Virus record (IMG/VR): IMGVR_UViG_3300017917_002434
Span: 62,001 to 126,000 of that record
Strand: one strand, 5' to 3'
DNA length: 64,000 nt
Part shown: positions 1 through 64,000 of the stretch, piece after piece
Numbering within the stretch: position 1 is the first letter of the stretch
How the letters are laid out: every line of letters begins with the position of its first letter
Made by a program: the position numbers and the translations under genes
The notes under the pieces: generated by a model
The model's input: the letters and a program-made list of their open reading frames with translations, nothing else
The model's database searches: none
What the model was told of the DNA's origin: nothing

Positions 1-1
1 A

Positions 2-1036
2 GCCGGCAACACTCAAGGCTGGGCTAGAAAGTCCAACATTTATTATATGGAATTTAATTATCCCGGATGGAGTCAACCGCAGGGATGGGCACTATATCTA
101 TTTGATTTTGTTAGAGCGTGGCACAACAGTAAACCGATCAATCCGCTTACTGGTCGTAGAAACCCCACGGTCACAAACAATAGTTGGGGATATAGTTACG
201 GCGGCATATCGCTTCCAAGCATTAACGAAGTTACATATCGAGGTAACACAACTAATTTAGTTGGACAAACCAACGCAGCTAAAAGAGTTGTGTTAGAAAA
301 CAACGGTGTTCCGGTGCCAAATGGAACTTCTCTTTTTAGGACACCGGCAAGGGTTCCGGCGTTAGATGCTGATATCGCCGATGCTATTGATGACGGGATT
401 ATTGTTGTAGCTTCAGCAGGAAATAGTTATTGGTATGTTACCGACGATCCCGGACACCCGGATTACAATAATAGTGTTACACTTTCTAGCGGTCTTTTAT
501 ATCATTCTAATGGTTCTAGTCCGGGATCAGCTCCCGGAGCAATATGTGTGGGGGCATTAAGTACATCCACTCAAGAATATAAAACAAATTTTAGTAATTA
601 CGGTGACAGAATAGATATTTGGGCACCTGGACAAAACATAATATCAGCTGTTTTTAATTCTACAGCATCTAGTGAATTTGGTATTTCATTGGCGGACGAT
701 CCAAGAAACCCCACTTTTAAGCTAGGATCGATATCAGGAACTAGTATGTCGGGTCCTCAAGTAGCAGGAGTAATCGCCTGTATCATGAGTAGATATCCTA
801 ATTTTACTCCGCAGGATTTGTATGATTATCTAATCGCTAAATCTAAAACCGGTCAAATAGGAACTACTAGCGGAAATTACGGAGATTTTACTAATCTTAG
901 AGATAGTAAAAACAAATATCTGTATTTTCCAGTAGAAAGATCACAGCAAGGCTCGGCGTTTCCAGACACTAGTTACAATTTACGCCCGGCTACAGGAAAC
1001 GTATATCCTCGACTACGTATTAGAAGACGCGGATAA
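2..1036 (+). CDS. Subtilisin-like S8 serine protease, 5'-truncated by window
   Basis: Frame is open upstream of Met47 (AGNTQGWARKSNIYYM). Motifs NNSWG, ASAGN (oxyanion Asn), FSNYG, DIWAPG and catalytic-Ser GTSMSGPQVAG. Confidence 0.9.
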   Translation, partial: AGNTQGWARKSNIYYMEFNYPGWSQPQGWALYLFDFVRAWHNSKPINPLTGRRNPTVTNNSWGYSYGGISLPSINEVTYRGNTTNLVGQTNAAKRVVLENNGVPVPNGTSLFRTPARVPALDADIADAIDDGIIVVASAGNSYWYVTDDPGHPDYNNSVTLSSGLLYHSNGSSPGSAPGAICVGALSTSTQEYKTNFSNYGDRIDIWAPGQNIISAVFNSTASSEFGISLADDPRNPTFKLGSISGTSMSGPQVAGVIACIMSRYPNFTPQDLYDYLIAKSKTGQIGTTSGNYGDFTNLRDSKNKYLYFPVERSQQGSAFPDTSYNLRPATGNVYPRLRIRRRG

Positions 1037-1039
1037 ATA
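1032..1039 (+). promoter_or_regulatory. T4-like late promoter (GATAAATA)
   Basis: TAAATA core ~20 nt upstream of a structural gene; the motif recurs before other late-type genes. Confidence 0.55.
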
Positions 1040-1058
1040 TTAGATAGAAACAAAAATT

Positions 1059-1778
1059 ATGGCTATAGAAACAGTAAACATTGGAAATTTAGTAAACGAC
1101 GGCCTCGGGGACGATCTACGCACGGCGTTTCAAAAGGTTAATAACAGCCTACAATCGTTAAACAACGAACTTGTATTAACGGGCCGAAACTTGGGCGACG
1201 GTGCTAATTTGTTTAAAAGAAAAGCAAATGCGTTAGGTACCGAAACTATAGTTCCAGAATCCGATGCTGATCGATTAGAATTTAGATCTATAAAAGGATC
1301 AGCAAATATTATAGTAACTGAGAACGCTAATGATATTACGATCGCTACTCCTTTACAAAATGTTTTTACTAAGATTTCTGTTCCCGAAGCTAGTGTAATT
1401 ATTGGAGCCGATACTGCTGATACAACATTAACTTTAGTAGGCGGAGTTAACACCAACTTAAACGTTAACGGAAAAACAATAACAATTAATACCGATCCTG
1501 TAGGAAATATTTTGTTACAGAATCTAGATTTAAACACAAACAATATTATCGGTACTGGTAATATAACAATTAACGGAAACATTACTGCTAACAATTTTAA
1601 TGGAGATCTTTGGGGCTACGATGGTTTTGAATCGGTGAGTGCTTTGTATTCTTTTGATTTTGGAACTTATACAAATATATTCAACAATGCTCTACAATTT
1701 CTTGTTTCCAACAGTGATTTTGATATGGGAACGATAGTAGTCCCAACTGATCTAGAAATAGATCTCGGAACGTTTTAA
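1059..1778 (+). CDS. Baseplate protein with T4 gp9/gp10-like N-terminus
   Basis: N-terminal INIG..NDG.GD.LR.AF.KVN motif. Confidence 0.7.
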   Translation: MAIETVNIGNLVNDGLGDDLRTAFQKVNNSLQSLNNELVLTGRNLGDGANLFKRKANALGTETIVPESDADRLEFRSIKGSANIIVTENANDITIATPLQNVFTKISVPEASVIIGADTADTTLTLVGGVNTNLNVNGKTITINTDPVGNILLQNLDLNTNNIIGTGNITINGNITANNFNGDLWGYDGFESVSALYSFDFGTYTNIFNNALQFLVSNSDFDMGTIVVPTDLEIDLGTF

Positions 1779-1791
1779 CGGAGAATTATAA

Positions 1792-3162
1792 ATGGCTCTA
1801 AGATTAAAAAGAGGAACCACAGCTGAAAGATTAACCTATACTCCACTCAATGGAGAATTGGTCTATGACACGGATCAGAAAGCGATCTATATAGGAGACG
1901 GAGCCGTAGTCGGCGGAAAACTATTAGCCAGCGGTGGAACGATTATTGACGATATCATCCTTAACGGGAATGATATTACAGGCACAGGTAATATAGATAT
2001 AACTGGTGACATCGACGTAACTGGAAACATTCATGCTACAGGAAACATCACATCCGACGGAGCTATTACACTAGGCAATAATGATGCTGACTCTGTTGAT
2101 TTCAAAGCTGAGATTATTTCTAATTTAGTACCCGACACTAATAATACATACGATTTAGGAACTACTTCAAAGAAATGGAATACGGTTCATGCTAATGTAG
2201 TCAATGCTACAACTGTAAATGCCAATACCTCAGGTTATCACACTGGCGATGTCACAGGTTCAGTGTTCGCCGGTGATTCTACATTATTAGTAGATGCTAC
2301 TTCTGGTAGAATCGTAGGACCAGTGTTTGCTAATGTTACAGGAAACACTACAGGTACACATACTGGCAACGTGATAGGTAACGTGCTAGGAGATATCAAC
2401 GGAAATCTCAATGGAGTTGTTACAGGATCATTCATCGGAGCTGTACAGACTCCCAGCGGAGATGTTCTGTTCGACACTAGATTAAGCGGAGATATTACTA
2501 TTCCTGCTAATATTGTAGGAGATCTATACGGATCAGTATTTGCCAGCGACTCTACCGTGTTGATTAACAGCAATGATGCTATAATTAATACTGACGGAAC
2601 TGTAATTGAAGTTATTCCATCAGCAAACGGACTATATAGATTAGGTACTAGAGAAGCTAGATTCACTAGAGGTTATTTCACAGAAGGGTTAAATCTAGAA
2701 GATAAACATCTTAGATTAGAAAATAATAGAATCTCATCATGGGGTGGAGTTAGACATAACGTAGAAGTCGTCACAACATTAAGTGCTGATATCCCAGATG
2801 GTGTTCCTACTACCAACTTTACCATTACGGCTGCTTCCGGAATTAAAAACGGAGCTAAGTTTTATCTAAACGGAACTTCCGAGCTTGAAGTTCAAAATAT
2901 TGTTGGCAATACCGTAACTACTACAGGCCAATTTACTCCTTCGGGAAACCTTAATGGTCAGACTGTGAGATTTTACAACTCGTCAACTGACACACCCGGA
3001 GTAACATTTAGAGATGTTGTTCCTGCTACTTCCAAAGGACTGAACGGAGATAGACCCGGAATGGTATTTGCCAATTCTAACTATATCTATTTCTGCGTAG
3101 CACCATGGGATGGCACTAGCGATATCTGGGTAAGACTTCCTGTTATTTTAGCTACATTCTAA
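1792..3162 (+). CDS. Tail fibre/spike protein with Mtd_N-like N-terminal domain
   Basis: LRLKRGT...TPLNGELVYDTD..IYIGDG N-terminus; G-N/D-V-x-G fibre repeats. Confidence 0.7.
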   Translation: MALRLKRGTTAERLTYTPLNGELVYDTDQKAIYIGDGAVVGGKLLASGGTIIDDIILNGNDITGTGNIDITGDIDVTGNIHATGNITSDGAITLGNNDADSVDFKAEIISNLVPDTNNTYDLGTTSKKWNTVHANVVNATTVNANTSGYHTGDVTGSVFAGDSTLLVDATSGRIVGPVFANVTGNTTGTHTGNVIGNVLGDINGNLNGVVTGSFIGAVQTPSGDVLFDTRLSGDITIPANIVGDLYGSVFASDSTVLINSNDAIINTDGTVIEVIPSANGLYRLGTREARFTRGYFTEGLNLEDKHLRLENNRISSWGGVRHNVEVVTTLSADIPDGVPTTNFTITAASGIKNGAKFYLNGTSELEVQNIVGNTVTTTGQFTPSGNLNGQTVRFYNSSTDTPGVTFRDVVPATSKGLNGDRPGMVFANSNYIYFCVAPWDGTSDIWVRLPVILATF

Positions 3163-3172
3163 GGAATCATGG

Positions 3173-5923
3173 ATGGCACTGTCTTGGATAACACCCCCTG
3201 GATCTCTAGGGAGCATAAATGAAAGAGACAGGCAAGAAATAACTTTACTTGCTACGTCTACTCAAGGTCCAGTGACCTTTTCTTTACAGGCAGGATCATT
3301 GCCACGGGGCCTAAGATTAGAAGAAAACAAAATCTTAGGCACGCCTTTCGAAGTTTCAAAACCTACTACAACTAGATTTGTTATAAGAGCATTTGACGGC
3401 TCTGAAAAGAAAGATAGAACTTTCAGTATTTCTGTAGGCGGATATGACGAACCTAAATGGGTAACAACCGAAGGTCTTTTACCTGTAGGTCCTAATTCAA
3501 CATTCTTTGTCTTAGACAACGATAAGGTCGATTTTCAGTTAATGGCGATGGATCCGGATATGCCGGCTGGGGATACGATAGAGTATTATATTCCTTACAA
3601 CGGTGGTGAACTTCCGCCAGGGCTTACTCTTTCTAGATCAGGTCGAATCACAGGTTTCACTGATCCTATCTTTGCCTTAGAATATAAAATATACAGCGGT
3701 AATTATGATCTCAACTTGTTTGATTCAGAGCCTTACGATTTAGGTACTAGACCGATTAACGGTTTTGACAGTTTCTCGTTTGACGAAAGAACTTTTGATT
3801 ATTTTGACGAAACAGGATTCCCAAGACGGTTGACTAGGTATTATCAGTTTACTGTTGTTGCTACGGACGGGTTATTTGAGGATCGCCGAACATTCCAAAT
3901 TTATGTAGTCAGCGAAGATTTTTTAAGATCTGATAACACAATAATGCAGGTTGGCACAGGTATATTCCGTGCGGATAACACCTATGTTAGACAGCCGATA
4001 TGGATCACTGAACCAGATCTAGGACAACGACGTGCTAACAACTATGTTACAATATACCTCGATGTTTTCGATCCCCCATCGATGCCTGGATATATTTCAT
4101 ATAGGTTTGAAATAATCAATCCAGAATTTAGCGGTAAAACCGTAAGAATTTTTAAAGACGAATCTGATTATATCGAAGTCGATATGATACCTGATATAAA
4201 AGGTGTTACAGGCCTCCCAAGAAAAAATCAAAAATTCAGTGTTGCCAATGTTTACAATTTCTTAGACAGTACACTGGGCACTTACACGATTCTCAATGTA
4301 GAGAAAATTGATGGGTATACTGATCGTTACGGAATAACATTTAATCCTAGCCTAGGCGAACGTGTTATACAAAATGCTGAAATTATATTCGGCAACGACA
4401 GTGCATTACCGCCCGGACTTGATCTAGACACGATCACTGGAGAGCTAGTAGGTAGTCTTCCATACCAGCCGAGAATTACTAAAGATTACAAATTTACTGT
4501 TAGTGCTGTTAATACCTACGACAACGGTGTATCAGCATCAACTCCTCGTACATTCAGTTTACGAGTATTAGGAGAAATAGAAAGCGGCATCGTTTGGATC
4601 TCTGACAGAGATTTAGGTTCTATTAGTCCTAACAAAGATAGTATGATATTTGTTGAAGCGTTGTCTAAACTAAATGGCGGAAACGTATTTTATCAATTGA
4701 GATCCGGTCAATTACCACCAGGACTGAGATTATTACCATCAGGAGAAATATACGGTAAAGTAAATCAGATAGGAACTTCTTCGTTATCGGGCATTACTAG
4801 ATTTTACAACAACTTTATTTTAGTTACTGGAATAACAGGTACCTTTACAATTGGTAGTGTTATTACTGGTTCAAATAGTCAGAATACCGCAAAAGTTATT
4901 GCGGTAGATTCTGACAAGATTTTTTATAAAGATTTATCAGGCAACTTTATAGTAGGTGATGTTATAACAGCCACAGGTGCTAGTGCTACATTTGTTAGTC
5001 ACAATAAGGATTTTACATCTACCACATACGATAGTAACCTAACATCCTTTGATAGAGTTTATACCTTTGTTATAGAAGCTAGAGATATATTAAACTATAC
5101 TGAAAGTGCTAAAACTTTTCAAATCACTGTACAGACACAGGCCGACATAGTTTACAGTAATCTCTATTTCAAAGCATATCAGAAAAAATCAAAGAGAGAA
5201 TTGTGGAATAATTTTATTTCTGACTTTTCAATCTTTACTCCTGAAAAAATATATAGATATGGTGATCCGGCTTTTGGTGTACAAGACGAAATAAAAATGT
5301 TGATGTTTGCGGGAATAGAAAGTAATAATGCCGAAACATTCATCCAAGCACTGAGTCGAAATCATTATTTTAAAAGGTTAAATTTTGGTTCTATCAAAAA
5401 AGCTGTAGCCAAAGATACAGCTACGCAATCAGTAATGTACGAAATCATATATGTGGAGATCGTCGATCCTTTAATTAAAAAGGGCAAAAGTATCTCGAAC
5501 GTAGTTACATTATCCGATAATATAAACAGTAGATTTCTAGTAAACAATACTAAAATCAATGTCAGTAGTGATATACCGTTAGCCAGCGATAGAGATCATC
5601 AACGTGTATTTCCAAACTCAATTAAAAACATGCGTAAACGAATTAAACAAACTGGAATACGAGATCGATCATATCTACCTCTATGGATGAGAAGCATCCA
5701 AGAGGATCAATTCGCAGAGCCGGGATTTGTCAGTGCGATGCCGCTGTGTTTTGCCAAACCTGGGCAAGCTGACGATATAATATTGAATATCCAGAAAAGC
5801 GGGTTTGATTTTAAAGTATTAGATTTTGAAGTAGATAGATATATCATAGATGCTTTAGATAGAGAAATCGAGGATAAATATCTCGCATTTCCAACATTTG
5901 AAGCGGACAAATTTAGACAATAA
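3173..5923 (+). CDS. Large baseplate/virion protein with putative Ig-like repeats
   Basis: Repeated G.LP.GL.L...G.I.G motifs; 916 aa; structural neighbourhood. Confidence 0.65.
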   Translation: MALSWITPPGSLGSINERDRQEITLLATSTQGPVTFSLQAGSLPRGLRLEENKILGTPFEVSKPTTTRFVIRAFDGSEKKDRTFSISVGGYDEPKWVTTEGLLPVGPNSTFFVLDNDKVDFQLMAMDPDMPAGDTIEYYIPYNGGELPPGLTLSRSGRITGFTDPIFALEYKIYSGNYDLNLFDSEPYDLGTRPINGFDSFSFDERTFDYFDETGFPRRLTRYYQFTVVATDGLFEDRRTFQIYVVSEDFLRSDNTIMQVGTGIFRADNTYVRQPIWITEPDLGQRRANNYVTIYLDVFDPPSMPGYISYRFEIINPEFSGKTVRIFKDESDYIEVDMIPDIKGVTGLPRKNQKFSVANVYNFLDSTLGTYTILNVEKIDGYTDRYGITFNPSLGERVIQNAEIIFGNDSALPPGLDLDTITGELVGSLPYQPRITKDYKFTVSAVNTYDNGVSASTPRTFSLRVLGEIESGIVWISDRDLGSISPNKDSMIFVEALSKLNGGNVFYQLRSGQLPPGLRLLPSGEIYGKVNQIGTSSLSGITRFYNNFILVTGITGTFTIGSVITGSNSQNTAKVIAVDSDKIFYKDLSGNFIVGDVITATGASATFVSHNKDFTSTTYDSNLTSFDRVYTFVIEARDILNYTESAKTFQITVQTQADIVYSNLYFKAYQKKSKRELWNNFISDFSIFTPEKIYRYGDPAFGVQDEIKMLMFAGIESNNAETFIQALSRNHYFKRLNFGSIKKAVAKDTATQSVMYEIIYVEIVDPLIKKGKSISNVVTLSDNINSRFLVNNTKINVSSDIPLASDRDHQRVFPNSIKNMRKRIKQTGIRDRSYLPLWMRSIQEDQFAEPGFVSAMPLCFAKPGQADDIILNIQKSGFDFKVLDFEVDRYIIDALDREIEDKYLAFPTFEADKFRQ

Positions 5924-5947
5924 ATACCTATAAGGTGGAGATAAAAG

Positions 5948-6538
5948 ATGCCAACAAACAGTAATATTAACGCAACAGCTATTGATGAAGCATATCCTGT
6001 TGCCGGTGTAGACAACGATACACAGGGTTTCAGAGACAATTTCTCTTATATTAAAACTGCGTTAAACGTTGCTAAAACAGAAATCACAGAACTTCTAAAT
6101 TTTACAGCCCGTCTGGATCGTGATAACAGCTACAATAACAAATTCTTATCAAATGCTGTTTTCAAACAGAACCAGCATAGCCTAAACAACTACGGTACTG
6201 GATCAGGTGTTGGTAATAGGATAGATATTAATTTTGGTAATGCTGATTATCAGGTTTATAGATTAGATGACGATGTAACATTTGAGTTCGAGGGCTTTTC
6301 GAATGATAACGTTAATAAAGTCACTATAGAATTACTATCCGATGGTGGAACCTATAATGTTTCATTTTTTACAGACGGTGCCTATCCTATTAAGAAAAGC
6401 AGTAATTTTCCAACATCGTTAACTGTATCCAGCACATCAAACCCAATCCTGATAGAAGTTATTACTAGGGCCAAGAGTCAAGATCCTGGATCATTAGGTA
6501 GAACTGTATTCCTTAACTATCTAGGACAATTTGTATAA
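5948..6538 (+). CDS. Putative virion structural protein
   Basis: Preceded by AATAAATA (5919-5926) and GGAG; YPVAGVDNDTQGFRDNF N-terminus; structural context. Confidence 0.5.
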   Translation: MPTNSNINATAIDEAYPVAGVDNDTQGFRDNFSYIKTALNVAKTEITELLNFTARLDRDNSYNNKFLSNAVFKQNQHSLNNYGTGSGVGNRIDINFGNADYQVYRLDDDVTFEFEGFSNDNVNKVTIELLSDGGTYNVSFFTDGAYPIKKSSNFPTSLTVSSTSNPILIEVITRAKSQDPGSLGRTVFLNYLGQFV

Positions 6539-6780
6539 TGTTTCATCCGCTTGAAGGTGATCTTAGTAAACTAAAAGATTCCGAAGTGGAATCTAAACTT
6601 CAAGAACTGACTAGAAAATACTATCAAGCATCTCGTTTAGGCAATCGAGAGCTATTGACACAACTGTCAACATTTGTTACAATATATAGAGAAGAAATGC
6701 GTAGCCGACAAGCCAAAGCATTATCTATAAACAATAATGTAACGAACGAAGACTTGGGTCAATTTATTAATGTCGATTAA
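6538..6780 (+). CDS. Hypothetical protein
   Basis: TAATG-coupled to the upstream gene. Confidence 0.6.
   Translation: MFHPLEGDLSKLKDSEVESKLQELTRKYYQASRLGNRELLTQLSTFVTIYREEMRSRQAKALSINNNVTNEDLGQFINVD
6655..6683 (+). promoter_or_regulatory. Sigma70-type promoter TTGACA-N17-TACAAT with palindromic -35
   Basis: TTGACA-caac-TGTCAA inverted repeat; lies at the structural/accessory boundary. Confidence 0.6.
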
Positions 6781-7243
6781 TACAAACGAAAATCTATTAC
6801 AAGGAATATTGAAACATGGTCCAAATATATTGGAGCATTGCCTTGTAGAAGAAAACAATCCAAATATCGAAAACTATATCCAAAGGATAAAGGAAGAAAA
6901 GCTCCTTTATCCTTTCCCGCTTACACAAGAACCTCAGGGTCGAAAATGGTTCATTCCTAAAGAGTACCGAGATTTTGATATCGAAGAATTTCTCTTAACC
7001 CAATGTCCTGAAGAAAATCTTGATAGGTTAGCGGAAGAATTAAAACTGTATAAAAAATACGACATGCTAGATCTTCTCAAAATGATGAAATATCTAGTAG
7101 ATAGCCTAAGAAAAAACAATATAGTATGGGGTGTAGGGCGAGGAAGTTCCGTTTCTAGCTACTGTTTATATCTAATAGGCATACATAAGATAGACAGCGT
7201 TAAATACAGATTACCAATATCTGACTTCTTTAAAGGAGAGTAA
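6770..7243 (+). CDS. Stand-alone fragment of DNA polymerase III alpha (DnaE palm region)
   Basis: RL.EEL...GVGRGSSVSSYCLYLIGIHKID..KY.L matches DnaE GPGRGS.AGSLVAY.LGIT..DP. Confidence 0.8.
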   Translation: MSINTNENLLQGILKHGPNILEHCLVEENNPNIENYIQRIKEEKLLYPFPLTQEPQGRKWFIPKEYRDFDIEEFLLTQCPEENLDRLAEELKLYKKYDMLDLLKMMKYLVDSLRKNNIVWGVGRGSSVSSYCLYLIGIHKIDSVKYRLPISDFFKGE

Positions 7244-7244
7244 A

Positions 7245-7466
7245 ATGGGAAAAACTTATAGAACTATGCAGGGCAAAGAAATCGACATGGAAAAACTTGC
7301 TCTATTAAACGAACTAACTCCAGCAGTAGGAAATGCTAGAGTAAACGCCAGAGGCGACGAACTAGGTCCCGGTGGCCAAATCATCAGAAAGCGTGAAGAC
7401 ATCGTTTCGGATTATTACGAAAAAAATCCTAAGAGTGTAAAATCGGAAAAGAAAGCTCAGGAATAA
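7245..7466 (+). CDS. Hypothetical protein
   Basis: Strong AGGAG ribosome-binding site; 73 aa. Confidence 0.65.
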   Translation: MGKTYRTMQGKEIDMEKLALLNELTPAVGNARVNARGDELGPGGQIIRKREDIVSDYYEKNPKSVKSEKKAQE

Positions 7467-7467
7467 C

Positions 7468-7827
7468 ATGGCTGCGTACGAACCTAAAAAAATACAAATC
7501 AAAGCTATCCGAGATAATGTTCTTGTCACTGACATGGATTTCGGAGAACAAAAAACTAGCTCTGGTATTATTTTAAAATCCGACGACGGTAAAGTACACG
7601 GCATCAAACCTCGTTGGGGCAAGGTTTACAAAATTGGGCCTGAGCAGACAGATGTAAAAGAAGGGCAGTGGGTCTTAATCGAGCACGGAAGATGGACCAG
7701 AGGCATGGAAATAGATGATGGCAACGGTAAAAAAACTATCCGTAAAGTCGATGTTAATGCCATGTTAGCAATCTCCAACGAGCCCCCAACATCTGAAGAT
7801 CTTTATATACCACCAGTAAATTCGTAA
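7468..7827 (+). CDS. groES: GroES/Cpn10-like co-chaperonin
   Basis: IRDNVLV, mobile loop EQKTSSGIIL, G.V..IGP, VKEGQ.V. Confidence 0.8.
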   Translation: MAAYEPKKIQIKAIRDNVLVTDMDFGEQKTSSGIILKSDDGKVHGIKPRWGKVYKIGPEQTDVKEGQWVLIEHGRWTRGMEIDDGNGKKTIRKVDVNAMLAISNEPPTSEDLYIPPVNS

Positions 7828-8072
7828 TGGGCTTTAGGAAAAGTTGGGATGCTGCTGATATCGCTAATCAGCTACATTCTCTCTCTAGAGAATGTTCTAG
7901 TGCCTATAACGATGGCTTCACAGCGTTTGAATGTAAAAAAGATCTTTATTTGATAAAACATTTAGTAGATGCTGCTCTAGCAGACGCACCTAATTTCGGT
8001 GTTATAGAAGAACGATGGCTCGAAGAACAAGAGAAGAAAAAAGTAATTAAATTTCTTAAGGAAAAACCATGA
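7827..8072 (+). CDS. Hypothetical protein
   Basis: Translationally coupled on both sides. Confidence 0.6.
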   Translation: MGFRKSWDAADIANQLHSLSRECSSAYNDGFTAFECKKDLYLIKHLVDAALADAPNFGVIEERWLEEQEKKKVIKFLKEKP

Positions 8073-8464
8073 CCAACCCATTTAGAGATCAAGAAAAATT
8101 TATGCGGGCTTGCGATCAAAGTACTGACATAGAAAACTATGATCAATACAAAATGTACCTGAGTCTGATAAAAGAAGAATATAACGAGCTTCTAGTTGCT
8201 CAGGGCATTGATCTAACAACTATGGAACAGGTCAATCCTGCGGATCCTGTAGAAGTTCTAGATGCTTTGATAGATATTCTTGTTGTAACTATTGGTGCTA
8301 TCCATAGCATGGGTGCTGATGGAGAAGGTGCTTGGAAAGAAGTCATGCGTACCAACTTTGCTAAAATCGACAAAGATACCGGCAAGGTTCGTAAGCGTGA
8401 AGATGGCAAAGTACTCAAACCCGTAGGTTGGAATCCACCGGATCTTAAACCCTTTGTTAAATGA
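8069..8464 (+). CDS. MazG-like/PRA-PH-type all-alpha NTP pyrophosphatase
   Basis: LIKEEYNEL...LDALIDIL, EV..TN.AK, REDGKVLKP.GW.PPDL. Confidence 0.8.
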   Translation: MTNPFRDQEKFMRACDQSTDIENYDQYKMYLSLIKEEYNELLVAQGIDLTTMEQVNPADPVEVLDALIDILVVTIGAIHSMGADGEGAWKEVMRTNFAKIDKDTGKVRKREDGKVLKPVGWNPPDLKPFVK

Positions 8465-9219
8465 AACGATCATTACTGATAGTAATATCAGTACTGGTGA
8501 TATCAAAGGCTCATGCTAGAAATGAGCCTTCTCATTTAGTCCTCGATATTAGCAAAAAGGAAACAATATCTTCTGCTTACGAAGATAAACTCCGTCCTAT
8601 TGCTTCTATTACCAAATTAATGACTGCCCTAATTGTTGTAGAATCAAAGTTAGAAATGTCAGAAGAAGTCGCTTATAAAGGCGGAATATGGCGACACAAA
8701 AAAGTAAAGAGATCAGACCTATTAGAATCCTTGTTGATTAAAAGTGATAATCAAGCCGCTGAAGCTTTGGCGAATTCTTATCCGGGAGGCAGAGAAGCTT
8801 TTATAACAACTATGAATTCCAGAGCTAGATCGTTAGGCATGCTCAATACTAGTTTCGAAGATCCTAGCGGTCTCGGTAGATACAATATCAGTACAGCTAG
8901 AGATTTAACTTTGCTAGTTTCTAAAACTTATCAACATCCAGAAATCAGTAGTACATCATCATCCAAATTTTTTAAAGTAGAAATTAAAAATAAGAAAAAA
9001 ATTACATACATGACTGTTGGAAATACCAATAGCCATCTATTGAGCCTTTTTGATAATATTACTTTGAGTAAAACCGGCTATACGGATCCAGCAGGTCGCT
9101 GTTTGGCATTAATAGTTGAGAAAAATAATAACAAGTATGCTATAATAATACTAGGAGAAAGAACGTCTGGTGATAGATTTTATCGTGCCAGAAACTTGAT
9201 TAATATGGTGTCAGAATGA
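8461..9219 (+). CDS. D-Ala-D-Ala peptidase, family S11 (PBP7/PbpG-like), with signal peptide
   Basis: SxxK (ASITKLMT), SxN (SDN) and KTG motifs; hydrophobic N-terminus. Confidence 0.88.
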   Translation: MKRSLLIVISVLVISKAHARNEPSHLVLDISKKETISSAYEDKLRPIASITKLMTALIVVESKLEMSEEVAYKGGIWRHKKVKRSDLLESLLIKSDNQAAEALANSYPGGREAFITTMNSRARSLGMLNTSFEDPSGLGRYNISTARDLTLLVSKTYQHPEISSTSSSKFFKVEIKNKKKITYMTVGNTNSHLLSLFDNITLSKTGYTDPAGRCLALIVEKNNNKYAIIILGERTSGDRFYRARNLINMVSE

Positions 9220-9650
9220 AAATTGGTTTTACTTGCTCAACCTTCGACTTGTTTCACGCAGGGCATATTATAATGCTCAAGGAAGCTAAATCACAATGTG
9301 ATTACCTTATAGTAGGGTTACAGACAGATCCTACTATCGACCGACCCGTGGAGAAAAATAAACCAGTTCAAAGTATATTTGAACGATTTGTCCAATTACA
9401 GGCCTGTAAGTATGTAGATGAAATCGTAGTCTATGCTACAGAAAAAGAGTTAGTTGACATCTTGCTTTCTTATCCTATTGATGTTAGAATATTAGGTAAT
9501 GAGTACGAGAATAAATCGTTTACTGGTAGAGCAGAATGTGTAGACAAAGGTATCAAATTCTATTTCAATAATAGAGCACACAGTTTTTCTACTACTGAGT
9601 TAAGACAACGTGTTATCGAGGCAGAAGCAGAAAAGGTATTGAGATTATGA
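9216..9650 (+). CDS. Cytidylyltransferase (TagD/glycerol-3-phosphate CT-like)
   Basis: FDLFHAGH (HxGH) and the C-terminal R..SFSTT motif. Confidence 0.85.
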   Translation: MKIGFTCSTFDLFHAGHIIMLKEAKSQCDYLIVGLQTDPTIDRPVEKNKPVQSIFERFVQLQACKYVDEIVVYATEKELVDILLSYPIDVRILGNEYENKSFTGRAECVDKGIKFYFNNRAHSFSTTELRQRVIEAEAEKVLRL

Positions 9651-9862
9651 GCATGGATCAGGCGGCTATTTTTTTAGCCAGTAGTGTATTAGTGATGCTA
9701 GGATTTACTGTGATAGTTATCGGGTGTGTAACTATCAATAATATTATTCACAAATACTGGAAAAATCTTGGATGGAGAATTTTTCCGTCGCATTGGGACG
9801 AACATTCACCCAGATTCGCAGAGCCTCATGAATTAAATCAAATTAACAAGGATAAAAAATGA
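9647..9862 (+). CDS. Small membrane protein
   Basis: One long hydrophobic segment; coupled to neighbours. Confidence 0.55.
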   Translation: MSMDQAAIFLASSVLVMLGFTVIVIGCVTINNIIHKYWKNLGWRIFPSHWDEHSPRFAEPHELNQINKDKK

Positions 9863-10779
9863 GAGAGCTATGGGTAGAAAAATATCGACCTAAAAGTGTA
9901 GATGGTTATGTATTTAGGGATGATCATCAAAGAAAACAAGTAGAAACTTGGATCAAAGACAAGAGCATCCCGCACTTACTATTAAGCGGCAATGCCGGCA
10001 TTGGTAAAACAACATTAGCTAAGATTCTAATAAACGAACTTGGCATAGAAGAATATGATGTTTTAGAACTAAACGCATCACGTACTAACTCTGTCGAAGA
10101 TGTGCGTGATAAAATTACTAACTTCGTCCAGATGATTCCATTTGGACCTTTTAAGGTGGTGCTATTAGATGAAGCTGATTATCTTAGTCCGAACGCTCAG
10201 GCGGCGTTACGTGGGGTCATGGAGGAGTATCATTCAACTGCTCGTTTCATCCTCACCTGTAACTACCCTAATCGCATTATCCCTGCTTTACACTCACGAT
10301 GTCAAGGATTTCACGTTGAGCGAACGGATCTTACTGAGTTTACCGCTCGTGTTGCTACTGTTCTTGTTGAGGAGGCTGTGGATTTCGATCTTGAGACGCT
10401 AGACAACTATGTTAAAGTAACTTATCCCGATTTAAGAAAGTGTATTAACCTTGTTCAACAAAATGTTCAGGAAGGAAAACTCATGTCTCCAAATAAAGGT
10501 GATGAAGGTACAGCAGATTGGAAATTCGATATGGTCGAACTCTTCAACGCAGGTAAACTCAACGAAGCACGTAAATTACTCTGTGGCAAATTAAGAGCCG
10601 AGGAGATGGAAGAAGTCTATCGATGGCTCTACGATAATATCAACATTTTTGGCGACGAAGCAAAACAAGACAATGCTATCCTTATTATCAAACAAGGTTT
10701 AGTCGATCATACATTGATTTCCGATCCCGAAATTAATCTTTCAGCAACATTAGTTAAGTTGGCAAAACTAAAGGCATGA
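9859..10779 (+). CDS. Clamp loader AAA+ subunit (RFC small/T4 gp44-like)
   Basis: LWVEKYRP, Walker A GNAGIGKTT, ELNAS, LDEAD, SRC motif. Confidence 0.92.
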   Translation: MRELWVEKYRPKSVDGYVFRDDHQRKQVETWIKDKSIPHLLLSGNAGIGKTTLAKILINELGIEEYDVLELNASRTNSVEDVRDKITNFVQMIPFGPFKVVLLDEADYLSPNAQAALRGVMEEYHSTARFILTCNYPNRIIPALHSRCQGFHVERTDLTEFTARVATVLVEEAVDFDLETLDNYVKVTYPDLRKCINLVQQNVQEGKLMSPNKGDEGTADWKFDMVELFNAGKLNEARKLLCGKLRAEEMEEVYRWLYDNINIFGDEAKQDNAILIIKQGLVDHTLISDPEINLSATLVKLAKLKA

Positions 10780-11288
10780 AACAAAAATTTATTAATCTCT
10801 ATATGGACTGGGCCAAGAGATGTTCTAAGCTCAGTCATGCTATGAGATTACAGGTAGGGGCAGTTATCGTAAAAGATGATTCGGTTATAAGTTACGGTTA
10901 CAACGGTATGCCTGCGGGATGGAATAACGACTGCGAAGATAAGGTATTCGATCCCGGTGCTGGAGGTTGGCTCAGCCCTAAAGAATTTAAAGATCAATAT
11001 CCTTATAGTGAATGGCACCCTGAAGTACAACGCGAAGTCCACTATGGGTTAAAAACCAAACCCGAAGTCTTACATGCTGAATCTAACGCTATAGCTAAAT
11101 TGGCAAGATCGTCTAACAGTGGGTTGGACGCAGATATCTTTATCACTCATGCCCCATGTATCGAATGTGCTAAATTAATCTATCAGTCTGGAATCAGACG
11201 TGTGTTTTATGGACACGATTATCGAGACGATGCTGGTATTAAATTTTTAAAAAAATCTAATATAAAAGTTGAAAAGGTAGAAACTTGA
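10776..11288 (+). CDS. dCMP deaminase
   Basis: VGAVIV, GYNG, HAESNA, PCIEC zinc motifs. Confidence 0.9.
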   Translation: MKQKFINLYMDWAKRCSKLSHAMRLQVGAVIVKDDSVISYGYNGMPAGWNNDCEDKVFDPGAGGWLSPKEFKDQYPYSEWHPEVQREVHYGLKTKPEVLHAESNAIAKLARSSNSGLDADIFITHAPCIECAKLIYQSGIRRVFYGHDYRDDAGIKFLKKSNIKVEKVET

Positions 11289-11524
11289 AGTACAGATATA
11301 TGCTTGTCTCCTATCACCCCAGACGTGATGGAAAATATGATGAACTAACTGAATTTAAAAACAGTCTAAAATTTAAGCACAGACATCATGCTAAGGTCAT
11401 CTTAGACCTTAAGAAAAAAACTGTTCTCAAAAACGAGTTGAACCCCAACGCCTCTTTTAATGATTTGTTGGAGTTCTATAAGAAAGTTATTGGTTCTACT
11501 CTGCTCGATTACCTCCCGTCATAA
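11285..11524 (+). CDS. Hypothetical protein
   Basis: TTGA-coupled; 3' end overlaps the convergent phoH. Confidence 0.5.
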   Translation: MKYRYMLVSYHPRRDGKYDELTEFKNSLKFKHRHHAKVILDLKKKTVLKNELNPNASFNDLLEFYKKVIGSTLLDYLPS

Positions 11525-12249
11525 TCTCCGTAGATTGCTAATATCTCTTTGACCGCTTGGTGTCTTTCTACATCTTCGACACTAAACTGGCAGATATCAA
11601 CATGTTTGTGGTTTTTAAAATTATCGTATAATTTTAAGAACTCAAGAAGCCCGTTTGATGCTGGTCTGTCTGCCTGTTGTAAATCTCCCGTCACTATCAT
11701 CCTAGAGCCTTCGCCCAATCTAGTCAGTAGCATCTTCATTTGACTAGGGGTCGCATTCTGCATCTCGTCAGCGATAATAAAACTCTTTTTGAATGTTCGT
11801 CCTCTCATATATGCTAAAGGACTGATCTCAATCACCCCCTCTTTTATAAAATTTTCTATTTCTTTAGCATAATAGTATTCTTCGAATACATCAAAAATCG
11901 GGCGAGTCCAAGGTTCCATCTTTTGCTGTAAGGTTCCTGGCAGGAATCCATGCTGCTCATCCACACTTACAGCGGGACGAGTAACCACGATCTTATCGAT
12001 CTCTCCTTCTTGGAACAGTTTGACTGCCCACTGACAGGCCAGCATAGTTTTGCCCGTACCCGCAGGTCCTATAGCAAATACTATGTTTTTCTGTTCTTCT
12101 TGGAGTTTTAAGAGATAATTCTCTTGATTGAGGTTTTTAGGATATATCAGTACCCTGTTTTTCTTTTTTGGAAGGAATTTATTTAGTTGAACTACGTTAT
12201 CATGCTCTTGTACAGCCAGATTTTTAACTGATTTTCTTTGTTTTCTCAA
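11509..12249 (-). CDS. phoH: PhoH-like ATPase
   Basis: GPAGTGKT, RPAV, GFLPG, YMRGRTF, DEMQN, TRLG, GDLQQ; TTG start with AGGAGG RBS. Confidence 0.93.
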   Translation of the reverse strand: MRKQRKSVKNLAVQEHDNVVQLNKFLPKKKNRVLIYPKNLNQENYLLKLQEEQKNIVFAIGPAGTGKTMLACQWAVKLFQEGEIDKIVVTRPAVSVDEQHGFLPGTLQQKMEPWTRPIFDVFEEYYYAKEIENFIKEGVIEISPLAYMRGRTFKKSFIIADEMQNATPSQMKMLLTRLGEGSRMIVTGDLQQADRPASNGLLEFLKLYDNFKNHKHVDICQFSVEDVERHQAVKEILAIYGDYDGR

Positions 12250-12268
12250 AGGATAGCCTCCTAATTAA

Positions 12269-12313
12269 GTGATCGGCACGGACCTTTAAACCGTTGTGTC
12301 CGTGGTCGAACAC
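12269..12313 (-). promoter_or_regulatory. Imperfect hairpin in the phoH 5' leader
   Basis: CACGGAC (12277-83) pairs with GTCCGTG (12298-304), extended by TCG/CGA and GTG/CAC. Confidence 0.5.
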
Positions 12314-12363
12314 AAAAGTATTTAAGACTTGAGACAAAAAATAATAACTTAAGATAATATTTT

Positions 12364-12375
12364 TGCGATAAATAC
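12364..12375 (+). promoter_or_regulatory. Late promoter TGCGATAAATAC
   Basis: The same 11-mer occurs at 19915 (+) and ~56955 (-), each just upstream of a gene start. Confidence 0.65.
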
Positions 12376-12393
12376 TATTGGAGATTAAAAGCT

Positions 12394-12912
12394 ATGCGTG
12401 ACGCCCGCGAAATACTACAAAATATAGAGAATATATATGGGTCAAATAACAGCCTTAATATTCTTAAGGACTTTGAACGTGTCCTAGACGAGCTAGATAT
12501 ATATGTTTACGAGAATTGGATCGATGGGGAACTTATTGAGGGTCCTGAAGAGTCTAGGTACTTCATCACCTGTAAGTTTATGTGGCCCGAAAAGAAGATG
12601 CCTAACCCTAAGGGTGGCATGCGATTACTAGACTACGGTTGTAGAGTATTCTTTGAAAAAGATGATATCGCTGATGTACGAAAGATTAGAACACCGGACG
12701 ATATTCGTCCTGGAACCAAACAGGGAAAAATAGATCATAAGCCTGTATGGATCGTAGAAATACGTATGCCTAAGAAACTAATGTTTGATATCGACAAGGG
12801 CTACAGAAAACTTACTAAGAATAAAACAGAAAGTCCAATGGCTGGTGTGACTACTGCTGTACCGCCCTCTCAACAGAGCCAAGCTGAACCAGTCGAAGGA
12901 GCAGCACAATAA
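12394..12912 (+). CDS. Hypothetical late protein
   Basis: Late motif and GGAG RBS upstream; 172 aa. Confidence 0.65.
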   Translation: MRDAREILQNIENIYGSNNSLNILKDFERVLDELDIYVYENWIDGELIEGPEESRYFITCKFMWPEKKMPNPKGGMRLLDYGCRVFFEKDDIADVRKIRTPDDIRPGTKQGKIDHKPVWIVEIRMPKKLMFDIDKGYRKLTKNKTESPMAGVTTAVPPSQQSQAEPVEGAAQ

Positions 12913-13652
12913 TGACACAACTACAAGAAGGTCTCAGACCAGAAGATTTAGTTGATATGATTTTTGACAGCATCGAGATCGATTCATTTAAAAGTAAGAT
13001 GGGTGAAGATCGAGATGTCTGTGTTGTTTCTTTCAAAGCTAGAGAAAGAGGTCCAGCTAAGGATATGATGGAGTTTATCGAAAAAGGTTACAACTTTGTT
13101 CTAGATGCTGACGTTAGTTCAGGCGAAGATCGAAATGGTCTATATCATGTGTTCATCGAATTAAAGAGAACTCCAGCATTGTACGATCAGATTAACGAAT
13201 TAATAGACGGTATCAAAAGATTAACAGCTATAAATGAATGGAAATTTAAATACCACAAAAGTAATAGGTATCAACCCTTAGATGAACAGACATTAAAATC
13301 AGCTATTCCCGGAACGCCCGATGCTTACGATATGATGGTTGAAAATATTAGAGTAGAAAGTATCAAACGTTTCTTTTCTAAAACATTCAAAAACGAATTA
13401 GTAATCGAAGGAAATAAAATAACGATTACTAAACCATTCGGATCTAAATTTACATTCAATCTAGTAGATTTCGGCCAGGCCGACGATTTACAGGTTAAGA
13501 TTACTGAAACAGTAAAAATTGATACAAAAAGTATGGCCGAAGTGATGTGGCTAACCAAAGTCTTAGGAGACTTTAACATTACGAAATATGGTGATCAATT
13601 CGTCTTAGAGGACGGAAAGAAATCCATGATTATTAAAATGGAGGAGCAATAA
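12912..13652 (+). CDS. Hypothetical late protein
   Basis: TAATG-coupled; 246 aa. Confidence 0.65.
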   Translation: MTQLQEGLRPEDLVDMIFDSIEIDSFKSKMGEDRDVCVVSFKARERGPAKDMMEFIEKGYNFVLDADVSSGEDRNGLYHVFIELKRTPALYDQINELIDGIKRLTAINEWKFKYHKSNRYQPLDEQTLKSAIPGTPDAYDMMVENIRVESIKRFFSKTFKNELVIEGNKITITKPFGSKFTFNLVDFGQADDLQVKITETVKIDTKSMAEVMWLTKVLGDFNITKYGDQFVLEDGKKSMIIKMEEQ

Positions 13653-14281
13653 TGAGTTTTAATTTTGAATTTACTAAAGCACATCTAAAAGAGATGATCG
13701 GTAACAATCCGTATTTGGATAACTGGCACAGTGCGTTAAGTGAAATCCTTCCAGAATATGAAATTAATACCAAAGAGCGTGTGGCGGCGTTTATCGCTCA
13801 ATGTGCTCATGAATCAGGTAATTTTAGATTCTTAAAAGAAAATTTAAATTATAAAGCACCGAGTTTACGCAAAGTTTTTCCTAAATACTTCCCCGACGAT
13901 GCTATCGCTGCCCAGTATGCTAATAAACAAGAAAAAATCGCTAACAGAGTCTATGCTAATCGTATGGGTAATGGTGACGAAGCTTCAGGCGATGGCTGGA
14001 GATACTGCGGTCGTGGATTGATTCAGCTAACAGGAAAAAACAATTATACCTTCTTCGCTGCCAGCTTAGATATGAAAGTAGAAGATGTTCCAGAATATCT
14101 AGGAACATTTGAAGGTGCTGTTCAGTCAGCATGTTTCTTCTGGGAACAGAATAATCTTAACCAGTGGGCAGACAAAGGCGATATCTTAACATTGACTAAG
14201 CGTATCAATGGCGGTACCATTGGCTTAGACGATCGTATTAAGCACTTTGAACATGCCAAGCATGTGTTAGGAGTTCATTAA
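13652..14281 (+). CDS. Endolysin, glycoside hydrolase family 19
   Basis: AAFIAQCAHESG, ENLNY, YCGRGLIQLTGKNNY, TKRINGG. Confidence 0.9.
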   Translation: MSFNFEFTKAHLKEMIGNNPYLDNWHSALSEILPEYEINTKERVAAFIAQCAHESGNFRFLKENLNYKAPSLRKVFPKYFPDDAIAAQYANKQEKIANRVYANRMGNGDEASGDGWRYCGRGLIQLTGKNNYTFFAASLDMKVEDVPEYLGTFEGAVQSACFFWEQNNLNQWADKGDILTLTKRINGGTIGLDDRIKHFEHAKHVLGVH

Positions 14282-14282
14282 T

Positions 14283-14750
14283 ATGTGGCTGACAGGGTGG
14301 ATGCTGAGCTTTATACCAGACAGCTTCTTTCTCTGGGTGTCCTATACCCTAATAGGAATAGGTGTAGGACTTTATGTTCTTAGCAAAATAGTTAAATGGC
14401 TTCCTATTATAAGTCAATACAAATTTCCAGCAGAAATTCTTGGAATTATAATTTTGACTGTAGGAGCCTATGTGTTTGGTAGTTACGGTACCGAAATGGT
14501 ATGGCGTGAACGTGTTCGCGAACTAGAAGAAAAAGTAGCTATCGCTGAGCAAAAATCTAAAGAAACTAACACGATCATCAAAGAAAAAATTGTAACTAAG
14601 ATTAAAGAAATAAAAGTGTTCCAAGATCGTATCAAAGAAGTCATAGTAGAAAAGGAAAAGATCATAGACGCACAATGTACAGTTCCACAAGAAGCTCTAG
14701 ACATTTTAAATGATAGTGCTAAAGGAGTACCGGAGGGAGAAAAGAAATGA
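14283..14750 (+). CDS. Putative inner-membrane spanin (Rz-like)
   Basis: N-terminal TM segments plus coiled coil and C-terminal Cys; sits between endolysin and lipoprotein. Confidence 0.65.
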   Translation: MWLTGWMLSFIPDSFFLWVSYTLIGIGVGLYVLSKIVKWLPIISQYKFPAEILGIIILTVGAYVFGSYGTEMVWRERVRELEEKVAIAEQKSKETNTIIKEKIVTKIKEIKVFQDRIKEVIVEKEKIIDAQCTVPQEALDILNDSAKGVPEGEKK

Positions 14751-15019
14751 GATTTTTACTTTTATTAATCCCTGCTTTTTTACTAACTGGTTGTTTTTCA
14801 ACTACTGCTCCTGTGAAACGAAATTTTCCAGAAGTTCCAGCAGAACTAATGGCAACTTGTCCGGATCTTAAAAAGATAGAAAAGGGAACACAGCAGTTGA
14901 GTAAAGTCATCACAGTTGTCACTGAAAATTATTCTCAGTATCATGAGTGTAAAGTTAAAGTTGATAATTGGATTTTATGGTATGAGTCACAGAAAAAAAT
15001 CTTCGACGAAGTCAAATAA
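14747..15019 (+). CDS. Putative outer-membrane spanin lipoprotein (Rz1-like)
   Basis: Lipobox LLTG-C followed by a Pro-rich segment; 4-nt overlap with the Rz-like gene. Confidence 0.75.
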   Translation: MRFLLLLIPAFLLTGCFSTTAPVKRNFPEVPAELMATCPDLKKIEKGTQQLSKVITVVTENYSQYHECKVKVDNWILWYESQKKIFDEVK

Positions 15020-15037
15020 AAGAGTTAGGAGCGGTAA

Positions 15038-15328
15038 ATGGTAACTTTAATGGACAACGACAAAGACGGTAAAATTAGTAAAGAAGATATCGAGACTAGT
15101 GACGCTAGACTAGAATTAGAATTACGTGAAGAGAAAGCAGATGCACATAGAAAAATGGCTTGGGTAGCTATGATTTCTATGATAATCTTCAGCGGTTTTC
15201 TATTTTCACCGATGGTGGAAGTTGAAAGGGTCAAAGCATTGGCCGATCTATTAGGCATGTTCTACATTGCTCAAGCTGGTGTAGTAGGTGCGTACATGGG
15301 TGTAACAGCTTGGATGAGTAGGAAATAA
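15038..15328 (+). CDS. Putative holin (2 TM) with EF-hand-like N-terminus
   Basis: Two hydrophobic helices, basic C-terminus, lysis-cassette position; DNDKDGKISKED loop. Confidence 0.55.
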   Translation: MVTLMDNDKDGKISKEDIETSDARLELELREEKADAHRKMAWVAMISMIIFSGFLFSPMVEVERVKALADLLGMFYIAQAGVVGAYMGVTAWMSRK

Positions 15329-15342
15329 TCAAGGAGATTTAT

Positions 15343-15567
15343 ATGAAATTATTTTTAACAGCACTATTTTTAAGCGTGATGGCTAGCACTTCAGTGTATG
15401 CCGATAATCACGATAAGAAACCAGAAACTAAAAAGGTCTGCGTTGATGTACAGGGCAAAGACGGGAAGCCTGTTATTGATCCAAAGACTAAAAAACCAAA
15501 ACAAGAATGTAAAGAAGTTAAGAAACATCAAAAGCATGAAGGTACAAAAGTTCCAGAAAAGAAATAA
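15343..15567 (+). CDS. Small secreted basic protein
   Basis: Signal peptide ending VYA; Lys-rich with two Cys; AGGAG RBS. Confidence 0.6.
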   Translation: MKLFLTALFLSVMASTSVYADNHDKKPETKKVCVDVQGKDGKPVIDPKTKKPKQECKEVKKHQKHEGTKVPEKK

Positions 15568-15575
15568 TTCTGTTT

Positions 15576-15604
15576 TTGACTTTTCTCAAAGGGTATAGTA
15601 TAAT
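15576..15604 (+). promoter_or_regulatory. Sigma70 promoter TTGACT-N17-TATAAT
   Basis: Near-consensus, directly upstream of dnaJ-def-clpA. Confidence 0.75.
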
Positions 15605-15623
15605 TACTACTATACCCTTTTTT
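15588..15623 (+). terminator. Intrinsic terminator after the lysis cassette
   Basis: 13-bp inverted repeat AAAGGGTATAGTA/TACTATACCCTTT followed by a T-run. Confidence 0.7.
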
Positions 15624-15628
15624 ACCCT

Positions 15629-16438
15629 ATGATAGATTACTATAAAACTTTAGGTGTAGATAGATCTGCTACATCGGACGATATTAAAAAAGCCTACAGA
15701 AAGTTGGCTATGAAGTATCATCCTGACCGCGGCGGTGATTCAAAAAAATTCCAAGAAATACAGGAAGCCTATGCTACACTAGGTGACGACGAAAAAAGAT
15801 TTCAATACGATAATCCCAATCAACGCCACTTCCATACCGGTAATATGGGAGATGATATATTTTCAACGTTCTTTGGGGGCGGTAGTCCGTTCGGTTTTGG
15901 ATTTCAACAACAGCAAAGAAATTCCAATATAGGTGCGACAGTTACCGTAACCTTAGAAGATATTCTAACTGGTAAGACTATAGACGCAGAAATCAGTTTT
16001 AGAAACGGACAAAAGAAACTAGTATCAATTAACATTCCGGCAGGTGTCGATGACAACATACAGATCAGATATCCAGGAATGGGCGATCAAAGTATTCCTA
16101 AATTTCCGGCCGGTGATTTAATCGTAACCGTTAGAGTATTACCTCACGCAGTATGGCGTAGAGAGCACAATAATCTAGTAGCGGAAAAAGAAATCAGCGT
16201 ATGGCAAGCATTGCTAGGATGCGATATTACGTTTGAAACTATTGAAAATAAAACTCTCAGCATAACGATTCCTCCGGGAACACAGCCCGGAACTGTGTTT
16301 AGTTGTAAAGGTGAAGGACTTCCCCATCCTAGGTCTGGCGTCAGAGGTGCTATACTGATTAAAGTTAAAGTCAATATACCAAGGAATCTTTCTGAAGAAT
16401 CTAAAAAAATGATAGAGGCATTAAGCAATGGAATTTAA
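15629..16438 (+). CDS. DnaJ-class (CbpA-like, no zinc finger) co-chaperone
   Basis: J-domain with HPD motif, G/F-rich region, C-terminal substrate-binding domain. Confidence 0.92.
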
Positions 16439-16919
16439 ATTAGGCCCCCATGAAAGCCTAGCACAGGTCAGCGACGACTGGAATTTCGCTGCTGATGGTA
16501 ACGCAGAAGAATTAGAAAAATCTATGATAGATTTTATGCTGAATAACAACGGCATAGGATTAGCAGCTAATCAAATAGGATTAACAAAAAATGTATTTGT
16601 GATTGGTAGTAAAAATATTCCCGGATATGAACCGATGGCAGTGTTTAATCCTAAAATCTTAGAGGTGAGTAAAGATACAGAGCTATTCAAAGAAGGATGT
16701 CTTAGCTATCCTGATCTTTGGTTAACTATTAAAAGACCAAAAGCTATTATAGCAGAATTTCAGAACAGCAAAGGAGATGTAGTCACTGCCGAGATGGATG
16801 GTCTTATTGCTAGATGCTTTCAACACGAATTCGACCATCTAAAGGGCATCTGTTTCGTTGACAGAGTGTCTCAGATGAAGTTACAATTAGCTATGAAAAA
16901 AATTAATAAGAGAAGATAA
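16428..16919 (+). CDS. def: Peptide deformylase
   Basis: [22 protein letters not shown] motifs. Confidence 0.93.
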
Positions 16920-16922
16920 TCA

Positions 16923-19262
16923 ATGCTAGAACCAAGTAGAAAACTCCAAGCAGTCTTTGAAAAAGCGATCGATATCGCACAGAGACTTGAACACGAATAC
17001 GTTACTATCGAACATTTAACTTTTTCTATCATCTTAGATGAAGAAACTTTCAATGGTCTTAGCCAAGCTGGTTTTGCTAGTGAATTCTTAAAAGTTAATT
17101 TAGAACACTTCCTCAAGACTAAATTAGATGATATCAGAACAGGTACGTCTAATCATAAACCTAAAAGAACAACATCTGTCGAACGTGTATTGAACAGAGC
17201 GTTTACTCAGGCATTGTTCAGTGGGAGACAAGTTATAGAAGTAGAAGATGTTCTTATCGCTATTATAGGTGAAAGAAAAAGCTTCAGTTTCTTTTACATG
17301 ACAAAAGCAGGAATTACCAAAGAAAAATTAATCGAGTATTTCCAAACTAAATTTGAAAACAGCGTCGAAGCAGACGAAAGCCCAAGACTTAATCATAATC
17401 AATTGGATAAAATTCTAAATCAGTTTTGTACTAACTTGAGCCTACTGGCCAAACAAAGAAAGATCGATCCTGTTATTGGCAGGGACGATGAATTGGAAAA
17501 AATACAACTTATTCTCGCTCGCAGATCTAAGAGTAATGTTCTGTTAGTTGGAGAACCCGGTGTAGGTAAGACTGCTATCGCGGAAGGCCTAGCACGTAAG
17601 ATATTTGAAAAGAAAGTTCCTAAATTCATATTAGATCACAGTGTTTACACACTAGATATTTCTGCTCTACTAGCAGGTAGCAAATATCGTGGTGATTTTG
17701 AAGAACGTATCAAAGCAGTCCTGACTGCCTTAGAAAAGAAAGGCAAAATCATCCTGTTCATCGATGAGGCTCATATGATGAACGGTGCTGGTGCTGCTAA
17801 CGGTTCAGCAAATGACCTAGCTAATATTCTAAAGCCTATGCTGACCAAAGGTACTATGAAAGTTATCGCTTCTACCACCTGGGAAGAATATCGCAAGCAC
17901 TTCGAAAAAGATCGTGCCCTAATGCGTCGATTCCAACGTGTTACAGTTGACGAACCTACGCCAGAGCTTACTGTTAAAATTGTTAAAGGTATAAGAAAGT
18001 ATTACGAACAGTTCCATACAGTAAAAATTACCGATGCGGCTATTGAACAGGCAGTTAAGATGAGCATCAAATATATGCCGGATAAGAAATTACCGGACAA
18101 GGCTATTGATATCATCGACTGTGCTGCGGCTCGTTATAAAATAAAAGATAATGACGCAGAAACCGCGGTTAGTATCGTTGACATTGAACAGATCATGTTC
18201 GAAGTTAGTAAAATGACTAACATGCCGTTCGAAACTGTCAGCGAAAAAGAATCTAAAAATCTTTCTGACCTAGAAAGCAATCTTAAAAATTCTGTGTTCG
18301 GACAAGAATCAGCGATTTCTAATCTGTTAGATAAGATTTTTGTAGCACAAGCAGGTATGAAAGTACCTAACAAGCCTATCGGATGCTTCTTATTCGTAGG
18401 ACCGACTGGCTGCGGTAAGACAGAAACAGCTAAACAGCTCAGCGATAAAATGGCTATGCCATTAGTTCGATTTGATATGAGTGAATATCAAGAGAAACAT
18501 AGCGTGGCACGGTTGATTGGTGCTCCTCCCGGCTACGTCGGCTTTGAAGATAATGCTGGTCAGCTGATTACTAAATTACAAGAAACTCCAAATTGCGTAC
18601 TGTTGTTGGACGAGATCGAAAAAGCACATCCAGACGTTAGTAACATCTTGCTACAGTTTATGGATAATGGATTCGTAACCGGTTCAAATGGTAAACAGGC
18701 AGACGGTCGTAACACTATTCTTATTATGACATCAAACTTAGGTGCCGCTGACAACGAAAGAAATAGTATTGGATTCGGAGATCTAGAAAAAGATGGGGAA
18801 GATGACAAGGCAGTTAAAAAATTCTTTGCTCCGGAATTTCGAAATCGTCTAGATGCTGTCGTAAAATTTGGCAGTTTATCTATGGATACTGTTAAAGTTA
18901 TCGTTGACAAGTTTATGCGTGACCTTAATCAACAAATCAAAGAGAAGAGAGTCGAAATAATCTTAACTGACGACTCGAGAGATTGGCTGGCAAAGCATGG
19001 CTATAATTCAAAATTAGGTGCTAGGCCGTTAAGTAGACTTATCGATAACGAAATTAAGTCTCCGATTAGTAGAAAAATACTGTTTGGAGAACTTAAGAAT
19101 GGAGGAAAAGTCTTCGTCAATGTGGTTGACAATAAGCTAGACTTTGTTGTAAAATTACAGGAAGAAGAGCTGGATAAATTTGAAAAACGTGCTTTCAAAC
19201 ACCACAGAAGGATTCAAGAGGGTGCTCCATTAATAAAAGATGATACAGTACAAGCCAACTAA
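16923..19262 (+). CDS. clpA: ClpA-like AAA+ unfoldase
   Basis: Clp N-domain, two AAA modules ([16 protein letters not shown]), no M-domain, IGF ClpP-docking loop. Confidence 0.9.
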
Positions 19263-19890
19263 AAAACTATTCTACGGTAAATGGCTATACAAAGTTAGCT
19301 ACAACATCGATGGCTGCTCATATATACGGCATAAGTCTTTTGATGGCTTAGAACGCTCTATAGACCAATTGATGCCTAATAGTACTTACAATCGTAAAAT
19401 TTTGGGCAGCAAGGAAGAATTAATTAGACTTACATCTAATCTCAAGGCGATTCCTAGAGAGTCTTACGATATCCGAGTAGAAACAAATATCATCGATGTT
19501 TATACCAACGATGAGGCTTTTTTTAACTCGTTAATCCTATTACTGCCAGGAAGAATAAGATACGCTCAAAAACCATCAACAATATCCGAACAACAGTTAA
19601 CGGATAAAAGAACTATCCTTGTAAAAAAATATCCTCAAGATAGATTTACTATGCGTGTATATCTTAAACCGCATAAGATGGAGTTATCTGATAAAGGGCC
19701 ATATATCGCATGGCTTAAAGAAATCAACGGCGTTTCTATTTCTGATGCTGTACAACAATGGTTTATAACCACTCATTGGAACTGGGACCGCAGATATATC
19801 CTCGTAGATAACGAAAAAACACTGTTATTTCTTAAATTAAAGAATTCAAGCGTTATTGGTACGGTCTATAACCTGGTTTTACAGGATTAA
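19240..19890 (+). CDS. Hypothetical protein
   Basis: 216-aa ORF overlapping the clpA end. Confidence 0.6.
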   Translation: MIQYKPTKKLFYGKWLYKVSYNIDGCSYIRHKSFDGLERSIDQLMPNSTYNRKILGSKEELIRLTSNLKAIPRESYDIRVETNIIDVYTNDEAFFNSLILLLPGRIRYAQKPSTISEQQLTDKRTILVKKYPQDRFTMRVYLKPHKMELSDKGPYIAWLKEINGVSISDAVQQWFITTHWNWDRRYILVDNEKTLLFLKLKNSSVIGTVYNLVLQD

Positions 19891-19914
19891 TACAATTTCC
19901 GCTCAAATATAGTC

Positions 19915-19925
19915 TGCGATAAATA
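19915..19925 (+). promoter_or_regulatory. Late promoter TGCGATAAATA
   Basis: Repeated motif; heads the 19952-26895 array. Confidence 0.65.
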
Positions 19926-19951
19926 TAGTATCATCTTATAAGAGAGATACT

Positions 19952-20680
19952 ATGCGAGACATTCTTAATAAACTAACAGCGATCAGCGAAACTGCCCTTA
20001 GAGACAAGGAAGATCTAGACGCTAAACGCCAAGCATTGCAGGACTTAGAATCTGATCCTGTAGCTTCCGAAGACCCTGAAATTTCTAGTGCTATAGCACA
20101 ACGCAGAGCAGATCTAGAAAAAGAAGCTAAATCTAAAGGATTCACAGAGTCTTTAGAAATAGGAGACGGGTTTGGCATTAGCTTTTCTGAAGATTTTGAA
20201 ATTGCTACTGAGATTGTAGATATTTTAGAAGACGGAATCGTTATTGATTTAGATGATACAGCATTAGACATGCTAACCAAAGAAGGTTTAGTATTCTTAG
20301 AAGGCGAAATAGTAGAGGGCGAACAGCACGGTAACAGTAAAATTTACGATAAGTGCTGGAAAGGCCATAGAAAAGTCCCAGGTAAAGCAAGAGGCGAAAA
20401 AGGTTCTTGTAAAAAGATCGGTGAGGATAAGGAAGTCGACGAAGCCGAGTATCAAGGTAAAGAAGTTCCGCTAGGTAAGAAGTTACCGGGCGATGTAAAG
20501 AAATCAAAAGTATATGTACGCAAACCAAACGGTAAAGTTGTCAAAGTAAACTTTGGCGATAAGAAGATGCGTATTAAAAAATCAAATCCAGCACGTAGAA
20601 AATCTTTCCGTGCTAGACACAACTGTAAAAATCCAGGACCACGCTGGAAGGCACGTTACTGGTCATGTAGGAGCTGGTAA
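19952..20680 (+). CDS. Putative head-associated protein, acidic N-terminus and basic C-terminal domain
   Basis: C-terminal KVNFGD..RRKSFRARHNC..ARYWSC domain seen in large phages. Confidence 0.55.
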   Translation: MRDILNKLTAISETALRDKEDLDAKRQALQDLESDPVASEDPEISSAIAQRRADLEKEAKSKGFTESLEIGDGFGISFSEDFEIATEIVDILEDGIVIDLDDTALDMLTKEGLVFLEGEIVEGEQHGNSKIYDKCWKGHRKVPGKARGEKGSCKKIGEDKEVDEAEYQGKEVPLGKKLPGDVKKSKVYVRKPNGKVVKVNFGDKKMRIKKSNPARRKSFRARHNCKNPGPRWKARYWSCRSW

Positions 20681-21027
20681 TGAGATTATTTGAATTATTT
20701 GGTCCTGAGCCTGAAAATAAAGACGAAAGAGTAAATTCAGACATAGATTATGTATCTGATTTAAAATTTTTTATCGATAACGATAATGAATTAGTTAGTC
20801 ACAGTTTATTTCCTGCTATCAAGAAGCACAAAAAATTAGGCGGAGAGCCAGGACAATATCATGTCTACCTAGACGCTGTTAGATCCGCTATACCAAAATA
20901 CTGTGCCGAATACGATATGACCGATATCCAAGAAGATGTGTTTACCAATGAAGTCATTGAAGCAGTCTGTAAAAAATTTGCTGAAGAACAGTGTAAGTAT
21001 CTAGAACGCGGCGATTATGAGAATTAA
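20680..21027 (+). CDS. Hypothetical protein (MRLFELF N-terminus)
   Basis: Coupled ORF in the late array. Confidence 0.6.
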   Translation: MRLFELFGPEPENKDERVNSDIDYVSDLKFFIDNDNELVSHSLFPAIKKHKKLGGEPGQYHVYLDAVRSAIPKYCAEYDMTDIQEDVFTNEVIEAVCKKFAEEQCKYLERGDYEN

Positions 21028-21703
21028 TGAATTATTTGAAGACGCTGGTAAAACAGTAGCAGTCGCCTTTGGCAGACTGAATCCACCTACGATTGGTCAT
21101 GAGAAATTAGTCGAGGCCGTATTAAAACAAAAAGCCGACGATCATTTTTTATTTGTTTCTCAGACAACTAAGACTACAGGTAAAAATGATACGAGATTTA
21201 AAAATCCTATACCATTTAATATCAAGATACATTTTGTAGAAAAAGCATTTACTAATATCCCAATAGGAGATACATCTGTTAAAACAGTTATACAGATGAT
21301 GCAATATTTAGAAGACAAAGGATATGAAAATGTAATCTTCGTCTGCGGTAGTGATCGTGTTCCAGAGTTTACACAATTACTTAATGCTCAAAATGGCGTA
21401 GATTATAATATTAAAAATTTAAAGATCGAGTCTAGCGGTGCTAGAGATCCAGACGGCGAAGGAGCAGAAGGAATGAGTGGGACTAAGCTCAGGCAGGCAG
21501 CGATCGATAATGATCTAGAAAAATTTAGATCAGGTTTAGCATCAGGTCTACAGGCAGATGCTGAGGCAGTATTTGCAGCAGTTCGAGAAGGTTTACAACC
21601 GTGGATTACAGAAAGTGTTGTTGAAGGCTACGGTCGTTATTGGTGTTCTACAGATAAAAAATGGAAAACACGCAAAGGTCCTAAACAAAAGAGATCATCA
21701 TGA
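21017..21703 (+). CDS. HxGH-type nucleotidyltransferase (phage cytidyltransferase-like)
   Basis: FGRLNPPTIGH, NP, GSDR, MSGTKLR motifs. Confidence 0.8.
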   Translation: MRINELFEDAGKTVAVAFGRLNPPTIGHEKLVEAVLKQKADDHFLFVSQTTKTTGKNDTRFKNPIPFNIKIHFVEKAFTNIPIGDTSVKTVIQMMQYLEDKGYENVIFVCGSDRVPEFTQLLNAQNGVDYNIKNLKIESSGARDPDGEGAEGMSGTKLRQAAIDNDLEKFRSGLASGLQADAEAVFAAVREGLQPWITESVVEGYGRYWCSTDKKWKTRKGPKQKRSS

Positions 21704-23178
21704 GAGCAAAAGAATTTATCGTAAAGAAAAGAGATCCTAATTGGCAAACACTACAGGCCAAACGCACTAGCGGTGCTGCTGGGGCTCATAAAAATAAAAA
21801 GAAAGCTGCGAAGCAAGGTGATGTCAAACACAAAGCCAAATCTATGGCAGAGGGTTACAACCTAGGTGGTCTTGAGAAAGGCAAGTATTATCTCCACAGC
21901 ATTTACTCTGACAGTGAAATATTTACAGATCCCCGATCTGGCGATCCTATGTCATTTGACAGTTACGACGAAGCGGAAGATTTTCGCAGCGGTATGAGTG
22001 GTCGTGAACATGACGAATACCAAGTATCAGTATTCAATCAAGGGCAGTTGCTGCCTGTAGATGAAAGTGTATCAGAAGGTTCAGATTCTACCATTGCCAC
22101 CTTAGATGATGTTTTTAATGAACATGATTTTTATCGTTTAGAACACATCTGGCCCGCTTTAGAAGCAGGAGATAAAAAAGAAGCCCTAAGACAGATCAAT
22201 CATTATCTTCGCAAAGGTAAGAACCGTGCGTGGTGGGGAGACCTACAAGCCGTTGATATTAAAATAGATTCTAGCGATGTCGAGAACTCAATGGTGATGT
22301 GGAGTAAACCTATCAAGCAAGGCGTAGAGGAAGGTTTACTAACTGAAGATCCAGTAACTGCATTTGCAAGTAAAGCACATGACGAGTGGCGTCAAGGATG
22401 GATCAAACAAAACGGTGGCAAAAATCTTCCTAGAGTTAAGAAAAACAGCGACGGATCCGAGGGCGATATCAACGTTCCATTTAATAAACTTCACCCAGAC
22501 TGGCAACGAGAAAATTTGGCGGCGGGGAAGGCTGCTGAAGCCGCTGTGAAGTCGTATCCGAACGCACTTTCGGATCCCGACGAAATGGAAAAAGCTGCCG
22601 AATTTATTCATGTTGAATGGATGAAACGTAATCCCAAGGCTGATTATAATGCGGCTCAACACGTATCTTATGATCAACTGCCTGAGCCAGAAAAAGAAAA
22701 GGATCGTGTTCACGTTCGAACTATGGCTAAACTTATGGGTAAAACCGGAGGCTCTGTACAAGAATACGGAGATACTGCTAAAGGTCAGAAGATGTTGACT
22801 AAAGTTCATAAGCGAGCAGTTGATCGTATGATTAAAGCAGACGATAAGAGAGATGCTAAAGACGCTAAAAAGAATCAGCAAAGTGCTAATCGTGCTTGGG
22901 ATAGATTTGGCGAGAAAGAAAAGTATGGCGAAGATATAGAAATGGAAAGGGTAAGAGATCCCGAAGACTGGGACGAAGGCAACACCGAACCGCCAAACAA
23001 TATGGCAATCTATATTAACGGCAAGAAATGGAAAGTATTTCCAGGTCGTGGTCGATATGCCGACGACGAAAGAGAGATGAAACAGTTCTACGACTTAAAG
23101 GCATGGTGCCAAAGAAAATCAGAAGCAACAGGCAAGAAATGGGAAGTTTCTAGAACAGGCGAGCCTGCTACAGCATAA
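21700..23178 (+). CDS. Modular protein containing two RyR-like repeats
   Basis: AHDEWR...VPFNKL...REN and IHVEWM...VSYDQLPEPEKEKDR. Confidence 0.6.
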   Translation: MRAKEFIVKKRDPNWQTLQAKRTSGAAGAHKNKKKAAKQGDVKHKAKSMAEGYNLGGLEKGKYYLHSIYSDSEIFTDPRSGDPMSFDSYDEAEDFRSGMSGREHDEYQVSVFNQGQLLPVDESVSEGSDSTIATLDDVFNEHDFYRLEHIWPALEAGDKKEALRQINHYLRKGKNRAWWGDLQAVDIKIDSSDVENSMVMWSKPIKQGVEEGLLTEDPVTAFASKAHDEWRQGWIKQNGGKNLPRVKKNSDGSEGDINVPFNKLHPDWQRENLAAGKAAEAAVKSYPNALSDPDEMEKAAEFIHVEWMKRNPKADYNAAQHVSYDQLPEPEKEKDRVHVRTMAKLMGKTGGSVQEYGDTAKGQKMLTKVHKRAVDRMIKADDKRDAKDAKKNQQSANRAWDRFGEKEKYGEDIEMERVRDPEDWDEGNTEPPNNMAIYINGKKWKVFPGRGRYADDEREMKQFYDLKAWCQRKSEATGKKWEVSRTGEPATA

Positions 23179-23396
23179 TGGAACTATCAGACTTAAAACG
23201 CCTTGCTGGCATTAAGGAATTTAAAGGTTACCAACCCTATGGTGGTAGCAATATCAGCATCACTGGTACTGAAAAAAGACAATTAGAAAAGAAACACAAC
23301 ATTAGGCCCGGGACACCAGAATGGTTTAAGTTATGGTTTAGTTTGCCGTACCTAACAGGAGAAAAACCAGTAGGAGACGATCAATGGTCGAGATAA
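23178..23396 (+). CDS. Hypothetical protein
   Basis: Coupled ORF; LKRLAGI motif; [13 protein letters not shown]. Confidence 0.6.
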
Positions 23397-23710
23397 GCGA
23401 ATCAGCAAAAGCTAAAGTAATTGATTTATTAAATGAGGAAAATAATCCCGATTTAAAATTAAGAACATTTGTACAAGGTGGCGGCTGCTCTGGATTCCAA
23501 TACGGCTTTACTTTTGACGAAGAACAGAATGATGATGATTGGGAAATAAATCTAGACGGTAAGTGGAAGCTATTAGTAGATTCGATGAGCATGACCTATC
23601 TTAACGGAGCCCAGATCGACTACACCGATGATATTAATGGTAGTCAATTTACAATTAAGAATCCCAATGCTCAAACAACATGCGGATGCGGAAGTAGTTT
23701 TACAATATGA
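23384..23710 (+). CDS. erpA: A-type Fe-S carrier (ErpA/IscA family)
   Basis: [30 protein letters not shown]. Confidence 0.9.
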
Positions 23711-23781
23711 ACCAATATCCAGTATATCCAGAACAACAAGGCGAACAAGATCGCCCTTTAAATCCCTACGGACAACACTAA
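23707..23781 (+). CDS. Micro-ORF, 24 aa (not in ORF track)
   Basis: [24 protein letters not shown]; ATGA overlap upstream and TAATG overlap downstream. Confidence 0.5.
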
Positions 23782-25142
23782 TGAGAGCAAAAGAAATTCA
23801 GCCTAAGACATTAGTGGTCTTTGACATAGATGATACTCTGGTTCATACTCAGACCAAAGTTCATGTAGTCAAGGACGGTGAGGTAGTAAAGAGCTTAAAC
23901 AGTCACGACTTTACACATTACAAACTACAACCAGGTGAAAGTTTTGACTTTGAAGATTTTCGCAATGCTAGAGAGTTCTTTGAAAAATCTCGTCCTATCA
24001 TTCCTATGATGAATCAACTCAAGCGTGATATCGCTAGAGGAAACAAAGTTGTTATGGTCACTGCTCGTGCTGATTTCGATGACAAAGAATTGTTCTTAGA
24101 TACTTTCCGTAAGTACGGAGTAGACATTGATAAAGTACATGTCTATCGTGCGGGAAACAGTAAACAGGGAACCACAGAGGAACGTAAAAAAGCTATCATA
24201 AAAACTCTGTTAGATAAAGACAATTATAGCAAAGCTATCATGTATGATGATGCTAAACCTAATCTACATACATTTATAGAATTAAAAAATGACCATCCTA
24301 AGACACGCTTTTATGCTTGGCATGTAAGCCTAGAAGGAGAAGCCTCAGAATATATGAGAGAAGGAATGGTCAGCGAAAAGAGACGCCGACGCAAATTCAG
24401 AGGAGCAGCCTACGGTCCGGGACCATTCGGCGGGTATGGATATGCTACAGGATACAGCGGAGATGGTGGCGGTGCTGTGGGAGAAGCTAGTTACGCAGGT
24501 AACATCGGTGCTATGGAAGTGTTCAAGTTCATGCAGAAAGCAGGACCTGAAGAAAAAGAAATCCTAAAACAATTAATTGCTAGAAAGGATTATAGTCGTG
24601 CGTGGGCATTGATACAGGGGCTAACTGGTGTTAAACTTCAAGGTAAAGAATTTGAGGATCAACATCCTAACGAACAGCCCAGAGGTCCTGAAACTAAACC
24701 AACTATGCCCAAAGGTACAGTCAAAGTAGATGTATCCGATGTCTACGATTGGTACAAATTAGGTCAGCATATTAGTAATATGCGAGGACTGGGCAAACAC
24801 GATTTTGGACAAGGTCCGCCTAGCACTATTTTTTCATTCGGGGACGAAGAATTAGAACACAAATATATTCAGGCATTGCTAAAGACAGGATTAACAACGA
24901 CCGACATCGACCCTGCTGGTCACAAAAAACGCAAAGGACAAAAAGTAGATCCTACTTATAATGTTGAAAATTTTGCTGATGGTAAAGTAAAAGGCAAAAG
25001 CCGACCTGGTCGTGTAAAACGTGCCGGTGCTAGCTGTGACGGATCTGTAACTGACCTAAGAAAACGTGCTAAAAATTCATCAGGCGAAAAAGCCAAGATG
25101 TATCACTGGTGTGCTAATATGAAATCAGGACGCGGTAAATAA
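23781..25142 (+). CDS. Modular protein: HAD phosphatase domain plus short C-terminal modules
   Basis: VFDIDDTL, VTAR, YDD HAD motifs; start moved to MRAKEI (TAATG coupling). Confidence 0.75.
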   Translation: MRAKEIQPKTLVVFDIDDTLVHTQTKVHVVKDGEVVKSLNSHDFTHYKLQPGESFDFEDFRNAREFFEKSRPIIPMMNQLKRDIARGNKVVMVTARADFDDKELFLDTFRKYGVDIDKVHVYRAGNSKQGTTEERKKAIIKTLLDKDNYSKAIMYDDAKPNLHTFIELKNDHPKTRFYAWHVSLEGEASEYMREGMVSEKRRRRKFRGAAYGPGPFGGYGYATGYSGDGGGAVGEASYAGNIGAMEVFKFMQKAGPEEKEILKQLIARKDYSRAWALIQGLTGVKLQGKEFEDQHPNEQPRGPETKPTMPKGTVKVDVSDVYDWYKLGQHISNMRGLGKHDFGQGPPSTIFSFGDEELEHKYIQALLKTGLTTTDIDPAGHKKRKGQKVDPTYNVENFADGKVKGKSRPGRVKRAGASCDGSVTDLRKRAKNSSGEKAKMYHWCANMKSGRGK

Positions 25143-25145
25143 ATT

Positions 25146-25331
25146 ATGAAGATTGAAGAAATCACTGGACAGTTCAAATTCTTTGCTGCTAAAGTTAAAA
25201 TTAAGCAGAGCGGTTATAGCCAGATCATCGATACTACTATAACTGCTAAAAATCAAGAAATGGCTAGAAGGTTGATTAAGGCACAATATGGAAAAACTGC
25301 CCTAGTAAGTAACGTTAGAGAAATCAAATGA
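25146..25331 (+). CDS. Hypothetical protein (MKIEEI)
   Basis: TAAATA immediately upstream. Confidence 0.6.
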   Translation: MKIEEITGQFKFFAAKVKIKQSGYSQIIDTTITAKNQEMARRLIKAQYGKTALVSNVREIK

Positions 25332-25594
25332 AAATCGCAGAAATTATATTAGAGTCAGGTACTGAGGGCGGAACTACAACAGACATGATCGCTAAAGTAG
25401 TAAACCCGCAAGTTGCTATCGGTAACGATCGAGGAAACCGCAGCTACACTGGTAGTCCAGGAAAATCGGGTACTAAAGCACCCCGTGTGCCCAAGGCTGT
25501 ACAAGCTAAAAACCCAGACGGTACTGCTAAAAATGCCCTAGATATCGATACAAACATATTTGGTTCTGGGTCTGCTATCAAAAGATATAAATAA
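25328..25594 (+). CDS. Hypothetical protein (MKIAEIILE)
   Basis: ATGA-coupled. Confidence 0.6.
   Translation: MKIAEIILESGTEGGTTTDMIAKVVNPQVAIGNDRGNRSYTGSPGKSGTKAPRVPKAVQAKNPDGTAKNALDIDTNIFGSGSAIKRYK
25586..25593 (+). promoter_or_regulatory. T4-consensus late promoter TATAAATA
   Basis: Exact T4 late consensus, 5 nt before ATG 25599. Confidence 0.6.
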
Positions 25595-25598
25595 TACT

Positions 25599-25937
25599 AT
25601 GAAGAATAATGTGTTAAATGAAGACAACGATCTAGGTCCGCAGGACCATGAAGCTTCTATGGCTAGAGCAGAGCTTTACAAATCTGCTGAATATGCCATC
25701 AAAATATTTCATATGATCCAACCAGGAGACAATCTCGAAGGATGGGTAGCTGCTAAAATTACTAAAGCTGCTGATTATCTAGATTCTGTAGCACATTATA
25801 TGGAATATCAGAAAAAATTTGAAGAGCCTAAAATGGACGACAAAATGTCCTTAGACTCGGAACCAGAAGAATCACTGACTGCTGAAGTTGCCGAAAACCT
25901 CGCAGATCAATGGAAAAAATTTAAGACACAAGGATAA
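25599..25937 (+). CDS. Hypothetical head-associated protein
   Basis: Start moved to MKNNVLNE; LEGWV..KIT.A.DYL motif. Confidence 0.6.
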   Translation: MKNNVLNEDNDLGPQDHEASMARAELYKSAEYAIKIFHMIQPGDNLEGWVAAKITKAADYLDSVAHYMEYQKKFEEPKMDDKMSLDSEPEESLTAEVAENLADQWKKFKTQG

Positions 25938-25941
25938 GAAC

Positions 25942-26895
25942 ATGGATTTCAAATCTATACTAAGCAAACTAGACAATTTGTCTGCTCCTCCAAAGGGAGT
26001 CCAAGCACCAAAGCAAGCCGAACCTATTAGATTAGACGAAGGCACAGAATTACGTGTTCTAGCCGGTGTTACAGCATTAACTGAATCCGTTATTGCTGAA
26101 AAGAAATTAACAGCTGGTGAAAAGAAAAAGAAAGAAGAAGTTGTTAAGTCTATGAAAAAAGACAAAGAGGGCTTCAGCAAGCGTTATGGTAAACGTGGCG
26201 AAGAAGTTATGCACGCTACTGCTACTAAGATCGCTAAAAAGAAAGCTGAGAGTGTCAAGTCAAGCGACGAAACTATCGAAGAAGAAATGAAAGTCGGCGA
26301 TACAAAAAAGACACAACACGGCACTTTAACTAAAACAGCTACAGGTGTTAAGCATACAAGAGATCACAAACCAGAAGACGACGACGATTATGTACCTCCA
26401 AAGAAAGAAAAGAAAACTGCTATGACTGGAGCAGAGCGTCGAGAGCAGAAAGCTAAAGACAAAGAACAAGCTAAAGCTTCTAAAGAATACGAAAAGAAGA
26501 ATCCAGGTTCTGTAAAAAAATATGTTGATGGTAAGCTAGTCAAAGAAGCTAACAAACTAGATCCAGTCGGCAAAGAAGACGATGATGTCAACAATGATGG
26601 CAAGAAAGACAGTTCAGATGAGTATCTGAAGAAACGTAGAGCTGCTGTTTCTAAAGCAGTCGGTGGCAAGAAAGCAAATACTAAAGAGTCGCTATCATTC
26701 ATCACGGCATTGAAAGTAGTAAAAGAAAGTCGCGGCGAATTCCAGATCGATCCTATGGACAAGGAATTATGGGCATGGGCAGAACGTGTTGGTAAGACCA
26801 AGTTTACTGAATCAGTTCAAGCACAGGCATTTGCTGCTGCTACTTACGAAAGAATGGGCGGCGAGTGGAACTTACATAAAATTATCAAAGAATAA
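25942..26895 (+). CDS. Highly charged putative internal/scaffold-like head protein
   Basis: Start moved to MDFKSIL; K/E-rich with many hydrophobic-x-E sites. Confidence 0.55.
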   Translation: MDFKSILSKLDNLSAPPKGVQAPKQAEPIRLDEGTELRVLAGVTALTESVIAEKKLTAGEKKKKEEVVKSMKKDKEGFSKRYGKRGEEVMHATATKIAKKKAESVKSSDETIEEEMKVGDTKKTQHGTLTKTATGVKHTRDHKPEDDDDYVPPKKEKKTAMTGAERREQKAKDKEQAKASKEYEKKNPGSVKKYVDGKLVKEANKLDPVGKEDDDVNNDGKKDSSDEYLKKRRAAVSKAVGGKKANTKESLSFITALKVVKESRGEFQIDPMDKELWAWAERVGKTKFTESVQAQAFAAATYERMGGEWNLHKIIKE

Positions 26896-26912
26896 AAGTT
26901 CATTTGGTAAAC

Positions 26913-26943
26913 AAAAGCCGGTTAATCATTGACCGGCTTTTTT
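26913..26943 (+). terminator. Intrinsic terminator
   Basis: AAAAGCCGGT/ACCGGCTTTT stem followed by Ts. Confidence 0.8.
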
Positions 26944-26957
26944 ATTGACTATATAAT
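26929..26957 (+). promoter_or_regulatory. Sigma70 promoter TTGACC-N17-TATAAT
   Basis: Overlaps the 3' arm of the terminator; heads the replication block. Confidence 0.7.
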
Positions 26958-26982
26958 GTACATTATTAACCGGAGTTAACAA

Positions 26983-27243
26983 ATGGCAAAAATGTACGGC
27001 CCAGAAGAAAAGGCAAAGCTCGAAAGATTGATTACCGAAGGCGGCAATGTCCTTCGAGAGATTGAAGATCTACAAGAAGGTCTCAAAGAAACTGTAAAAG
27101 CTGTAGCCGAAGAATTACAAGTTAAACCTAGCATTATTAACAAAGCAATTAAAATCGCACATAAAGATAATTGGAAAGACCACGAACAAGAATGGGACGA
27201 AATCGAAATGATCTTAGGTGTAACCAAAAGATTACCTGAATGA
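26983..27243 (+). CDS. T4 DsbA-like dsDNA-binding protein
   Basis: Size and the pattern L..LI.E.......IE.....LKE.....AEEL......INKAIKIAHK. Confidence 0.6.
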   Translation: MAKMYGPEEKAKLERLITEGGNVLREIEDLQEGLKETVKAVAEELQVKPSIINKAIKIAHKDNWKDHEQEWDEIEMILGVTKRLPE

Positions 27244-27530
27244 TAGATATATTAAATGGAACAGTCAATTGGATCAAACAAGATTACTCGAGCAATAGAA
27301 TACGTTTTTGCCTTGAGGTCCTTGCTTGGGCTATCAGCATTGGCTGTTCTATCACTATGGCACTCACCGTTCCAACACCACCTCTCATCATACTTTACCC
27401 AATCTGGATTATTGGTTGTGCTATATACGCTGGGTGTGCTCTTAGTCGTGGTTCCTTTGGTATGTTGGCTAATTATCTCTTACTGGTCACAATCGACACA
27501 GTAGGATTGGCCAGGATGATACTTCAATGA
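27240..27530 (+). CDS. Membrane protein (~3 TM)
   Basis: Three hydrophobic segments. Confidence 0.6.
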   Translation: MIDILNGTVNWIKQDYSSNRIRFCLEVLAWAISIGCSITMALTVPTPPLIILYPIWIIGCAIYAGCALSRGSFGMLANYLLLVTIDTVGLARMILQ

Positions 27531-27658
27531 CTGCTATAGCACTAGAAATTATTTTCAACTGGGTGTTAATGGGAATAATCCTATCAGCTGTAATGGTAAT
27601 CGGTTTATATTTTGCTATTCTATGCGAAAAATTTATTGACTACTTACGCAGTCAATAA
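27527..27658 (+). CDS. Small single-TM protein, 43 aa (not in ORF track)
   Basis: ATGA-coupled; MTAIALEIIFNWVLMGIILSAVMVIGLYFAILCEKFIDYLRSQ. Confidence 0.55.
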   Translation: MTAIALEIIFNWVLMGIILSAVMVIGLYFAILCEKFIDYLRSQ

Positions 27659-27672
27659 ATATATTAGAGTAA

Positions 27673-27728
27673 GGTTTGATCAGCCATAAATGATCCGTTT
27701 GGTTTGCCAGCCGCAAGTGGCATAGGAG
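27673..27728 (+). promoter_or_regulatory. Tandem hairpins in the DNA polymerase leader (putative translational operator)
   Basis: GATCA-gccataaa-TGATC and TGCCA-gccgcaag-TGGCA; the second abuts the TAGGAG RBS. Confidence 0.6.
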
Positions 27729-27734
27729 AAAAAT

Positions 27735-30401
27735 TTGAGTTACGTTGACGCATTCTATAATCGCGATCAGGATACTATCCATATTGTCGAACGAGACGAT
27801 AAAGGAATTAGGCATTTTAAAGAATATCCTGCTCGACACATCTTTTACTTTCAAGACCCTAAAGGAAAATACACTAGTACTCACGGAGAACCGCTGAGCC
27901 GTGTAACCTGTAAAAATCTCAAAGATTTACATAAAGAACTTAAAATACATAGTGGCATGAAGCTCTACGAATCGGACATAAATCCGATTTATCGCTGTCT
28001 CGAAGACAATTATCTAAATCAAGATTCTCCTAAATTACAAGTAGCGTTTTTTGATATTGAAGTTGACTTTGATCCGGAACGTGGTTACGCATCGCCTGAA
28101 GATGCTTTTATGCCGATTACTGCTATAGCTATTCATTTACAATGGCTGAATACTCTAGTTTGTTTAGCCCTACCTCCAAAAACGCTAACTTTAGAAGAAG
28201 CCAAAAAACAAGTATCTGAATTTCCTAATACATATATCTTCGAAACAGAGGCTGAACTATTAGATAACTTCTTAAATCTCATCCAAGATGCTGATGTGTT
28301 AAGTGGTTGGAACTCAGAAGGCTTTGATATTCCTTACACAGTTAATCGTGTTACCAAAGTTCTCAGCAAAGATGACACAAGACGTTTCTGTTTGTGGGAT
28401 CAATATCCTAAGAAGCGTGAATACGAGAAATATGGTAGAACTTCTGTGACCTATGATCTCGTAGGTAGAGTACATCTAGATTTATTAGAAATCTATAGAA
28501 AATATACCTACGAAGAAAGACATTCGTATCGACTAGATGCTATCGCCGAATATGAATTAGGAGAAACTAAAACAGTCTATGAAGGTACATTAGATCAACT
28601 TTACAATAATGATTTCAAAAAGTTCATCGAATACAATAGACAAGACTGTGCTCTACTAGATAAACTAGACAATAAACTTAAATTCTTGGATCTCGCTAAT
28701 AAGATCGCACACGAAAATACAGTATTACTACAGACTACAATGGGTGCTGTAGCTGTTACAGAGCAGGCTATCATTAACGAGGCACATCGTAGAGGGATGA
28801 TAGTACCCAATCGGGTAAGAAGAGAACCTGGCTCTGAGCCAGCTGCTGGTGCTTATGTCGCTTATCCTAAGAAAGGCATCCACGAATGGATTGGTTCAGT
28901 TGATATTAACTCACTGTATCCTTCAGCAATTCGTGCCTTAAACATGGGACCAGAGACTATCGTAGGACAGTTGCGTCAAGACTACACTAAAAACTATATC
29001 GATCAAGAAATGGGCAAAGGAAAATCTTTCGCCGCTGCTTGGGAAGGTATATTTGGTAGTCTAGAATACGAATATGTGATGGAAAGAAACGTTGCCAAAG
29101 AAATTACTATCGACTGGGAAGGTGGGGGTAGTGATACACTCAGCGGTGCTCAGATCTATGATCTTATATTCGAAAACAATCAACCTTGGATGCTATCAGC
29201 AAACGGTACTATCTTTACCTACGAAAAAGAAGGTATTATTCCCGGACTGTTAAAGCGTTGGTATGCTGAACGTAAAGAGATGCAGGCCAAACTTAAAGAA
29301 TGTATCGCTGCTGGTAATAAAGTAGAAGAAGAATACTGGGACAAGCGACAGCTAGTTAAGAAGATTAATTTGAACAGTTTGTACGGTGCTATTCTTAATC
29401 CGGGTTGTAGGTTCTTTGATAATAGGATCGGTCAGAGTACTACACTCAGTGGTAGACAGATCGTCAAACATATGGCTAGTAAGATCAATGAAATAGCCAC
29501 AGGAGAATATGATTACAAAGGTAAAGCTGTAATCTACGGTGATACAGACTCATGTTATTTCTCAGCCTATCCTGTATTAAAGAAAGAAATTGAATCTGGA
29601 CAGTTGCCGTGGACCAAAGAAACTGTGGTTCAACTCTATGATCAGATCGCCGACGAAGTAAATGCCAGCTTTCCAAAAATGATGCAGGATAAGTTTCATT
29701 GTCCTAAGACTCGCGGAGAAGTTATTAAAGCAGGTAGAGAACTTGTTGCTTCAAAGGGGCTGTTTATTACCAAGAAGCGTTATGCTGTACTTTATTATGA
29801 TAAAGAAGGCAAACGTACAGATGTTAATGATAAACCTGGTAAAATCAAAGCCATGGGTCTTGATCTGAAACGTTCAGATACTCCTGTTGTAATTCAAGAC
29901 TTCCTTAGCAAAGTACTCGAGATGGTACTTAATGGTGTTCCTAGAGAAGAAGTTCTAGAATACATCACTGATTTCCGTACAGAGTTTAAGACTAGACCTG
30001 GTTGGGAGAAAGGTTCACCTAAACGTGCCAACAACATTACCGAGTATCAGGCTAAAGAAAAGAAACAAGGCAAAGCCAACATGCCCGGCCATGTTCGAGC
30101 TAGCTTAAACTGGAATACTCTGAAACGTATGCATGACGACAAGTACTCTATGGGGATCACTGACGGTGCTAAGGTTATTGTTTGTAAAGTCAAAGATAAT
30201 CCAATGGGCTATACTTCAGTGGCATACCCTGTTGACGAACTTAGATTGCCGCAATGGTTCAAAGATCTTCCGTTCGATGATTCCGAGATGGAGACTACAG
30301 TCATCGACGAAAAGCTAGAAAACCTTATTGGTGTTTTGGAATGGGACATCAGTTCAACAAGGTCAGATAACACATTCAGCAAATTGTTTGATTTTGAGTA
30401 A
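27735..30401 (+). CDS. Family B DNA polymerase (gp43-like) with 3'-5' exonuclease
   Basis: FDIEVD, GWNSEGFD, YNRQD, DINSLYPS, KINLNSLYG, YGDTDS, KKRY; TTG start. Confidence 0.96.
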   Translation: MSYVDAFYNRDQDTIHIVERDDKGIRHFKEYPARHIFYFQDPKGKYTSTHGEPLSRVTCKNLKDLHKELKIHSGMKLYESDINPIYRCLEDNYLNQDSPKLQVAFFDIEVDFDPERGYASPEDAFMPITAIAIHLQWLNTLVCLALPPKTLTLEEAKKQVSEFPNTYIFETEAELLDNFLNLIQDADVLSGWNSEGFDIPYTVNRVTKVLSKDDTRRFCLWDQYPKKREYEKYGRTSVTYDLVGRVHLDLLEIYRKYTYEERHSYRLDAIAEYELGETKTVYEGTLDQLYNNDFKKFIEYNRQDCALLDKLDNKLKFLDLANKIAHENTVLLQTTMGAVAVTEQAIINEAHRRGMIVPNRVRREPGSEPAAGAYVAYPKKGIHEWIGSVDINSLYPSAIRALNMGPETIVGQLRQDYTKNYIDQEMGKGKSFAAAWEGIFGSLEYEYVMERNVAKEITIDWEGGGSDTLSGAQIYDLIFENNQPWMLSANGTIFTYEKEGIIPGLLKRWYAERKEMQAKLKECIAAGNKVEEEYWDKRQLVKKINLNSLYGAILNPGCRFFDNRIGQSTTLSGRQIVKHMASKINEIATGEYDYKGKAVIYGDTDSCYFSAYPVLKKEIESGQLPWTKETVVQLYDQIADEVNASFPKMMQDKFHCPKTRGEVIKAGRELVASKGLFITKKRYAVLYYDKEGKRTDVNDKPGKIKAMGLDLKRSDTPVVIQDFLSKVLEMVLNGVPREEVLEYITDFRTEFKTRPGWEKGSPKRANNITEYQAKEKKQGKANMPGHVRASLNWNTLKRMHDDKYSMGITDGAKVIVCKVKDNPMGYTSVAYPVDELRLPQWFKDLPFDDSEMETTVIDEKLENLIGVLEWDISSTRSDNTFSKLFDFE

Positions 30402-30409
30402 TTTCTAGG

Positions 30410-30438
30410 TTGATTTTTTCTCAAGATCTAAATATAAT
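30410..30438 (+). promoter_or_regulatory. Sigma70-type promoter TTGATT-N17-TATAAT, with overlapping TAAATA
   Basis: Intergenic; correct spacing. Confidence 0.6.
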
Positions 30439-30463
30439 CTTAATATACATGGAGACTCTCTAA

Positions 30464-31201
30464 ATGAAAGATATTTTACAAGACATCGTAGGTCACACAC
30501 AGAATCTAGGCTTCTTAACAACTGTTAAAGTCACAGGCTCAGAAGAAGGTACAGCAATTTTTTCAATGGCGGATGATCGTTCTGTGATCATGGAAGCTAC
30601 TACACACAATCCATATCCAGATATGATTGGTACATTTGGTATGCCGCAACTACAGAAACTCAAGTATCTGTTAGATGGGCCGGAGTATAAAGAAGATGCT
30701 AAGATCAATATTACCACAGCAGAACGCAATGGCGAAACTATTCCTGTAGGCATCCACTTTGAAAACAAAGACGGCGACTTCAAGAACGATTATCGTTTCA
30801 TGAATCAAGAAATCATCAACGAAAAGATGAAGACAGTCAAGTTTCGTGGTGTTAAGTGGGACGTAGAATTAGAGCCAAGCGTGGCCGCAGTACAGCGTTT
30901 CAACTTTCAAGCAGGTGCTCACAGCGAACATCCGACATTTCTCGCTAAAACAGACAGCGGTAATCTAAAGTTTATCTTTGGTGATGCTTCTACACACGGT
31001 GGTGAGTTTGTATTCGCACAGAATGTAGCAGGTAAACTTGATCGCGGTTGGACTTGGCCAGTCAATCCAATCCTAAGTATCTTGAAAATCGCAGATGTTA
31101 ACAATACAAAAATGGCTCTAAGTAATGAAGGTGCCATCCAGATTACTCTAGACAGCGGTTTAGCTACTTACAAATACATTATTCCAGCACAACAGCAATG
31201 A
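30464..31201 (+). CDS. Probable sliding clamp (gp45/PCNA-like)
   Basis: 245 aa, directly after the polymerase; PCNA-like C-terminal strand YKYIIPA; clamp loader present in the window. Confidence 0.55.
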   Translation: MKDILQDIVGHTQNLGFLTTVKVTGSEEGTAIFSMADDRSVIMEATTHNPYPDMIGTFGMPQLQKLKYLLDGPEYKEDAKINITTAERNGETIPVGIHFENKDGDFKNDYRFMNQEIINEKMKTVKFRGVKWDVELEPSVAAVQRFNFQAGAHSEHPTFLAKTDSGNLKFIFGDASTHGGEFVFAQNVAGKLDRGWTWPVNPILSILKIADVNNTKMALSNEGAIQITLDSGLATYKYIIPAQQQ

Positions 31202-31205
31202 TATT

Positions 31206-31448
31206 ATGAAAGAGTGGCGTGACGCAGATCATAAGGTTTCTTATTATTTTGAAAAAGATAATGGTAGGATCATCGGTCAAGTATACAATCTAGCACATAC
31301 AAATATCTATGGTGCTAAAGTTTACAGCGAACGCAACGAAGAATTATATCTAGGTCAATATATCAGCTATGAATTCGCTAAAAAGGCCACTGAACATTTT
31401 TGGAACGTACAAGAGAGAACACTAACACATGAAGAAGCCACCAGTTAA
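31206..31448 (+). CDS. Hypothetical protein
   Basis: 80-aa ORF in operon context. Confidence 0.55.
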   Translation: MKEWRDADHKVSYYFEKDNGRIIGQVYNLAHTNIYGAKVYSERNEELYLGQYISYEFAKKATEHFWNVQERTLTHEEATS

Positions 31449-32955
31449 TTTAACCCCACTACAGAAAGACTACGCAGTATATCTACCTGCGATCAGTTGT
31501 TTCTTTTCAACATACATTAGCAAACAGAGATTTGACGAATTCGTTCCGCAAGATCGTATTCCTAAAGGATTTGATCGAGGCATCGAAGGTATGAACTTCT
31601 TAAATCCAGAACAGGGTTACTTTACCTACAAATATGGCTTATATTCAGCTGGTCACGCACAATTAGATCTAAATAAGACTATAACACAAGATGCTATGAT
31701 ACAAGATCGTGATCGTGCTAATACTTTGATCGTAGGCGATTCCGGCGGATATCAGATTGGTAAAGGTGTTCTTAAATTTGATTGGCAGAATTTCGAAGGA
31801 GCAGCAGCGAACAAGGTTCGCGACAACATCCTTAATTGGTTAGAATTAACTGCCGATTGGTCAATGTTGCTAGACGTCCCTACCTGGGCTTGTGATCATA
31901 TTCATGGTCCAAAAACAGGATTAAAAAGTTTCAATGATTGTTTAGAAAAAACACTTCACAATAACGACTATTTCATTAGAAATAGACTAGGTCAAACTAA
32001 ATTTTTAAATGTTCTTCAAGGTAGTGACTGGGAAACAGCACAGGCTTGGTATGAAGCAGTTAAACACTTGCCCACAGAAGGTTGGGCGATGGGTGGAAAG
32101 AATATGTGCGATATGGAAATCGCACTAAAAAGACTTATCATTCTAAGAGACGAAAAACTTTTAGATGATAGGAATTGGATGCACTTCTTGGGCACCGCTC
32201 AATTAGATTGGTCCTGCTATCTAACTTCTATTCAACGCCAAGTGAGGGAAAACATCAATGAAAACTTTACCATATCTTTTGACTGTGCCAGCCCATTTAT
32301 CGCAACAGCACACGGACTCGTCTATACTAACGCCCAGCACACAAACAAACGCTGGTCAGTCATCATGGACAAAGCACCAGACAACAAAGCCCTTAGCCAG
32401 GCTTTTCATGTCCCGTTCCCCTTTGAATCAGAAATCGGAAGAAGACTCACTCAAGGTGACATCTGCTGGTACAAGCCGGGAATGTTAAACAAAGTAGGCA
32501 AAGAAGGCAAAACATCTTGGGATAGTTTTGGTTACGCCCTAATGATGGCACATAATACCTACTGTCATATTGTTGCTGTACAACGTGCTAATAATTTGAT
32601 GGATATCGAAACTGCTCGATTCGCTCCCGATTGGAGAGAGTGGAAGAAGATCAAAGACTCGGACATGAGTGACGAGTATTCAGATTGGGTACCTAGAAAT
32701 ATACTTTACTTTGATCGTTTTGTAAAAGAATTATTCAAGAGCGAAACACCTATGCAGATGATCGAAGATGCTAAACCTATGCTATCAAATATGATGGGTA
32801 TGAGACTTAAAGGTGGGGTGGCTAAGAACCAATTTAACAGTTTGTTCGACGAAGAACAAAAAACCGGCGATGTAGAAGATTTCATGGATCCCGAAGATCC
32901 TAAGTTGAAAGAATTGGAAGAACTTTATTACGAACAGGAGGCTCAGAATGTATGA
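31429..32955 (+). CDS. TGT-fold DNA 7-deazaguanine transglycosylase (DpdA-like)
   Basis: GDSGGYQ, MLLDVP, NVLQG, GWAMGG, HFLG, SFDCASP TGT motifs; folE and queE nearby. Confidence 0.75.
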   Translation: MKKPPVNLTPLQKDYAVYLPAISCFFSTYISKQRFDEFVPQDRIPKGFDRGIEGMNFLNPEQGYFTYKYGLYSAGHAQLDLNKTITQDAMIQDRDRANTLIVGDSGGYQIGKGVLKFDWQNFEGAAANKVRDNILNWLELTADWSMLLDVPTWACDHIHGPKTGLKSFNDCLEKTLHNNDYFIRNRLGQTKFLNVLQGSDWETAQAWYEAVKHLPTEGWAMGGKNMCDMEIALKRLIILRDEKLLDDRNWMHFLGTAQLDWSCYLTSIQRQVRENINENFTISFDCASPFIATAHGLVYTNAQHTNKRWSVIMDKAPDNKALSQAFHVPFPFESEIGRRLTQGDICWYKPGMLNKVGKEGKTSWDSFGYALMMAHNTYCHIVAVQRANNLMDIETARFAPDWREWKKIKDSDMSDEYSDWVPRNILYFDRFVKELFKSETPMQMIEDAKPMLSNMMGMRLKGGVAKNQFNSLFDEEQKTGDVEDFMDPEDPKLKELEELYYEQEAQNV

Positions 32956-33160
32956 ACGCAGAATTAAACATTTGGAAGAAGCACACAGAGCACTGGATAA
33001 ACAGATCGAAACTTTGGAAAGAACTGGTAATTTTACAGACCAAAGATTAACTGATTTGAAGAAACATAAGTTGACATTAAAGGATGAAATTGCTATACTA
33101 AAGCGTAAGCAATGGGAACACGACCACGAAACTATCCATTATGACGACGACGAAAGATAA
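32948..33160 (+). CDS. DUF465/YdcH-like coiled-coil protein
   Basis: L.E.H..LD.QI..LE...LKK.KL.LKDEI. Confidence 0.7.
   Translation: MYERRIKHLEEAHRALDKQIETLERTGNFTDQRLTDLKKHKLTLKDEIAILKRKQWEHDHETIHYDDDER
33071..33099 (+). promoter_or_regulatory. Sigma70 promoter TTGACA-N17-TATACT
   Basis: Near-consensus, internal to the upstream gene. Confidence 0.6.
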
Positions 33161-33374
33161 GAAATCTAAACCTCATCAATTTGCTCTTAATCGAAGCCAA
33201 ATTGAAAAACTTGCCAAGATGGCCGCTCACTTTAAAGAAGTCGAGTGGTTCACTCTCGAAGAAAACAATAGCAGCGGAATCGGTCCTACCGTTGTTGTTA
33301 AGTTCAACCTATTCAACGATATCGATAAGGACATCGATACTACCGTTGATATCACTGATGTGAGTACCTGGTGA
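33141..33374 (+). CDS. Hypothetical protein
   Basis: SSGIG motif; operon context. Confidence 0.55.
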   Translation: MTTTKDKKSKPHQFALNRSQIEKLAKMAAHFKEVEWFTLEENNSSGIGPTVVVKFNLFNDIDKDIDTTVDITDVSTW

Positions 33375-33835
33375 ATCAAGATCTTGATAAAAAACTCTGC
33401 GAAAAATATCCAAAAATTTTTAAAGACAGGCACGGTGATCCTAAACAAACTTTAATGTGTTTTGGTTTTGAATGCGGAGACGGATGGTATAGTATTCTCG
33501 ATGCTCTGTGTTCTAATATCCAACATCACATCGATTGGAATAATCAGAATCATGCCAAAGGTTTTAAACAATATAAAGAAGTACCGCAAGTAGTAGCTGT
33601 ACAGATCAAAGAAAAATTTGGAGGTCTTCGTTTTTATTACGACGGTGGCGATGATCACATTAGCGGTATGGTACGGATGGCTGAGTCATGGGCCGATCGT
33701 ACCTGCGAAGAATGCGGAGGACCAGGATATGCAAGACGAGGTGGTTGGATCAAGACTCTTTGCGATCACCACGAAGAAATTAGACAAGAACATTATCGCC
33801 AACGTGAAATGAAACTATCAGGACTTGAAGAATGA
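33371..33835 (+). CDS. Conserved phage protein with C-terminal Zn-ribbon-like motif
   Basis: ECGDGW, QIKEKFGGLRFY, CEECG...TLC. Confidence 0.65.
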   Translation: MNQDLDKKLCEKYPKIFKDRHGDPKQTLMCFGFECGDGWYSILDALCSNIQHHIDWNNQNHAKGFKQYKEVPQVVAVQIKEKFGGLRFYYDGGDDHISGMVRMAESWADRTCEECGGPGYARRGGWIKTLCDHHEEIRQEHYRQREMKLSGLEE

Positions 33836-34290
33836 GAACCTGCGGAGAATGTACAGAATGCTGTACAGGAACATTACAGGGCGAAGTCCGAGGTTATAAA
33901 TTTGATAAAAATTCGCCCTGTTTCTTTTTAAAAGAAAATAAATGTAGCATTTATGAATCCCGTCCAGATCATCCTTGTAAAAATTATAGCTGTATGTGGT
34001 TAAACGATATTAGTATTCCTGATTTCATGAGACCAGATATTTCGAAGGTAGTTTTAACTAAACGGTCTGTTGATAATTTTGATTACATAGAAGCAGAAGA
34101 AGCTGCTCGAAAAATTATGTCTGCTGAAACCCTAGCTAACGTTATCAATTTCGCTGTCCAAACTAAACAGAATTTAGTATACAGAGTTTCGGGCAGACTA
34201 AGATGGTTTGGAGATCCAGAATTTATAAACTTTATGGATAATCAAAAAATAGTTACTAAAATTATTGAGGTAAAACCTTATGAAGCGTGA
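33832..34290 (+). CDS. YkgJ-like Cys-cluster (Zn or Fe-S) protein
   Basis: CGECTECC...CFFL...CSIYESRP..C..YSC. Confidence 0.75.
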   Translation: MRTCGECTECCTGTLQGEVRGYKFDKNSPCFFLKENKCSIYESRPDHPCKNYSCMWLNDISIPDFMRPDISKVVLTKRSVDNFDYIEAEEAARKIMSAETLANVINFAVQTKQNLVYRVSGRLRWFGDPEFINFMDNQKIVTKIIEVKPYEA

Positions 34291-34813
34291 TTACAGACAA
34301 GGTGAAGCAGAAAACATTACGTTTTTTGTAGGAGAAGAAATTGAAAAAACACCAGCATTTGGGCTTCGTACACTTTTTGTTGTCGGTGTTCACGATCCCT
34401 ATATTATTCTTGAGCTTGCTCGCAATAATAATTGTCGTCATATCTATTTCGGTGCTAACCAGAGTTTTAGAACTAACGGCGTCAATGACGCAGAAACTTG
34501 GCGGCCGTGGGAAGATATGATCTATGTCTGTCTCGATGCTGAAGATGGATTCTGGTGTACTTTAGATTTTGATGTACGCGAAACGGAAGGATTGCTAGAG
34601 AGCGGTCTTACCGAAAAGCGTAGATTTATTCCGCAGATTAGTGTAAAATTACCATATATTAATCAACTAGGCTATAACGCTACACTGAAGATTGATGATA
34701 AGAATTTCGCAGCAACTAATCCTGGGGTTTGGTGCCATAACCTACAGGATCTAATGGGTAGAGATAAGTTTACCAATTGGGATCAATATGGCAAGGATGA
34801 GATAATCAAATGA
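34280..34813 (+). CDS. Hypothetical protein in the deazaguanine region
   Basis: 177 aa; TLFVVG, HIYFGANQSF, NPGVWCH. Confidence 0.65.
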   Translation: MKRDYRQGEAENITFFVGEEIEKTPAFGLRTLFVVGVHDPYIILELARNNNCRHIYFGANQSFRTNGVNDAETWRPWEDMIYVCLDAEDGFWCTLDFDVRETEGLLESGLTEKRRFIPQISVKLPYINQLGYNATLKIDDKNFAATNPGVWCHNLQDLMGRDKFTNWDQYGKDEIIK

Positions 34814-35166
34814 GTGGTTACGGACAGGCGATAGGGTATGCTAATACGTCAAAAGGTATAGGTATCAAACCTGCTCGCAAGATAAGGAAACAAAAAGTGA
34901 AACTTACATTTAGACAGCGTATTCGTAATTGGTTGAACAGTGACGACTACGATCAAGATGTTCCTCAAGTAGTGGAAGCAGATCGACTTTCTAGTGAAGG
35001 CATGCGTCTACAAATTTACAAAGCTAATGGCGGTTATGTAGTTGAGACTCGTAGCTATGACAGTCATAAAGATCGTCATCACCATACAATGCATGTAATT
35101 ACTGAAGAAAGCGATCTTGGTGATTCTTTGGGTAAAATCGTAATGATGGAGGCACTGAAAAGATGA
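34810..35166 (+). CDS. Hypothetical protein
   Basis: Coupled ORF; ANGGYVVE motif. Confidence 0.6.
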   Translation: MSGYGQAIGYANTSKGIGIKPARKIRKQKVKLTFRQRIRNWLNSDDYDQDVPQVVEADRLSSEGMRLQIYKANGGYVVETRSYDSHKDRHHHTMHVITEESDLGDSLGKIVMMEALKR

Positions 35167-35366
35167 AAGAGTTTACAGTAAAACAAAGTTCAGCATTTAG
35201 ACTGCGTGTTAAAAGTTGGAAATGCCTTAATCCTTCTGATCTAAATAGTATTGAATTTATTAACGAATCTCTCGACAACAAGGGAGAAGTTAGTCAGAGT
35301 TCTGTATATAATTTCTTCATGACTGACGACGAAGTTAAAACACTCTGCGAAGGAATGTTAAAGTGA
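35163..35366 (+). CDS. Hypothetical protein
   Basis: Coupled ORF. Confidence 0.55.
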   Translation: MKEFTVKQSSAFRLRVKSWKCLNPSDLNSIEFINESLDNKGEVSQSSVYNFFMTDDEVKTLCEGMLK

Positions 35367-35758
35367 TTGTTAAACAAGATATAAGACCCAACAAAATGAT
35401 TTGGGTTACATTCCGTAAAGAAGGAATCCATAAGTATCCAGCAGCCGCAACAGATCCCAATCTAGCAACAGGAGATGAATATGATGTATCGTTTTTGGCT
35501 AATCCCCATCGCCATATTTTTCATTTTAGGGTATGGCTTAGTGTCACCCATAATGACAGAGATGTGGAATTTATACAATTTAAGCGATGGCTCGAAAAAC
35601 TGTATTCTAGCAACGAAGGTGTATTGTCGCTAGACTATAAAAGTTGTGAGATGATGAGCGACGATTTATATGCTCAGATTCACGCAAAGTATCCAGACCG
35701 TGAGGTTTGGATTGAGGTCTCCGAAGACGGAGAAAATGGTTCATTCATCAAATATTAA
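35363..35758 (+). CDS. T-fold QueD-paralog (DpdL-like) protein
   Basis: EGIH..., LANPHRHIF (LxxxHRHxF), RDVEF, SCE, V.EDGENG; lacks the canonical QueD C..HGH motif. Confidence 0.7.
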   Translation: MIVKQDIRPNKMIWVTFRKEGIHKYPAAATDPNLATGDEYDVSFLANPHRHIFHFRVWLSVTHNDRDVEFIQFKRWLEKLYSSNEGVLSLDYKSCEMMSDDLYAQIHAKYPDREVWIEVSEDGENGSFIKY

Positions 35759-35767
35759 AAAGGAAAC

Positions 35768-35971
35768 ATGATGAAACAGCAAGTTGAGAAAATCTTTGAC
35801 GATCTCGACCGTTACTTGGATTTTTGCCGTTTTGAGCTTAGGGACTTTAATCCCGCTCATCTGTACGATAAAGATAATGAAAATTATCGTGCGTTTCTAA
35901 ACAGTCAGCGTCCTCAAAGACGCTGGGATAACAACCGTGGCTATAAGCCATATAATAAACGACATGGGTAA
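35768..35971 (+). CDS. Hypothetical protein
   Basis: AGGA RBS; 67 aa. Confidence 0.55.
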   Translation: MMKQQVEKIFDDLDRYLDFCRFELRDFNPAHLYDKDNENYRAFLNSQRPQRRWDNNRGYKPYNKRHG

Positions 35972-37058
35972 AATATTTCTTGTCGATCTTGAAGCAGTAG
36001 AAACAAGGTACACAGGCGAGTGGAAAACCCACTTGCCTGCCTTGTTAAGAAAGAGAGGTCACGATGTTCAAGTTATTAGTGGTCCTAAAGATATTCCTAG
36101 TGCCACTACTCCTGGTGCCTTTCTTAACTTTGGCGGCACTAATATCTATAAGTCTCGCCAAGTTGAAGAATTTAGTAGGTTATTTACATCCGGAGCAGTT
36201 AAGTCTGGGGATCATTTTATTTTTACTGATGCTTGGCATCCTGGTATCATAAACTTAAAATACATGAGTGAACTACTTAATATCAAAGTAGTTATACATG
36301 CTCTCTGGCATGCCGGATCATATGATCCCCAAGATTTTCTAGGTAGACTGATAGGCAATGCTCCATGGGTTAGACACGCTGAAAAGAGTTTCTTTCATGC
36401 CATAAATCATAACTATTTTGCTACTGACTTCCATATTAGAATGTTCGACAATAATCTTCTAAACGACGGTCTGATGGAAAATCCTTGGCGTTATGAAGAT
36501 ATGAAAGAATATCTAGAGAATAAAAAGATTATTCGATCAGGCTGGCCTATGGAGTATATGCCCGACACTCTATTAATGTATAAGAATATGCCTAAGCGTA
36601 ATCTTATCCTTTTCCCTCATCGTATAGCACCAGAAAAGCAACTTCCGATATTTGAAGATTTAAAAGAAAGATTGCCTCAATACGAATTTAAAGTATGCCA
36701 GGAATATCCGTTAACTAAGAATGAATATCACAATATGTTAGGTGAAGCTAAATTAGTTTTTAGTGCTAACCTACAAGAAACACTAGGCATCAGTTGGTAC
36801 GAAGGTGCTCTAGTAGACGCTATACCTATGGTTCCAAATAGGTTAAGCTATTCAGAAATGGCTTTAGATGATTTTAAATACCCTTCTGAGTGGACAGAAT
36901 CTTTCGAATCATATCACACACATAGAGAAAAGGTAGTACATCAAATTATCCAGTATATGGAAAATTATGAAAAATTCTTACCAAGCCTAAATAAACAGGT
37001 AGATGTATTAACTAAAAACTTCTTTAGTTGCGATAATCTATTAGAGATGTTAAAATAA
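35964..37058 (+). CDS. GT-B fold glycosyltransferase
   Basis: FPHRIAPEKQ and LQETLGISWYEG (E-x7-E) GT4-like motifs; start moved to MGKIF. Confidence 0.75.
   Translation: MGKIFLVDLEAVETRYTGEWKTHLPALLRKRGHDVQVISGPKDIPSATTPGAFLNFGGTNIYKSRQVEEFSRLFTSGAVKSGDHFIFTDAWHPGIINLKYMSELLNIKVVIHALWHAGSYDPQDFLGRLIGNAPWVRHAEKSFFHAINHNYFATDFHIRMFDNNLLNDGLMENPWRYEDMKEYLENKKIIRSGWPMEYMPDTLLMYKNMPKRNLILFPHRIAPEKQLPIFEDLKERLPQYEFKVCQEYPLTKNEYHNMLGEAKLVFSANLQETLGISWYEGALVDAIPMVPNRLSYSEMALDDFKYPSEWTESFESYHTHREKVVHQIIQYMENYEKFLPSLNKQVDVLTKNFFSCDNLLEMLK
37028..37056 (+). promoter_or_regulatory. Possible sigma70 promoter TTGCGA-N17-TAAAAT
   Basis: Upstream of folE; correct spacing. Confidence 0.45.
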
Positions 37059-37093
37059 TATGTCATCCACGACTATAACTCGGAGAAATTTAA

Positions 37094-37918
37094 TTGACAA
37101 CAAAATTTACACCAGATCCTGTCTTAAATGAAAAGATAGATAGAGAATTCAAACCAGACGAATACAAAGACGAATATGTGCCTCTAGACAAACCAGTATA
37201 TGTAAAGGCACAGGATAGAAAACAAGATGGAGCATATCTAGCCGATATCATCCGTGTTAAGATGAAACACGATGGTAAGAGATATTGGGCAGGTGATAAT
37301 ATTTCCGAATACGTCACTGAAGAAATGAAGCACAAGCTCATCGATGAAGCTACAGAAGCCTTTGAACTTGTATTAGATAGACTCTTGATTGATCGTGAGA
37401 ACGATCCTAACAGCCATGGAACAGCCCGCAGACTTGCAAAAATGTACTTCAACGAAATCATGTCAGGTCGATATGAACCGAGTCCCTCAGCCACAGCGTT
37501 CCCTAATGATACAGAGGACCGTTACGAAGGTATGCTGGTTGTTCGCAGTGAGCTTCGCAGTATGTGTAGCCATCATCACCAGCCCGTTAATGGTGTTGCC
37601 TATATTGGTATTATTGCGGCTTCTAAGCTCATTGGCCTCTCTAAGTACACACGCATCGCACAGTGGTGTGCCCGACGTGGTACTCTCCAGGAGGAACTTG
37701 CTAATGATATTGCTCGCGAGATCTCCAAAGCCACGGGAGCCAAAGACGTAGGCGTTTACATTCAAGCTACACATGGTTGCTGTGAAAACAGAGGCATCAT
37801 GGCACATAGTTCATTGACGCAGACTACAGTATTAAAGGGTGCGTTCAAAGACGATCAAAGTACAAAGAAAGAGTTCTTTGATAATATTAAACTACAACAA
37901 GATTTCGCTCCGAGATAA
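37094..37918 (+). CDS. folE: GTP cyclohydrolase I
   Basis: SMCSHH, IGLSKY.R, LQEEL, HGCCENRG. Confidence 0.93.
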   Translation: MTTKFTPDPVLNEKIDREFKPDEYKDEYVPLDKPVYVKAQDRKQDGAYLADIIRVKMKHDGKRYWAGDNISEYVTEEMKHKLIDEATEAFELVLDRLLIDRENDPNSHGTARRLAKMYFNEIMSGRYEPSPSATAFPNDTEDRYEGMLVVRSELRSMCSHHHQPVNGVAYIGIIAASKLIGLSKYTRIAQWCARRGTLQEELANDIAREISKATGAKDVGVYIQATHGCCENRGIMAHSSLTQTTVLKGAFKDDQSTKKEFFDNIKLQQDFAPR

Positions 37919-37919
37919 T

Positions 37920-38150
37920 ATGAATACAGCAGAACAAGCCACAGCATTTATAAACAGAGTAAAGAATCTCAAAACGTTTGAAGTAAAGCGTATGTTAGAT
38001 GAGCCTTTAGAATTTAGAGGTGGCCGTATACCGTTCGATATCAAGGCTAATCAAGAATGTGCGTGGTTTCAGGTTCTCGCTGTGAGCCAGAAAGAAGCAG
38101 AAGAAATGGTCGATGCTTGGATGCGAGGCGATGATGATTACGAGGCTTAA
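37920..38150 (+). CDS. Hypothetical protein
   Basis: Start moved to MNTAEQ, right after the folE stop. Confidence 0.55.
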   Translation: MNTAEQATAFINRVKNLKTFEVKRMLDEPLEFRGGRIPFDIKANQECAWFQVLAVSQKEAEEMVDAWMRGDDDYEA

Positions 38151-38589
38151 AGACGAATTGATGGTCCAGCAGCAACTACCCGACGGCCTAGATACTGTTA
38201 ACGGTGCTTGGCAACATATGGTAGCTGTAATTATGTTGAACCAAACTGGTCGTGGTCCTGTAAAAAATGTTTTTCCTATTTTCATAGATAGATGGAGGAC
38301 TCCAGGGGCATTTTATAGAGCCTTTAAGCATTTTGGTCAAGACGAAGATATACGAGATATTATCTGGCCCCTAGGACTAGTTAGTGTAAGAGCAAAACGT
38401 CTCAAGCGTATGACGGAAGATTTTTTAACCTGGGATCATAACGATGCTACTAAACTCTACGGCATTGGCAAATACGGTTCTGATTCATACGAAATTTTCT
38501 TTAAAAAGAATTATACAGTTCAACCAACAGATAAAGAGCTACAACGTTATCTAAAAGAAGAGGTATTTAATGTTTCTGAGATTACTTGA
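38131..38589 (+). CDS. HhH-GPD DNA glycosylase, MBD4-like
   Basis: WQHMVAVIMLNQT, PLGL...RAKRL, LYGIGKYGSDSYEIF, P.DK.L..Y parallel the MBD4 glycosylase domain. Confidence 0.75.
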   Translation: MMITRLKDELMVQQQLPDGLDTVNGAWQHMVAVIMLNQTGRGPVKNVFPIFIDRWRTPGAFYRAFKHFGQDEDIRDIIWPLGLVSVRAKRLKRMTEDFLTWDHNDATKLYGIGKYGSDSYEIFFKKNYTVQPTDKELQRYLKEEVFNVSEIT

Positions 38590-39034
38590 ACGACTAGGTC
38601 GTAAACGTATTATAATGGATCGTGTTGACAACGAACCGTACCTAGAAAGATATTATCTATTTCTAAAAGATCGTAAAACTTTTCCCTTTAATATCTTTCT
38701 ACATAAATTTTTAAAAGGGGATCCAGATGACGTCCATGATCATCCGTGGTCTTACGCTACTCTAATTTTGAAAGGTGGTTACTATGAATGGACTCCGACG
38801 TTTGATGAGCATAACAACCAAGTTGGAGAAACTAGGCATTGGCGTGGCCCTGGCCATTTTCGTATTTGCAGTCCTAATAGCTATCATCGCATCGAACTTA
38901 AAGATGGGGTAACTGCTTGGACTCTGTTTATGCCGGGGCCTCAGAAACGAGAATGGGGATTTCTCGTAGATAACAAATGGATTCAAAACGAACAATACAT
39001 AGCACAACGCAAGGAGTCAAATGTTAAAACGTAA
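38570..39034 (+). CDS. Cupin-fold metal-binding protein
   Basis: HDHPW....IL.GGY.E ... YHRI ... WTLF. Confidence 0.7.
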   Translation: MFLRLLERLGRKRIIMDRVDNEPYLERYYLFLKDRKTFPFNIFLHKFLKGDPDDVHDHPWSYATLILKGGYYEWTPTFDEHNNQVGETRHWRGPGHFRICSPNSYHRIELKDGVTAWTLFMPGPQKREWGFLVDNKWIQNEQYIAQRKESNVKT

Positions 39035-39614
39035 AGTAAGTTGGCACGAATTTCAGAATTTAGTTTCTAAAATCTGCAGAGACATCAGTCTAAGTAACTG
39101 GCGTCCTGATTATGTAGTAGGCATTACTAGAGGTGGATTATTACCAGCGGTGATGATAAGTCAGTATTTCAAAGTACCTTGTGAGACTCTAAAAGTTAGC
39201 TTACGAGGTAATGCCGGAGAAGTAGATACAGAAAGTAACCTCTGGATGGCGTCTGACGCTTTAGGTTACAATAGAACTAAAGAAGTCGCTGATGAAAATG
39301 ACATTGAAGCAATTTTTGAAGCTGCGACTGAGTTATTAGAAAACGGCGAAACATATAAAAATATATTGATAGTAGACGATATTAACGATACTGGTGCTAC
39401 AATAAACTGGATATTAAAAGACTGGCCGTCTAGTTGCTTTCCATCCGATCCTATGTGGCAAGATGTTTGGAATAATAATGTTAGATTTGCTACAGTATTC
39501 GATAATCTAGCCAGTCAAGCAGAAGTCTCTATGGATTATGTAGGTGAGGAAATAAACAAAGCCGAAAATCCTGTTTGGATAGAATTTCCTTTCGAAGAAT
39601 GGTGGACTAAATGA
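39021..39614 (+). CDS. Type I purine phosphoribosyltransferase (Gpt-like)
   Basis: VVGITRGGL.PA, PRPP loop ILIVDDINDTGAT, WIEFP.E. Confidence 0.85.
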   Translation: MLKRKVSWHEFQNLVSKICRDISLSNWRPDYVVGITRGGLLPAVMISQYFKVPCETLKVSLRGNAGEVDTESNLWMASDALGYNRTKEVADENDIEAIFEAATELLENGETYKNILIVDDINDTGATINWILKDWPSSCFPSDPMWQDVWNNNVRFATVFDNLASQAEVSMDYVGEEINKAENPVWIEFPFEEWWTK

Positions 39615-39838
39615 TAGATGCCAAAGTAAAGATACGCTGCACTGACAACGGTAAAGATGTAGAAGCACATATTTTAAATTATAAGCCTAAAGCATTTTTA
39701 GAAGTTGCTTTCCAGACTGTAAAATTACGTATGGTATACAAAGAGAATACTAAAGTATTTTTTGGTAATCTTATGGGTAGAGAATTTGTTATTAAAGAAG
39801 ATTCGTTACCTCAAGAACGCAAGGAGTTTCAGCGATGA
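39611..39838 (+). CDS. Hypothetical protein
   Basis: Coupled ORF. Confidence 0.55.
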   Translation: MIDAKVKIRCTDNGKDVEAHILNYKPKAFLEVAFQTVKLRMVYKENTKVFFGNLMGREFVIKEDSLPQERKEFQR

Positions 39839-40233
39839 AAGGCGATAATGTTAAAGTCATAAAAGATCAACCTCCATTTATAGAAGATGGAGATGCTCCA
39901 TGGGATAATCTTTTAGAAGAAGATTATCATGTAAAGGTATTTGCTGACAAATATCCAGTTACAGAAGGACACGTTTTATTTGTGCCTAAATATAACACCG
40001 TAGCTGTGCTCATGGATGCGTTTGAAGATGCTATTACTGATGGTATAAGAATGGTCCAAAATGGTAAATGCGATGGCTTTAATGTCGGTTTCAATTACGG
40101 CAGTGCGGCAGGGCAGACAGTTCCGTGGCCGCATGTACATTTAATTCCCCGGAGGTCGGGAGATATGGAGGACCCTACAGGTGGCGTAAGACACGTCATT
40201 CCTGAAAAGGGCAATTATAGGAAAACAAAATGA
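39835..40233 (+). CDS. HIT-family nucleotide hydrolase
   Basis: YPVTEGHVLFVPK, AGQTV..PHVHLIPR. Confidence 0.88.
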   Translation: MKGDNVKVIKDQPPFIEDGDAPWDNLLEEDYHVKVFADKYPVTEGHVLFVPKYNTVAVLMDAFEDAITDGIRMVQNGKCDGFNVGFNYGSAAGQTVPWPHVHLIPRRSGDMEDPTGGVRHVIPEKGNYRKTK

Positions 40234-40433
40234 GAGACAAGATGATCAGTGTTCTAAAACAACACTTTGAAGCACATATTTTGAAGCATAGAATGAATGT
40301 AGATATCATGTTAAGTAACCCTATGGCTATTCATGATCATACAGATTTAATGGAAGCTATTGAAAAGGAAGTTGATAAAATTTCTGAGTACATGGATAAA
40401 CTAGAAGTAATGGAAAAATATTTCCGTGACTGA
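40230..40433 (+). CDS. Hypothetical protein
   Basis: Coupled ORF. Confidence 0.55.
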   Translation: MRDKMISVLKQHFEAHILKHRMNVDIMLSNPMAIHDHTDLMEAIEKEVDKISEYMDKLEVMEKYFRD

Positions 40434-40620
40434 GATTAAAGTTCGCTGGAAAAATCAATCGAACACTTGGTGGAATGAAACCTGTGCTCGAATACTTGAA
40501 CGGTTTGGTCTTCCAGGAGATCGATATACTACTGAAGTCGGTGCCGACGAAATGATATTTTTCTTTAAAGACGATCGAGATGCTTTTTTTTGTAGACTAA
40601 TGATCAGCGAGGAACTATGA
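40426..40620 (+). CDS. Hypothetical protein
   Basis: GTG start; FGLPG.RY and F.D.RDA..F motifs. Confidence 0.55.
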   Translation: MTEIKVRWKNQSNTWWNETCARILERFGLPGDRYTTEVGADEMIFFFKDDRDAFFCRLMISEEL

Positions 40621-40826
40621 GTATGCGTGATAGAATTATCGTAATAATAGCGTTGGCATTTTGTGTCTATATATTATTCAACTCAGATCTTAGTAATAAT
40701 AGAACAAAAATTTACGATTGTACTATTTCCGAGATCAGTCCCGATTTTCCTATAGAAGTAAGAGAGGAATGTCGCAGATTAAGAAAAGAATATCACGAAA
40801 GACATAATAACAAGTATACAACATGA
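40617..40826 (+). CDS. Small membrane-anchored protein
   Basis: N-terminal TM; YDC..SEISPDFP..V..ECR. Confidence 0.55.
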   Translation: MSMRDRIIVIIALAFCVYILFNSDLSNNRTKIYDCTISEISPDFPIEVREECRRLRKEYHERHNNKYTT

Positions 40827-41641
40827 GTAGAGCATTATTTTTAGGTGATAGTCATACTTGCGGATACGTAACTATCCCAGGAAAGACCGGATTTGGTAGT
40901 TATAGCATGTGGAATGACAATAACTACGCCGAATCATATGCTAAAGAGTATTCTAAACCTACAGCGGTGTATGCGTTGCCTGGAGTATGTAATAGAATCT
41001 ACCCAGACTGGTTGAGATCTATGTTAGACAAACATCCTGATATAGATGAAGTATTTGTTCTTTTAGCTAGTTTCAACAGATTTGTACTAGCATTTAACGA
41101 AAAGTTATCACAGGACGTTTTGCCAGCAGACTATTTTACACTACAACATGAGAAAAAAGATCCTCTCATCGACTTGTATTACGATCAAATTTTTAAAGAC
41201 GACCGGTTCCAACTTCTTAATAAGCCGACCTATGAAGATTTTGGAAAAATAGCAGATATAAGTTTTGATTATAAAAATGGACTTATTAAGCCGGATCTGA
41301 GGAAAGACACATTTATGGATGTAAAATTATTCTTTGATCTAAATACTCATCTGGAACAAAGAGATTTTTTCAAAGATATTTTAGTTATGGACAGAATGTG
41401 CGAAGATCACGGATGTAAAATTTATCTTTTTAACATGACTGACCGTGTACAGTTTCCGGATCGTTTTGATTTTTACACAAAATTAAAATCTACAGTAATT
41501 TCACCAATTACTATAGAATCGTTCTTTAGACAAAGATTCATCGATCATAGAAAATACTATCTCGATGATAATGAACATTATAATAAATCGTTTCACGATT
41601 TGATTGCTACCAAATTTATTCCATGGCTAAAAACAATTTAA
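40823..41641 (+). CDS. SGNH/GDSL-like hydrolase/acyltransferase
   Basis: FLGDSHT.G block I; C-terminal DNEH. Confidence 0.6.
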   Translation: MSRALFLGDSHTCGYVTIPGKTGFGSYSMWNDNNYAESYAKEYSKPTAVYALPGVCNRIYPDWLRSMLDKHPDIDEVFVLLASFNRFVLAFNEKLSQDVLPADYFTLQHEKKDPLIDLYYDQIFKDDRFQLLNKPTYEDFGKIADISFDYKNGLIKPDLRKDTFMDVKLFFDLNTHLEQRDFFKDILVMDRMCEDHGCKIYLFNMTDRVQFPDRFDFYTKLKSTVISPITIESFFRQRFIDHRKYYLDDNEHYNKSFHDLIATKFIPWLKTI

Positions 41642-42225
41642 AAATCTTATTAGCAGGAGATAGTTTTTCTGCGAAATGGCCCGACGGTCCCTCAGGATGG
41701 CCAGAATTATTACGGAAAGAGTTTAACATAACGAATGTATCACAGGCAGGTGTAGGCGAATATAAAATCTTAAAGCAGATCGAGAGTCAAGATATAAAAA
41801 AATTCGATCTAGTAATTGTTAACCACACTAGCCCTTTTAGAGTACATACATCTAAACCTATCCATAATAGCAAATTACATGCTAACTGTGATCTTATCTT
41901 TACAGATGTTGAATCGAATTTAGATATTAAAAACGAAAGCACAGTGACCGCATATAATTGGTTCAAGTATCATTACGACGAGCTGTATCAAAAAGACATT
42001 TACGATTTACTTAGAAAAGAAATTCATAGATCTATTACTGTTCCTTACCTAGCTATAGATCACACAGATACAAGTTTCAAACATTCTTTCGAGGAACCGC
42101 ATATTGATTTTACTAATCATTGGAGATTCCATCGAGGTTTAGTAAATCATTATACAGAAGAAGGTAATAAAATCGTCGCTCAAAAAATAAAGGAGAAAAT
42201 CAATGAGATGGGTCTTAACTGTTGA
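41623..42225 (+). CDS. SGNH/GDSL-like protein
   Basis: AGDSFS, N.SQAGVG, NHY..EGN. Confidence 0.6.
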   Translation: MAKNNLKILLAGDSFSAKWPDGPSGWPELLRKEFNITNVSQAGVGEYKILKQIESQDIKKFDLVIVNHTSPFRVHTSKPIHNSKLHANCDLIFTDVESNLDIKNESTVTAYNWFKYHYDELYQKDIYDLLRKEIHRSITVPYLAIDHTDTSFKHSFEEPHIDFTNHWRFHRGLVNHYTEEGNKIVAQKIKEKINEMGLNC

Positions 42226-42370
42226 TGACGATGGTGTTTTAACTTTTCCGCCAGAGCTGTTAGAAGCTAACGGATGGAAAGAAGGCGATGTGCTAGTTTG
42301 GAAAAATAATGAGGACGGTTCTTGGACATTGTCTAAAAAACTTGACAACGACAAAGAAGAGAGTGTATAA
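42203..42370 (+). CDS. AbrB/MazE/SpoVT-like small protein, 55 aa (not in ORF track)
   Basis: AGGAG RBS; MRWVLTVDDDGVLTFPPELLEANGWKEGDVLVW. Confidence 0.7.
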   Translation: MRWVLTVDDDGVLTFPPELLEANGWKEGDVLVWKNNEDGSWTLSKKLDNDKEESV

Positions 42371-42371
42371 T
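42342..42371 (+). promoter_or_regulatory. Sigma70 promoter TTGACA-N18-TATAAT
   Basis: Perfect hexamers; predicted start site near ATG 42378. Confidence 0.65.
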
Positions 42372-42377
42372 ATAACT

Positions 42378-42656
42378 ATGAACACCAAATCTCACGAAAT
42401 CATGAGCATTCTTCAAGAAGAATGTTCCGAAGTAATCCAAGCAGTTTCGAAAATTAATAGATTCGGAATCGATAATTACAAACCAGGAAAACCAAAAACT
42501 AACAGAGAACATCTAGAAGAAGAATTGGGAGACCTATTAGCAATGGTCGATCTTTTAGAAAAAGATGGTATCATCTCTAAAGATAAAATGGAAGTGGCTA
42601 AGAAAGCCAAATTCGAAAAACTAAAAAAATGGTCAAGTATCTATGAGCAAAATTAA
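42378..42656 (+). CDS. MazG-like NTP pyrophosphatase
   Basis: LQEECSEVIQAVSK...LEEELGDL; start moved to MNTKS. Confidence 0.8.
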   Translation: MNTKSHEIMSILQEECSEVIQAVSKINRFGIDNYKPGKPKTNREHLEEELGDLLAMVDLLEKDGIISKDKMEVAKKAKFEKLKKWSSIYEQN

Positions 42657-43494
42657 AATAGCAGAACTGTTTTACAGCATACAAGGTGAAGGACGTTATA
42701 TGGGCGTGCCTTCTGTTTTCTTACGTACATTTGGTTGTAACTTTAAGTGTGCTGGGTTTGGTATGCCTAAAGGGCAACTTAGTAAAGAAATCGAAGATAT
42801 CGCAGCCAGAGTACATTATTTTAAAACATATGAAGAACTCCCATTGGTTTCTACTGGTTGTGATAGTTACGCTAGCTGGGATCCTCGCTTTAAGGATCTT
42901 AGTCCAATGCTTACTAGCGACGCCATCGCACAAAGAATCTGCGAGATTCTACCGTTCAATGAATGGAGAGACGAGCATCTCGTCATCACAGGAGGAGAAC
43001 CGTTGCTTGGGTGGCAACGTGCTTACCCCGAACTGTTAGATCATCCTAAGATGAAGGATCTCAGAGAAATTACGTTTGAAACAAATGGTACTCAAAAACT
43101 TACTCCAGAATTTAAAAAATATCTATTAGACTGGGGCATGGAGAATCGAGGATATCATAGATTGACTTTTAGTGTCAGTGCCAAACTTAGTTGTTCTGGT
43201 GAGCCGAGACACGAAGCTATACGTCCCGATGTTGTTTGTGAATATGAAGAAGTCGGTTATACATATCTTAAATTTGTCATCGCCACAGAAGAAGATGCCG
43301 AGGAAGCCATCGAAACCTATGACATTTATCGTGCTGAAGGATTTAGCGGGCCTTGTTATCTAATGCCTGTAGGTGGAGTAGAAAGTGTTTACAATTTGAA
43401 TAACCGTCGAGTAGCAGAATTAGCTATGAAGAGCGGCTTACGTTATAGTGACAGATTACAAGTACCGTTATTTAAGAATGAGTGGGGAACATAA
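42643..43494 (+). CDS. queE: 7-carboxy-7-deazaguanine synthase (radical SAM)
   Basis: ELFYSIQGEG, VFLRTFGCN..C, CDS, VITGGEP, ETNG, RLQV. Confidence 0.88.
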   Translation: MSKIKIAELFYSIQGEGRYMGVPSVFLRTFGCNFKCAGFGMPKGQLSKEIEDIAARVHYFKTYEELPLVSTGCDSYASWDPRFKDLSPMLTSDAIAQRICEILPFNEWRDEHLVITGGEPLLGWQRAYPELLDHPKMKDLREITFETNGTQKLTPEFKKYLLDWGMENRGYHRLTFSVSAKLSCSGEPRHEAIRPDVVCEYEEVGYTYLKFVIATEEDAEEAIETYDIYRAEGFSGPCYLMPVGGVESVYNLNNRRVAELAMKSGLRYSDRLQVPLFKNEWGT

Positions 43495-43922
43495 TGAAAA
43501 AAATTATAGATAAATTTTTCGGTCTCGAAAAATTAAAAGAAGAGAAAGAGGCATTACAGGCCGCAAGAGATAAAGCAGTTGCTGAAACCGTTCGAGCACA
43601 GGAGGAAGCCGAACTTGCCAAAATGACTCCAAAAGATCGTGCTACCAAAAAAGGCGAGCCTTGGGTCAGTGTATTAGATACCAAAGTAAATCCAGATAAT
43701 ATCCGTAACGGATTTTTCGAACTTGACTGGAACGAACAATTTGTGCTAAAATTAAAGCAAGAGGGTTATGGTTTCGATGGCGACCCTGATGAAGAAATCG
43801 TTGATCGCTGGTTTAGGGATATCGTTAGGCAGATGTTGGCCGAAGAAGGAATGGATGTCAATAGACCCGCAGGTTATATTAATGTAACACCTATCTCTAA
43901 AGGAAAGTCAGAAGTTTCATGA
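43494..43922 (+). CDS. Hypothetical protein
   Basis: TAATG-coupled start; FELDWN..F motif. Confidence 0.6.
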   Translation: MKKIIDKFFGLEKLKEEKEALQAARDKAVAETVRAQEEAELAKMTPKDRATKKGEPWVSVLDTKVNPDNIRNGFFELDWNEQFVLKLKQEGYGFDGDPDEEIVDRWFRDIVRQMLAEEGMDVNRPAGYINVTPISKGKSEVS

Positions 43923-44905
43923 CATATATATTAGTCGATACTGCTAACACGTTTTTTCGTGCTAGACACGTAATTCGCGGCGATGCTGATATTAAAATCG
44001 GCATGGCTTTCCATATCACTCTAAATTCTATACGTAAAGCATGGCAGGATTTTAAAGGTACCCATGTTATTTTCTGCTTAGAAGGCAGATCTTGGCGTAA
44101 AGACTACTACGAGCCTTATAAACGCAATCGTAGTGATGCTAGAGCAGCCCTAACTCCTAAAGAACAGGAAGAAGATAAATTATTTTGGGAAGCATTTGAT
44201 ACTTTTAAAGAGTTTGTTTCAGAAAAAACAAATTGTACAGTCCTACAAAATCCAAGATTAGAAGCAGACGATCTTATCGCAGGTTGGATACAAAATCATC
44301 CAAAATCTCAACATGTAATTATTTCTACCGATTCTGACTTTGAACAATTAATCGCACCTAATGTAAAACAATATAACGGTGTAAGCGAAATCACGATCAC
44401 ACACGAAGGCTATTTTGATGCTAAAGGCAACAAAGTCAAAGATAAAAAGACAGGAGAAGAAAAGGCAGCACCAGATCCAGAGTGGCTCCTATTCGAAAAA
44501 TGTATGCGTGGTGATACCAGTGATAATGTCTTCTCAGCGTATCCAGGTGTGCGTACTAAAGGCACAAGCAAAAAAGTGGGTCTTGCTGAAGCGTTCGAGG
44601 ATCGTAAAAGCAAAGGATTTGCGTGGAACAATCTCATGCTTCAGAGATGGACTGACCACGAAGGCAAAGAACATCGTGTGTTAGAAGATTACGAACGTAA
44701 TCGTCGACTTATCGATCTTTCATTTCAACCAGATGATATCAAATCTATTATAAATGAAACTATCCACACAGCTACAACTGCTGATAAAAATATCAGCCAA
44801 GTAGGTATTAGACTGATGAAATTTTGTAACCTGTTCGATCTTAAAAAGATCGCTGATCAGGCACAGAGTTATTCGGAGCCACTTAATGCGAGGTATACAC
44901 AATGA
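43919..44905 (+). CDS. rnh: 5'-3' exonuclease/RNase H (T4 Rnh/FEN1-like)
   Basis: LVD, SWRK...YK.NR, EADD, STDSD, GDTSDNV. Confidence 0.88.
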   Translation: MTYILVDTANTFFRARHVIRGDADIKIGMAFHITLNSIRKAWQDFKGTHVIFCLEGRSWRKDYYEPYKRNRSDARAALTPKEQEEDKLFWEAFDTFKEFVSEKTNCTVLQNPRLEADDLIAGWIQNHPKSQHVIISTDSDFEQLIAPNVKQYNGVSEITITHEGYFDAKGNKVKDKKTGEEKAAPDPEWLLFEKCMRGDTSDNVFSAYPGVRTKGTSKKVGLAEAFEDRKSKGFAWNNLMLQRWTDHEGKEHRVLEDYERNRRLIDLSFQPDDIKSIINETIHTATTADKNISQVGIRLMKFCNLFDLKKIADQAQSYSEPLNARYTQ

Positions 44906-45378
44906 CAGACATCCATGCTAAACCAATTATCGATAATAAATTCTGGATCGTAGAAGAGAACGGCGAAAAAATTGCCACACTTCGAAAGAACGAAGACGAA
45001 CGATTCGTTATGAGTAACGAGAAAGGTGTTAAAATTTATGACACCAAAAAAAGTCTTACTGACCAGTTCGGTAAGGATTTCTTTGTTGTAAAAATTCTTA
45101 AAGAAGCGAGAGATGCCAATCCGATGGAAGTACATGGTTACGCTACCAGTGCCGATCCACACAATGCCATGTACGACATACAAAGAAAACTACCGTTGTT
45201 TACTAAGAGTGGCGACTCAAAGAGTTTGTATTGTGCTGGTTACTATGTCATTCGTTTTGATAAAGGTTGGGTCAAATCATTCTGTCCCAAATTAATTACC
45301 TTACAACGTTATCAGTATGAAGGTCCTTTTAAGACTGAAGTAGAAATGCGTCAAAGGCTATCACATGTCTCAAGATAA
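44902..45378 (+). CDS. Hypothetical protein
   Basis: Coupled ORF. Confidence 0.6.
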   Translation: MTDIHAKPIIDNKFWIVEENGEKIATLRKNEDERFVMSNEKGVKIYDTKKSLTDQFGKDFFVVKILKEARDANPMEVHGYATSADPHNAMYDIQRKLPLFTKSGDSKSLYCAGYYVIRFDKGWVKSFCPKLITLQRYQYEGPFKTEVEMRQRLSHVSR

Positions 45379-45613
45379 AATTTCACTACAACTGCCCAGT
45401 ATCGAAAGACTGGTACAAAGACTAGTTGCTGCCGAAAAAACCAATCAAAAAGAAATTCGGATAACTGTACAAGAAGCAAGGGAACTAACTACTGACCTTA
45501 GCCTATTAACTACTAAATTAGGTAAACAAATACAAGAAATACATGCTAGATTGGACAAATTGACCGCAGGGCAAGAACAAATAACAGTTCAGATGGATGG
45601 CGGAACTTTTTAG
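45365..45613 (+). CDS. Hypothetical protein
   Basis: Coiled-coil; ends MDGGTF. Confidence 0.55.
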   Translation: MSQDKISLQLPSIERLVQRLVAAEKTNQKEIRITVQEARELTTDLSLLTTKLGKQIQEIHARLDKLTAGQEQITVQMDGGTF

Positions 45614-45651
45614 CGAGATAAATATATGCGTGTATTATTGTAGAGAAATAG

Positions 45652-45945
45652 ATGAGTAGACCTAAGCCAAAAGTACTGCTAGAGTATGCTAATAAAGAAA
45701 ATTTCAAGGTAGAACAGATCCTTGAATCTGATGCCATATGGGCGGTCTTTTATCTAGGAAAACCTTTTAATTTAAAAAGTGGTAGTTTGATATCTAGCTA
45801 TCCTGGACCTAAATACAAAAAGGTAAGTTTTTCTAATCCTGGTCATGCGTATAATCTAGCAAAAAAATTAAACAAGTTATTTAAGACAGAAGATTTCCAA
45901 GTCGTTAAATTGACCCAAGGCGAAATCATCAAGTCTAAGAAATGA
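45652..45945 (+). CDS. Hypothetical protein
   Basis: Preceded by GATAAATA (45617-45624). Confidence 0.6.
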   Translation: MSRPKPKVLLEYANKENFKVEQILESDAIWAVFYLGKPFNLKSGSLISSYPGPKYKKVSFSNPGHAYNLAKKLNKLFKTEDFQVVKLTQGEIIKSKK

Positions 45946-46331
45946 AGACCAAAGACGTTTATACCGAAATATTTCTAAAAGCCGCAGAAGAACAAGTAAA
46001 CGAAAATTTAGTAAAATCTAAAAAGAGTACTTGGTGGTGGAATACTAGAAATAAAGATACCGGAGGCCTTAGGCTAACTGAGGAAGGTATAGACTACATC
46101 ACAGACAATGCCAAACTAAAAACATACAAAATAAAATTTCCAAACGAAATAATTATCACTCCACAAATATTAGTATGGCTTGACAATTTCATCGAAAGTC
46201 CGTATTATATAACAAAGAAAGATATTACTGTTATAACTGAAAAAGCTGCGTTTGAATTATACCTGTTTTCTGGAGATATCAGAAAATTTGGGTACGGCAA
46301 AGCTCTAAATCAAAGACTGAACCAAGAATAG
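45942..46331 (+). CDS. Hypothetical protein
   Basis: Coupled ORF; GLRLT.EG. Confidence 0.6.
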   Translation: MKTKDVYTEIFLKAAEEQVNENLVKSKKSTWWWNTRNKDTGGLRLTEEGIDYITDNAKLKTYKIKFPNEIIITPQILVWLDNFIESPYYITKKDITVITEKAAFELYLFSGDIRKFGYGKALNQRLNQE

Positions 46332-46364
46332 TATATCTATCGTTTTTGTACCGTAAATACTAAC

Positions 46365-46610
46365 ATGAATCTAAACCCTCTAGATGTTTTAAACAAAAGG
46401 TCATTGACTTGGATTCCTCCGCATTTCGCTCGGATCAAAGTTAAGCATCAATTTTTTGAAACTGATCTAGAGGATTGGGTAAAATACAAACTCAAAGGAA
46501 GATACTGTCTGATACAGAATGTAGATGCTAGTACAGCTACTTTAGGGTTTGAAGATGATAAAGAGCTAACTTATTTTATGTTAGCCTGTCCGCATTTTAG
46601 GAGAATATAA
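46365..46610 (+). CDS. Hypothetical protein
   Basis: CGTAAATAC just upstream. Confidence 0.55.
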   Translation: MNLNPLDVLNKRSLTWIPPHFARIKVKHQFFETDLEDWVKYKLKGRYCLIQNVDASTATLGFEDDKELTYFMLACPHFRRI

Positions 46611-46840
46611 TGACAGAAGAAGTTAAACAAGAGCAAGCTCAGCCGCAACAGACAGAAGCTAAGGCACCAGAGCTTACTATTAATGATTTGGGTGCCCTGC
46701 GTACTATTATTGATGTAGCAACGCAACGTGGAGCATTCAAAGCAGCAGAGATGGAGTCTGTTGGTAAGGTCTATAACAGATTAGCATCTTTTCTCGAAAG
46801 TGTAACACCAAAACCAGAAGGACAAAAAGAAAATGGTTAA
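46610..46840 (+). CDS. Hypothetical protein
   Basis: AGGAG RBS; IIDVA..RGAF.A.E. Confidence 0.6.
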   Translation: MTEEVKQEQAQPQQTEAKAPELTINDLGALRTIIDVATQRGAFKAAEMESVGKVYNRLASFLESVTPKPEGQKENG

Positions 46841-47453
46841 TATTAAACACATAGGCCGTATGAAAGCTAATAAGGCGAAAGTCTTAGTAGTTTTTAAAAC
46901 ATTGCCTAACGACCCAGAGCATTGCCTTGTAGTCGGAACAGCAGGATTGAATGATAATTATCACAATTCAATTATCAGCTTAGTTGAAAGCCAACAGGCT
47001 CAAGATACGTTTGAGTTAGGTGAAATTTTATCAATCCGTTATTTTCCAGATGGAAAACCAATGTTAGCAGCACTACATCAGGGAAAGAATCTAGTTCGTG
47101 TTCCCACAAAAGATGTTGAAATGACTCCTGGTCCAAACACCGCAATGCCGTTAAACGAATTAAACAAGTTAATCGCAGAGCAACGTGGAGTAAGATTAGA
47201 AGATCTAGCTGTTACAGACGGTCCAGCTAAATCCGAAGTAAGAGAAGTAGCTAAAGTTAGAGATCTAATGGAGACTGCTCCAACGGCTCAAGCAAAGACT
47301 GACGGTGTGTTGTCCGACCTTGATCTAGCTAAATCTTATAGAAGCCAAGCAGATGCTATGTATAAAGAAGCCGCAAGACTTCGCAAACAAGCAGATGAAC
47401 TAGATCCGCCGAAGAAAAAGACAGTAAAGGTATCAGAAGACGCTAGTGCCTAA
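46833..47453 (+). CDS. Hypothetical protein
   Basis: 206-aa coupled ORF. Confidence 0.6.
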   Translation: MVNIKHIGRMKANKAKVLVVFKTLPNDPEHCLVVGTAGLNDNYHNSIISLVESQQAQDTFELGEILSIRYFPDGKPMLAALHQGKNLVRVPTKDVEMTPGPNTAMPLNELNKLIAEQRGVRLEDLAVTDGPAKSEVREVAKVRDLMETAPTAQAKTDGVLSDLDLAKSYRSQADAMYKEAARLRKQADELDPPKKKTVKVSEDASA

Positions 47454-47760
47454 AAAATACTTCAAGCCGCCCAAAGATGTTATAAAAGAATGGCCTGAAG
47501 TATTCGAAGAGATATACATGAGCTCGATGCCCATTAAGTATATCCATGGAGTAGAACTAACCTTTCACGACGGCAGAGTTTGGGAAATTGATCTTCCAGA
47601 ACAACTAGATCTAGTTGACGAAGATGATATTTTGGAAAAACTTTCTGAAGGTATCAGAGATTTCCAAGATGAAATCGTTACCGTTAACTTTCAAGTTGAC
47701 ATAGACCGACTTAAACAAGATATTTTAAAATTAACAAAAAACATATTAGGTGACAAATGA
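47446..47760 (+). CDS. Hypothetical protein
   Basis: GTG start; coupled ORF. Confidence 0.55.
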   Translation: MPKKYFKPPKDVIKEWPEVFEEIYMSSMPIKYIHGVELTFHDGRVWEIDLPEQLDLVDEDDILEKLSEGIRDFQDEIVTVNFQVDIDRLKQDILKLTKNILGDK

Positions 47761-48422
47761 ATGTTAATCTCGTTTCCTATTCACAACCCACAGGTCAATT
47801 TAGACAGTTGGGTATCGAAGACGCACAGGAACTCATCGCGTATTGTGCCCGTGTCAGCAATCCCGCAAACCAACTTAACACCGAGACATCAGAAAAACTC
47901 ATCAGATACTTGGTCAAACACAAACACTGGTCACCACTCGAAATGGTCTCAGCCTGTATCGAAATCACTACAACCAGAGATATCGCAAGACAGATCCTTA
48001 GACACAGAAGTTTCAGCTTCCAAGAATTCAGTCAGCGATATGCTGATCCTACTAAAGACCTCTCGTTTGTGGTTAGAGAAGCACGACTTCAAGACCCAAA
48101 GAATCGACAGAACAGTGTCGAAACGGATGACGAACGCCTACAACGAGATTGGGAACTTAGACAAAACAATGTCATCACAGAAGCCAGAATGGCCTACCAA
48201 TGGGCTATCGATAATGGCATAGCCAAAGAACAGGCTCGTGCTGTACTGCCAGAAGGTTTAATTGAAAGTAAACTTTATATGAATGGAACGCTACGTAGTT
48301 GGATTCATTTTATTGAATTACGTAGTGCTAACGGCACACAAAAAGAACACCAAGAAGTTGCGATAGCCTGTGCTAAAGTTATCTCAGAAATATTTCCGTT
48401 AACTAACGATTTTATTGGTTAG
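47757..48422 (+). CDS. thyX: Flavin-dependent thymidylate synthase
   Basis: HWSPLE, RQILRHRSFSFQEFSQRY, EQARAVLP, LRS. Confidence 0.95.
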   Translation: MNVNLVSYSQPTGQFRQLGIEDAQELIAYCARVSNPANQLNTETSEKLIRYLVKHKHWSPLEMVSACIEITTTRDIARQILRHRSFSFQEFSQRYADPTKDLSFVVREARLQDPKNRQNSVETDDERLQRDWELRQNNVITEARMAYQWAIDNGIAKEQARAVLPEGLIESKLYMNGTLRSWIHFIELRSANGTQKEHQEVAIACAKVISEIFPLTNDFIG

Positions 48423-49800
48423 TAATTTTCCACTGATCATATATAGATCGCATTTCGGGGAACGTGCTTAAAAAGTTCGTTCCTCGTCTTTTATCGTGTT
48501 CATCAACAAACGCTACAAAATCTTTTCTGATTGTAGGCAATAAATTTTCGTCGTATCTATGGTCTTCTGCCCATTTGGCTACACGTTGAAATTTTGATAA
48601 TTCCGTGCTATCAAAATGTTTATAACTTAAATTATCAACTTTAGTTTTCATGTAATCAATAGCTTTATATAAACGTTGTATCTGATCGTCGTTGGCTATC
48701 TGTAAACTAAGATGTGGTGGTTCTAAAAGATACGGAGTATCCATCTGTATTCTTCGATTGAATCTTGTATTATATTTTTGTCTTAATTCTAAAATTTTAT
48801 CTAATAATTCTTCGAAATTATAAATGCTTAAAAGATTAACTGTTATCATAAATCCTAATTTACCGTTAGGAACTTCGTTAAGATAACGATGTATATTATT
48901 TTCCCATTGGACTAAATCTAATCCATTTCTAATATATTCTGCTTGATTACCCCAAGTATCAACACTAGTGTAAAGCATAATCTCTTTTACTTTTTTGTTT
49001 TCTTTTAAAGATTTAGCACGAACGATAAATTTATCAAGATTACGCTGCGGTACACTCATATTACTATTAATAGCGAATTGTAAATCTGATCTTGGATGGT
49101 CTTCTATGTAATCTAACATCTTCATGAAATTAGTACTTAATAATGGTTCTCCTCCGGTTACTCTTAGAGTCTCTAAATTTTTATAGCACTCCGGAAACCA
49201 TTGCCAAAAAGCATCAATGTAGGGATTATTCTCTTCTTTATATACAGTACGAGCTTTAGGATTAATTGCGTATTGCCTACGATTAGGCATATATTGTAAA
49301 GGATATTCTCCGTGTTTTTTGATCTCTCCTTCCCAAGCACTGCTAATAGTTGGAGCACAATATATACACTTCATCTGGCATTCTGAACCAAAACTTAATT
49401 CCATATATCTAGGATAAACATCAGCATCCCATGGTAAATTTTTTACATACTCGATACTCGGAATGGTATTTTCAAATTCCCAACTTCTTAAATGTCTGTC
49501 ACTGATTTGGCCTAGATCTTCTAGTGCCCAACAATAACTACATTCTTGAGGACGTTCGCCCTCTAACATCATCTTCCTTTGTTGTTTTTTATAATTACTA
49601 TTGTGTAATGCCGCAGGATTATTGTTCACTTCATCAACACTGACTCTGTGCATAGAAGGATGATAACAACTATGGTTATCTCCGGTATGAAGATGTATTG
49701 TGACCATGTGCCACTTAGCTAGACAAAACCCTTTACCTGTTTTATCTAGTTCATTAGCAATCTTGATATATTTTTTATTCGGGTCTCGACGCCAAAACAT
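48412..49800 (-). CDS. Radical SAM protein with N-terminal auxiliary Cys (twitch-like) domain
   Basis: CQMKCIYC, TGGEPL; N-terminal CLAKW..SCYH..CSYCW. Confidence 0.85.
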   Translation of the reverse strand: MFWRRDPNKKYIKIANELDKTGKGFCLAKWHMVTIHLHTGDNHSCYHPSMHRVSVDEVNNNPAALHNSNYKKQQRKMMLEGERPQECSYCWALEDLGQISDRHLRSWEFENTIPSIEYVKNLPWDADVYPRYMELSFGSECQMKCIYCAPTISSAWEGEIKKHGEYPLQYMPNRRQYAINPKARTVYKEENNPYIDAFWQWFPECYKNLETLRVTGGEPLLSTNFMKMLDYIEDHPRSDLQFAINSNMSVPQRNLDKFIVRAKSLKENKKVKEIMLYTSVDTWGNQAEYIRNGLDLVQWENNIHRYLNEVPNGKLGFMITVNLLSIYNFEELLDKILELRQKYNTRFNRRIQMDTPYLLEPPHLSLQIANDDQIQRLYKAIDYMKTKVDNLSYKHFDSTELSKFQRVAKWAEDHRYDENLLPTIRKDFVAFVDEHDKRRGTNFLSTFPEMRSIYDQWKITNQ

Positions 49801-50458
49801 ACTGTTCTTTTAAAAAATTAAAATCGTTGATTTTTCTTAAATCGTCAATGCTGTGTTTATATCTATGACCATATTCTCTTCCTTCACGGGCACCATTTAA
49901 ACATTCTTGAGAAAACTCGTTTCCGTTGGCTTTCTCGCACCAAACGTCTAGTCTATATTCGTCATCATACTTATTTCTATTTTTAATAGCAGAAGACGAA
50001 AGTTTTACGCATTCTCTAAATGCGGTACGCCAAGTATGAAATTCGCTTGAGTTAAATCGATGTATATTTAAAGTTAAATCCACGTGTTCAATTTTACCAA
50101 AAAAACTTGTAGAAAAATCAACAACTTCAGTATCAGTAAAAAAAGATTTTTTAAATATTTTTATAGCACCGTGTCCGTACTCTAGACCATTTATTGGATT
50201 TCTAGCAGAAAAAATATACATCTTGTTTTGGTCAATGATGCTGTCATATACCTTAGACATCTGAAAACTATCTAGCAGATACGCATCAGAATCAATAACT
50301 AAAAACATATCTGTAATAGATCTATCTCCGCAAAGTTTGTGAGATTCAGCTATGTTCGTTTTGGTAGTAAAAAGATTAAGATCATTTATTTTAGATTTTG
50401 CTACTAAGAAATTTTCCGCTAAATTAGGATCGTCGTAGCTTAGGAAGAACTTTTCCAT
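49775..50458 (-). CDS. Glycosyltransferase-like protein (GT-A, DxD)
   Basis: SYDDP, VIDSD, NPINGLEYGHGAIK, WRTAFRECVKL; paralog of the adjacent gene. Confidence 0.6.
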   Translation of the reverse strand: MEKFFLSYDDPNLAENFLVAKSKINDLNLFTTKTNIAESHKLCGDRSITDMFLVIDSDAYLLDSFQMSKVYDSIIDQNKMYIFSARNPINGLEYGHGAIKIFKKSFFTDTEVVDFSTSFFGKIEHVDLTLNIHRFNSSEFHTWRTAFRECVKLSSSAIKNRNKYDDEYRLDVWCEKANGNEFSQECLNGAREGREYGHRYKHSIDDLRKINDFNFLKEQYVLASRPE

Positions 50459-51357
50459 ACTGGATCCTTATTATAATAAGTTTGACCTAATGCCACTGTT
50501 TCAGCATATAAGTCTGTGATATATTTGCTTTGTTTAGGATCAAAGGTTGTGAGGTCTAATCCTATACCTGCTCGTATTTCGAAAGCTAAAGAATCTAATG
50601 TTTCTAATATTTTATTTCTGTCACCTTCCATCTCAGCATATTCACTATCGTATATCTGTCTGATACATTCAAAATCTCTTACGTTTATATGATTCCAGTC
50701 AGTACAGTAAGTCATATAACTTCCGGCCCTTGCTCCTAACATAGCATAGATACCATTTTCTACATGATCTCCCACGCAGCTCCATATTTTTAATCTGTGT
50801 AAATTGTGCCAGTAAATTTGAGTAGCTACTGAAGTGCTGTTAACTTTTAATCCATCTTTCAGTAGCATCTTAACGCCTTCACGAAAACCTGCTCTCCATG
50901 CTTGGTATGGAGTGGCATTTATAACTGTCTTGCTGAAAACTGTAGGGTGATTAAGGTACCCTTCTTCCCAACAAAAATCTACCTGTGCTCTAGATTCTAC
51001 AGCAGCTTCGTGTGTACGCATATTGCTTACGAATTCTTTGTTCCAGATTTTTAATCCGCCGTTGCCGTATCTTAAATTATTAATTACATTCTCTCCAGAC
51101 CATCCGTAGACCTGTATTCCTGATGTTTCTTTTATCTCAATTTGAAAAAATTTATCGTCAACAATGTTATCCCCATCTACGGTTACGAACCATTCTGTCT
51201 CGGATATCTCAGCTGCGGCTTTATGAGCGTTATCGCTACCTTTGATTCCGTGTATTCTTTTTGCGTAGGGAACTTTATTACACAGATCCGCATAATTAAA
51301 ATCTGCGTTTGGTTCATCGTAGGAAATAAAAATAATATCTAATTCTGATGTTTTCAT
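50440..51357 (-). CDS. Glycosyltransferase-like protein (GT-A, DxD)
   Basis: SYDEP, TVDGD, N.INNLRYGNGGLK, WRAGFREGVKM. Confidence 0.6.
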   Translation of the reverse strand: MKTSELDIIFISYDEPNADFNYADLCNKVPYAKRIHGIKGSDNAHKAAAEISETEWFVTVDGDNIVDDKFFQIEIKETSGIQVYGWSGENVINNLRYGNGGLKIWNKEFVSNMRTHEAAVESRAQVDFCWEEGYLNHPTVFSKTVINATPYQAWRAGFREGVKMLLKDGLKVNSTSVATQIYWHNLHRLKIWSCVGDHVENGIYAMLGARAGSYMTYCTDWNHINVRDFECIRQIYDSEYAEMEGDRNKILETLDSLAFEIRAGIGLDLTTFDPKQSKYITDLYAETVALGQTYYNKDPVWKSSS

Positions 51358-51929
51358 GTTATTGTATAAACTATGTTTAATTTTTTTCTATGATAAAAAC
51401 TAATTTGATTAGCGAACAATTTTTTATAATCGCAGCGATCTATATCGTATATCATTTCATCTGAAACAAATTTGTTTAAGTCAAGTTCGAAAGTTTGATA
51501 ATGACAATTAATATCATTTTTTCCAGTCAAATGAATATGAGTTTTATTTTTATAAGAATTTACTTTTAAAGACTCGTCACCTAAAAATTTTATTTTTAAT
51601 ACCGGCTTATTTTCTAAACTAGTCACTTCGAGTTTTATCTCAGCAGTAACATCTTGTGATCTGTGTACATATGGAATTGACAATAATTTATTATATGTGA
51701 GATCAGCAGTCGCTACACGTTGATCGACTAAATCAATCTTACTTCCATTTGTAAAGACTTTAAAATCTGTAAACAATCTAGGTATAGAATCACTGTCATT
51801 AAGTTCATTTAATTTCTTTTGATTTACTTTAAATGACTTTCTAGTATCAACAGAATTTTCTATCTCAGTAGAAGATACTTTTATAATAGTGCCCGAACTT
51901 GTTTCAAATAGAATGTAAAGATTATCCAT
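51354..51929 (-). CDS. Hypothetical protein
   Basis: Coupled within the GT operon. Confidence 0.55.
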   Translation of the reverse strand: MDNLYILFETSSGTIIKVSSTEIENSVDTRKSFKVNQKKLNELNDSDSIPRLFTDFKVFTNGSKIDLVDQRVATADLTYNKLLSIPYVHRSQDVTAEIKLEVTSLENKPVLKIKFLGDESLKVNSYKNKTHIHLTGKNDINCHYQTFELDLNKFVSDEMIYDIDRCDYKKLFANQISFYHRKKLNIVYTIT

Positions 51930-52776
51930 GAGTTATCTTCATACGTTTTAAAAATTCTGTTTGATAAATTTGTATTAAGGATCCAACGTCTAGATCCTTA
52001 TCCGAATAATGTAAAAGTTCGGTCTGATTAAAAATTCCAATTTTAAAAGTGTTTTCGTTAAAATAATAACCGAGGTCGTCTTTGATAGTTCCCCCATTAA
52101 CACCATCTTGTAAAATAGATTTTAGATGAGTGAATCTAGGAAAGGCTAGGGGATAAGATATTTCATGTTCTATGTCTAAAATTTTTGCGGCAAGAGCAAA
52201 TGATTCATCTGTTCCAACGACTTCAGGAGTTTGTTTAGGTAAAAAGAAATTCTTAAATTCTCTAGGATTTTCTATTATTTTTCTATTTAGATCAAAAAAA
52301 TCTTTAGATTTATCTGTTTTTGAAAAAAAGGTATAAGCAGAATAAAGCATAGGCAGATCGTTGACCTTAAATGCCTTTCTACAATAGTCATTAAGTAGTT
52401 CGTCGCCATTGTACTGAAGTACTCTATTAGCAACATAAAGATAGCTTTCCCTTATAAAATAATCAATCCAATGACTTGTATCTCTAAAGAAAATCATATC
52501 AGTATCTAGGCAAACTGTATATTTCCACGGAGATAATTCATCCATATAAGATCTACCGTCCCAATGTGTTTTCTTATCCCAGAAACCAACTGTGTCAAAA
52601 TAAGGCATTCCTCTGAACCAAGATAGTTTGTCTTTATCATCTGTTATCAAAGCAACACGATCGTACCCATACTTCTGTGTTCTCTTTATAGAAAGTGCTA
52701 ACAACACAGCCATCAGATCGTACCTATGAGCTGTGCTTTTAGATATTATAATAAGGTACCCAAAATCGTTATTCAA
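51922..52776 (-). CDS. Glycosyltransferase-like protein (GT8-like)
   Basis: LALSIK, VALITD, SPW..TVCLDTDM, GTDE.FA, LHY. Confidence 0.65.
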   Translation of the reverse strand: MNNDFGYLIIISKSTAHRYDLMAVLLALSIKRTQKYGYDRVALITDDKDKLSWFRGMPYFDTVGFWDKKTHWDGRSYMDELSPWKYTVCLDTDMIFFRDTSHWIDYFIRESYLYVANRVLQYNGDELLNDYCRKAFKVNDLPMLYSAYTFFSKTDKSKDFFDLNRKIIENPREFKNFFLPKQTPEVVGTDESFALAAKILDIEHEISYPLAFPRFTHLKSILQDGVNGGTIKDDLGYYFNENTFKIGIFNQTELLHYSDKDLDVGSLIQIYQTEFLKRMKITHG

Positions 52777-53542
52777 CTACTGCCTCCTGTAGACTAAATT
52801 TATTCATTATATGAACATCTACATCAACAACGATATCATCGATTAAAATATTGTCTTTATCAAATCGTATGTTTTTAAAACTTTCAAGTGCCATCATTGG
52901 ACTTGGTAACAAATTGTCTGTAACAACGAATCCATGTGCTATGTGATTAGCTATGGTAAAAGCAAAGTCATTTCTAAAACTTGTTGGCGGCAAGTTATAT
53001 AGATCAATAAAATAAAACCAATTTTCTTTTACATATTCGACAATTTTAAAAATATGCTCTACAGTGTCAGTTTTTGAAAACATAACAGCCGTGGCCCATC
53101 TCATAGGAATAGTTGTCGGAGATAGTTTTATCGTGTCCTGTGATAATTTGCTACCTATCGGTAACATACTTTCGGTGATAAGAAATTCTTTTTCCGAATA
53201 CCAATAAGAATCTAATCTATCAGTAAGTATAAAAAAATCCGAATCGATTAATAGAGTCCGTTCGTAAGGAGAATAATCAAAGGCCGAGAATCTATTCGTA
53301 TTAATAAAATCAATATGTCGAGCATCTAATAATCTAGTATTTGAACTGTCTGGTCTATCGATAATCAATAGATTATCAATATTTTTTAAATTTGAACTAG
53401 TGTTTGTTACAGATTCTCGATCTGTTATTAACGTCACAGGCACGTTTAAATTTTTCGCAGCGTAGCCAGCTGCGACATTAGACAACTTTACATAATCTAT
53501 GTCTTTAGAATTATGTCCGAATATTACTACACCTTTATCCAT
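52769..53542 (-). CDS. Glycosyltransferase-like protein
   Basis: PVTLITD, SPYERTLLIDSDF, RNDFAF, HIMNK. Confidence 0.65.
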   Translation of the reverse strand: MDKGVVIFGHNSKDIDYVKLSNVAAGYAAKNLNVPVTLITDRESVTNTSSNLKNIDNLLIIDRPDSSNTRLLDARHIDFINTNRFSAFDYSPYERTLLIDSDFFILTDRLDSYWYSEKEFLITESMLPIGSKLSQDTIKLSPTTIPMRWATAVMFSKTDTVEHIFKIVEYVKENWFYFIDLYNLPPTSFRNDFAFTIANHIAHGFVVTDNLLPSPMMALESFKNIRFDKDNILIDDIVVDVDVHIMNKFSLQEAVVE

Positions 53543-53858
53543 TTTTTAGATCTTGATATCCAGCATTATATCTTCCTAAAGCCATGAAATATCGATCTAA
53601 GATATCTTTTTGAAATTGAGATAAATTTTCTATTACGACCGGTGTATGATTAATATCTAATAAAATTACGTTCTGCTGTTTGTTTATAGACAGAAGAAAA
53701 TTTACATAAGTTATTAGTTGCTGATCAATCTTAAAAATTCCGCCGTTATAACCAAAAGTGATATCAGCATCAAAACGCTCTCTAAGAAGTTGGCGTTTGA
53801 TTTTTGCTGACAGCAATCTGTCAGATTTTTTAATTATAGATTCAAGAGATTTTTCCAT
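53535..53858 (-). CDS. Hypothetical protein
   Basis: YNGG.FKI; first gene of the GT block. Confidence 0.6.
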   Translation of the reverse strand: MEKSLESIIKKSDRLLSAKIKRQLLRERFDADITFGYNGGIFKIDQQLITYVNFLLSINKQQNVILLDINHTPVVIENLSQFQKDILDRYFMALGRYNAGYQDLKNG

Positions 53859-53861
53859 AGT

Positions 53862-53892
53862 TTAGCTCGACAAATTATATATGCCGAGCTAA
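53862..53892 (-). promoter_or_regulatory. Hairpin directly before the start of the GT block
   Basis: 11-bp stem (one G-U) TTAGCTCGGCA/TGTCGAGCTAA, loop TATATAATT; ends 3 nt before ATG; no U-tract. Confidence 0.5.
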
Positions 53893-53897
53893 CCAGG

Positions 53898-55127
53898 TTA
53901 TAGGTTATTTGTGAAGCTAACTAGAAGTTGTGTAGCTGGATCCCATCCTAGAGGAATAGGTGTCTTAGTGTATATGGCATTTACGTTAAATTGAATATCA
54001 GCTGTTACACCGCCAGTGAATGCGTTTGAAACCTGATCTTGTAACAATAGATTAAATTGAATAACATTTGGCTGACCGACTACTCTAAAATGTTCCATCT
54101 TTATATAATTTGATGTATAGGGCGAAGTAGTGGCAAATTTTTCGTAGATCGTTGTGAATCCAACTGTACTAGATGCGAACGCACCTTCCGCTGTAAAATT
54201 ATTTGTATCGCTGGTTCTGTCAGGTAAGAATGTCGTAGAATCGTAACCCATGACTGCCTTAGTAAATCCCGTGTAATACATAGGGAAGTTATTATTGATC
54301 AATGTCTGCCAAGAACCTTCTTTAGCTGCCTGTTGACCTGTGGTCTGAACGTTAGATATGACAATATTAAATCTTATCATACCTCCAGTATTCCAATATT
54401 GGAAAAATCTAAGTTCGTCTGGCCACGAAATAGTAAATGTAGCATCGATACCAGAAGCACCGTCACCCCATGTAGCGGTCTGGCTACGTGTGGCTATTAA
54501 CACATTATCAAAGGTTCTTAAAACTAATTTTTTTGTTAGTGCCTGATCGATGGCGGTATAATATTGATTATACACGTTTCCCTGTATCGTTGTATTTCTC
54601 GTGGGCGACGTAGTGCTGGAATTAATGGCAAAAATATGTTGAAACACAGCATCTAAGTCTAACTTAATACGATCAAACTGACTCTTATGTACGATAGGTT
54701 GAGTTACACTACCATTGCCTGTAGCATATGCGGGCAAACTAGATCCTTGTAAAAAGGTATCTTTTAACGCAAAAGAATTAGTAAGAGCATTAACAACTTC
54801 AAAATACTGCCCCTCTAAGGACGACGATGCCCAAGAACCGGGCAGTCCTGATAGATAAACAATGTCACCGTTTTGGAATCCGTGTGCTGTTTGGGTAGTG
54901 ACCACAGCGGGGTTGGTTTTCGAAATAGTAGAAATTGTTTTAGTGAATGGATAAGGAGCAGAATTTAAAAATGCTGAAGTTAATCCGTAACCGTTGCCTC
55001 TGGCTGAATTTAAAGGTTTCCCAGTATTGTCCACAGCAATAGGACCGATAATACCTAACAGTGTATTATATAAATTGTCCCAGTCACTAAATGATATCGG
55101 TGTTACACCCGGCGTAATTGTCGGCAT
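53898..55127 (-). CDS. Putative virion/tail protein
   Basis: ISKTNPAVVT...HGF..GD.V.L beta module; T/S/N-rich; follows the fibre genes. Confidence 0.55.
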   Translation of the reverse strand: MPTITPGVTPISFSDWDNLYNTLLGIIGPIAVDNTGKPLNSARGNGYGLTSAFLNSAPYPFTKTISTISKTNPAVVTTQTAHGFQNGDIVYLSGLPGSWASSSLEGQYFEVVNALTNSFALKDTFLQGSSLPAYATGNGSVTQPIVHKSQFDRIKLDLDAVFQHIFAINSSTTSPTRNTTIQGNVYNQYYTAIDQALTKKLVLRTFDNVLIATRSQTATWGDGASGIDATFTISWPDELRFFQYWNTGGMIRFNIVISNVQTTGQQAAKEGSWQTLINNNFPMYYTGFTKAVMGYDSTTFLPDRTSDTNNFTAEGAFASSTVGFTTIYEKFATTSPYTSNYIKMEHFRVVGQPNVIQFNLLLQDQVSNAFTGGVTADIQFNVNAIYTKTPIPLGWDPATQLLVSFTNNL

Positions 55128-55136
55128 TTTTTTTCC

Positions 55137-56933
55137 TTATAATACTAGAGCTTCTACTATTTTTATTCCTGTGTCATCTGATGATTCTAATGCGATGGCA
55201 AATACTTCAGTGTACTGATGGAAACTAGCATGAACAGCACAGCCATTATTTGATGCTACTAACCTATCTCCCTTCTTAATAGAACCAACTACTTTAACTG
55301 GCACACGGCCCTTTAAAGCTATATATGTTCCGTTTTCTAAATCTTCGTTCATTCTGAACGCTGGTTTCTCTGAAACCACGCCTATGGCTCTATCTCCAAA
55401 TTGTGCTTCTCTAACTTCTGCTGATCCGCCTATGGCTACAACGGTTCCTACTTCATAATCTTTATCTGCTAGATATTTTTCTGCTAAGTCAGCGTAACGT
55501 GAGCTAGTCGATGTACCATTAAAAAATCTAGCATTAATGTCAGCACCAGCTGTTCTTAAAACAACAGTATCTGGATCTTTATCTACTGATGGCAATCTAC
55601 CTTCAACGGCCTGTGTATTTGTTGAAGTACCGTTAAACAATACAGCACTAATAGTTCCAACAGCAGTTCTAATAGGTATTGATGCCGATCCTGGTAAAGC
55701 TAGATCGCTAGGATTATAGATATTCGCACCTACTTGTAATCTCGTAGCTGATATCGCAGACGACGCTTGACCTACTATAGGACCAGCAAATTCACCTTCA
55801 AATCGTCCGTAGAATGTTCTCGTATCAGCATCAAAAGAAATAACATTTGAATTGTCTCTAACACTACCCTTGTGTACTCCTGTGCTGTTACCAAGAACGT
55901 TGCCTTCAACATCACCAAATAAATGATTGGCAAAAATTTTGTTCCACTTCTTTCCAGCATATCCTAGATTATATTTGGATGTAGAACCTGGGAGTATACA
56001 AAATTCAGAATCGGGATCAGCAACATCAAAAATCTGTCTAGAGAAAATCATCATATCATCTTTATCGACGTTAGATCCTCCAGTACTGATTCTAACAAGA
56101 ATTTGACCATTAATCTGATTTTCTATAATAGGCTGTTGACCTACAGATGAATTAACATAAATTTTTAAATCTTTTCTTGTACTAGTTCCAACAGTTAGAC
56201 CTGCTTGAAAGCCGATAGTGTTATTAAATCCGCCCTCGATATCTGAGCGAATATAATTTGACGGAGACACTCCACCTAGTTTAAGAGCATCACTAGCTGT
56301 TCCCCAGAATACCTGTCCGGTACTCACGCCAGTAGAGTTTACGGAATTTAATGTAATACCTTTCTTGACCTGCCTGCCTGTTTCTGAAAAACCAGCGATA
56401 GTATTTGAAGTTGAAAGTGTAAAATCGTCATCATTGCTGAAAATAGCAGTAGTAACACCACCTACCACAGCACGTAATATAACATGGCTGGTATTGTTAG
56501 AGTCTTTTACTACCTGTGTAACGATCTGTGATGTACCGAATCCTGGGGCACTTTGAGGACCAATCAAAACAAAGTTAGATCCGTTCCAGGCCGATAATTG
56601 ATTAGTGTTAGTGTCAAACCAAAGATCGCCTGCGGTCAATCCAGGTGGCGGAGTTGAAGCAATCTCAGCACCGCTGGCTACCTTGAATTTTGTGCCATCG
56701 TAAAATTTTAATTTTTTGTTAACAGAATCAAACCATATCTGTCCTACAATAGGTTTAGAAGGCGGTATTGTATTTGCGAAATTTTCTAGTAAATGGAGGA
56801 AATTTTCGTTTTGTACTTCGCCGTAGCCCGTATAATTTCTACCTACAAACTTAAGATCTGTAGTATTGTCAATGGTGCCATCGGCAACATTCGTTAAAAA
56901 AGTTCCATTATATCTGTCTACGCGGTATGTCAT
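55137..56933 (-). CDS. Tail fibre protein with C-terminal YADLAE-type chaperone-like domain
   Basis: Shared fibre N-terminus; YADLAEKY...GVVSEKPA..MN...ALKGRVPVKV. Confidence 0.7.
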   Translation of the reverse strand: MTYRVDRYNGTFLTNVADGTIDNTTDLKFVGRNYTGYGEVQNENFLHLLENFANTIPPSKPIVGQIWFDSVNKKLKFYDGTKFKVASGAEIASTPPPGLTAGDLWFDTNTNQLSAWNGSNFVLIGPQSAPGFGTSQIVTQVVKDSNNTSHVILRAVVGGVTTAIFSNDDDFTLSTSNTIAGFSETGRQVKKGITLNSVNSTGVSTGQVFWGTASDALKLGGVSPSNYIRSDIEGGFNNTIGFQAGLTVGTSTRKDLKIYVNSSVGQQPIIENQINGQILVRISTGGSNVDKDDMMIFSRQIFDVADPDSEFCILPGSTSKYNLGYAGKKWNKIFANHLFGDVEGNVLGNSTGVHKGSVRDNSNVISFDADTRTFYGRFEGEFAGPIVGQASSAISATRLQVGANIYNPSDLALPGSASIPIRTAVGTISAVLFNGTSTNTQAVEGRLPSVDKDPDTVVLRTAGADINARFFNGTSTSSRYADLAEKYLADKDYEVGTVVAIGGSAEVREAQFGDRAIGVVSEKPAFRMNEDLENGTYIALKGRVPVKVVGSIKKGDRLVASNNGCAVHASFHQYTEVFAIALESSDDTGIKIVEALVL

Positions 56934-56953
56934 AGTTATTCGTCCAATTCACT

Positions 56954-56965
56954 GTATTTATCGCA
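56954..56965 (-). promoter_or_regulatory. Late promoter TGCGATAAATAC
   Basis: Reverse complement of GTATTTATCGCA, ~20 nt upstream of the fibre gene. Confidence 0.65.
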
Positions 56966-56971
56966 GTTTCT

Positions 56972-57460
56972 TTATTCGAAATTCTGCTTTTTTGCTATGA
57001 TTTCTTTCTCTTCGGCCTCTGAAACAAAGGTAAAAGCACCCGCATTAGACGAATAAGACTGTATCTGATCTTTATGATTTTGCTTGGCAGCATCTAGAAA
57101 CTCTTTCATAGCTGCGAATTCTGGCGTTTTTGCCATATCGCTCTTTTCTAACATATCAATTATTATGTTGATCTGCTTATGTATAGGATACTCAGTAAGT
57201 ATAGTAACGTTAGTATTATACTTTACATAAGATTCTGTGATCACTGGTTTATCTGCCCTAGATCTTACCTCACCTGTGGTGTAGTCTCCGTACCAATAAT
57301 CACCAGCATCTTCGTCAAGCTCTACCGTCTTAGTAACGAAGCTATCAAAATTTAACGCTGAGCGATCTGTATCGGGAGTTATTTCACCTATAAGAACACC
57401 AGTGCTTTTTATAAAAAGTAATTCTCTTGCTATTTTGGCCATTATCCTATCCTTCCCCAA
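56972..57460 (-). CDS. Hypothetical protein (possible fibre accessory)
   Basis: Lies between fibre genes; likely start MAKIAREL. Confidence 0.55.
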   Translation of the reverse strand: MGKDRIMAKIARELLFIKSTGVLIGEITPDTDRSALNFDSFVTKTVELDEDAGDYWYGDYTTGEVRSRADKPVITESYVKYNTNVTILTEYPIHKQINIIIDMLEKSDMAKTPEFAAMKEFLDAAKQNHKDQIQSYSSNAGAFTFVSEAEEKEIIAKKQNFE

Positions 57461-57939
57461 GCTAATACTAAACTGTATTTAGATTTTTCATTGGGTCCTA
57501 TTTCTGTAACTTCATGTTCTAAATGTAAAGGCATGTCTATCAGAGAACCCGGCTCCTCTTCTACTAGATGATCAACACCATGGTCATCATAATACTTAAA
57601 ATGTGGTTTATCACTGCGAAGAAAAATTAATTTAAACTTCCAATAACCGCCTATGCTGTCTTTATGTCTAAGCAGATAATCGCCCGGATCATATCTGTTG
57701 ATAGTCATACTAGTAATAAATCTCGAATCATCTGGAATCGTTCTAGTAATAGCAGACTTAAGATTATCATCCATGTTAAAATGAAATAAACTTTTTAATT
57801 TGCTGCTACCATAGGAAGTCTTAAAATTGTGTGTATCAGTTGAGGTGCGGTTAGAGAACTTATCGCTATGCTTTTCTGCTAGTTCGATAATTTCATCTAC
57901 GTTACTAACATAGTTTTTCACTAGTTTAACCTGAGACAT
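57442..57939 (-). CDS. 2OG-Fe(II) oxygenase
   Basis: INRY.PGD.L.RHKD (HxD), distal HEVTEI, KYSLV. Confidence 0.8.
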   Translation of the reverse strand: MSQVKLVKNYVSNVDEIIELAEKHSDKFSNRTSTDTHNFKTSYGSSKLKSLFHFNMDDNLKSAITRTIPDDSRFITSMTINRYDPGDYLLRHKDSIGGYWKFKLIFLRSDKPHFKYYDDHGVDHLVEEEPGSLIDMPLHLEHEVTEIGPNEKSKYSLVLAWGRIG

Positions 57940-59707
57940 ATTCCCAACTCGATTGTATTGTGTTAACTCGATAAATCAATAGATTGTTTCTCGACGGATT
58001 TGATACAGTTGTGGTAACCGAAACGTTACTAACAAATGAAACGCTGATCCAACTTCCTCTAGACACAGATGTCGATGTTGAAACGTTTTGTATAGTACTA
58101 GCAATATGTGCCAACGTTCCTACACGGAAGTTTAAGGGTGGTGCTAGTTGATTTAATAGACCTGCTACAGATCCCGGACCGGAACCAGTTGTTGACAAAC
58201 CATTAGTGTCTAAACTGAAGTACAGTGTTCTATTAGCTATCTGATCGTCAACATATTTTTTCGTGGCGGCATGTTTCTCATTGATCGGATCATCTACTAG
58301 TGTCAGATAACCGGTCATTATTCCACCAGCTTTAGCTACTCTAGTATCATCAACTACTTCTATATTAGCCGAACCGTCAAATGCTACACCGTTAATAAAT
58401 TTAGGCGATTGTAGTTTTGATGCTGTTTCTGCATTACCAACTAAAGAACCTGTAAATATTTTTGTTCCGGCATTGAACGCAAGTGTGTTATCACTAGCGA
58501 TAATATCACCTTTAACATCACCAACAACTTTATCTATTAGGATTAATAAATCTGTAGTTAAGTTTGTAAATGATCCAGATGCTCCTGTAAATGCTTTAGC
58601 TGAAGAATCAAAACATAGCGAACCATCTGCTGCTCTAACATCACCTTTTTGTGTACCTATATGTGTGCCATAAAATTCTTTTAGGCTACCGTCGAACATA
58701 ACTTGATCGTCTTCGGCTAATAAATCACCTTGAAGAGATCCTACTACGTTTCCAAATACATCTTTGGCGTGTATTTCCTTCCACTTTTTAACATTTGATC
58801 CTAGATTATAAATTTCAGTAGTATTAGGATCCATTCCTGCTTCTGAAAATATCGCGACATCGTTGTTAATAACTCCGTTCTTAATACGAATTTTCAGCGG
58901 ACCATTGAGCTGACTGGATATTACAACCTTGTTAAAATCTTCAACAAATATTTTTAAATCATTATCGTCGCCTACTGTAAACCCTGTATCGCCGAATGTA
59001 GATCCATTCATGCCTCTCATTACAAAATCAGCAGTAGTAAATCCAGAAAATTTATCCGAATTACTAGCTGTACCCCAATATCTATACTGGGTAGACGTTA
59101 CTCCACTGGCAGGTGTATCAACTAAAGTAAATCCTTTTCTGATCGTGGTAAAACCATCAATAGTATTGATAACGCCTATATCAAACTGATCATTACTGAT
59201 AACTGCGATAACTTTATCGTTATCAAAAACTTTAATTATAGGATATTCTACGTTGCTGTTATCCCTGATAGTTCCAGAACTTAGTTTTGTTTCGCCAAAA
59301 CCTACAGCTATTTCCGGTCCGATAATTTTATAATCCACACCATCCCAGATGTTTAATTGATCTAGTGCATCATTATACCACAGATTTCCTTTATCTTTAA
59401 CTGATAAACCCGTAGGAGCAGTCGCAGATACATCTGCCACTGCTACTGTTTTCCATGCCTGTGTATCATCATAGAACTTTAATTTATTGTTTAGTTCATC
59501 GTACCATATCTGGCCGATGATAGGTCTTCTAGGTGCTGCGAAACCTCTAAAGTTTTCTAACAAATGTAATACATTTTCATTTGTGACTTCGCCATACCCG
59601 GCATAGTTTTTGCCGATTAATTTCAAGTCACAGCTAGAACTATCAACCGTCTGATCGGGTACTTCTACAAAAAACGACCCGTTATATCTATCAATCTGGT
59701 ATGGCAT
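57926..59707 (-). CDS. Tail fibre protein
   Basis: Shared N-terminus; A.TA.KL...INGV.FDGS and HAATKKYVD fibre motifs. Confidence 0.75.
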   Translation of the reverse strand: MPYQIDRYNGSFFVEVPDQTVDSSSCDLKLIGKNYAGYGEVTNENVLHLLENFRGFAAPRRPIIGQIWYDELNNKLKFYDDTQAWKTVAVADVSATAPTGLSVKDKGNLWYNDALDQLNIWDGVDYKIIGPEIAVGFGETKLSSGTIRDNSNVEYPIIKVFDNDKVIAVISNDQFDIGVINTIDGFTTIRKGFTLVDTPASGVTSTQYRYWGTASNSDKFSGFTTADFVMRGMNGSTFGDTGFTVGDDNDLKIFVEDFNKVVISSQLNGPLKIRIKNGVINNDVAIFSEAGMDPNTTEIYNLGSNVKKWKEIHAKDVFGNVVGSLQGDLLAEDDQVMFDGSLKEFYGTHIGTQKGDVRAADGSLCFDSSAKAFTGASGSFTNLTTDLLILIDKVVGDVKGDIIASDNTLAFNAGTKIFTGSLVGNAETASKLQSPKFINGVAFDGSANIEVVDDTRVAKAGGIMTGYLTLVDDPINEKHAATKKYVDDQIANRTLYFSLDTNGLSTTGSGPGSVAGLLNQLAPPLNFRVGTLAHIASTIQNVSTSTSVSRGSWISVSFVSNVSVTTTVSNPSRNNLLIYRVNTIQSSWEYVSG

Positions 59708-59719
59708 TACTTGCTCCTA

Positions 59720-60091
59720 TTATTCTGTTATACTATCTGCGGCAGTCTGTCTTTGCTGCTCTAATTCTAAATATTCTTGCTCACTCAATGATGTTGATAT
59801 TCCTAACGCCTTCTCTCTCATATGTCGCAATACTTTCCAATCAGTGCGATTTAAAAATTCTCTATGTACACTGTTAGTGCTGTATGTAGATTTTGCCAAT
59901 GTCTGTTCGGCAGTTAACGCTTTTACTGTATTAGTAACGGTATCAAAATAATGTGTGTCAGAAACAATCTGATCATATTGCTCGTCAGTTATACCAACGA
60001 CCTGTACACTATTCGGTGTGTTTGGTTGATAATTTAATATCGCCGTTATTTGATTATTTTCTAAGCAGACGTAGTGCATTCTTAACTCCAA
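59720..60091 (-). CDS. Putative tail fibre assembly chaperone
   Basis: R.FL..TDWKVLRH...RQ.A motif; lies between fibre genes; start may be MHYVC. Confidence 0.6.
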   Translation of the reverse strand: MELRMHYVCLENNQITAILNYQPNTPNSVQVVGITDEQYDQIVSDTHYFDTVTNTVKALTAEQTLAKSTYSTNSVHREFLNRTDWKVLRHMREKALGISTSLSEQEYLELEQQRQTAADSITE

Positions 60092-61704
60092 ATAGCCAGC
60101 CAGTTAGCAGCTGGGGTTGATCTCTGTTCTGTATTCTGTACCCATACACGTATACGATCTCCGAGATTAGACCAAATACATCTCAAACTATCGTTACCAT
60201 CTACACCGCCAGCATAATGTATAACAGCGATTGATGGAATAAATGCTTTAAGATTAGACATTGTTTTACCAGCTGGTGGATAAACATCGAAAAAATTCGC
60301 ACCGTTGTTAAATGATCCAACTTGATTAGTAAATCCTGTAGTACTATATTGTGTATTTCCGTAGGTTATTGTATAATTTGTGGGAAATAAAGCAACAACT
60401 TCATTCTTAATAATCTGATCTCTATCATCGACATATTGCTTAGTAGCAGCACCCAATCCTGTGGTAGGATCGTTAGCGAGTACCAACGGACCTAGTAATG
60501 TTCCTCCTGTAGTAGGAAATTTAGTATTATCAAATATTGTAATACTAGATTGTCCGTTAAAAGAAACATTGTTTATCAAAACATCATTTAATAATCTTGT
60601 AGCCGTCGAAGCATTACCTGTAAAAGTTCCTGTAAATATTTTTGTGTTGCCATCGTAGGCTACAGAATTATCAGCAGCTAACAGGCTTCCTTTAAGATTA
60701 CCTATTACACTGCCTGTTAAAGAACCAGTTACGTCGCCGGTTACATCACCTATAACATTACCTAAAACATTTCCTGTAACATTACCGATAACATTTCCAG
60801 TGACTCCGCCCACTACTGGACCGGTGTGTGTTCCTACAGAATTTCCTGTTAGGTTAGCTACTACTGTATTGGCTGCGAAATTTCCCGATCCGTCTCTTAC
60901 AACAACAGTTCCTTGGACATTATTAGAAGATGCGTTCAATGTCCAAGAAATAGGTGCTGAACCGTCAAAGTCAGAGCCTGTTATATATGTTCCTGCTGTT
61001 AATTTGTTAGTGGTTGATGCTTTAACAGTAATATCGGTAGATCCATTGAATGCTACACCGTTAATATTTCTAGCAGTCGCTAATGCGTTTGCTGAAGTAG
61101 CATTACCAATAACATTACCGTTTAATGCTGATGTGCTAGAAAAGTTAATACCTTTTACAAATGAGGTAAATCCTACAATAGGTGATAAAGGACTAAACGC
61201 CCTATCAGCTACTATAGCTATAATAGCATCGTTTATCAGTGCTTTAATTACAGGAATATCGTTACCTAATGAATCAACAATTTTATCTGAGACAAATCTG
61301 GTATTTCCAAATCCTGCTACTGTTTCTGGACCAACAAATTGAAAATCTGTACCGTCGTACACATAAAATTTTCCAGAATCGCTGTCATACCAGCCATCGC
61401 CTTCCGATGGATCTACTGGTTCCGATGCTGATATTTTTGTACCGCCGACAAAATTCCAAGTAGAACCGGAATAAACTTTTATTTTTTTACTAACTGTGTC
61501 GTACCATATCTGTCCTGTCAACGGTTTGCCCGGAGCGATGCCGCTGGCGAAGTTTTCTAACAACCACACAAAATTTTCATTTTGTGTTTCGCCGTAACCG
61601 GCAAAGTTTTTTCCTACCAAATTTAAGTTGGTAGTAGAATCAAGAGTACCGTCTTCTAGTATTACTAGTCGTTCTCCGTTAAATTTGTTAATTTGATATG
61701 GCAT
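60082..61704 (-). CDS. Tail fibre protein
   Basis: Shared N-terminus; GNVxG repeats; AATKQYVD. Confidence 0.75.
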   Translation of the reverse strand: MPYQINKFNGERLVILEDGTLDSTTNLNLVGKNFAGYGETQNENFVWLLENFASGIAPGKPLTGQIWYDTVSKKIKVYSGSTWNFVGGTKISASEPVDPSEGDGWYDSDSGKFYVYDGTDFQFVGPETVAGFGNTRFVSDKIVDSLGNDIPVIKALINDAIIAIVADRAFSPLSPIVGFTSFVKGINFSSTSALNGNVIGNATSANALATARNINGVAFNGSTDITVKASTTNKLTAGTYITGSDFDGSAPISWTLNASSNNVQGTVVVRDGSGNFAANTVVANLTGNSVGTHTGPVVGGVTGNVIGNVTGNVLGNVIGDVTGDVTGSLTGSVIGNLKGSLLAADNSVAYDGNTKIFTGTFTGNASTATRLLNDVLINNVSFNGQSSITIFDNTKFPTTGGTLLGPLVLANDPTTGLGAATKQYVDDRDQIIKNEVVALFPTNYTITYGNTQYSTTGFTNQVGSFNNGANFFDVYPPAGKTMSNLKAFIPSIAVIHYAGGVDGNDSLRCIWSNLGDRIRVWVQNTEQRSTPAANWLAIWS

Positions 61705-61716
61705 GTCGCTCTTCCA

Positions 61717-63783
61717 TTATAGTAATCTTGTACCGTATGTTGAATACGGAATAGTGTATGGTGACGGATCTTCGACTAACGGTATTTCAACTGTCCATGT
61801 TAGTGTTGAAGAAATGTTTTCTAATTTTAAAACAATCAGTCCTCTTCTAACAAATAATAGAGGAGGTGCTTTAGCAGGAATCACTACGGGATTTTGTATA
61901 TCTAATACAACACCGTGTGGTGTTTCAGCACCGCCCGGTGTTTCAGATCCGTCGACTTCATACAAAGTAGAATAATTAATCGTAAAACTTTGCTGTGCGA
62001 TATCTTCCTGATAGTATCTAGTTGTTGCTATACGACACAGTGTATTCTCTTCGTACTCGTCTGGCGGACAAATTTGTGTCACAATAGCTATTATCTCTGG
62101 ATCAGTAAGTGGTTGTTCTGCTTGTGTACCTTGACCGCTATTAGTATTTTTTGTAATATCAAGTGTCAACGGTATGCTTCGGGTTCTTACTAAATTTGTA
62201 ACATATTTTTTAGATGTAGCTTCTTTTAATTGATCGGGGTCATTAACAGAAAGATAGGTATAACCTTCTTGCGTCTGATCAGGAGCACCTTCTCCCGAAG
62301 TGGCAATTCCCTGTAACTTAGGACTGCCGACGAACTCAACATCACCTAATGGTTCAAAAACTAAATTATTCGGATTAGCGGGGTCTCCATCTACATATGG
62401 TGTATTACGACCATTGTTAGAAATCCTATTGTCGTCGATAGTTATGTTGTCTGCTGTTAACGCTGTCTGCGATCCAAAACTTATCAGGCCCGGAGCGGCT
62501 GTAACTGCTGAAGATAATTCAATTGTCGTACCATTGTTTCTTAAAACTTCAACGCCGCCAATCTTGTAAGCACGGCTAGCAGGAATATCAATGTTCTCGC
62601 TGAAGTCCCAATCTTGCTCATCGGCTACTGCTGTCTCTGCTGCGTTCCATATGATAAAATGATCTGTGGTTCCTTTTAATACGATACCACCGCCATAGGC
62701 CTGAGCGTCTGTAAGGTTTGTATTGTCGGATTTTTTTCCTAGTTCTATATTTTTATCTTCTACTCTTAGTGTAGAAACATCGACACTGACCATGTTACCT
62801 AAGACTGTCAAATCTCCTGTGATTTCAACACTGCCGCCAATAGTGGTTAGGCTTAATGGATTCGACGGTGCTATCTCTATCGTATCATTACCGCTGCTGT
62901 TAGGTGTTATAACAAAATAATTTAATAGGTTACCAGATCTAGTCGCTCTAAAAGTAATTTTTCCGTCTTCGGAAGTATTTCTTAAAGTTACATCTCTAAA
63001 GTTTTCAACTGCTAATTGACCTTGAGGACCTGTTCCGAAAAATAAACCTTCATTATTCTGGATGGTTAAAGCTGCTGTTAGAACGTTAGCTAGATCCTTT
63101 CTTACGTATGAAGCTGAATCAACATCTCCTAATCTATCAGCATTATAAGTTGTTCCCTGCCATTTAAATGACGGATCTGCTGGATTAAATCCTATCTTAA
63201 TTAATGTATTAGGAATTGCTTCGCCGTTTTGATTAACAGTGTTATAATCAGATATAGGATTTCTTAAAGTAAATTCTTGAGCACTAAAATATCCCATCAA
63301 TCTTCCGGCATTATAAACACCAGAAATAATTTTATTTCGTCTATCTGAATCTTCTACGGTTTCAATTCTGAATCCGCTGATATTCTGAGATGAACTGTAG
63401 ATAGGAGCAACTAATACATCTTGATTGCCGTCAAAGAAAAATAACTGTGCTGTGGATGTATTGAACCAAAAATCTCCTGTGCTTATATCTAAAGGTCTGG
63501 CTATCGATAACGCAGCAGTACCTACAGATTTCCACTCATTGCCAGAATAAACTTTTATTCTATTTTCAGTAGTATCAAACCATAACTGGCCTAATAACGG
63601 TTGGCTAGGTTCTGCCTGGCCTGCGAAATTTTCTAATAAATGTACAAAATTTTCGTTAAGGTAATCTCCGAAGCCGCTAAAATTTTTACCTATTAAGGTT
63701 AAGTCAGTCGACCCTTGATCTATCTGACCGTCAGCTACGGTAGCAACTATCGATCCGTCTGTTTTGTTTACTGTATAGGCCAT
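61717..63783 (-). CDS. Tail fibre/baseplate-attached protein
   Basis: MAYTVNKTDG...LIGKN..G.G...NENFVHLLENFA...GQLWFD. Confidence 0.7.
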   Translation of the reverse strand: MAYTVNKTDGSIVATVADGQIDQGSTDLTLIGKNFSGFGDYLNENFVHLLENFAGQAEPSQPLLGQLWFDTTENRIKVYSGNEWKSVGTAALSIARPLDISTGDFWFNTSTAQLFFFDGNQDVLVAPIYSSSQNISGFRIETVEDSDRRNKIISGVYNAGRLMGYFSAQEFTLRNPISDYNTVNQNGEAIPNTLIKIGFNPADPSFKWQGTTYNADRLGDVDSASYVRKDLANVLTAALTIQNNEGLFFGTGPQGQLAVENFRDVTLRNTSEDGKITFRATRSGNLLNYFVITPNSSGNDTIEIAPSNPLSLTTIGGSVEITGDLTVLGNMVSVDVSTLRVEDKNIELGKKSDNTNLTDAQAYGGGIVLKGTTDHFIIWNAAETAVADEQDWDFSENIDIPASRAYKIGGVEVLRNNGTTIELSSAVTAAPGLISFGSQTALTADNITIDDNRISNNGRNTPYVDGDPANPNNLVFEPLGDVEFVGSPKLQGIATSGEGAPDQTQEGYTYLSVNDPDQLKEATSKKYVTNLVRTRSIPLTLDITKNTNSGQGTQAEQPLTDPEIIAIVTQICPPDEYEENTLCRIATTRYYQEDIAQQSFTINYSTLYEVDGSETPGGAETPHGVVLDIQNPVVIPAKAPPLLFVRRGLIVLKLENISSTLTWTVEIPLVEDPSPYTIPYSTYGTRLL

Positions 63784-63795
63784 TAAATCGCTCCA

Positions 63796-63999
63796 TTAAT
63801 CATTTGTAGGTCTACCGCTTCTAATAATATAATTCAATGTAATAAAAGGATTCATTACAGTGAAAGGTTTTCCTGTTTGTGAATCGGCAAAACCTGGTCT
63901 TCTCTTGTTCTCATCACTTACTTTTACTAGACCCGATGATGCCATTGCCTGTGCTCCGTTGGCAACAGTACCGCCCTCTATTCTTATATTAGAGATAGC
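63796..63999 (-). CDS. C-terminus of a tail-collar-type protein, truncated by window
   Basis: Reads ...PFTVMNPFITLNYIIRSGRPTND*, typical of the P...LNYII collar ending. Confidence 0.6.
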   Translation of the reverse strand, partial: AISNIRIEGGTVANGAQAMASSGLVKVSDENKRRPGFADSQTGKPFTVMNPFITLNYIIRSGRPTND

Positions 64000-64000
64000 A

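What the first reader, a model, noticed from the sequence alone, without database searches (positions are those of the whole stretch)
27673..27737. Duplicated 5-bp-stem/8-nt-loop hairpins at the DNA polymerase RBS
Seen: two tandem units, GGTTT-GATCA-gccataaa-TGATC and GGTT-TGCCA-gccgcaag-TGGCA. The stems differ in sequence but both pair, and both loops read GCC-x-x-AA-x. The second stem abuts TAGGAG and a weak TTG start. Known: T4 gp43 represses its own translation through a 5-bp-stem, 8-nt-loop hairpin just upstream of its Shine-Dalgarno. Inference: a doubled autogenous operator with a new loop sequence, and a candidate new cis-regulatory RNA motif with internal covariation.
Basis: partly seen in the sequence, partly recalled or inferred. 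Interest (0 to 1): 0.72.

Follow-up and report, generated by a model that had tools for sequence, protein, structure and literature searches.

The report
Tandem mini-pseudoknots before phage DNA polymerase
The two small hairpins in front of this jumbo phage's DNA polymerase gene are a real, strongly conserved RNA element found only in front of that gene in hundreds of uncultured phages. Each hairpin very probably folds into a tiny pseudoknot, and the pair most likely controls how much polymerase is made.

Summary
Two 5-bp-stem/8-nt-loop hairpins (27678-27695 and 27705-27722) lie just 5' of AGGAG and the TTG start of an 888-aa family-B DNA polymerase.

- **Single sequence:** folding alone is not significant (z +0.4 to +1.0). 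The case rests on comparison with relatives.
- **Conservation:** 324 related viral contigs gave 208 distinct leaders. Of these, 156 carry two units, 29 carry one and 22 carry none.
- **Stems:** they covary massively, while the loops stay GCC-N-N-A-A-R.
- **New finding:** the GGY triplet 1-3 nt 5' of each stem pairs with the loop's GCC. A database-wide test found GGT/GCC in at least 78 true leaders and AGT/GCT in 10, but AGT/GCC and GGT/GCT in none. Each unit is therefore probably a mini H-type pseudoknot.
- **Gene association:** a search blind to genes found the tandem motif in front of this polymerase gene in 78 of 80 hits. It occurs once in the 270-kb genome.
- **Known families:** Rfam has nothing like it, and cultured relatives lack it.

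The function is inferred, not shown. The most likely reading is a protein-bound translational operator. The polymerase itself is the leading candidate binder, by analogy with T4 gp43. Rivals are another binding protein, a riboswitch, or a protein-independent mRNA element.

The parts
27636..27665 (+). Sigma-70-like promoter candidate (TTGACT, 18 nt, TATATT). It would place an mRNA 5' end at about 27671-27673, the first bases of unit 1.
   Evidence: 10 of 12 consensus positions match. This is a consensus match only. In most relatives this stretch holds the last codons and stops of an upstream ORF, so it may not be a general feature.
27671..27671 (+). Invariant A two bases 5' of the GGT of unit 1.
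   Evidence: A in 84 of 84 distinct leaders anchored on unit 1.
27673..27675 (+). Unit 1, GGT. Proposed 5' strand of pseudoknot stem S1, pairing with GCC 27683-85.
   Evidence: always able to pair with loop positions 1-3. AGT occurs only with GCT.
27678..27682 (+). Unit 1, 5' strand of the hairpin stem (S2), GATCA.
   Evidence: all five pairs show compensatory changes among relatives.
27683..27690 (+). Unit 1 loop GCCATAAA. GCC is the proposed 3' strand of S1. ATAAA is the A-rich loop L3.
   Evidence: loop consensus G-C-C-N-N-A-A-R. In unit 1 the middle is nearly always AY.
27691..27695 (+). Unit 1, 3' strand of the hairpin stem (S2), TGATC.
   Evidence: -4.5 kcal/mol as an isolated hairpin.
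27701..27703 (+). Unit 2, GGT. Proposed 5' strand of S1 of the second pseudoknot.
   Evidence: GGT/GCC in 88 distinct leaders and GGT/ACC in 6, with no non-pairing combination.
27705..27709 (+). Unit 2, 5' strand of the hairpin stem (S2), TGCCA.
   Evidence: 98.8% of cells paired. The inner pairs covary, while the outer U-A and G-C pairs are nearly invariant.
27710..27717 (+). Unit 2 loop GCCGCAAG. GCC is the proposed 3' strand of S1. GCAAG is L3.
27718..27722 (+). Unit 2, 3' strand of the hairpin stem (S2), TGGCA.
   Evidence: -6.8 kcal/mol as an isolated hairpin.
27724..27728 (+). Shine-Dalgarno sequence AGGAG, 1 nt after unit 2 and 6 nt before the start codon.
   Evidence: GGAG is conserved at this place in the relatives.
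27735..30401 (+). Family-B DNA polymerase gene, 888 aa, TTG start.
   Evidence: About 27% identical to T4-type gp43. The best cultured relatives are jumbo phages Phosso (51%) and Atu_ph07 (47%).

Best explanation
The 60 nt before the polymerase start codon encode an mRNA leader made of two tandem copies of one small structured unit.

**Anatomy of a unit**
- Each unit reads GGY, then 1-3 nt, then a 5-bp stem, then the loop GCC-NN-AA-R, then the return strand of the stem.
- The stem is shown by covariation.
- The GGY most likely pairs with the loop's GCC, which makes each unit a mini H-type pseudoknot. S1 has 3 bp and S2 has 5 bp, stacked with no nucleotide between them. The A-rich NNAAR strand would cross S1.

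**Proposed mechanism**
- The second unit ends 1-8 nt before the Shine-Dalgarno sequence.
- I propose the element is a translational operator. A protein that recognises the folded units would sit next to the ribosome-binding site and lower initiation on the polymerase mRNA.
- In this window the start codon is the weak TTG.
- The most likely binder is the polymerase itself, giving autogenous feedback as in T4/RB69 gp43.

**Shown versus inferred**
- Shown: the element exists, its stems, its conservation, and its exclusive link to this gene.
- Strongly supported: the pseudoknot pairing.
- Inferred only: that it controls translation, that a protein binds it, and which protein.

**My odds**
- Real structured RNA element: 0.97.
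- Pseudoknot: 0.75.
- Protein-bound translational operator: 0.6.
- The polymerase is the binder: 0.35-0.4.

The confidence given for this field is for the whole chain, including the polymerase as binder.
For: **Stems**
- In 51 leaders, hairpin 2 is paired in 98.8% of cells and three of its pairs covary.
- Over 109 distinct units, the number of double-change cells and the covariation score are far above both shuffled and slid controls.

**Strand**
- G-U pairs occur only in the + sense. The third S1 pair is U-G in 41 of 48 units, which would be a C-A mismatch on the other strand.

**Pseudoknot**
- S1 pairs in 100% of 47-48 units.
- No non-pairing combination appears in about 190 units.
- The database-wide search gave true leaders for GGT/GCC (at least 78) and AGT/GCT (10). 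It gave none for AGT/GCC (0 of 9 hits) or GGT/GCT (0 of 7 hits).
- The AGT/GCT state needs 6 parsimony changes on the polymerase tree.

**Gene specificity**
- The unit occurs only here in the 270-kb record.
- The two-unit covariance model hits only the polymerase leader in this genome (E 2.7e-19, next best 3.4) and in five long related contigs.
- A motif search that named no gene returned the polymerase gene downstream in 78 of 80 hits. The other 2 hits have no stems.

**Position**
- Unit 2 ends 9-16 nt before the start codon, next to GGAG.
- Lineages with a single unit mostly keep the one abutting the SD.

**Constraint beyond what the fold needs**
- The unit 1 loop is AYAAR, not NNAAR.
- The outer U-A and G-C pairs of unit 2 are nearly invariant.
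- There is an invariant A at -2.

**Analogy with T4**
- The T4-type operator has the same hairpin geometry and similar stability.
- Review PMC3014915 reports that gp43 represses its own translation through such a hairpin. It also reports that UAAC/UAAA loop bases matter, and unit 1's loop contains UAAA.

**Other candidate binders nearby**
- No RegA homologue is present in the record.
- The two ORFs directly upstream are small membrane proteins, not plausible RNA binders.
Against: - There is no experimental or transcript evidence here. The RNA-library contigs gave no usable 5' end or expression pattern.
- The polymerase is only about 27% identical to T4 gp43. The review notes that some T4-related polymerases do not autoregulate.
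- The loop sequence differs from the T4/RB69 operator, and no pseudoknot is known there.
- If GGY/GCC pairing and A-minor contacts explain most of the conserved bases, less is left that demands a protein reader.
- Several lineages have lost the element while keeping a nearly identical polymerase (L076, L117, L124). It is therefore dispensable, and nothing in the protein visibly tracks its presence.
- The S1 covariation rests on one pair with double changes. The AGT/GCT leaders resemble each other, so spread of one leader by recombination cannot be excluded.
- The complex-prediction tool did not fold protein with RNA.
Confidence: 0.4

Rival explanations
1. The element is an operator for a different trans-acting protein. 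This could be a phage-encoded or host RNA-binding protein that represses or activates translation, or that sets the decay rate of the polymerase mRNA. The polymerase itself would not bind.
For: - All the structural, positional and conservation evidence fits this reading equally well.
- The two similar units would suit a dimeric binder.
- T4 uses dedicated regulators such as RegA next to gene 43.
- The record is only 76% complete, and most of its genes have no annotation.
Against: - The motif has a single target per genome. General regulators such as RegA have many targets.
- No RegA family member is present in the record.
- The adjacent upstream ORFs are small membrane proteins.
- No candidate binder gene travels with the motif apart from the polymerase gene itself.
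Confidence: 0.2
2. The element works without a protein. It could be a compact structure at or near the 5' end that protects the polymerase mRNA from decay. It could also tune ribosome loading, as a standby site or enhancer, for a gene that often has a weak start codon.
For: - If the pseudoknot forms, base pairing and A-rich loop contacts could explain most of the conserved nucleotides on their own.
- A sigma-70-like promoter in the window would start the transcript at the first base of unit 1.
- TTG starts occur in about a quarter of leaders.
- The SD itself is not sequestered.
Against: - A generic stabiliser would not need an almost fixed S1 sequence, an AYAAR loop in unit 1, an invariant A at -2, or invariant outer pairs in unit 2.
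- It would also be expected on other genes of the same phage, but it occurs only here.
- In most relatives the stretch upstream is the end of a neighbouring ORF, so the leader may be intercistronic rather than 5'-terminal.
Confidence: 0.2
3. The element is a tandem riboswitch. Each mini-pseudoknot, or the pair together, would bind a small molecule such as a nucleotide-pool metabolite and adjust polymerase translation.
For: - Several riboswitch classes are small H-type pseudoknots, and tandem small hairpins with fixed loops exist (guanidine-II). This comparison comes from general knowledge, not from a test here.
- The motif has a fixed core, covarying stems and a position next to the RBS.
Against: - No Rfam riboswitch family matches, even at E up to 10.
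- At about 23 nt, a unit has almost no conserved unpaired nucleotides beyond AA, leaving little to build a pocket.
- The linker and loop positions 4-5 vary freely in unit 2.
- The SD is not part of any conserved alternative pairing that I could find.
- Only one gene per genome carries the motif.
Confidence: 0.12
4. The element acts at the DNA level, for example as single-stranded DNA hairpins at an origin or priming site. Alternatively it is a chance or selfish repeat with no function in the mRNA.
For: G-T wobble on the + strand would also be tolerated in folded single-stranded DNA. Single-sequence folding is not better than shuffles.
Against: - The distance to the SD and start codon is fixed, and the motif is linked to this one gene whatever lies upstream.
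- Loop identity is kept while the stems covary. This excludes a double-stranded DNA palindrome site.
- No other copies exist in the genome, so it is not a dispersed repeat.
- Conservation across 208 distinct leaders excludes chance.
Confidence: 0.03

Closest known systems
Translational operator of T4/RB69 gene 43 (autogenous repression by the gp43 DNA polymerase)
   Same: - It lies in the leader of the phage's replicative family-B polymerase gene, just 5' of the ribosome-binding site.
- It has a hairpin with a 5-bp stem and 8-nt loop of similar stability.
- Its loop contains an A-rich xAAx core. According to the review, UAAC in T4/RB69 and UAAA in RB49 matter for binding.
- It is a single-gene element.
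   Different: - Here there are two copies rather than one.
- The loop is GCC-NN-AA-R rather than AAUAACUC.
- A conserved 5' GGY pairs with the loop, whereas no pseudoknot is known for gene 43.
- The polymerase is only about 27% identical to gp43.
- Binding and repression have not been tested here.
T4/T2 gene 32 leader pseudoknot (autogenous control by the single-strand DNA-binding protein)
   Same: It is a small H-type pseudoknot in the leader of a phage replication gene, used for autogenous translational control (review PMC3014915).
   Different: - It belongs to a different gene and a different binder.
- It is a single, larger pseudoknot, followed by a long unstructured A/U-rich stretch that the protein coats cooperatively.
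- There is no sequence likeness, and no Rfam match was found here.
E. coli thrS operator and ribosomal-protein leaders (S15, S4, L20)
   Same: These are leader structures next to the RBS, made of two similar stem-loops or of pseudoknots. They are read by the protein the mRNA encodes. This comparison comes from general knowledge; L20 and S15 are mentioned.
   Different: The proteins and sequences are unrelated. Those operators mimic the protein's tRNA or rRNA site, and no such mimicry can be shown here.
Small pseudoknot and tandem-hairpin riboswitches (preQ1-I, guanidine-II/mini-ykkC)
   Same: They are very small, with covarying stems and fixed loop letters. They have a tandem arrangement or an H-type fold with an A-rich strand, and they sit in front of an RBS.
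   Different: - No Rfam match was found.
- The loop letters differ.
- The pairing strand is 5' of the hairpin, not 3'.
- The SD is not sequestered.
- No ligand-pocket-like set of conserved unpaired bases is present.

Membership tests
T4/RB69 gene 43 translational operator | Lies in the 5' leader of the phage replicative family-B DNA polymerase gene, adjacent to or overlapping the ribosome-binding site. | tested here: met
   Unit 2 ends 1 nt before AGGAG. The same placement is seen in 185 of 208 distinct leaders.
T4/RB69 gene 43 translational operator | A single hairpin with a stem of about 5 bp and an 8-nt loop. | tested here: inconclusive
   The geometry of each unit matches. However, there are two units in 156 of 208 leaders, and each has an extra 5' pairing strand.
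T4/RB69 gene 43 translational operator | Loop sequence AAUAACUC, with the UAAC core shared by T4 and RB69. | tested here: not met
   The loops are GCCATAAA and GCCGCAAG, with family consensus GCC-NN-AA-R. Only a UAAA or xAAx core is shared.
T4/RB69 gene 43 translational operator | The polymerase binds its own mRNA at this site and represses translation. | not testable with these tools
   The complex-prediction job with RNA was not folded. This needs binding and reporter assays.
T4/RB69 gene 43 translational operator | Sequence homology of the operator among related phages. | tested here: not met
   The closest cultured relatives lack the motif: Phosso, Atu_ph07, Vibrio 2.275.O, 121Q, PHA46 and XbC2. 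T4-type and RB49-type leaders differ in sequence.
T4 gene 32 pseudoknot operator | A pseudoknot in the leader of the single-strand DNA-binding protein gene, followed by an unstructured A/U-rich binding tract. | tested here: not met
   The downstream gene is a DNA polymerase. Only 12 nt separate unit 2 from the start codon. No Rfam hit was found.
Known riboswitch and RNA families (Rfam 15) | Match to a curated covariance model. | tested here: not met
   the only hits are noise (E 0.36-5.7, all far below gathering scores), and none is a riboswitch.
Guanidine-II (mini-ykkC) tandem hairpins | Two small hairpins, each with an ACGR tetraloop. | tested here: not met
   The loops here are 8 nt, GCC-NN-AA-R.
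Intrinsic terminator of the upstream gene | A GC-rich stem followed by a run of U. | tested here: not met
   no terminator-like sites in 27300-27800. The stems are followed by CGTTTGG and TAGGAG.
H-type RNA pseudoknot (structural class) | Loop bases of a hairpin pair with a strand outside it, supported by covariation. | tested here: met
   - S1 is paired in 100% of units, with pair types GC/AU and UG/CG/UA.
- Database-wide, AGT occurs only with GCT and GGT only with GCC among true leaders.
- The physical fold itself is not testable here.

The most novel reading that the evidence does not exclude
The tandem units are a new class of very small pseudoknot aptamers. They would sense a small molecule tied to DNA synthesis, for example a deoxynucleotide or another nucleotide-pool signal, and set polymerase translation accordingly. 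That would make this a phage-borne riboswitch on a replication gene.
Probability: 0.1. Interest if true: 0.9.

Novelty: new variant of a known kind. Interest (0 to 1): 0.64.

Why it matters
Autogenous control of a DNA polymerase by its own mRNA is known essentially from T4 and its close kin. That operator is the hairpin on which SELEX was first demonstrated.

This finding adds a second, structurally different leader element in front of a distantly related phage polymerase.
- It is supported by more than 200 distinct natural sequences.
- It has a clean covariation signal for a pseudoknot of only about 23 nt, present in two copies.

If the polymerase binds it, feedback on polymerase synthesis would be a recurrent solution in large phages. 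It would also give a natural RNA that a family-B polymerase reads. If something else binds it, whether a protein or a ligand, the element is a new regulatory RNA class from abundant uncultured freshwater and marine jumbo phages.

In either case it is a compact, well-defined motif. It is ready for binding, probing and structural work, and it is a candidate new entry for RNA family databases.

Tried and rejected
- **Single-sequence folding.** The hairpins are no more stable than shuffles, so thermodynamics alone gives no support.
- **Rfam at a permissive threshold.** Only noise was returned.
- **Nucleotide search of cultured phages.** No close relative was found.
- **Protein search of cultured phages.** The nearest cultured phages lack the motif, so no annotated or studied example exists.
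- **Complex prediction with polymerase plus leader RNA.** The job was not folded, because the tool gives no result for RNA partners. It is not evidence either way.
- **Reads from three RNA libraries and one DNA run.** Only sparse contigs from relatives were found. One RNA-library contig covers 27697-27936. There is no 5' end and no proof of transcription.
- **Petrov & Karam 2002 (PMC137073).** The paper is not held. Operator details were taken from review PMC3014915 and from phage records instead.
- **RegA-type repressor.** The family is absent from the record.
- **Upstream neighbours as binder candidates.** The 96-aa and 43-aa ORFs are hydrophobic membrane-type peptides with no family hits. 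They were rejected.
- **The ATAAGTA/ATAAATA box upstream of unit 1 as a phage promoter.** In most relatives it overlaps the last codons and stop codons of the upstream ORF, so I do not claim it.
- **Kissing between the two loops.** Both loops carry GCC, so they are not complementary.
- **Cross-unit pairing (GGU of one unit with the loop of the other).** In AGT/GCT leaders the change is confined to unit 1, which argues for pairing within a unit.
- **Hairpin with a GCC..AA loop at window 47488-47505.** It lies inside an ORF, has no GGY, and is a chance match.
- **One mis-set coordinate.** L046 in alignment A3 put gaps in that row. The tool set those cells aside.
Full report
**1. What is in the window**

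- Unit 1: GGT-TT-GATCA-GCCATAAA-TGATC.
- A 5-nt spacer follows.
- Unit 2: GGT-T-TGCCA-GCCGCAAG-TGGCA.
- Then T, AGGAG, six bases, and TTG.

The TTG opens an 888-aa ORF (27735-30401). It carries the Pfam family-B polymerase domain and its exonuclease domain.

The window is part of a 269,730-bp viral record estimated to be 76% complete. The polymerase is at most 51% identical to any cultured phage. The best matches are jumbo phages: Sinorhizobium phage Phosso, Agrobacterium phage Atu_ph07 and the 121Q/Rak2-like group. It is about 27% identical to T4-type gp43.

Sequencing runs that hold the stretch are freshwater, pond, river and aquaculture metagenomes.

**2. Is it more than chance?**

From this one sequence, no.
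- The region folds no better than dinucleotide shuffles (z +0.99 for 106 nt).
- The 64-nt leader gives z +0.37, although its minimum-energy fold is exactly the two hairpins.

The case rests on relatives. Three protein-seeded scans and four pattern scans of viral contigs gave 324 loci with the polymerase start and at least 110 nt upstream. These make 208 distinct leaders. Of these, 156 have two units, 29 have one, 22 have none, and one scored three.

- In a MAFFT alignment of 51 distinct leaders, hairpin 2 is paired in 98.8% of cells. Its pair types are CG 25/UA 22/UG 2/AU 1 and CG 24/GC 14/AU 12 at two positions. RNAalifold recovers it unaided.
- Hairpin 1 scores 62.8% in that gap-free register only because one large group carries a one-base bulge in the stem. 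A per-sequence parse finds a closing stem in nearly every leader.
- Pooling 109 distinct units, 87% of cells pair. All five pairs show double changes. There are 152 double-change cells against 41 +/- 11 after shuffling. The covariation score is 0.72 against 0.26 for shuffles and 0.02-0.20 for slid partners.
- The loop is nearly fixed. In 344 units, C2 and A7 are invariant. G1, C3 and A6 are about 98% conserved. Position 8 is a purine in 94%.

**3. Each unit is probably a pseudoknot**

It lies 1-3 nt 5' of each stem. 5'-GGU-3' can pair with the loop's 5'-GCC-3'.

- Across about 190 distinct units, every observed combination can pair. These are GGT/GCC (170), GGC/GCC (7), GGT/ACC (7) and AGT/GCT (2, plus L046). 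No non-pairing combination occurs.
- In a gap-free alignment of 48 units with a 2-nt linker, this helix is paired in 100% of cells: GC 45/AU 2, GC 47, and UG 41/CG 6/UA 1.

I then asked the whole viral collection for each combination, leaving the stems unspecified.

| 5' triplet / loop start | Stretches found | True polymerase leaders |
|---|---|---|
| AGGT / GCC | at least 120 (80 fetched) | 78 of the 80 fetched |
| AAGT / GCT | 37 | 10 |
| AAGT / GCC | 9 | 0 |
| AGGT / GCT | 7 | 0 |

A "true" leader is one with both stems and the polymerase gene downstream. So the first base of the triplet and the third loop base change only together.

On polymerase trees, the AGT/GCT state sits in separate clades and needs 6 parsimony changes for 7 leaves. 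These leaders do resemble each other, so transfer of a leader by recombination cannot be ruled out.

In AGT/GCT leaders the change is confined to unit 1, while unit 2 keeps GGT/GCC. The pairing is therefore within a unit.

The resulting fold is a mini H-type pseudoknot.
- S1 is 3 bp (GGY/GCC).
- L1 is 1-3 nt.
- S2 is 5 bp.
- No nucleotide lies between S2 and S1.
- L3 is NNAAR.

The idea that the conserved AA docks in the minor groove of S1 is my inference from what such pseudoknots usually do. It was not tested. The predominant U-G pair in S1 and the G-U pairs in S2 fit only the + strand, which is the mRNA sense.

**4. It belongs to the polymerase gene and to nothing else**

- A scan of the 270-kb record for a stem of at least 5 bp closing a GCCNNAAN loop finds the two units, one coding-region chance match on the + strand (47488-47505, inside an ORF and without GGY), and one on the minus strand. 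Shuffles give 2.6.
- A covariance model of the two-unit leader hits only this site in the record (E 2.7e-19, next best 3.4). It hits only the polymerase leader in five related contigs of 76-138 kb.
- The gene-blind pattern search returned the polymerase ORF directly downstream in 78 of 80 hits. The two others have no stems. In three of the 78, a small ORF lies between the motif and the polymerase gene.
- What lies upstream varies, and the motif stays with the polymerase gene.
- It has been lost several times where an upstream ORF now runs up to the SD. This includes lineages whose polymerase is almost identical to motif-bearing sisters.
- Cultured relatives at 42-51% identity do not have it.
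- A second large clade keeps one unit abutting the SD and has a different GC-rich hairpin upstream.

**5. How it most likely works**

Unit 2 ends 9-16 nt before the start codon, next to GGAG. The SD itself is not paired in any conserved way. The isolated hairpins are weak, at -4.5 and -6.8 kcal/mol, like the T4-type operator hairpin at -6.3.

Several features are more constrained than the fold needs.
- The unit 1 loop is AYAAR.
- The two outer pairs of unit 2 are almost invariant.
- An A two bases before unit 1 is invariant in 84 of 84 leaders.

Together with the one-gene distribution, this looks like the signature of a specific operator read by a trans-acting factor that blocks or tunes 30S binding. 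About a quarter of the leaders, including this one, use TTG.

The known precedent is T4/RB69 gp43, which represses its own translation through a hairpin upstream of its RBS. UAAC/UAAA loop bases matter there (review PMC3014915). I checked the geometry in a T4-type phage. On that basis the polymerase is my leading candidate binder.

From memory only, and not checked here, small H-type pseudoknots with A-rich loops were selected as ligands of HIV reverse transcriptase. I treat this as a lead rather than evidence.

No RegA homologue is in the record. The two ORFs just upstream are small membrane-type proteins.

None of this shows binding. The rivals remain open: another protein, a protein-independent stabiliser or enhancer, or a riboswitch. 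They are scored in the report sections.

**6. Comparison and novelty**

The element works like, or is at least placed and shaped like, the gene 43 operator. It is not a member of that family by sequence.
- The loop differs.
- There are two copies.
- There is a pseudoknot pairing that the gene 43 operator is not known to have.

It is not the gene 32 pseudoknot, because the gene differs and there is no A/U tract. It matches no Rfam family. Literature searches found no description of it.

I file it as a new variant of a known kind: a phage polymerase leader operator built from a new RNA motif. About one chance in ten remains that it is something categorically different, namely a riboswitch.

**7. 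Limits**

- All function is inferred.
- Whether the leader is at the 5' end of a transcript is unknown. The window has a sigma-70-like promoter ending 6-8 nt before unit 1. In most relatives, however, that stretch is the end of a neighbouring ORF.
- Shuffle controls ignore phylogeny.
- The trees are FastTree trees of the first 300-600 residues with midpoint rooting.
- Alignment A1 leaves out L076, which has no motif.
- Alignment A3 uses only units with a 2-nt linker and has one mis-set row (L046).

Noticed in passing
window 27636-27665: A sigma-70-like promoter candidate (TTGACT, 18 nt, TATATT; 10 of 12 consensus positions) lies inside the 43-aa ORF. It would start a transcript right at unit 1.
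   Followed up: partly
window 27240-27530 and 27527-27658: Two small, very hydrophobic ORFs (96 aa and 43 aa) lie directly upstream of the leader and have no Pfam or PHROG family. In most relatives the homologue of the 96-aa ORF ends about 20 nt before unit 1. The 43-aa ORF therefore looks like an insertion in this phage.
   Followed up: partly
L189, L194, L196, L200, L205, L226 and others (about 85 nt before the polymerase start): A second large clade has only one unit, abutting the SD. Upstream of it is a different conserved GC-rich hairpin (CGCCC..GGGCG) followed by the letters ATGTAG, a start codon directly followed by a stop codon.
   Followed up: no
L258, L305, L325: In these loci the tandem motif is followed by a small ORF, and the polymerase gene starts about 160-180 nt further on. 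The motif may therefore control a short upstream cistron there.
   Followed up: no
L076, L117, L124, L139, L141, L149, L181-L188: These leaders have no motif. An upstream ORF runs to the polymerase SD. In L076, L117 and L124 this holds even though the polymerase is nearly identical to that of sister contigs that keep both units.
   Followed up: partly
polymerase start codon across 208 distinct leaders: TTG is the start codon in about a quarter of the leaders, including the window. Some lineages start two codons later (MYVDA instead of MSYVDA).
   Followed up: partly
window 26983-27243: An 86-aa ORF matches the phage DsbA transcriptional regulator family (Pfam E 8.5e-6; PHROG 12534 E 6e-21), two genes upstream of the polymerase.
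   Followed up: no
L083 (Agrobacterium phage Atu_ph07, MF403008.1 211877-214846): In this cultured relative the polymerase is annotated as two adjacent CDS, so the gene is split.
   Followed up: no
window 27697-27936: One 240-nt contig from an RNA-seq library (run X19) covers the stretch from between the two units into the polymerase ORF, with 3 mismatches. It cannot be told apart from DNA carry-over.
   Followed up: partly
window 30464-31201: The 245-aa ORF just after the polymerase matches PHROG 12062, of unknown function (E 1e-37). The gene near this position in phage Phosso, one small ORF further downstream, is annotated as a sliding clamp.
   Followed up: no

What the first reader, a model, noticed from the sequence alone, without database searches (positions are those of the whole stretch)
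31429..43494. Dispersed 7-deazaguanine DNA-modification system without QueC, with a DpdL-type T-fold enzyme
Seen: a DpdA/TGT-like gene two genes after the polymerase-clamp pair, FolE, QueE, and a T-fold protein with LxxxHRHxF rather than the QueD motif. No QueC, QueF, Gat-QueC or canonical QueD occurs in the window. Known: FolE-QueD-QueE make CDG, QueC converts it to preQ0, and DpdA swaps the base into DNA. From recall, a QueD paralog with this His motif (DpdL) was proposed to decarboxylate CDG to 7-deazaguanine. Inference: the genome carries dDG, dCDG or a further derivative, inserted by an unusually long (508 aa) DpdA.
Basis: partly seen in the sequence, partly recalled or inferred. Interest (0 to 1): 0.8.

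Follow-up and report, generated by a model that had tools for sequence, protein, structure and literature searches.

The report
Jumbo-phage 7-deazaguanine DNA modification cassette
A freshwater giant phage carries a conserved gene block that most likely replaces guanine in its own DNA with a 7-deazaguanine base, using an unannotated but very common base-swapping enzyme family and a tightly linked sugar-transferase that published pathway schemes do not include.

Summary
The window is 64 kb of a 269,730-bp freshwater metagenome contig from a jumbo phage. Just after the PolB–clamp pair it encodes:
- a 508-aa protein that folds as a tRNA-guanine-transglycosylase/DpdA TIM barrel and keeps both catalytic Asp residues
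- a DpdL-type T-fold protein with the motif LANPHRHIF
- FolE and QueE

No QueC, QueD or QueF occurs in the window.

Three points change the picture.
1. The genes are not loosely dispersed. They form a block, DpdA–p177–DpdL–GT4–FolE–cupin–PRTase–HIT–QueE. In 80 related viral contigs with enough flank, p177 is present in 51/51, DpdL in 45/45 and the GT in 36/37.
2. The missing QueD is probably a window-edge effect. PA5oct, and a 354-kb relative I walked, carry canonical QueD 55 and 38 kb from the DpdA gene. QueC is absent from all of PA5oct that I fetched.
3. The DpdA is neither DpdA3 nor unusually long. It belongs to a large family (at least 7,974 clusters at 90% identity) with no Pfam or PHROG annotation, remotely nearest to DpdA2.

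A GT4 glycosyltransferase lies within two genes of DpdL in six phage lineages. The final base could therefore be dDG or a sugar-bearing derivative. Chemistry was not tested.

The parts
27735..30401 (+). Family-B DNA polymerase. It marks the upstream boundary of the replication block that holds the cassette.
   Evidence: Pfam DNA_pol_B 1.6e-36. Best tblastn hit is Sinorhizobium phage Phosso at 51%, followed by Atu_ph07 and Rak2-like jumbo phages.
30464..31201 (+). Sliding-clamp-like protein.
   Evidence: phrog_12062 1e-37. The Phosso homologue is annotated as a sliding clamp. It lies next to the polymerase in 78 of 80 related loci.
31429..32955 (+). DpdA-like guanine transglycosylase (TGT-fold TIM barrel, 508 aa). 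Member of a large unannotated family.
   Evidence: AF2 pLDDT 90.6. Foldseek PDB top 27 hits are all TGT/QTRT1/DpdA. In BFVD, nt-1 DpdA2 scores E 9.5e-9. hhalign gives 86% against E. coli Tgt, 88% against nt-1 DpdA2 and 96.6% against the ACP17 424-aa protein. D104/S105/G107/D285 are invariant. DSGG[YF]Q occurs in 80/80 and FDCASP in 77/80 related loci.
34280..34813 (+). p177: conserved partner of unknown fold and function. In relatives it usually sits directly after the DpdA gene.
   Evidence: Present in 51/51 related loci with enough flank. 45% identical to PA5oct EST35_0364, and homologous to the gene directly upstream of the ACP17 dpdA. No Pfam, PHROG or NCBIfam hit. The Atlas search was uninformative.
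35396..35758 (+). DpdL-type T-fold (PTPS/QueD-like) protein with motif LANPHRHIF. Proposed CDG decarboxylase.
   Evidence: phrog_17812. tblastn and alignment to ACP17, PA5oct, Phosso and phiST DpdL. H23, H49, H51, E96 and E121 are shared with QueD, but the catalytic Cys is replaced by Leu. 90 of 100 named Atlas neighbours carry PF01242. Present in 45/45 related loci.
35964..37058 (+). GT-B glycosyltransferase of GT4 type (364 aa) with an EX7E motif. Tightly linked to DpdL.
   Evidence: AF2 pLDDT 82. Foldseek PDB top hits are BshA, a Bacillus anthracis GT4 (BA1558) and glycogen synthase, with MshA lower down (best E 7e-9). E272 and E280 are invariant. It lies within 1-2 genes of DpdL in Phosso, PA5oct, ACP17, Xanthomonas X1/BUDD, BUCT-ZZ01 and a 354-kb ENA contig. 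Present in 36/37 related loci.
37094..37918 (+). GTP cyclohydrolase I (FolE).
   Evidence: Pfam PF01227 1.1e-39. NCBIfam FolE 6.5e-40, below the cut-off.
38113..38589 (+). Small HhH-GPD-like protein. The assignment is weak and the role is unknown.
   Evidence: Pfam HhH-GPD E 0.005, below threshold. Present in 12 related loci at the same position.
38570..39034 (+). Cupin-like protein.
   Evidence: phrog_4786 ('cysteine dioxygenase') 1.7e-38. No Pfam or NCBIfam hit. Present in 33 related loci between FolE and QueE.
39021..39614 (+). Type-I phosphoribosyltransferase, closest to xanthine-guanine PRTase (Gpt).
   Evidence: Pfam PF00156 8e-14. NCBIfam xanthine PRTase NF006613 3.8e-10, below the cut-off. 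Its PA5oct homologue sits between DpdL and QueE. A PF00156 gene also sits between QueE and FolE in an unrelated T4-like cluster.
39835..40233 (+). HIT-family nucleotide hydrolase/transferase.
   Evidence: Pfam HIT 7.7e-10. Present in 23 related loci.
42378..42656 (+). MazG-type NTP pyrophosphohydrolase.
   Evidence: Pfam MazG 2.2e-7. phrog_4856 1e-26. phiST also has a MazG next to DpdL.
42643..43494 (+). QueE-like radical-SAM CDG synthase.
   Evidence: phrog_2076 3.2e-50. PDB top hits 6nhl, 4njg and 5tgs are all QueE. 52% identical to the QueE of a QueD-QueE-PRT-FolE-QueF-QueC cluster.
43919..44905 (+). RNase H / 5'-3' exonuclease. Downstream boundary of the conserved block.
   Evidence: Pfam 5_3_exonuc_N 1e-19. 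It occupies the same position in PA5oct and Phosso.

Best explanation
The cassette most likely makes a 7-deazaguanine base from GTP and swaps it for guanine in the phage's own DNA after replication. This would shield the genome from restriction enzymes that read G.

Steps:
1. FolE turns GTP into dihydroneopterin triphosphate (homology).
2. A QueD-type enzyme makes CPH4. It is not in the window. It is inferred to lie elsewhere in the roughly 270-kb genome or to come from the host.
3. QueE makes 7-carboxy-7-deazaguanine, CDG (homology).
4. With no QueC, the pathway does not go on to preQ0. Instead the DpdL T-fold protein processes CDG. Cui et al. proposed decarboxylation to 7-deazaguanine, which has never been shown.
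5. The 508-aa TGT-fold enzyme, with both catalytic Asp residues intact, exchanges G in DNA for the new base (inferred from fold, genomic context and PA5oct DNA behaviour).
6. The Gpt-like PRTase plausibly recycles the released guanine into GMP/GTP to feed step 1 (inference).
7. The GT4 glycosyltransferase and p177 are conserved parts of the system. Their step is unknown. They may be accessory to insertion, or may decorate the base further.
For: - Gene identities.
- Conserved block in 80 viral contigs, with p177 51/51, DpdL 45/45, GT 36/37 and no QueC, QueD or QueF within 10 kb.
- The same DpdA family sits beside 7-deazaguanine genes in four other settings:
  - PA5oct: DpdA-GT-DpdL-...-PRT-QueE
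  - Phosso
  - Vibrio 2.275.O: DpdA-x-QueF-YhhQ-QueC-Gat-FolE...QueE...QueD
  - a 354-kb ENA contig
- phiST, which has FolE, QueD, QueE and DpdL but no QueC, has all of its G replaced by dDG according to LC-MS (PMC10516641).
- PA5oct has no QueC or QueF in the 283 kb of 286.8 kb that I fetched.
- Relatives carry canonical QueD 38-55 kb from the DpdA gene.
Against: - No chemistry exists for this phage or any member of its clade.
- DpdL activity has never been demonstrated. Expressing ACP17 or phiST dpdL with dpdA in E. coli gave no dDG.
- QueD was not found in the window. The remaining 206 kb of the contig could not be read, because giant genes block the walk.
- The DpdA-like protein is only remotely related to proven DpdAs (hhalign 86-97%, TM 0.4-0.5). 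Its family has no invariant Cys, so the Zn site of TGT/DpdA is not conserved.
- A GT4 enzyme has no role in a plain dDG pathway.
Confidence: 0.6

Rival explanations
1. The final DNA base is not plain dDG. It is a sugar-bearing 7-deazaguanine derivative: the GT4 enzyme transfers a hexose from an NDP-sugar onto the base or its precursor, before or after insertion.
For: - The GT4 gene lies within 1-2 genes of DpdL in six lineages that use two different DpdA subfamilies.
- It is present in 36/37 clade loci.
- It has an intact EX7E motif and a strongly conserved N-terminal (acceptor) domain.
- In the 354-kb relative, a phosphomannomutase and a nucleotidyltransferase/mannose-P-isomerase gene are interleaved with DpdL, DpdA and GT.
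- Co-expressing dpdL and dpdA without the GT failed.
Against: - 7-deazaguanine itself has no obvious acceptor group.
- phiST makes dDG without this GT.
- 12 of 29 DpdL-bearing phage records lack the GT.
- Sugar-nucleotide genes were seen inside the cassette in only one relative.
- I found no report of a glycosylated purine in DNA.
Confidence: 0.22
2. The base is built into DNA before or during replication. The PRTase couples CDG or 7-deazaguanine to PRPP, the nucleotide is converted to a dNTP, MazG clears dGTP, and the polymerase incorporates it. The TGT-like enzyme would be secondary.
For: - A Gpt-like PRTase and a MazG are conserved inside the block.
- A PRTase sits between QueE and FolE in an unrelated T4-like cluster.
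- From my own knowledge, deazapurine antibiotic pathways (toyocamycin, tubercidin) use a PRTase on preQ0/CDG.
Against: - Every genome examined that has the synthesis genes also keeps a DpdA-type enzyme with intact catalytic residues.
- Cui et al. make the same argument for post-replicative insertion.
- ACP17 and Phosso clusters lack the PRTase in the stretches I read.
- No dedicated kinase or reductase was identified in the block.
Confidence: 0.07
3. A queC, and perhaps a queF or Gat domain, lies in the unread 206 kb of the contig. The phage then makes ordinary dPreQ0, dPreQ1 or dG+, and DpdL is a side activity.
For: Only 24% of the contig was seen. The same DpdA family works with QueC/QueF in Vibrio 2.275.O.
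Against: - DpdL and QueC were mutually exclusive in every genome or contig examined.
- No QueC was found in 80 clade loci, or in 58 kb walked in the 354-kb relative.
Confidence: 0.06
4. The TGT-like enzyme modifies tRNA, of host or phage, with a queuosine-type base. It does not act on DNA.
For: The closest solved structures are tRNA-guanine transglycosylases. Jumbo relatives encode tRNAs.
Against: - The gene sits in the replication block, next to the polymerase and clamp here and next to primase/helicase in Phosso.
- PA5oct DNA is restriction-resistant at G-containing sites.
- The window has no tRNA gene.
- Among viral models it is nearer to DpdA2 of nt-1 than to other classes.
Confidence: 0.05

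Closest known systems
dDG system of Cellulophaga phage phiST (FolE, QueD, QueE, DpdL, DpdA3, MazG; Cui et al. 2023, PMC10516641)
   Same: FolE, QueE, a DpdL-type T-fold with LxxxHRHxF, a nearby MazG, no QueC, and a TGT-fold enzyme close to the polymerase genes.
   Different: - The transglycosylase here is 508 aa and is not DpdA3: hhalign to phiST CGPG_00065 gives only 56%, and there is no BLAST match.
- DpdL is only 33-36% identical.
- phiST has no GT4, p177, PRTase, cupin or HIT partner.
- QueD is adjacent in phiST but absent from this window.
Pseudomonas jumbo phage PA5oct (Wroclawvirus) locus EST35_0316-0322
   Same: Same DpdA family (42% identical), GT4 (41%), DpdL (55%), PRTase and QueE, in the same position after the polymerase and clamp and before RNase H. 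Its DNA resists G-reading restriction enzymes.
   Different: - In PA5oct, FolE and two QueD paralogues lie 55 kb away, and p177 lies 27 kb away.
- All of these PA5oct genes except QueE are annotated 'hypothetical'.
- The 2025 preprint flagged only QueE and a PTPS-like gene, and no transglycosylase.
DpdA2 of Vibrio phage nt-1 / KVP40-like phages, and the ACP17 424-aa DpdA
   Same: TGT-fold DNA transglycosylases of comparable length (424-464 aa) with DSGG and (Y/F)D(S/C) catalytic motifs. ACP17 combines its enzyme with p177, GT4, DpdL and QueE.
   Different: Related only at profile or fold level: hhalign 88-97%, Foldseek E 9.5e-9, TM about 0.45. nt-1 uses QueC/ArcS chemistry (preQ0/G+), not DpdL.
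Vibrio phage 2.275.O cluster NVP2275O_468-483
   Same: Same DpdA family (30% identical; top BFVD structural hit, TM 0.72) after the polymerase and clamp, with FolE (50%), QueE (31%) and QueD.
   Different: It carries QueC, QueF, a Gat-like amidohydrolase and a YhhQ-type transporter, and has no DpdL or GT4. That is a preQ0/preQ1-type branch rather than the DpdL branch.

Membership tests
TGT/DpdA superfamily (base-exchanging transglycosylases) | (beta/alpha)8 TIM-barrel fold of tRNA-guanine transglycosylase | tested here: met
   AF2 pLDDT 90.6. The Foldseek PDB top 27 hits are all TGT, QTRT1 or DpdA; other folds start at E >= 1e-2.
TGT/DpdA superfamily (base-exchanging transglycosylases) | Two catalytic aspartates, in the DSGGFQ and xFDC motifs, plus the base-pocket motifs in the same order | tested here: met
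   D104 and D285 are invariant in 48 representatives. hhalign aligns them with the E. coli Tgt motifs. 80/80 and 77/80 clade loci keep them.
TGT/DpdA superfamily (base-exchanging transglycosylases) | Structural Zn site (CxCxxC...H) | tested here: not met
   No Cys is invariant or nearly invariant in the 48-sequence alignment. The C-terminal part is helical in the model.
TGT/DpdA superfamily (base-exchanging transglycosylases) | Exchange of G in DNA for a 7-deazaguanine | not testable with these tools
   Only context speaks to this: its position in the replication block, co-location with 7-deazaguanine genes in five lineages, and PA5oct restriction resistance.
DpdA3 (phiST / Campylobacter phage type) | Detectable sequence relationship to phiST CGPG_00065 | tested here: not met
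   tblastn of the 508-aa protein finds no Cellulophaga or Campylobacter phage. hhalign probability is 56% over 86 columns.
DpdA2 (nt-1 type) | Sequence or profile relationship to nt-1 DpdA2 | tested here: inconclusive
   hhalign gives 88% to nt-1 and 96.6% to the DpdA2-like ACP17 protein. Foldseek BFVD gives E 9.5e-9, but TM is only 0.44-0.47. There is no BLAST-level similarity.
DpdL (proposed CDG decarboxylase) | LxxxHRHxF in place of the QueD motif CxxxHGH, on a PTPS/QueD-like T-fold | tested here: met
   LANPHRHIF. Aligns with the ACP17, PA5oct, Phosso and phiST DpdL proteins and with QueD, sharing the His/Glu ligands. Atlas neighbours carry PF01242. hhalign to E. coli QueD from a 5-sequence profile is weak, at 17%.
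DpdL (proposed CDG decarboxylase) | [quoted passage not shown] | tested here: inconclusive
   DpdA, FolE and QueE are present and QueC is absent in the window. QueD was not found in the window, but it is present at a distance in PA5oct and the 354-kb relative. 76% of the contig was not read.
DpdL (proposed CDG decarboxylase) | Decarboxylates CDG to 7-deazaguanine | not testable with these tools
   This has not been shown for any member. Heterologous expression failed (PMC10516641).
QueE (7-carboxy-7-deazaguanine synthase) | QueE-specific N-terminal substrate motif and radical-SAM core | tested here: met
   phrog_2076 3e-50. Five NCBIfam QueE models match at E 1e-10 to 5e-13, all below their cut-offs. 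PDB top hits are E. coli, Burkholderia and Bacillus QueE.
QueE (7-carboxy-7-deazaguanine synthase) | Three-Cys cluster motif (CX3CX2C or CX14CX2C) | tested here: inconclusive
   The sequence reads C32-x3-C36 with no Cys at +3. The next Cys is C73. The whole-window scan finds CX3CX2C only in the other radical-SAM gene.
GT4 retaining glycosyltransferases (GT-B) | Two-Rossmann GT-B fold with an EX7E motif in the C-terminal domain | tested here: met
   AF2 pLDDT 82. Foldseek hits BshA, MshA and glycogen synthase, best E 7e-9, TM 0.6-0.66. E272-x7-E280, R220 and K225 are invariant. No Pfam hit for the protein itself.
GT4 retaining glycosyltransferases (GT-B) | Donor and acceptor identity | not testable with these tools
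   Context only: linkage to DpdL and DpdA, and PMM and NT/PMI genes in one relative.

The most novel reading that the evidence does not exclude
In these jumbo and T4-like phages, the DpdL branch does not stop at 7-deazaguanine. The conserved GT4 enzyme, possibly together with p177, yields a glycosylated 7-deazaguanine in DNA. This would be the first sugar-decorated purine hypermodification. It would be inserted by a DpdA subfamily that has not been recognised before and that is widespread in freshwater viromes.
Probability: 0.2. Interest if true: 0.9.

Novelty: new variant of a known kind. Interest (0 to 1): 0.64.

Why it matters
Phage 7-deazaguanine DNA modifications defeat restriction enzymes and are themselves targets of newly found defence nucleases. 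The published scheme names DpdA1-4 and leaves DpdL unproven.

This work adds three things:
- A very abundant TGT-fold family, with at least 7,974 clusters at 90% identity and 950 at 50%, all annotated 'hypothetical'. It is the likely insertase in PA5oct-like, Phosso-like, Vibrio 2.275.O-like and freshwater jumbo phages.
- DpdL almost always travels with a GT4 glycosyltransferase and a 177-aa protein that the earlier failed reconstitution left out.
- A cultured model. PA5oct carries the same genes, so the nature of its 'modified G' and the DpdL reaction can be tested directly.

Tried and rejected
- **Sequence searches of the 508-aa protein** against Pfam, PHROGs, NCBIfam and PDB, as a single sequence and as a 48-sequence profile, gave nothing useful. 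Pfam TGT appeared only in 2 of 48 members at E 0.0045. Fold and profile-profile methods were needed.
- **Walking the window's own contig** with the look-up of encoding contigs stopped at a 2,841-aa gene upstream and a 4,890-aa gene downstream. The rest of the genome could not be checked for queC or queD.
- **Looking for a QueD on the same contigs as the DpdA clade.** Two IMG/VR scans found no shared contig names. The A11-type list was cut at 80 of at least 583 matches. The hit P0447 from that search did lead to the 354-kb relative.
- **The Pfam family list for ORFs 1-27.5 kb** was cut at 25 of 49 families. For that stretch the absence of QueC/D/F rests on tblastn and motif scans.
- **Other dead ends.** The Atlas search for p177 gave only low-confidence primase-like neighbours. 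The DpdL profile against PDB sequences found nothing. The megablast search of the region against phage genomes found no match.
- **Rejected: DpdL as a stand-in for QueD.** It lacks the catalytic Cys, and it co-exists with canonical QueD in ACP17, phiST and PA5oct.
- **Rejected: a FolE + PTPS-like + GT pterin-glycoside pathway.** A pterin glucosyltransferase (5zer) is only rank 44 among the GT hits. DpdL and the GT lie between the DpdA gene and QueE in ACP17, PA5oct and this clade.

Full report
**What the window is.** All genes from 47 to 48,422 but two lie on the + strand, followed by a − strand structural block. The family-B polymerase at 27735-30401 is closest to jumbo phages: Sinorhizobium phage Phosso at 51%, then Agrobacterium Atu_ph07, Vibrio 2.275.O and Rak2-like phages. 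An exact-protein look-up places the window on JGI metagenome contig 3300017917 Ga0192394_122066, which is 269,730 bp long. The window covers contig positions 62,001-126,000. Near-identical sequence occurs in freshwater, pond, river and aquaculture metagenomes from a dozen studies. Only 24% of the genome was therefore visible.

- *The 508-aa ORF (31429-32955).* It has no Pfam, PHROG, NCBIfam or PDB sequence match, but it contains DSGGYQ and FDCASP.
  - It belongs to a very large family: at least 7,974 clusters at 90% identity and 950 representatives at 50%. Every source name shown for its members is 'hypothetical protein'.
  - In a 48-sequence alignment, S73, D104, S105, G107, P151, W207, H252 and D285 are invariant.
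  - AlphaFold2 on that alignment gave pLDDT 90.6 and pTM 0.90.
  - Foldseek against the PDB returned 27 hits at E <= 3.5e-4. All are bacterial TGT, human or mouse QTRT1, or the DNA preQ0 insertase DpdA (7ui4). Unrelated TIM barrels begin at E 1e-2.
  - hhalign of the family profile against E. coli Tgt gave 86% probability (E 5e-6). It aligned DSGGFQ, the FDE/LDV pocket, the (I/L)QG and GG motifs, the LG motif and FDC.
- *The T-fold ORF (35396-35758).* It carries LANPHRHIF and matches phrog_17812. By tblastn it is 67% identical to its homologue in Phosso, 55% in PA5oct, 54% in ACP17 and 33% in phiST; in the MAFFT alignment these figures are 66, 54, 57 and 36%. The ACP17 and phiST proteins are the ones Cui et al. 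named DpdL.
- *FolE (37094-37918)* is unambiguous.
- *QueE (42643-43494)* matches the phage QueE PHROG at 3e-50. Its best PDB hits are the three solved QueE enzymes.

**What is missing.** tblastn with E. coli QueC, QueD and QueF, and with QueD from ACP17, phiST and both PA5oct types, finds nothing significant in the window (best E 0.046). A six-frame motif scan finds no CxxxHG[HY] or SGGxDS. However, PA5oct, which has the same DpdA family, keeps FolE and two QueD-type genes 55 kb from it. It has no QueC or QueF in the 283 of 286.8 kb that I fetched.

I could not walk the window's own contig, because giant genes sit on both sides. Instead I walked a 353,636-bp ENA contig that is syntenic with the window (polymerase 55%, clamp loader 57%, PhoH 61% identical). 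It carries a canonical QueD next to ClpP. About 38 kb further on, it carries Pol-clamp-DpdL-...-PMM-DpdA(521 aa)-NT/PMI-GT-FolE-...-QueE-like. No QueC appeared in the 58 kb walked. A QueD outside the window is therefore the likeliest explanation for the gap.

A scan of IMG/VR found at least 593 relatives of the DpdA-like protein. In the 80 loci kept (60-91% identity) the order is Pol-clamp-DpdA-p177-DpdL-GT-FolE-(HhH)-cupin-PRTase-HIT-(MazG)-QueE-RNaseH. Where enough flank exists, p177 is present in 51/51 loci, DpdL in 45/45 and the GT in 36/37. QueC, QueD and QueF appear in 0/80.
- *The GT (35964-37058).* Its model has pLDDT 82 and matches GT4 enzymes such as BshA, MshA and glycogen synthase (best E 7e-9). 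It has an invariant EX7E motif. Among cultured phages it occurs in Phosso, the PA5oct group, ACP17, Xanthomonas X1/BUDD and Synechococcus BUCT-ZZ01, always within one or two genes of DpdL. In all of these but Phosso it is also next to a DpdA gene.
- *p177 (34280-34813).* It is conserved in PA5oct, and in ACP17 it sits directly upstream of dpdA.
- *The PRTase (39021-39614).* It is Gpt-like and has a homologue between DpdL and QueE in PA5oct. A PRTase also sits between QueE and FolE in a T4-like contig that carries QueF and QueC.

**Which DpdA is it?** The ACP17 424-aa protein is DpdA2-like: its tblastn hits include nt-1, VH7D and KVP40. The 508-aa family profile matches it at 96.6% and matches nt-1 DpdA2 at 88%, but matches phiST DpdA3 at only 56%. 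In BFVD the best structural match is a 596-aa protein, probably that of Vibrio 2.275.O (TM 0.72). Next come several unnamed viral proteins and the 'tRNA guanine transglycosylase' of Achromobacter phage Motura, then nt-1 DpdA2, and then actinophage enzymes. I therefore read it as a separate DpdA subfamily, nearest to DpdA2. I found no paper that names it. The PA5oct preprint flagged only QueE and a PTPS-like gene. In Vibrio 2.275.O the same family sits with QueF, a YhhQ-type transporter, QueC, a Gat-like gene, FolE, QueE and QueD, with no DpdL or GT. The insertase family therefore serves more than one branch of the pathway.

**Mechanism.**
- *Shown by homology:* FolE, QueE, the TGT fold with catalytic residues, the DpdL family, the GT4 fold and the PRTase.
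- *Taken from the literature:* phiST, with FolE, QueD, QueE and DpdL but no QueC, has all G replaced by dDG. PA5oct DNA resists enzymes that read G.
- *Inferred:* CDG is made, DpdL converts it (decarboxylation is proposed but unproven), and the DpdA-like enzyme inserts the product into DNA after replication. The PRTase returns the released guanine to the GTP pool.
- *Unexplained:* what the GT4 and p177 do. Their near-universal linkage, the sugar-nucleotide genes inside the cassette of one relative, and the failed reconstitution without them keep open a sugar-bearing product.

**Verdict.** The finding is real, and its interpretation is supported with corrections. It is a new variant of a known kind: an unrecognised DpdA subfamily, plus a GT4/p177-linked form of the DpdL branch. 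A cultured phage, PA5oct, is available for direct tests.

Noticed in passing
L012 (contig 53,059-62,000, just upstream of the window) and L014 (just downstream): The window is flanked by two giant genes. One is 2,841 aa with a faint T4 gp9/10 N-terminal hit. The other is 4,890 aa with faint CBM_5_12 and FG-GAP hits. Both are presumably structural or fibre proteins.
   Followed up: no
window 48412-49800 (-): A second radical-SAM protein of 462 aa. It has the only canonical CX3CX2C motif in the window, sits at the start of the minus-strand block, and matches phrog_14086. Its function is unknown, and it is not part of the conserved cassette.
   Followed up: partly
window 40823-41641 and 41623-42225 (+): Two adjacent ORFs with N-terminal GDS motifs (LFLGDSHT, LLAGDSFS), suggesting SGNH/GDSL hydrolases. 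They are inserted between HIT and MazG. They have no Pfam or PHROG hit.
   Followed up: no
window 6770-19262 (+): A chaperone and proteostasis set typical of this jumbo lineage: Cpn10, DnaJ, a ClpB/ClpA-like AAA+ protein, peptide deformylase and PhoH. There is also a clamp loader, a dCMP deaminase, a PolIII-alpha fragment and a D-Ala-D-Ala carboxypeptidase. The region is syntenic with PA5oct at 183-196 kb.
   Followed up: partly
L011 (PA5oct 168-172 kb) and L001: PA5oct encodes three T-fold paralogues: EST35_0254 (Campylobacter-phage-type QueD), EST35_0258 (ACP17/phiST-type QueD, annotated hypothetical) and EST35_0318 (DpdL-like, with HFH instead of HRH).
   Followed up: partly
L265 10001-13162 (ENA 354-kb relative): A phosphomannomutase (PF03332) and a nucleotidyltransferase/mannose-P-isomerase (PF01467 + PF01050) flank the DpdA gene, within a stretch that also holds DpdL and the GT4. 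Similar genes also lie within a few kb of QueD in several unrelated viral contigs (L103-L107, L127, L136-L141).
   Followed up: partly
L261 10001-15326 (JGI 174-kb T4-like contig): A compact QueD-QueE-PRTase-FolE-423aa-QueF-QueC cluster. Its QueE is 52% and its FolE 60% identical to those of the window. The synthesis genes therefore seem to move between phage lineages independently of the DpdL or QueC branch.
   Followed up: partly
window 33832-34290 (+): A Cys-rich ORF that begins with a CxxCxxCC-type motif (phrog_9155, unknown function). It lies among the small ORFs that separate DpdA from p177 here, whereas the two are adjacent in many relatives.
   Followed up: no
window 47757-48422 (+) and 10776-11288 (+): ThyX (flavin-dependent thymidylate synthase, Pfam 1.9e-45) and a dCMP deaminase. 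This is ordinary pyrimidine supply, with no sign of a hydroxymethylase that would give the GT4 a pyrimidine acceptor.
   Followed up: no

Follow-up and report, generated by a model that had tools for sequence, protein, structure and literature searches.

DNA in which guanine is replaced by 7-deazaguanine has been described in Cellulophaga phage phiST, which encodes FolE, QueD, QueE, DpdL and MazG next to its polymerase, lacks QueC, and uses a short, divergent TGT-family transglycosylase, DpdA3 (259 aa), to yield plain dDG with H at C7 (PMC10516641). Sugar decoration of phage DNA, by contrast, has been described on pyrimidines: the T-even phage alpha/beta-glucosyltransferases and the RB69/DLP3/HY126 arabinosyltransferases acting on 5-hydroxycytosine are GT-B enzymes that decorate an already non-canonical base in DNA after replication (PMC13326640). 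All known sugar decorations of natural DNA sit on hmC, 5-hydroxyC and hmU/base J, and all eight known deazaguanine DNA bases lack sugars. Here we analyse a window of 64,000 nucleotides (positions 62,001 to 126,000 of IMG/VR record IMGVR_UViG_3300017917_002434, a freshwater jumbo phage contig of 269.7 kb estimated to be 76% complete) in which a predicted glycosyltransferase (GT) lies among deazaguanine genes, as an earlier note on the sequence had pointed out. The genes that concern us, in window coordinates, are:

27735..30401, + strand: family B DNA polymerase, which places the modification genes in the replication module
31429..32955, + strand: predicted divergent DpdA/TGT-family DNA guanine transglycosylase, 508 aa (the "o508 type")
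34280..34813, + strand: conserved 177-aa protein between DpdA and DpdL, with no assigned function
35363..35758, + strand: DpdL, a QueD-like T-fold protein (131 aa, GTG start), the proposed 7-carboxy-7-deazaguanine decarboxylase
35768..35971, + strand: conserved 67-aa ORF with a basic C-terminal tail, overlapping the GT start by 8 bases, with no assigned function
35964..37058, + strand: GT-B, GT4-like retaining glycosyltransferase, 364 aa, the gene in question
37094..37918, + strand: GTP cyclohydrolase I, FolE (274 aa, TTG start), the first step of the deazaguanine pathway
38570..39034, + strand: cupin ("cysteine dioxygenase" PHROG), probably not part of the module
39021..39614, + strand: xanthine/guanine-type phosphoribosyltransferase (PRT)
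42309..42656, + strand: MazG-type nucleotide pyrophosphohydrolase
42643..43494, + strand: QueE-like radical SAM enzyme (7-carboxy-7-deazaguanine synthase)
47757..48422, + strand: ThyX, the flavin-dependent thymidylate synthase, which supplies dTMP and is not a hydroxymethylase

The gene order reported in the earlier note, T-fold gene, 67-aa ORF, GT and folE on one strand, is confirmed. The GT reading frame extends from a GTG at 35937 (373 aa), but the ATG at 35964 gives the 364-aa protein that is on record letter for letter. FolE matches PF01227 (1.1e-39), phrog_2197 (2.6e-45) and NF006824 (6.5e-40). The T-fold protein reads LANPHRHIF, matching the DpdL signature LxxxHRHxF that stands in place of the QueD motif CxxxHGH (PMC10516641); the motif is conserved in 19 of 21 family members inspected, and His23, H49, R50, H51, F53 and an SCEM motif are invariant in the family alignment. 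It matches phrog_17812 at 2.7e-33, hits the founding DpdL of phiST by tblastn (33% identity, 1e-9) together with 28 other phage records, and its family profile aligns to the phage's own QueD/PTPS, encoded elsewhere on the contig (hhalign E 4e-4). The 67-aa ORF is a real gene, found by tblastn in 79 of 80 related viral loci at a median 54% identity and also present in two loci from metagenome-assembled genomes (predicted pI 9.2). The 177-aa protein is found in 69 of 80 related loci and is homologous to ACP17 ASD50402, which lies next to that phage's DpdA (blastp 4e-9); it has no Pfam hit, and an Atlas search gave only weak leads.

Two genes that the earlier note did not see are what make this a DNA-modification system. 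The 508-aa ORF carries GDSGGYQ (D104) and SFDCASPF (D285) motifs that are invariant across 19 homologues and align with the DSGG and YDS motifs of the ACP17, X1 and BUCT-ZZ01 DpdAs, and although its AF2 model is only moderate (pLDDT 71), the top 50 Foldseek PDB hits are all tRNA-guanine transglycosylases (E 2e-7 to 1.5e-6, probability 1.0). It is 42% identical to PA5oct EST35_0316, which lies directly upstream of that phage's GT. It has no hit to Pfam TGT (PF01702), a model that was uninformative for such divergent proteins, no BLAST hit to phiST DpdA3, and only a low-probability hhalign match to the ACP17-type DpdAs (3.7%, E 0.012), and looks like a further subfamily beyond the named DpdA1-4. 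The QueE-like protein matches five NCBIfam QueE models at 4.5e-13 to 9e-10, all below their curated cut-offs, with a weak Radical_SAM hit, and is homologous to the annotated QueE of PA5oct and ACP17. Profile scans of the contig gave no QueC above noise, although these too were uninformative at such divergence. The polymerase (PF00136 1.6e-36, PF03104 5e-21) has the same neighbourhood in Phosso, PA5oct, ACP17 and X1. MazG (PF03819 2.2e-7) has a counterpart next to DpdL in phiST (PMC10516641), and the PRT (PF00156 8e-14, NF006613 3.8e-10), with homologues in the same clusters of BUCT-ZZ01 (annotated XGPRT, blastp 3e-14) and PA5oct (EST35_0321, 4e-9), possibly recycles the guanine released by DpdA back into the GTP pool.

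Searched alone, the GT sequence found nothing in Pfam (no hit at E<=0.01), NCBIfam, PHROG or PDB, and only the family alignment and the fold gave the assignment. Of 58 family members, 34 match PF00534 Glycos_transf_1 (best 1.3e-8), and the family profile hits PDB 8xsg, a glucosyltransferase, at 7e-5. The AF2 model (pLDDT 95, pTM 0.92) has the two Rossmann-like domains of the GT-B topology and matches BshA, MshA, glycogen synthase and sucrose-phosphate synthase (Foldseek E about 1e-9, with probability 1.0 to the first three; VIA Z of 24-26 over about 300 aligned residues), placing it with the GT4-like retaining enzymes of the PF00534/PF13439 clan. The EX7E motif, E272-TLGISWY-E280, is intact; across 58 sequences E280 is invariant and E272 at least 90% conserved, as are R220 and K225, expected to bind the donor diphosphate, while H116 and G118 are also conserved (both invariant in one alignment, G118 in a second). 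The family comprises 1078 clusters at 50% identity and is very abundant in freshwater viromes, with more than 8000 close relatives.

The association of this GT with deazaguanine genes is strongly supported. Among 50,697 phage records, all 17 that carry the GT fall within the 29 that carry DpdL, and BCSR5, found by hand, adds an 18th. The GT is adjacent to DpdL and/or a long DpdA in every lineage examined, at least seven, including this phage, Phosso, the PA5oct group, ACP17, X1/BUDD, BCSR5 and BUCT-ZZ01, as well as in metagenome members only 28-33% identical. On the DpdL tree the GT label changes at least 3 times; every GT-less DpdL phage checked has the short DpdA3 and every GT-bearing one has a long DpdA. 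In 43 loci from prokaryote assemblies, 33 have an o508-type DpdA within about 2 kb of the GT and 26 have DpdL, whereas twelve bacterial loci have the GT and DpdA but no DpdL within 8 kb, so the acceptor may not be the DpdL product specifically. In isolates the pair sits in operons with Vut_1/YhhQ-like deazapurine-precursor transporters, and in Alphaproteobacteria it lies in integrase-flanked islands with such transporters and nucleases.

We propose that the window encodes a 7-deazaguanine DNA-modification system in which FolE, QueD and QueE would make 7-carboxy-7-deazaguanine, DpdL would decarboxylate it to 7-deazaguanine, and the long DpdA would exchange guanine in phage DNA for that base. 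The GT is then best read as a dedicated accessory that uses a host (or phage-made) NDP-sugar to add a sugar to the deazaguanine base once it is in DNA, perhaps as a second protective layer, much as T-even phages glucosylate hmC; we give this reading a probability of about 0.5. What the analysis establishes is the identity of the genes and the exclusive, repeated association of the GT with DpdL and long-DpdA genes, while the catalytic activity of DpdL (proposed rather than demonstrated even for the founding member; PMC10516641), the deazaguanine base as acceptor, transfer on DNA and the nature of the sugar are inferred, and nothing computed here shows that a sugar ends up on DNA. The earlier note's interpretation, that the GT may hypermodify a 7-substituted deazaguanine, is partly supported: the enzyme belongs functionally with the deazaguanine genes rather than with hmC, protein or LPS glycosylation, but DpdL predicts a base with no 7-substituent, which undercuts the proposed chemistry. 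As 7-deazaguanine has no hydroxyl, amine or carboxyl at C7, an O-glycoside of the T4 kind is impossible if DpdL really yields the 7-H base, and the remaining sites have drawbacks, since N2 lies in the minor groove and C7/C8 would need C-glycosylation, with O6 the other option. In favour of a DNA acceptor, PA5oct carries the triad and its DNA resists G-containing restriction sites and has a modified G that has not been identified (10.1101/2025.03.31.646159), the phage arabinosyltransferases acting on 5-hydroxycytosine have the same structural neighbours (3mbo, 3c4q, 6kih; PMC13326640), and many defence glycosylases target plain 7-deazaguanine DNA (10.1101/2025.10.29.685425), giving a selective reason for a further shield. 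On the other hand, the closest solved structures all take small-molecule acceptors, and the GT family is mildly acidic (median pI 5.7), although isoelectric point does not discriminate DNA binding here because the DpdAs are acidic too.

Of the alternatives, it is possible, if less likely, that the GT glycosylates free 7-deazaguanine or a precursor, and that the long DpdAs accompanying it are specialised to insert the sugar-bearing base. The GT co-varies with DpdA type rather than DpdL clade (416-570 aa in GT-bearing systems, 260-290 aa for the DpdA3 of GT-less ones), its top structural neighbours (BshA, MshA, LmbT, sucrose-phosphate synthase) act on small molecules, HuiG, a GT4-clan enzyme, glycosylates a free preQ0-derived base (10.64898/2026.04.15.718813), and the bacterial operons read transporter-GT-DpdA. 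However, TGT-family pockets bury the base, every characterised DNA sugar modification in phages is added to the polymer (PMC13326640), as in T4, and long DpdAs also occur without the GT, for example in Pseudomonas phage pf16; a complex prediction for the GT with DpdL (one copy each) returned no answer (score 0.00), which is not evidence either way. A soluble deazapurine or pterin glycoside that never enters DNA, whether to sequester or detoxify the free base or as a product like the cyanobacterial tetrahydrobiopterin glucosides, appears unlikely. FolE, a PTPS-like T-fold protein and a GT-B enzyme is also the gene logic of pterin glycoside synthesis, and UDP-glucose:tetrahydrobiopterin glucosyltransferase is a recurrent structural neighbour of phage GT4-like enzymes (PMC13326640), yet the constant partners here are QueE, DpdL and above all DpdA rather than pterin reductases, with QueE and DpdA accompanying the GT in every lineage with enough flanking sequence. 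Furthermore, bacterial islands carry the GT and DpdA with no FolE at all, and the family is about 80% conserved within a jumbo-phage lineage, the level of its core replication genes.

A hydroxylated pyrimidine acceptor (hmC, 5-hydroxyC or hmU), with the deazaguanine neighbours coincidental, is close to refuted, despite the shared fold and the presence of a ThyA homologue in PA5oct and Phosso. In agreement with the earlier note, which saw no dCMP hydroxymethylase and ascribed dTMP supply to ThyX (PF02511 1.9e-45), no ThyA-type dCMP/dUMP hydroxymethylase or hydroxylase homologue (PF00303) was found on this contig, an absence that is not absolute given its estimated completeness, nor in the complete genomes of ACP17, X1 and BUCT-ZZ01, and the GT was never found in phage records that lack DpdL. 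We also considered the cupin as a hydroxylase that could create a sugar acceptor; it matches phrog_4786 at 1.7e-38 and is conserved within this lineage (68 of 80 loci), but it is common in unrelated phages (106 records) and absent from PA5oct, ACP17, X1, BUCT-ZZ01 and Phosso, and was rejected. Action on a protein, LPS, teichoic acid or a virion component, or a non-catalytic partnership with DpdA, is likewise improbable: JGI's automatic name for the family is "glycosyltransferase involved in cell wall biosynthesis" and the contig carries sugar-nucleotide genes elsewhere, but strict nesting in DpdL/DpdA clusters across phages of Pseudomonas, Acidovorax, Xanthomonas, Burkholderia, Sinorhizobium and Synechococcus, and in bacterial islands, argues against a host-surface role, and the EX7E motif is invariant or nearly so.

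More tentatively, at slightly less than even odds, phages of many hosts, including the cultivable PA5oct, ACP17, X1, BCSR5, BUCT-ZZ01 and Phosso, and a set of alphaproteobacterial islands may make a glycosylated 7-deazaguanine in DNA with a conserved pair of long DpdA and GT4-like GT. This would be the first sugar-bearing purine known in natural DNA, joined by a linkage of an unprecedented kind (N2-, O6- or C-glycosidic), and in bacteria the pair would be the modification half of a new Dpd-like restriction-modification system. The earlier note did not know such a modification to be characterised in phage DNA, and we found no paper describing a glycosylated deazaguanine in phage DNA, in literature searches that did not cover subscription journals. 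The association points to a further layer of purine hypermodification and offers a candidate for three loose ends: the unidentified modified G of the therapy-candidate phage PA5oct, the failure to reconstitute dDG from ACP17 dpdL plus dpdA in E. coli, and how phages might escape the many glycosylases and END nucleases that target deazaguanine DNA.

Several described systems share parts of this arrangement. In huimycin biosynthesis, with which the dapiramicin-type pathways may be grouped, HuiG attaches GlcNAc to a 7-deazaguanine-derived heterocycle, a free, O-methylated preQ0 base, in actinomycete secondary metabolism, where DpdA is absent by definition (10.64898/2026.04.15.718813). Mammalian QTMAN/QTGAL add a hexose to a 7-deazaguanine derivative already in a nucleic acid, but the substrate is tRNA and the acceptor is the cyclopentenediol hydroxyl of queuosine, a substituent that this gene set cannot make. 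The bacterial GT-DpdA loci resemble the Dpd restriction-modification islands (dPreQ0/dADG; PMC6884629) in their integrase- or resolvase-flanked setting beside nuclease-like and defence genes (CoiA-like nuclease, HEPN, ABC-3C); classical dpd clusters, however, use bDpdA with DpdB/DpdC and are not known to have a glycosyltransferase, whereas here an o508-type DpdA is paired with one or two GTs and a Vut_1 transporter. The GT shares its structural neighbours BshA, MshA and sucrose-phosphate synthase with the phage arabinosyltransferases, yet the T-even, RB69, DLP3 and HY126 acceptors are pyrimidines with a hydroxyl made by a ThyA homologue, the partners here are purine-pathway genes, and T4 alpha/beta-GT do not appear among the top 50 structural matches. 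With phiST the locus shares the FolE, QueD, QueE, DpdL and MazG gene set near the polymerase, without a detected QueC, and a divergent TGT-family transglycosylase; it differs in carrying the GT, of which phiST has no family member, and in its 508-aa DpdA in place of the short DpdA3 that accompanies plain dDG.

The 269.7-kb IMG/VR phage contig, of which bases 62001-126000 are considered here, is estimated to be 76% complete, and near-identical sequence is held by freshwater, pond, river, lake and aquaculture metagenomes. The gene order described in the earlier note was confirmed, with all four of its ORFs present on the + strand. Together with further genes of this neighborhood, which are discussed below, they are as follows (window coordinates):

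31429-32955, +, 508-aa divergent DpdA
35363-35758, +, 131-aa T-fold protein, DpdL
35768-35971, +, 67-aa conserved ORF
35937-37058, +, GT-B glycosyltransferase (GT), 373 aa from a GTG at 35937, more likely 364 aa from the ATG at 35964
37094-37918, +, 274-aa FolE
38113-38589, +, 158-aa ORF with a weak HhH-GPD match
39021-39614, +, xanthine/guanine-type phosphoribosyltransferase
42309-42656, +, MazG
42643-43494, +, QueE-like protein
47757-48422, +, ThyX
48412-49800, -, 462-aa weak member of the radical SAM family

The later GT start is preferred because it gives a protein that is on record letter for letter. FolE is supported by a match to PF01227 (1.1e-39), and the 67-aa ORF, which overlaps the GT start by 8 bases, was detected by tblastn in 79 of 80 related viral loci, so it is a real gene, though one without an assigned function. 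Coding strand and GC skew both flip at about 48400, with genes on the + strand up to ThyX and on the minus strand from 48412 onward, and with cumulative GC skew peaking at about 48 kb; this marks a divergent or convergent module boundary.

On its own, the glycosyltransferase matched no Pfam, NCBIfam, PHROG or PDB sequence. An exhaustive profile-free search nevertheless recovered 1078 clusters at 50% identity, while a word-index search was saturated by relatives at about 80% identity or more. Of 58 diverse members, 34 hit PF00534 (Glycos_transf_1), and the AlphaFold model built on that alignment is excellent (pLDDT 95, pTM 0.92), matching the retaining GT-B enzymes BshA, MshA, glycogen synthase, sucrose-phosphate synthase, LmbT and PglA (Foldseek E about 1e-9; VIA-align Z of 24-26). 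The GT4 hallmark EX7E is present as E272...E280, of which E280 is invariant and E272 at least 90% conserved; H116, G118, R220 and K225 are also conserved. The GT-B call of the earlier note is therefore correct, and the enzyme looks catalytically intact as judged from sequence and model.

The T-fold gene is DpdL. The 131-aa protein carries L-ANP-HRH-I-F, which is the LxxxHRHxF signature defined by Hutinet, Cui and colleagues for DpdL, the QueD-like protein that they proposed as the decarboxylase converting 7-carboxy-7-deazaguanine (CDG) to 7-deazaguanine (PMC10516641). In support of this assignment, it hits the founding DpdL of Cellulophaga phage phiST (33% identity, 1e-9), in which 7-deazaguanine replaces all guanine in the DNA, as well as 28 other phage records, and its family profile aligns to this phage's own QueD (E 4e-4). 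DpdL is not always a stand-alone protein: in Vibrio phage Bakedbeans (gp176; locus L107 of our set, 6212-7363) and Chryseobacterium phage MA9V-3 (locus L108, 6464-7345) it forms the C-terminal domain of a larger protein whose N-terminal part (about 170-255 aa) has no detectable relatives among the proteins compared.

Two further components had been missed in the earlier note. The 508-aa ORF at 31429-32955, which has no Pfam hit, is a divergent DpdA: GDSGGYQ and SFDCASPF, the two catalytic-aspartate motifs of the TGT family, are invariant in 19 homologues, and the top 50 PDB matches of its model are all tRNA-guanine transglycosylases. It belongs to a family of long (400-570 aa) proteins of predicted TGT fold with invariant DSGG and FDC motifs, hereafter the o508 type, whose members include PA5oct EST35_0316 (locus L012, 6391-8013), a copy in locus L099 (2634-3842) and copies in the bacterial loci L122-L148. 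Pfam TGT does not detect this family, and BLAST links it neither to DpdA3 nor, except marginally, to the ACP17-type DpdA; it looks like an unnamed DpdA subfamily, and it supplies the "missing" transglycosylase of PA5oct. The second missed component, the ORF at 42643-43494, matches five NCBIfam QueE models.

Between FolE and QueE lie the MazG, a HIT protein and the phosphoribosyltransferase. The latter recurs in the deazaguanine clusters of BUCT-ZZ01 (locus L095, 4093-4554) and PA5oct (L012, 10342-10776), and it is possible that it recycles the guanine released from DNA by DpdA back to GMP/GTP, the substrate of FolE. The 158-aa ORF just downstream of folE has only a weak match to HhH-GPD, the DNA glycosylase superfamily (E 0.005, below the cut-off); a "glycosylase" is annotated beside DpdL in Phosso, but the two proteins are not detectably related. 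QueD is at contig position 45.7 kb, while searches of the contig returned no QueC and no ThyA homologue. The contig also has 14 matches to the radical SAM family, 11 of them above the Pfam cut-off, an unusual load for a phage; one weak member lies in the window, and there are members outside it (contig coordinates 5316-32583 and 259035-259523), with most clustered in the first 33 kb. The gene set therefore predicts a pathway from GTP to CDG, from CDG to 7-deazaguanine by DpdL, and then exchange into DNA by DpdA.

Several lines of evidence place the GT within this system. Of 50,697 phage records, 17 carry this GT and 29 carry DpdL, and all 17 are among the 29; Burkholderia phage BCSR5 was additionally found to have a more distant copy (PF00534 9e-11; blastp 3e-21 to the GT studied here), bringing the total to 18. 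These represent at least six separate isolate lineages on different hosts, in each of which the GT sits beside DpdL, DpdA or both: Sinorhizobium Phosso (DpdL-GT), Pseudomonas PA5oct-like phages (DpdA-GT-DpdL in PA5oct, whose GT is EST35_0317), Acidovorax ACP17 (DpdA-GT-DpdL-QueE), Xanthomonas X1/BUDD (GT-DpdA-DpdL-QueE in X1), Synechococcus BUCT-ZZ01 (DpdA-DpdL-GT) and Burkholderia BCSR5 (GT-DpdA). Metagenome members only 28-33% identical again have DpdL next door, and one has an o508-type DpdA and FolE. Furthermore, of 43 loci in one-genome-per-species prokaryote assemblies, 33 have an o508-type DpdA within about 2 kb of the GT and 26 have DpdL, most of the exceptions being truncated contigs. 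The complete genomes of ACP17, X1 and BUCT-ZZ01, like this contig, lack any ThyA homologue, which removes the hmC, 5-hydroxyC and hmU route as a general acceptor.

We next considered which partner the GT tracks. A maximum-likelihood tree of 21 DpdLs shows GT-bearing and GT-less phages interleaved, with well-supported branches forcing at least three changes: PA5oct is sister to GT-less Aeromonas Ahp1 (99/98 support), and GT-less Rhizobium RHph_I1_18 is sister to X1/ACP17/BCSR5. In some close relatives of this phage (loci L028, L043 and L058; GT 72-77% identical), the DpdL is only 33-39% identical to the one in the window and clusters with the BUCT-ZZ01 type on the tree, so DpdL has been swapped within the lineage while the GT stayed. 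The DpdA type, in contrast, follows the GT. The GT-less phages phiST, MA9V-3, D479, Ahp1 and RHph_I1_18 carry the short phiST-type DpdA3 (260-290 aa core), whereas every GT-bearing system has a long DpdA, either of the ACP17/X1/ZZ01/BCSR5 type (416-446 aa, whose N-terminal 255 aa resemble DpdA2 of Vibrio phages) or of the o508 type. DpdL therefore looks like the same enzyme everywhere, and the GT an optional module that travels with a particular kind of transglycosylase.

In alphaproteobacterial isolates, the GT-DpdA pair lies in mobile, integrase- or resolvase-flanked islands. In Magnetospirillum aberrantis SpK (L138), a CoiA-like nuclease-domain protein is followed by GT, DpdL, DpdA and QueD, with an integrase and a HEPN protein nearby; in Pelagibacterium mangrovi (L122), a resolvase is followed by DpdA, a Vut_1/YhhQ-like transporter and the GT in overlapping ORFs; and in Shimia ponticola (L136), ABC-3C genes and a MASE1 histidine kinase with a LuxR regulator precede Vut_1, GT, DpdA, a 585-aa protein without an assigned function, a second GT and an integrase. 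YhhQ-family proteins import deazapurine precursors. These islands could represent a Dpd-like restriction-modification or defence system with a sugar step. Twelve such loci have no DpdL within 8 kb, so the acceptor of the GT may be the deazaguanine core rather than the DpdL product specifically.

No NDP-sugar gene is present in the cluster itself. Elsewhere on the contig, sugar-nucleotide-type genes occur in two regions (L110 and L111), one at about 217.6-220.1 kb with a PfkB carbohydrate kinase and an NAD-dependent epimerase/dehydratase, and one at about 240.7-244.4 kb with a second, GDP-mannose-dehydratase-like, epimerase/dehydratase, two methyltransferases and a cytidylyltransferase-like protein fused to a mannose-6-phosphate-isomerase C-terminal cupin; these are a possible source of an unusual NDP-sugar that may or may not feed this GT. 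Other GT-bearing systems hint at extra sugar chemistry. PA5oct has a short epimerase-like ORF two genes after its GT, and a second, different GT4-like glycosyltransferase lies next to the DpdA-GT pair in some systems, namely BUCT-ZZ01 (UTS52035; L095, 6010-7353), where it is next to DpdA, S. ponticola (L136, 12281-13477), and loci L143 and L146, hinting at a disaccharide or alternative sugars.

Taken together, the analysis establishes the identities of the genes, an intact GT active-site motif, and an exclusive, repeated association of the GT with the DNA deazaguanine machinery; that the acceptor is the deazaguanine base and that the sugar ends up in DNA are our inferences. The earlier note's proposal that the GT hypermodifies a 7-substituted deazaguanine in DNA is only partly supported, as the link to deazaguanine stands but the chemistry that it suggested does not fit the gene set. 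Indeed, the weak point of any version is chemical: 7-deazaguanine has only H at C7, leaving as candidate attachment sites N2 (in the minor groove, for which huimycin reportedly offers a precedent), O6, or a C-glycoside at the electron-rich C7/C8, between which we cannot choose. Moreover, the activity of DpdL is itself unproven, and ACP17 dpdL plus dpdA gave no dDG in E. coli, a failure that a missing GT could explain.

We favor transfer on DNA after DpdA has inserted the base (probability about 0.5). Every characterized DNA sugar modification is added to the polymer; the RB69/DLP3 arabinosyltransferases that do this have the same structural neighbors, 3mbo, 3c4q and 6kih (PMC13326640); and TGT-type pockets bury the base. 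There is also a selective reason for a second layer, because many defence glycosylases attack plain 7-deazaguanine DNA (10.1101/2025.10.29.685425) and END nucleases sense modified G in PA5oct (10.1101/2025.03.31.646159). The main alternative, which we consider less likely, is that the free base is glycosylated and then inserted by the specialized long DpdA; this view draws support from the co-variation of GT and DpdA, from the small-molecule acceptors of the nearest structures, and from HuiG, a GT4-clan enzyme that glycosylates a free preQ0-derived base (10.64898/2026.04.15.718813).

It is possible, at somewhat less than even odds, that the system makes a chemically new base, and the question is unusually open to testing because several carriers are in culture. 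We found no paper describing the membership of the GT in the deazaguanine system, the o508-type DpdA or the bacterial GT-DpdA islands, and the 2025 END-nuclease preprint notes only QueE and PTPS in PA5oct, leaving its modified G unidentified (10.1101/2025.03.31.646159). The deazaguanine system itself is known; the arrangement described here differs from it in the added glycosyltransferase, in the o508-type DpdA, and in the pairing of the two in bacterial islands.
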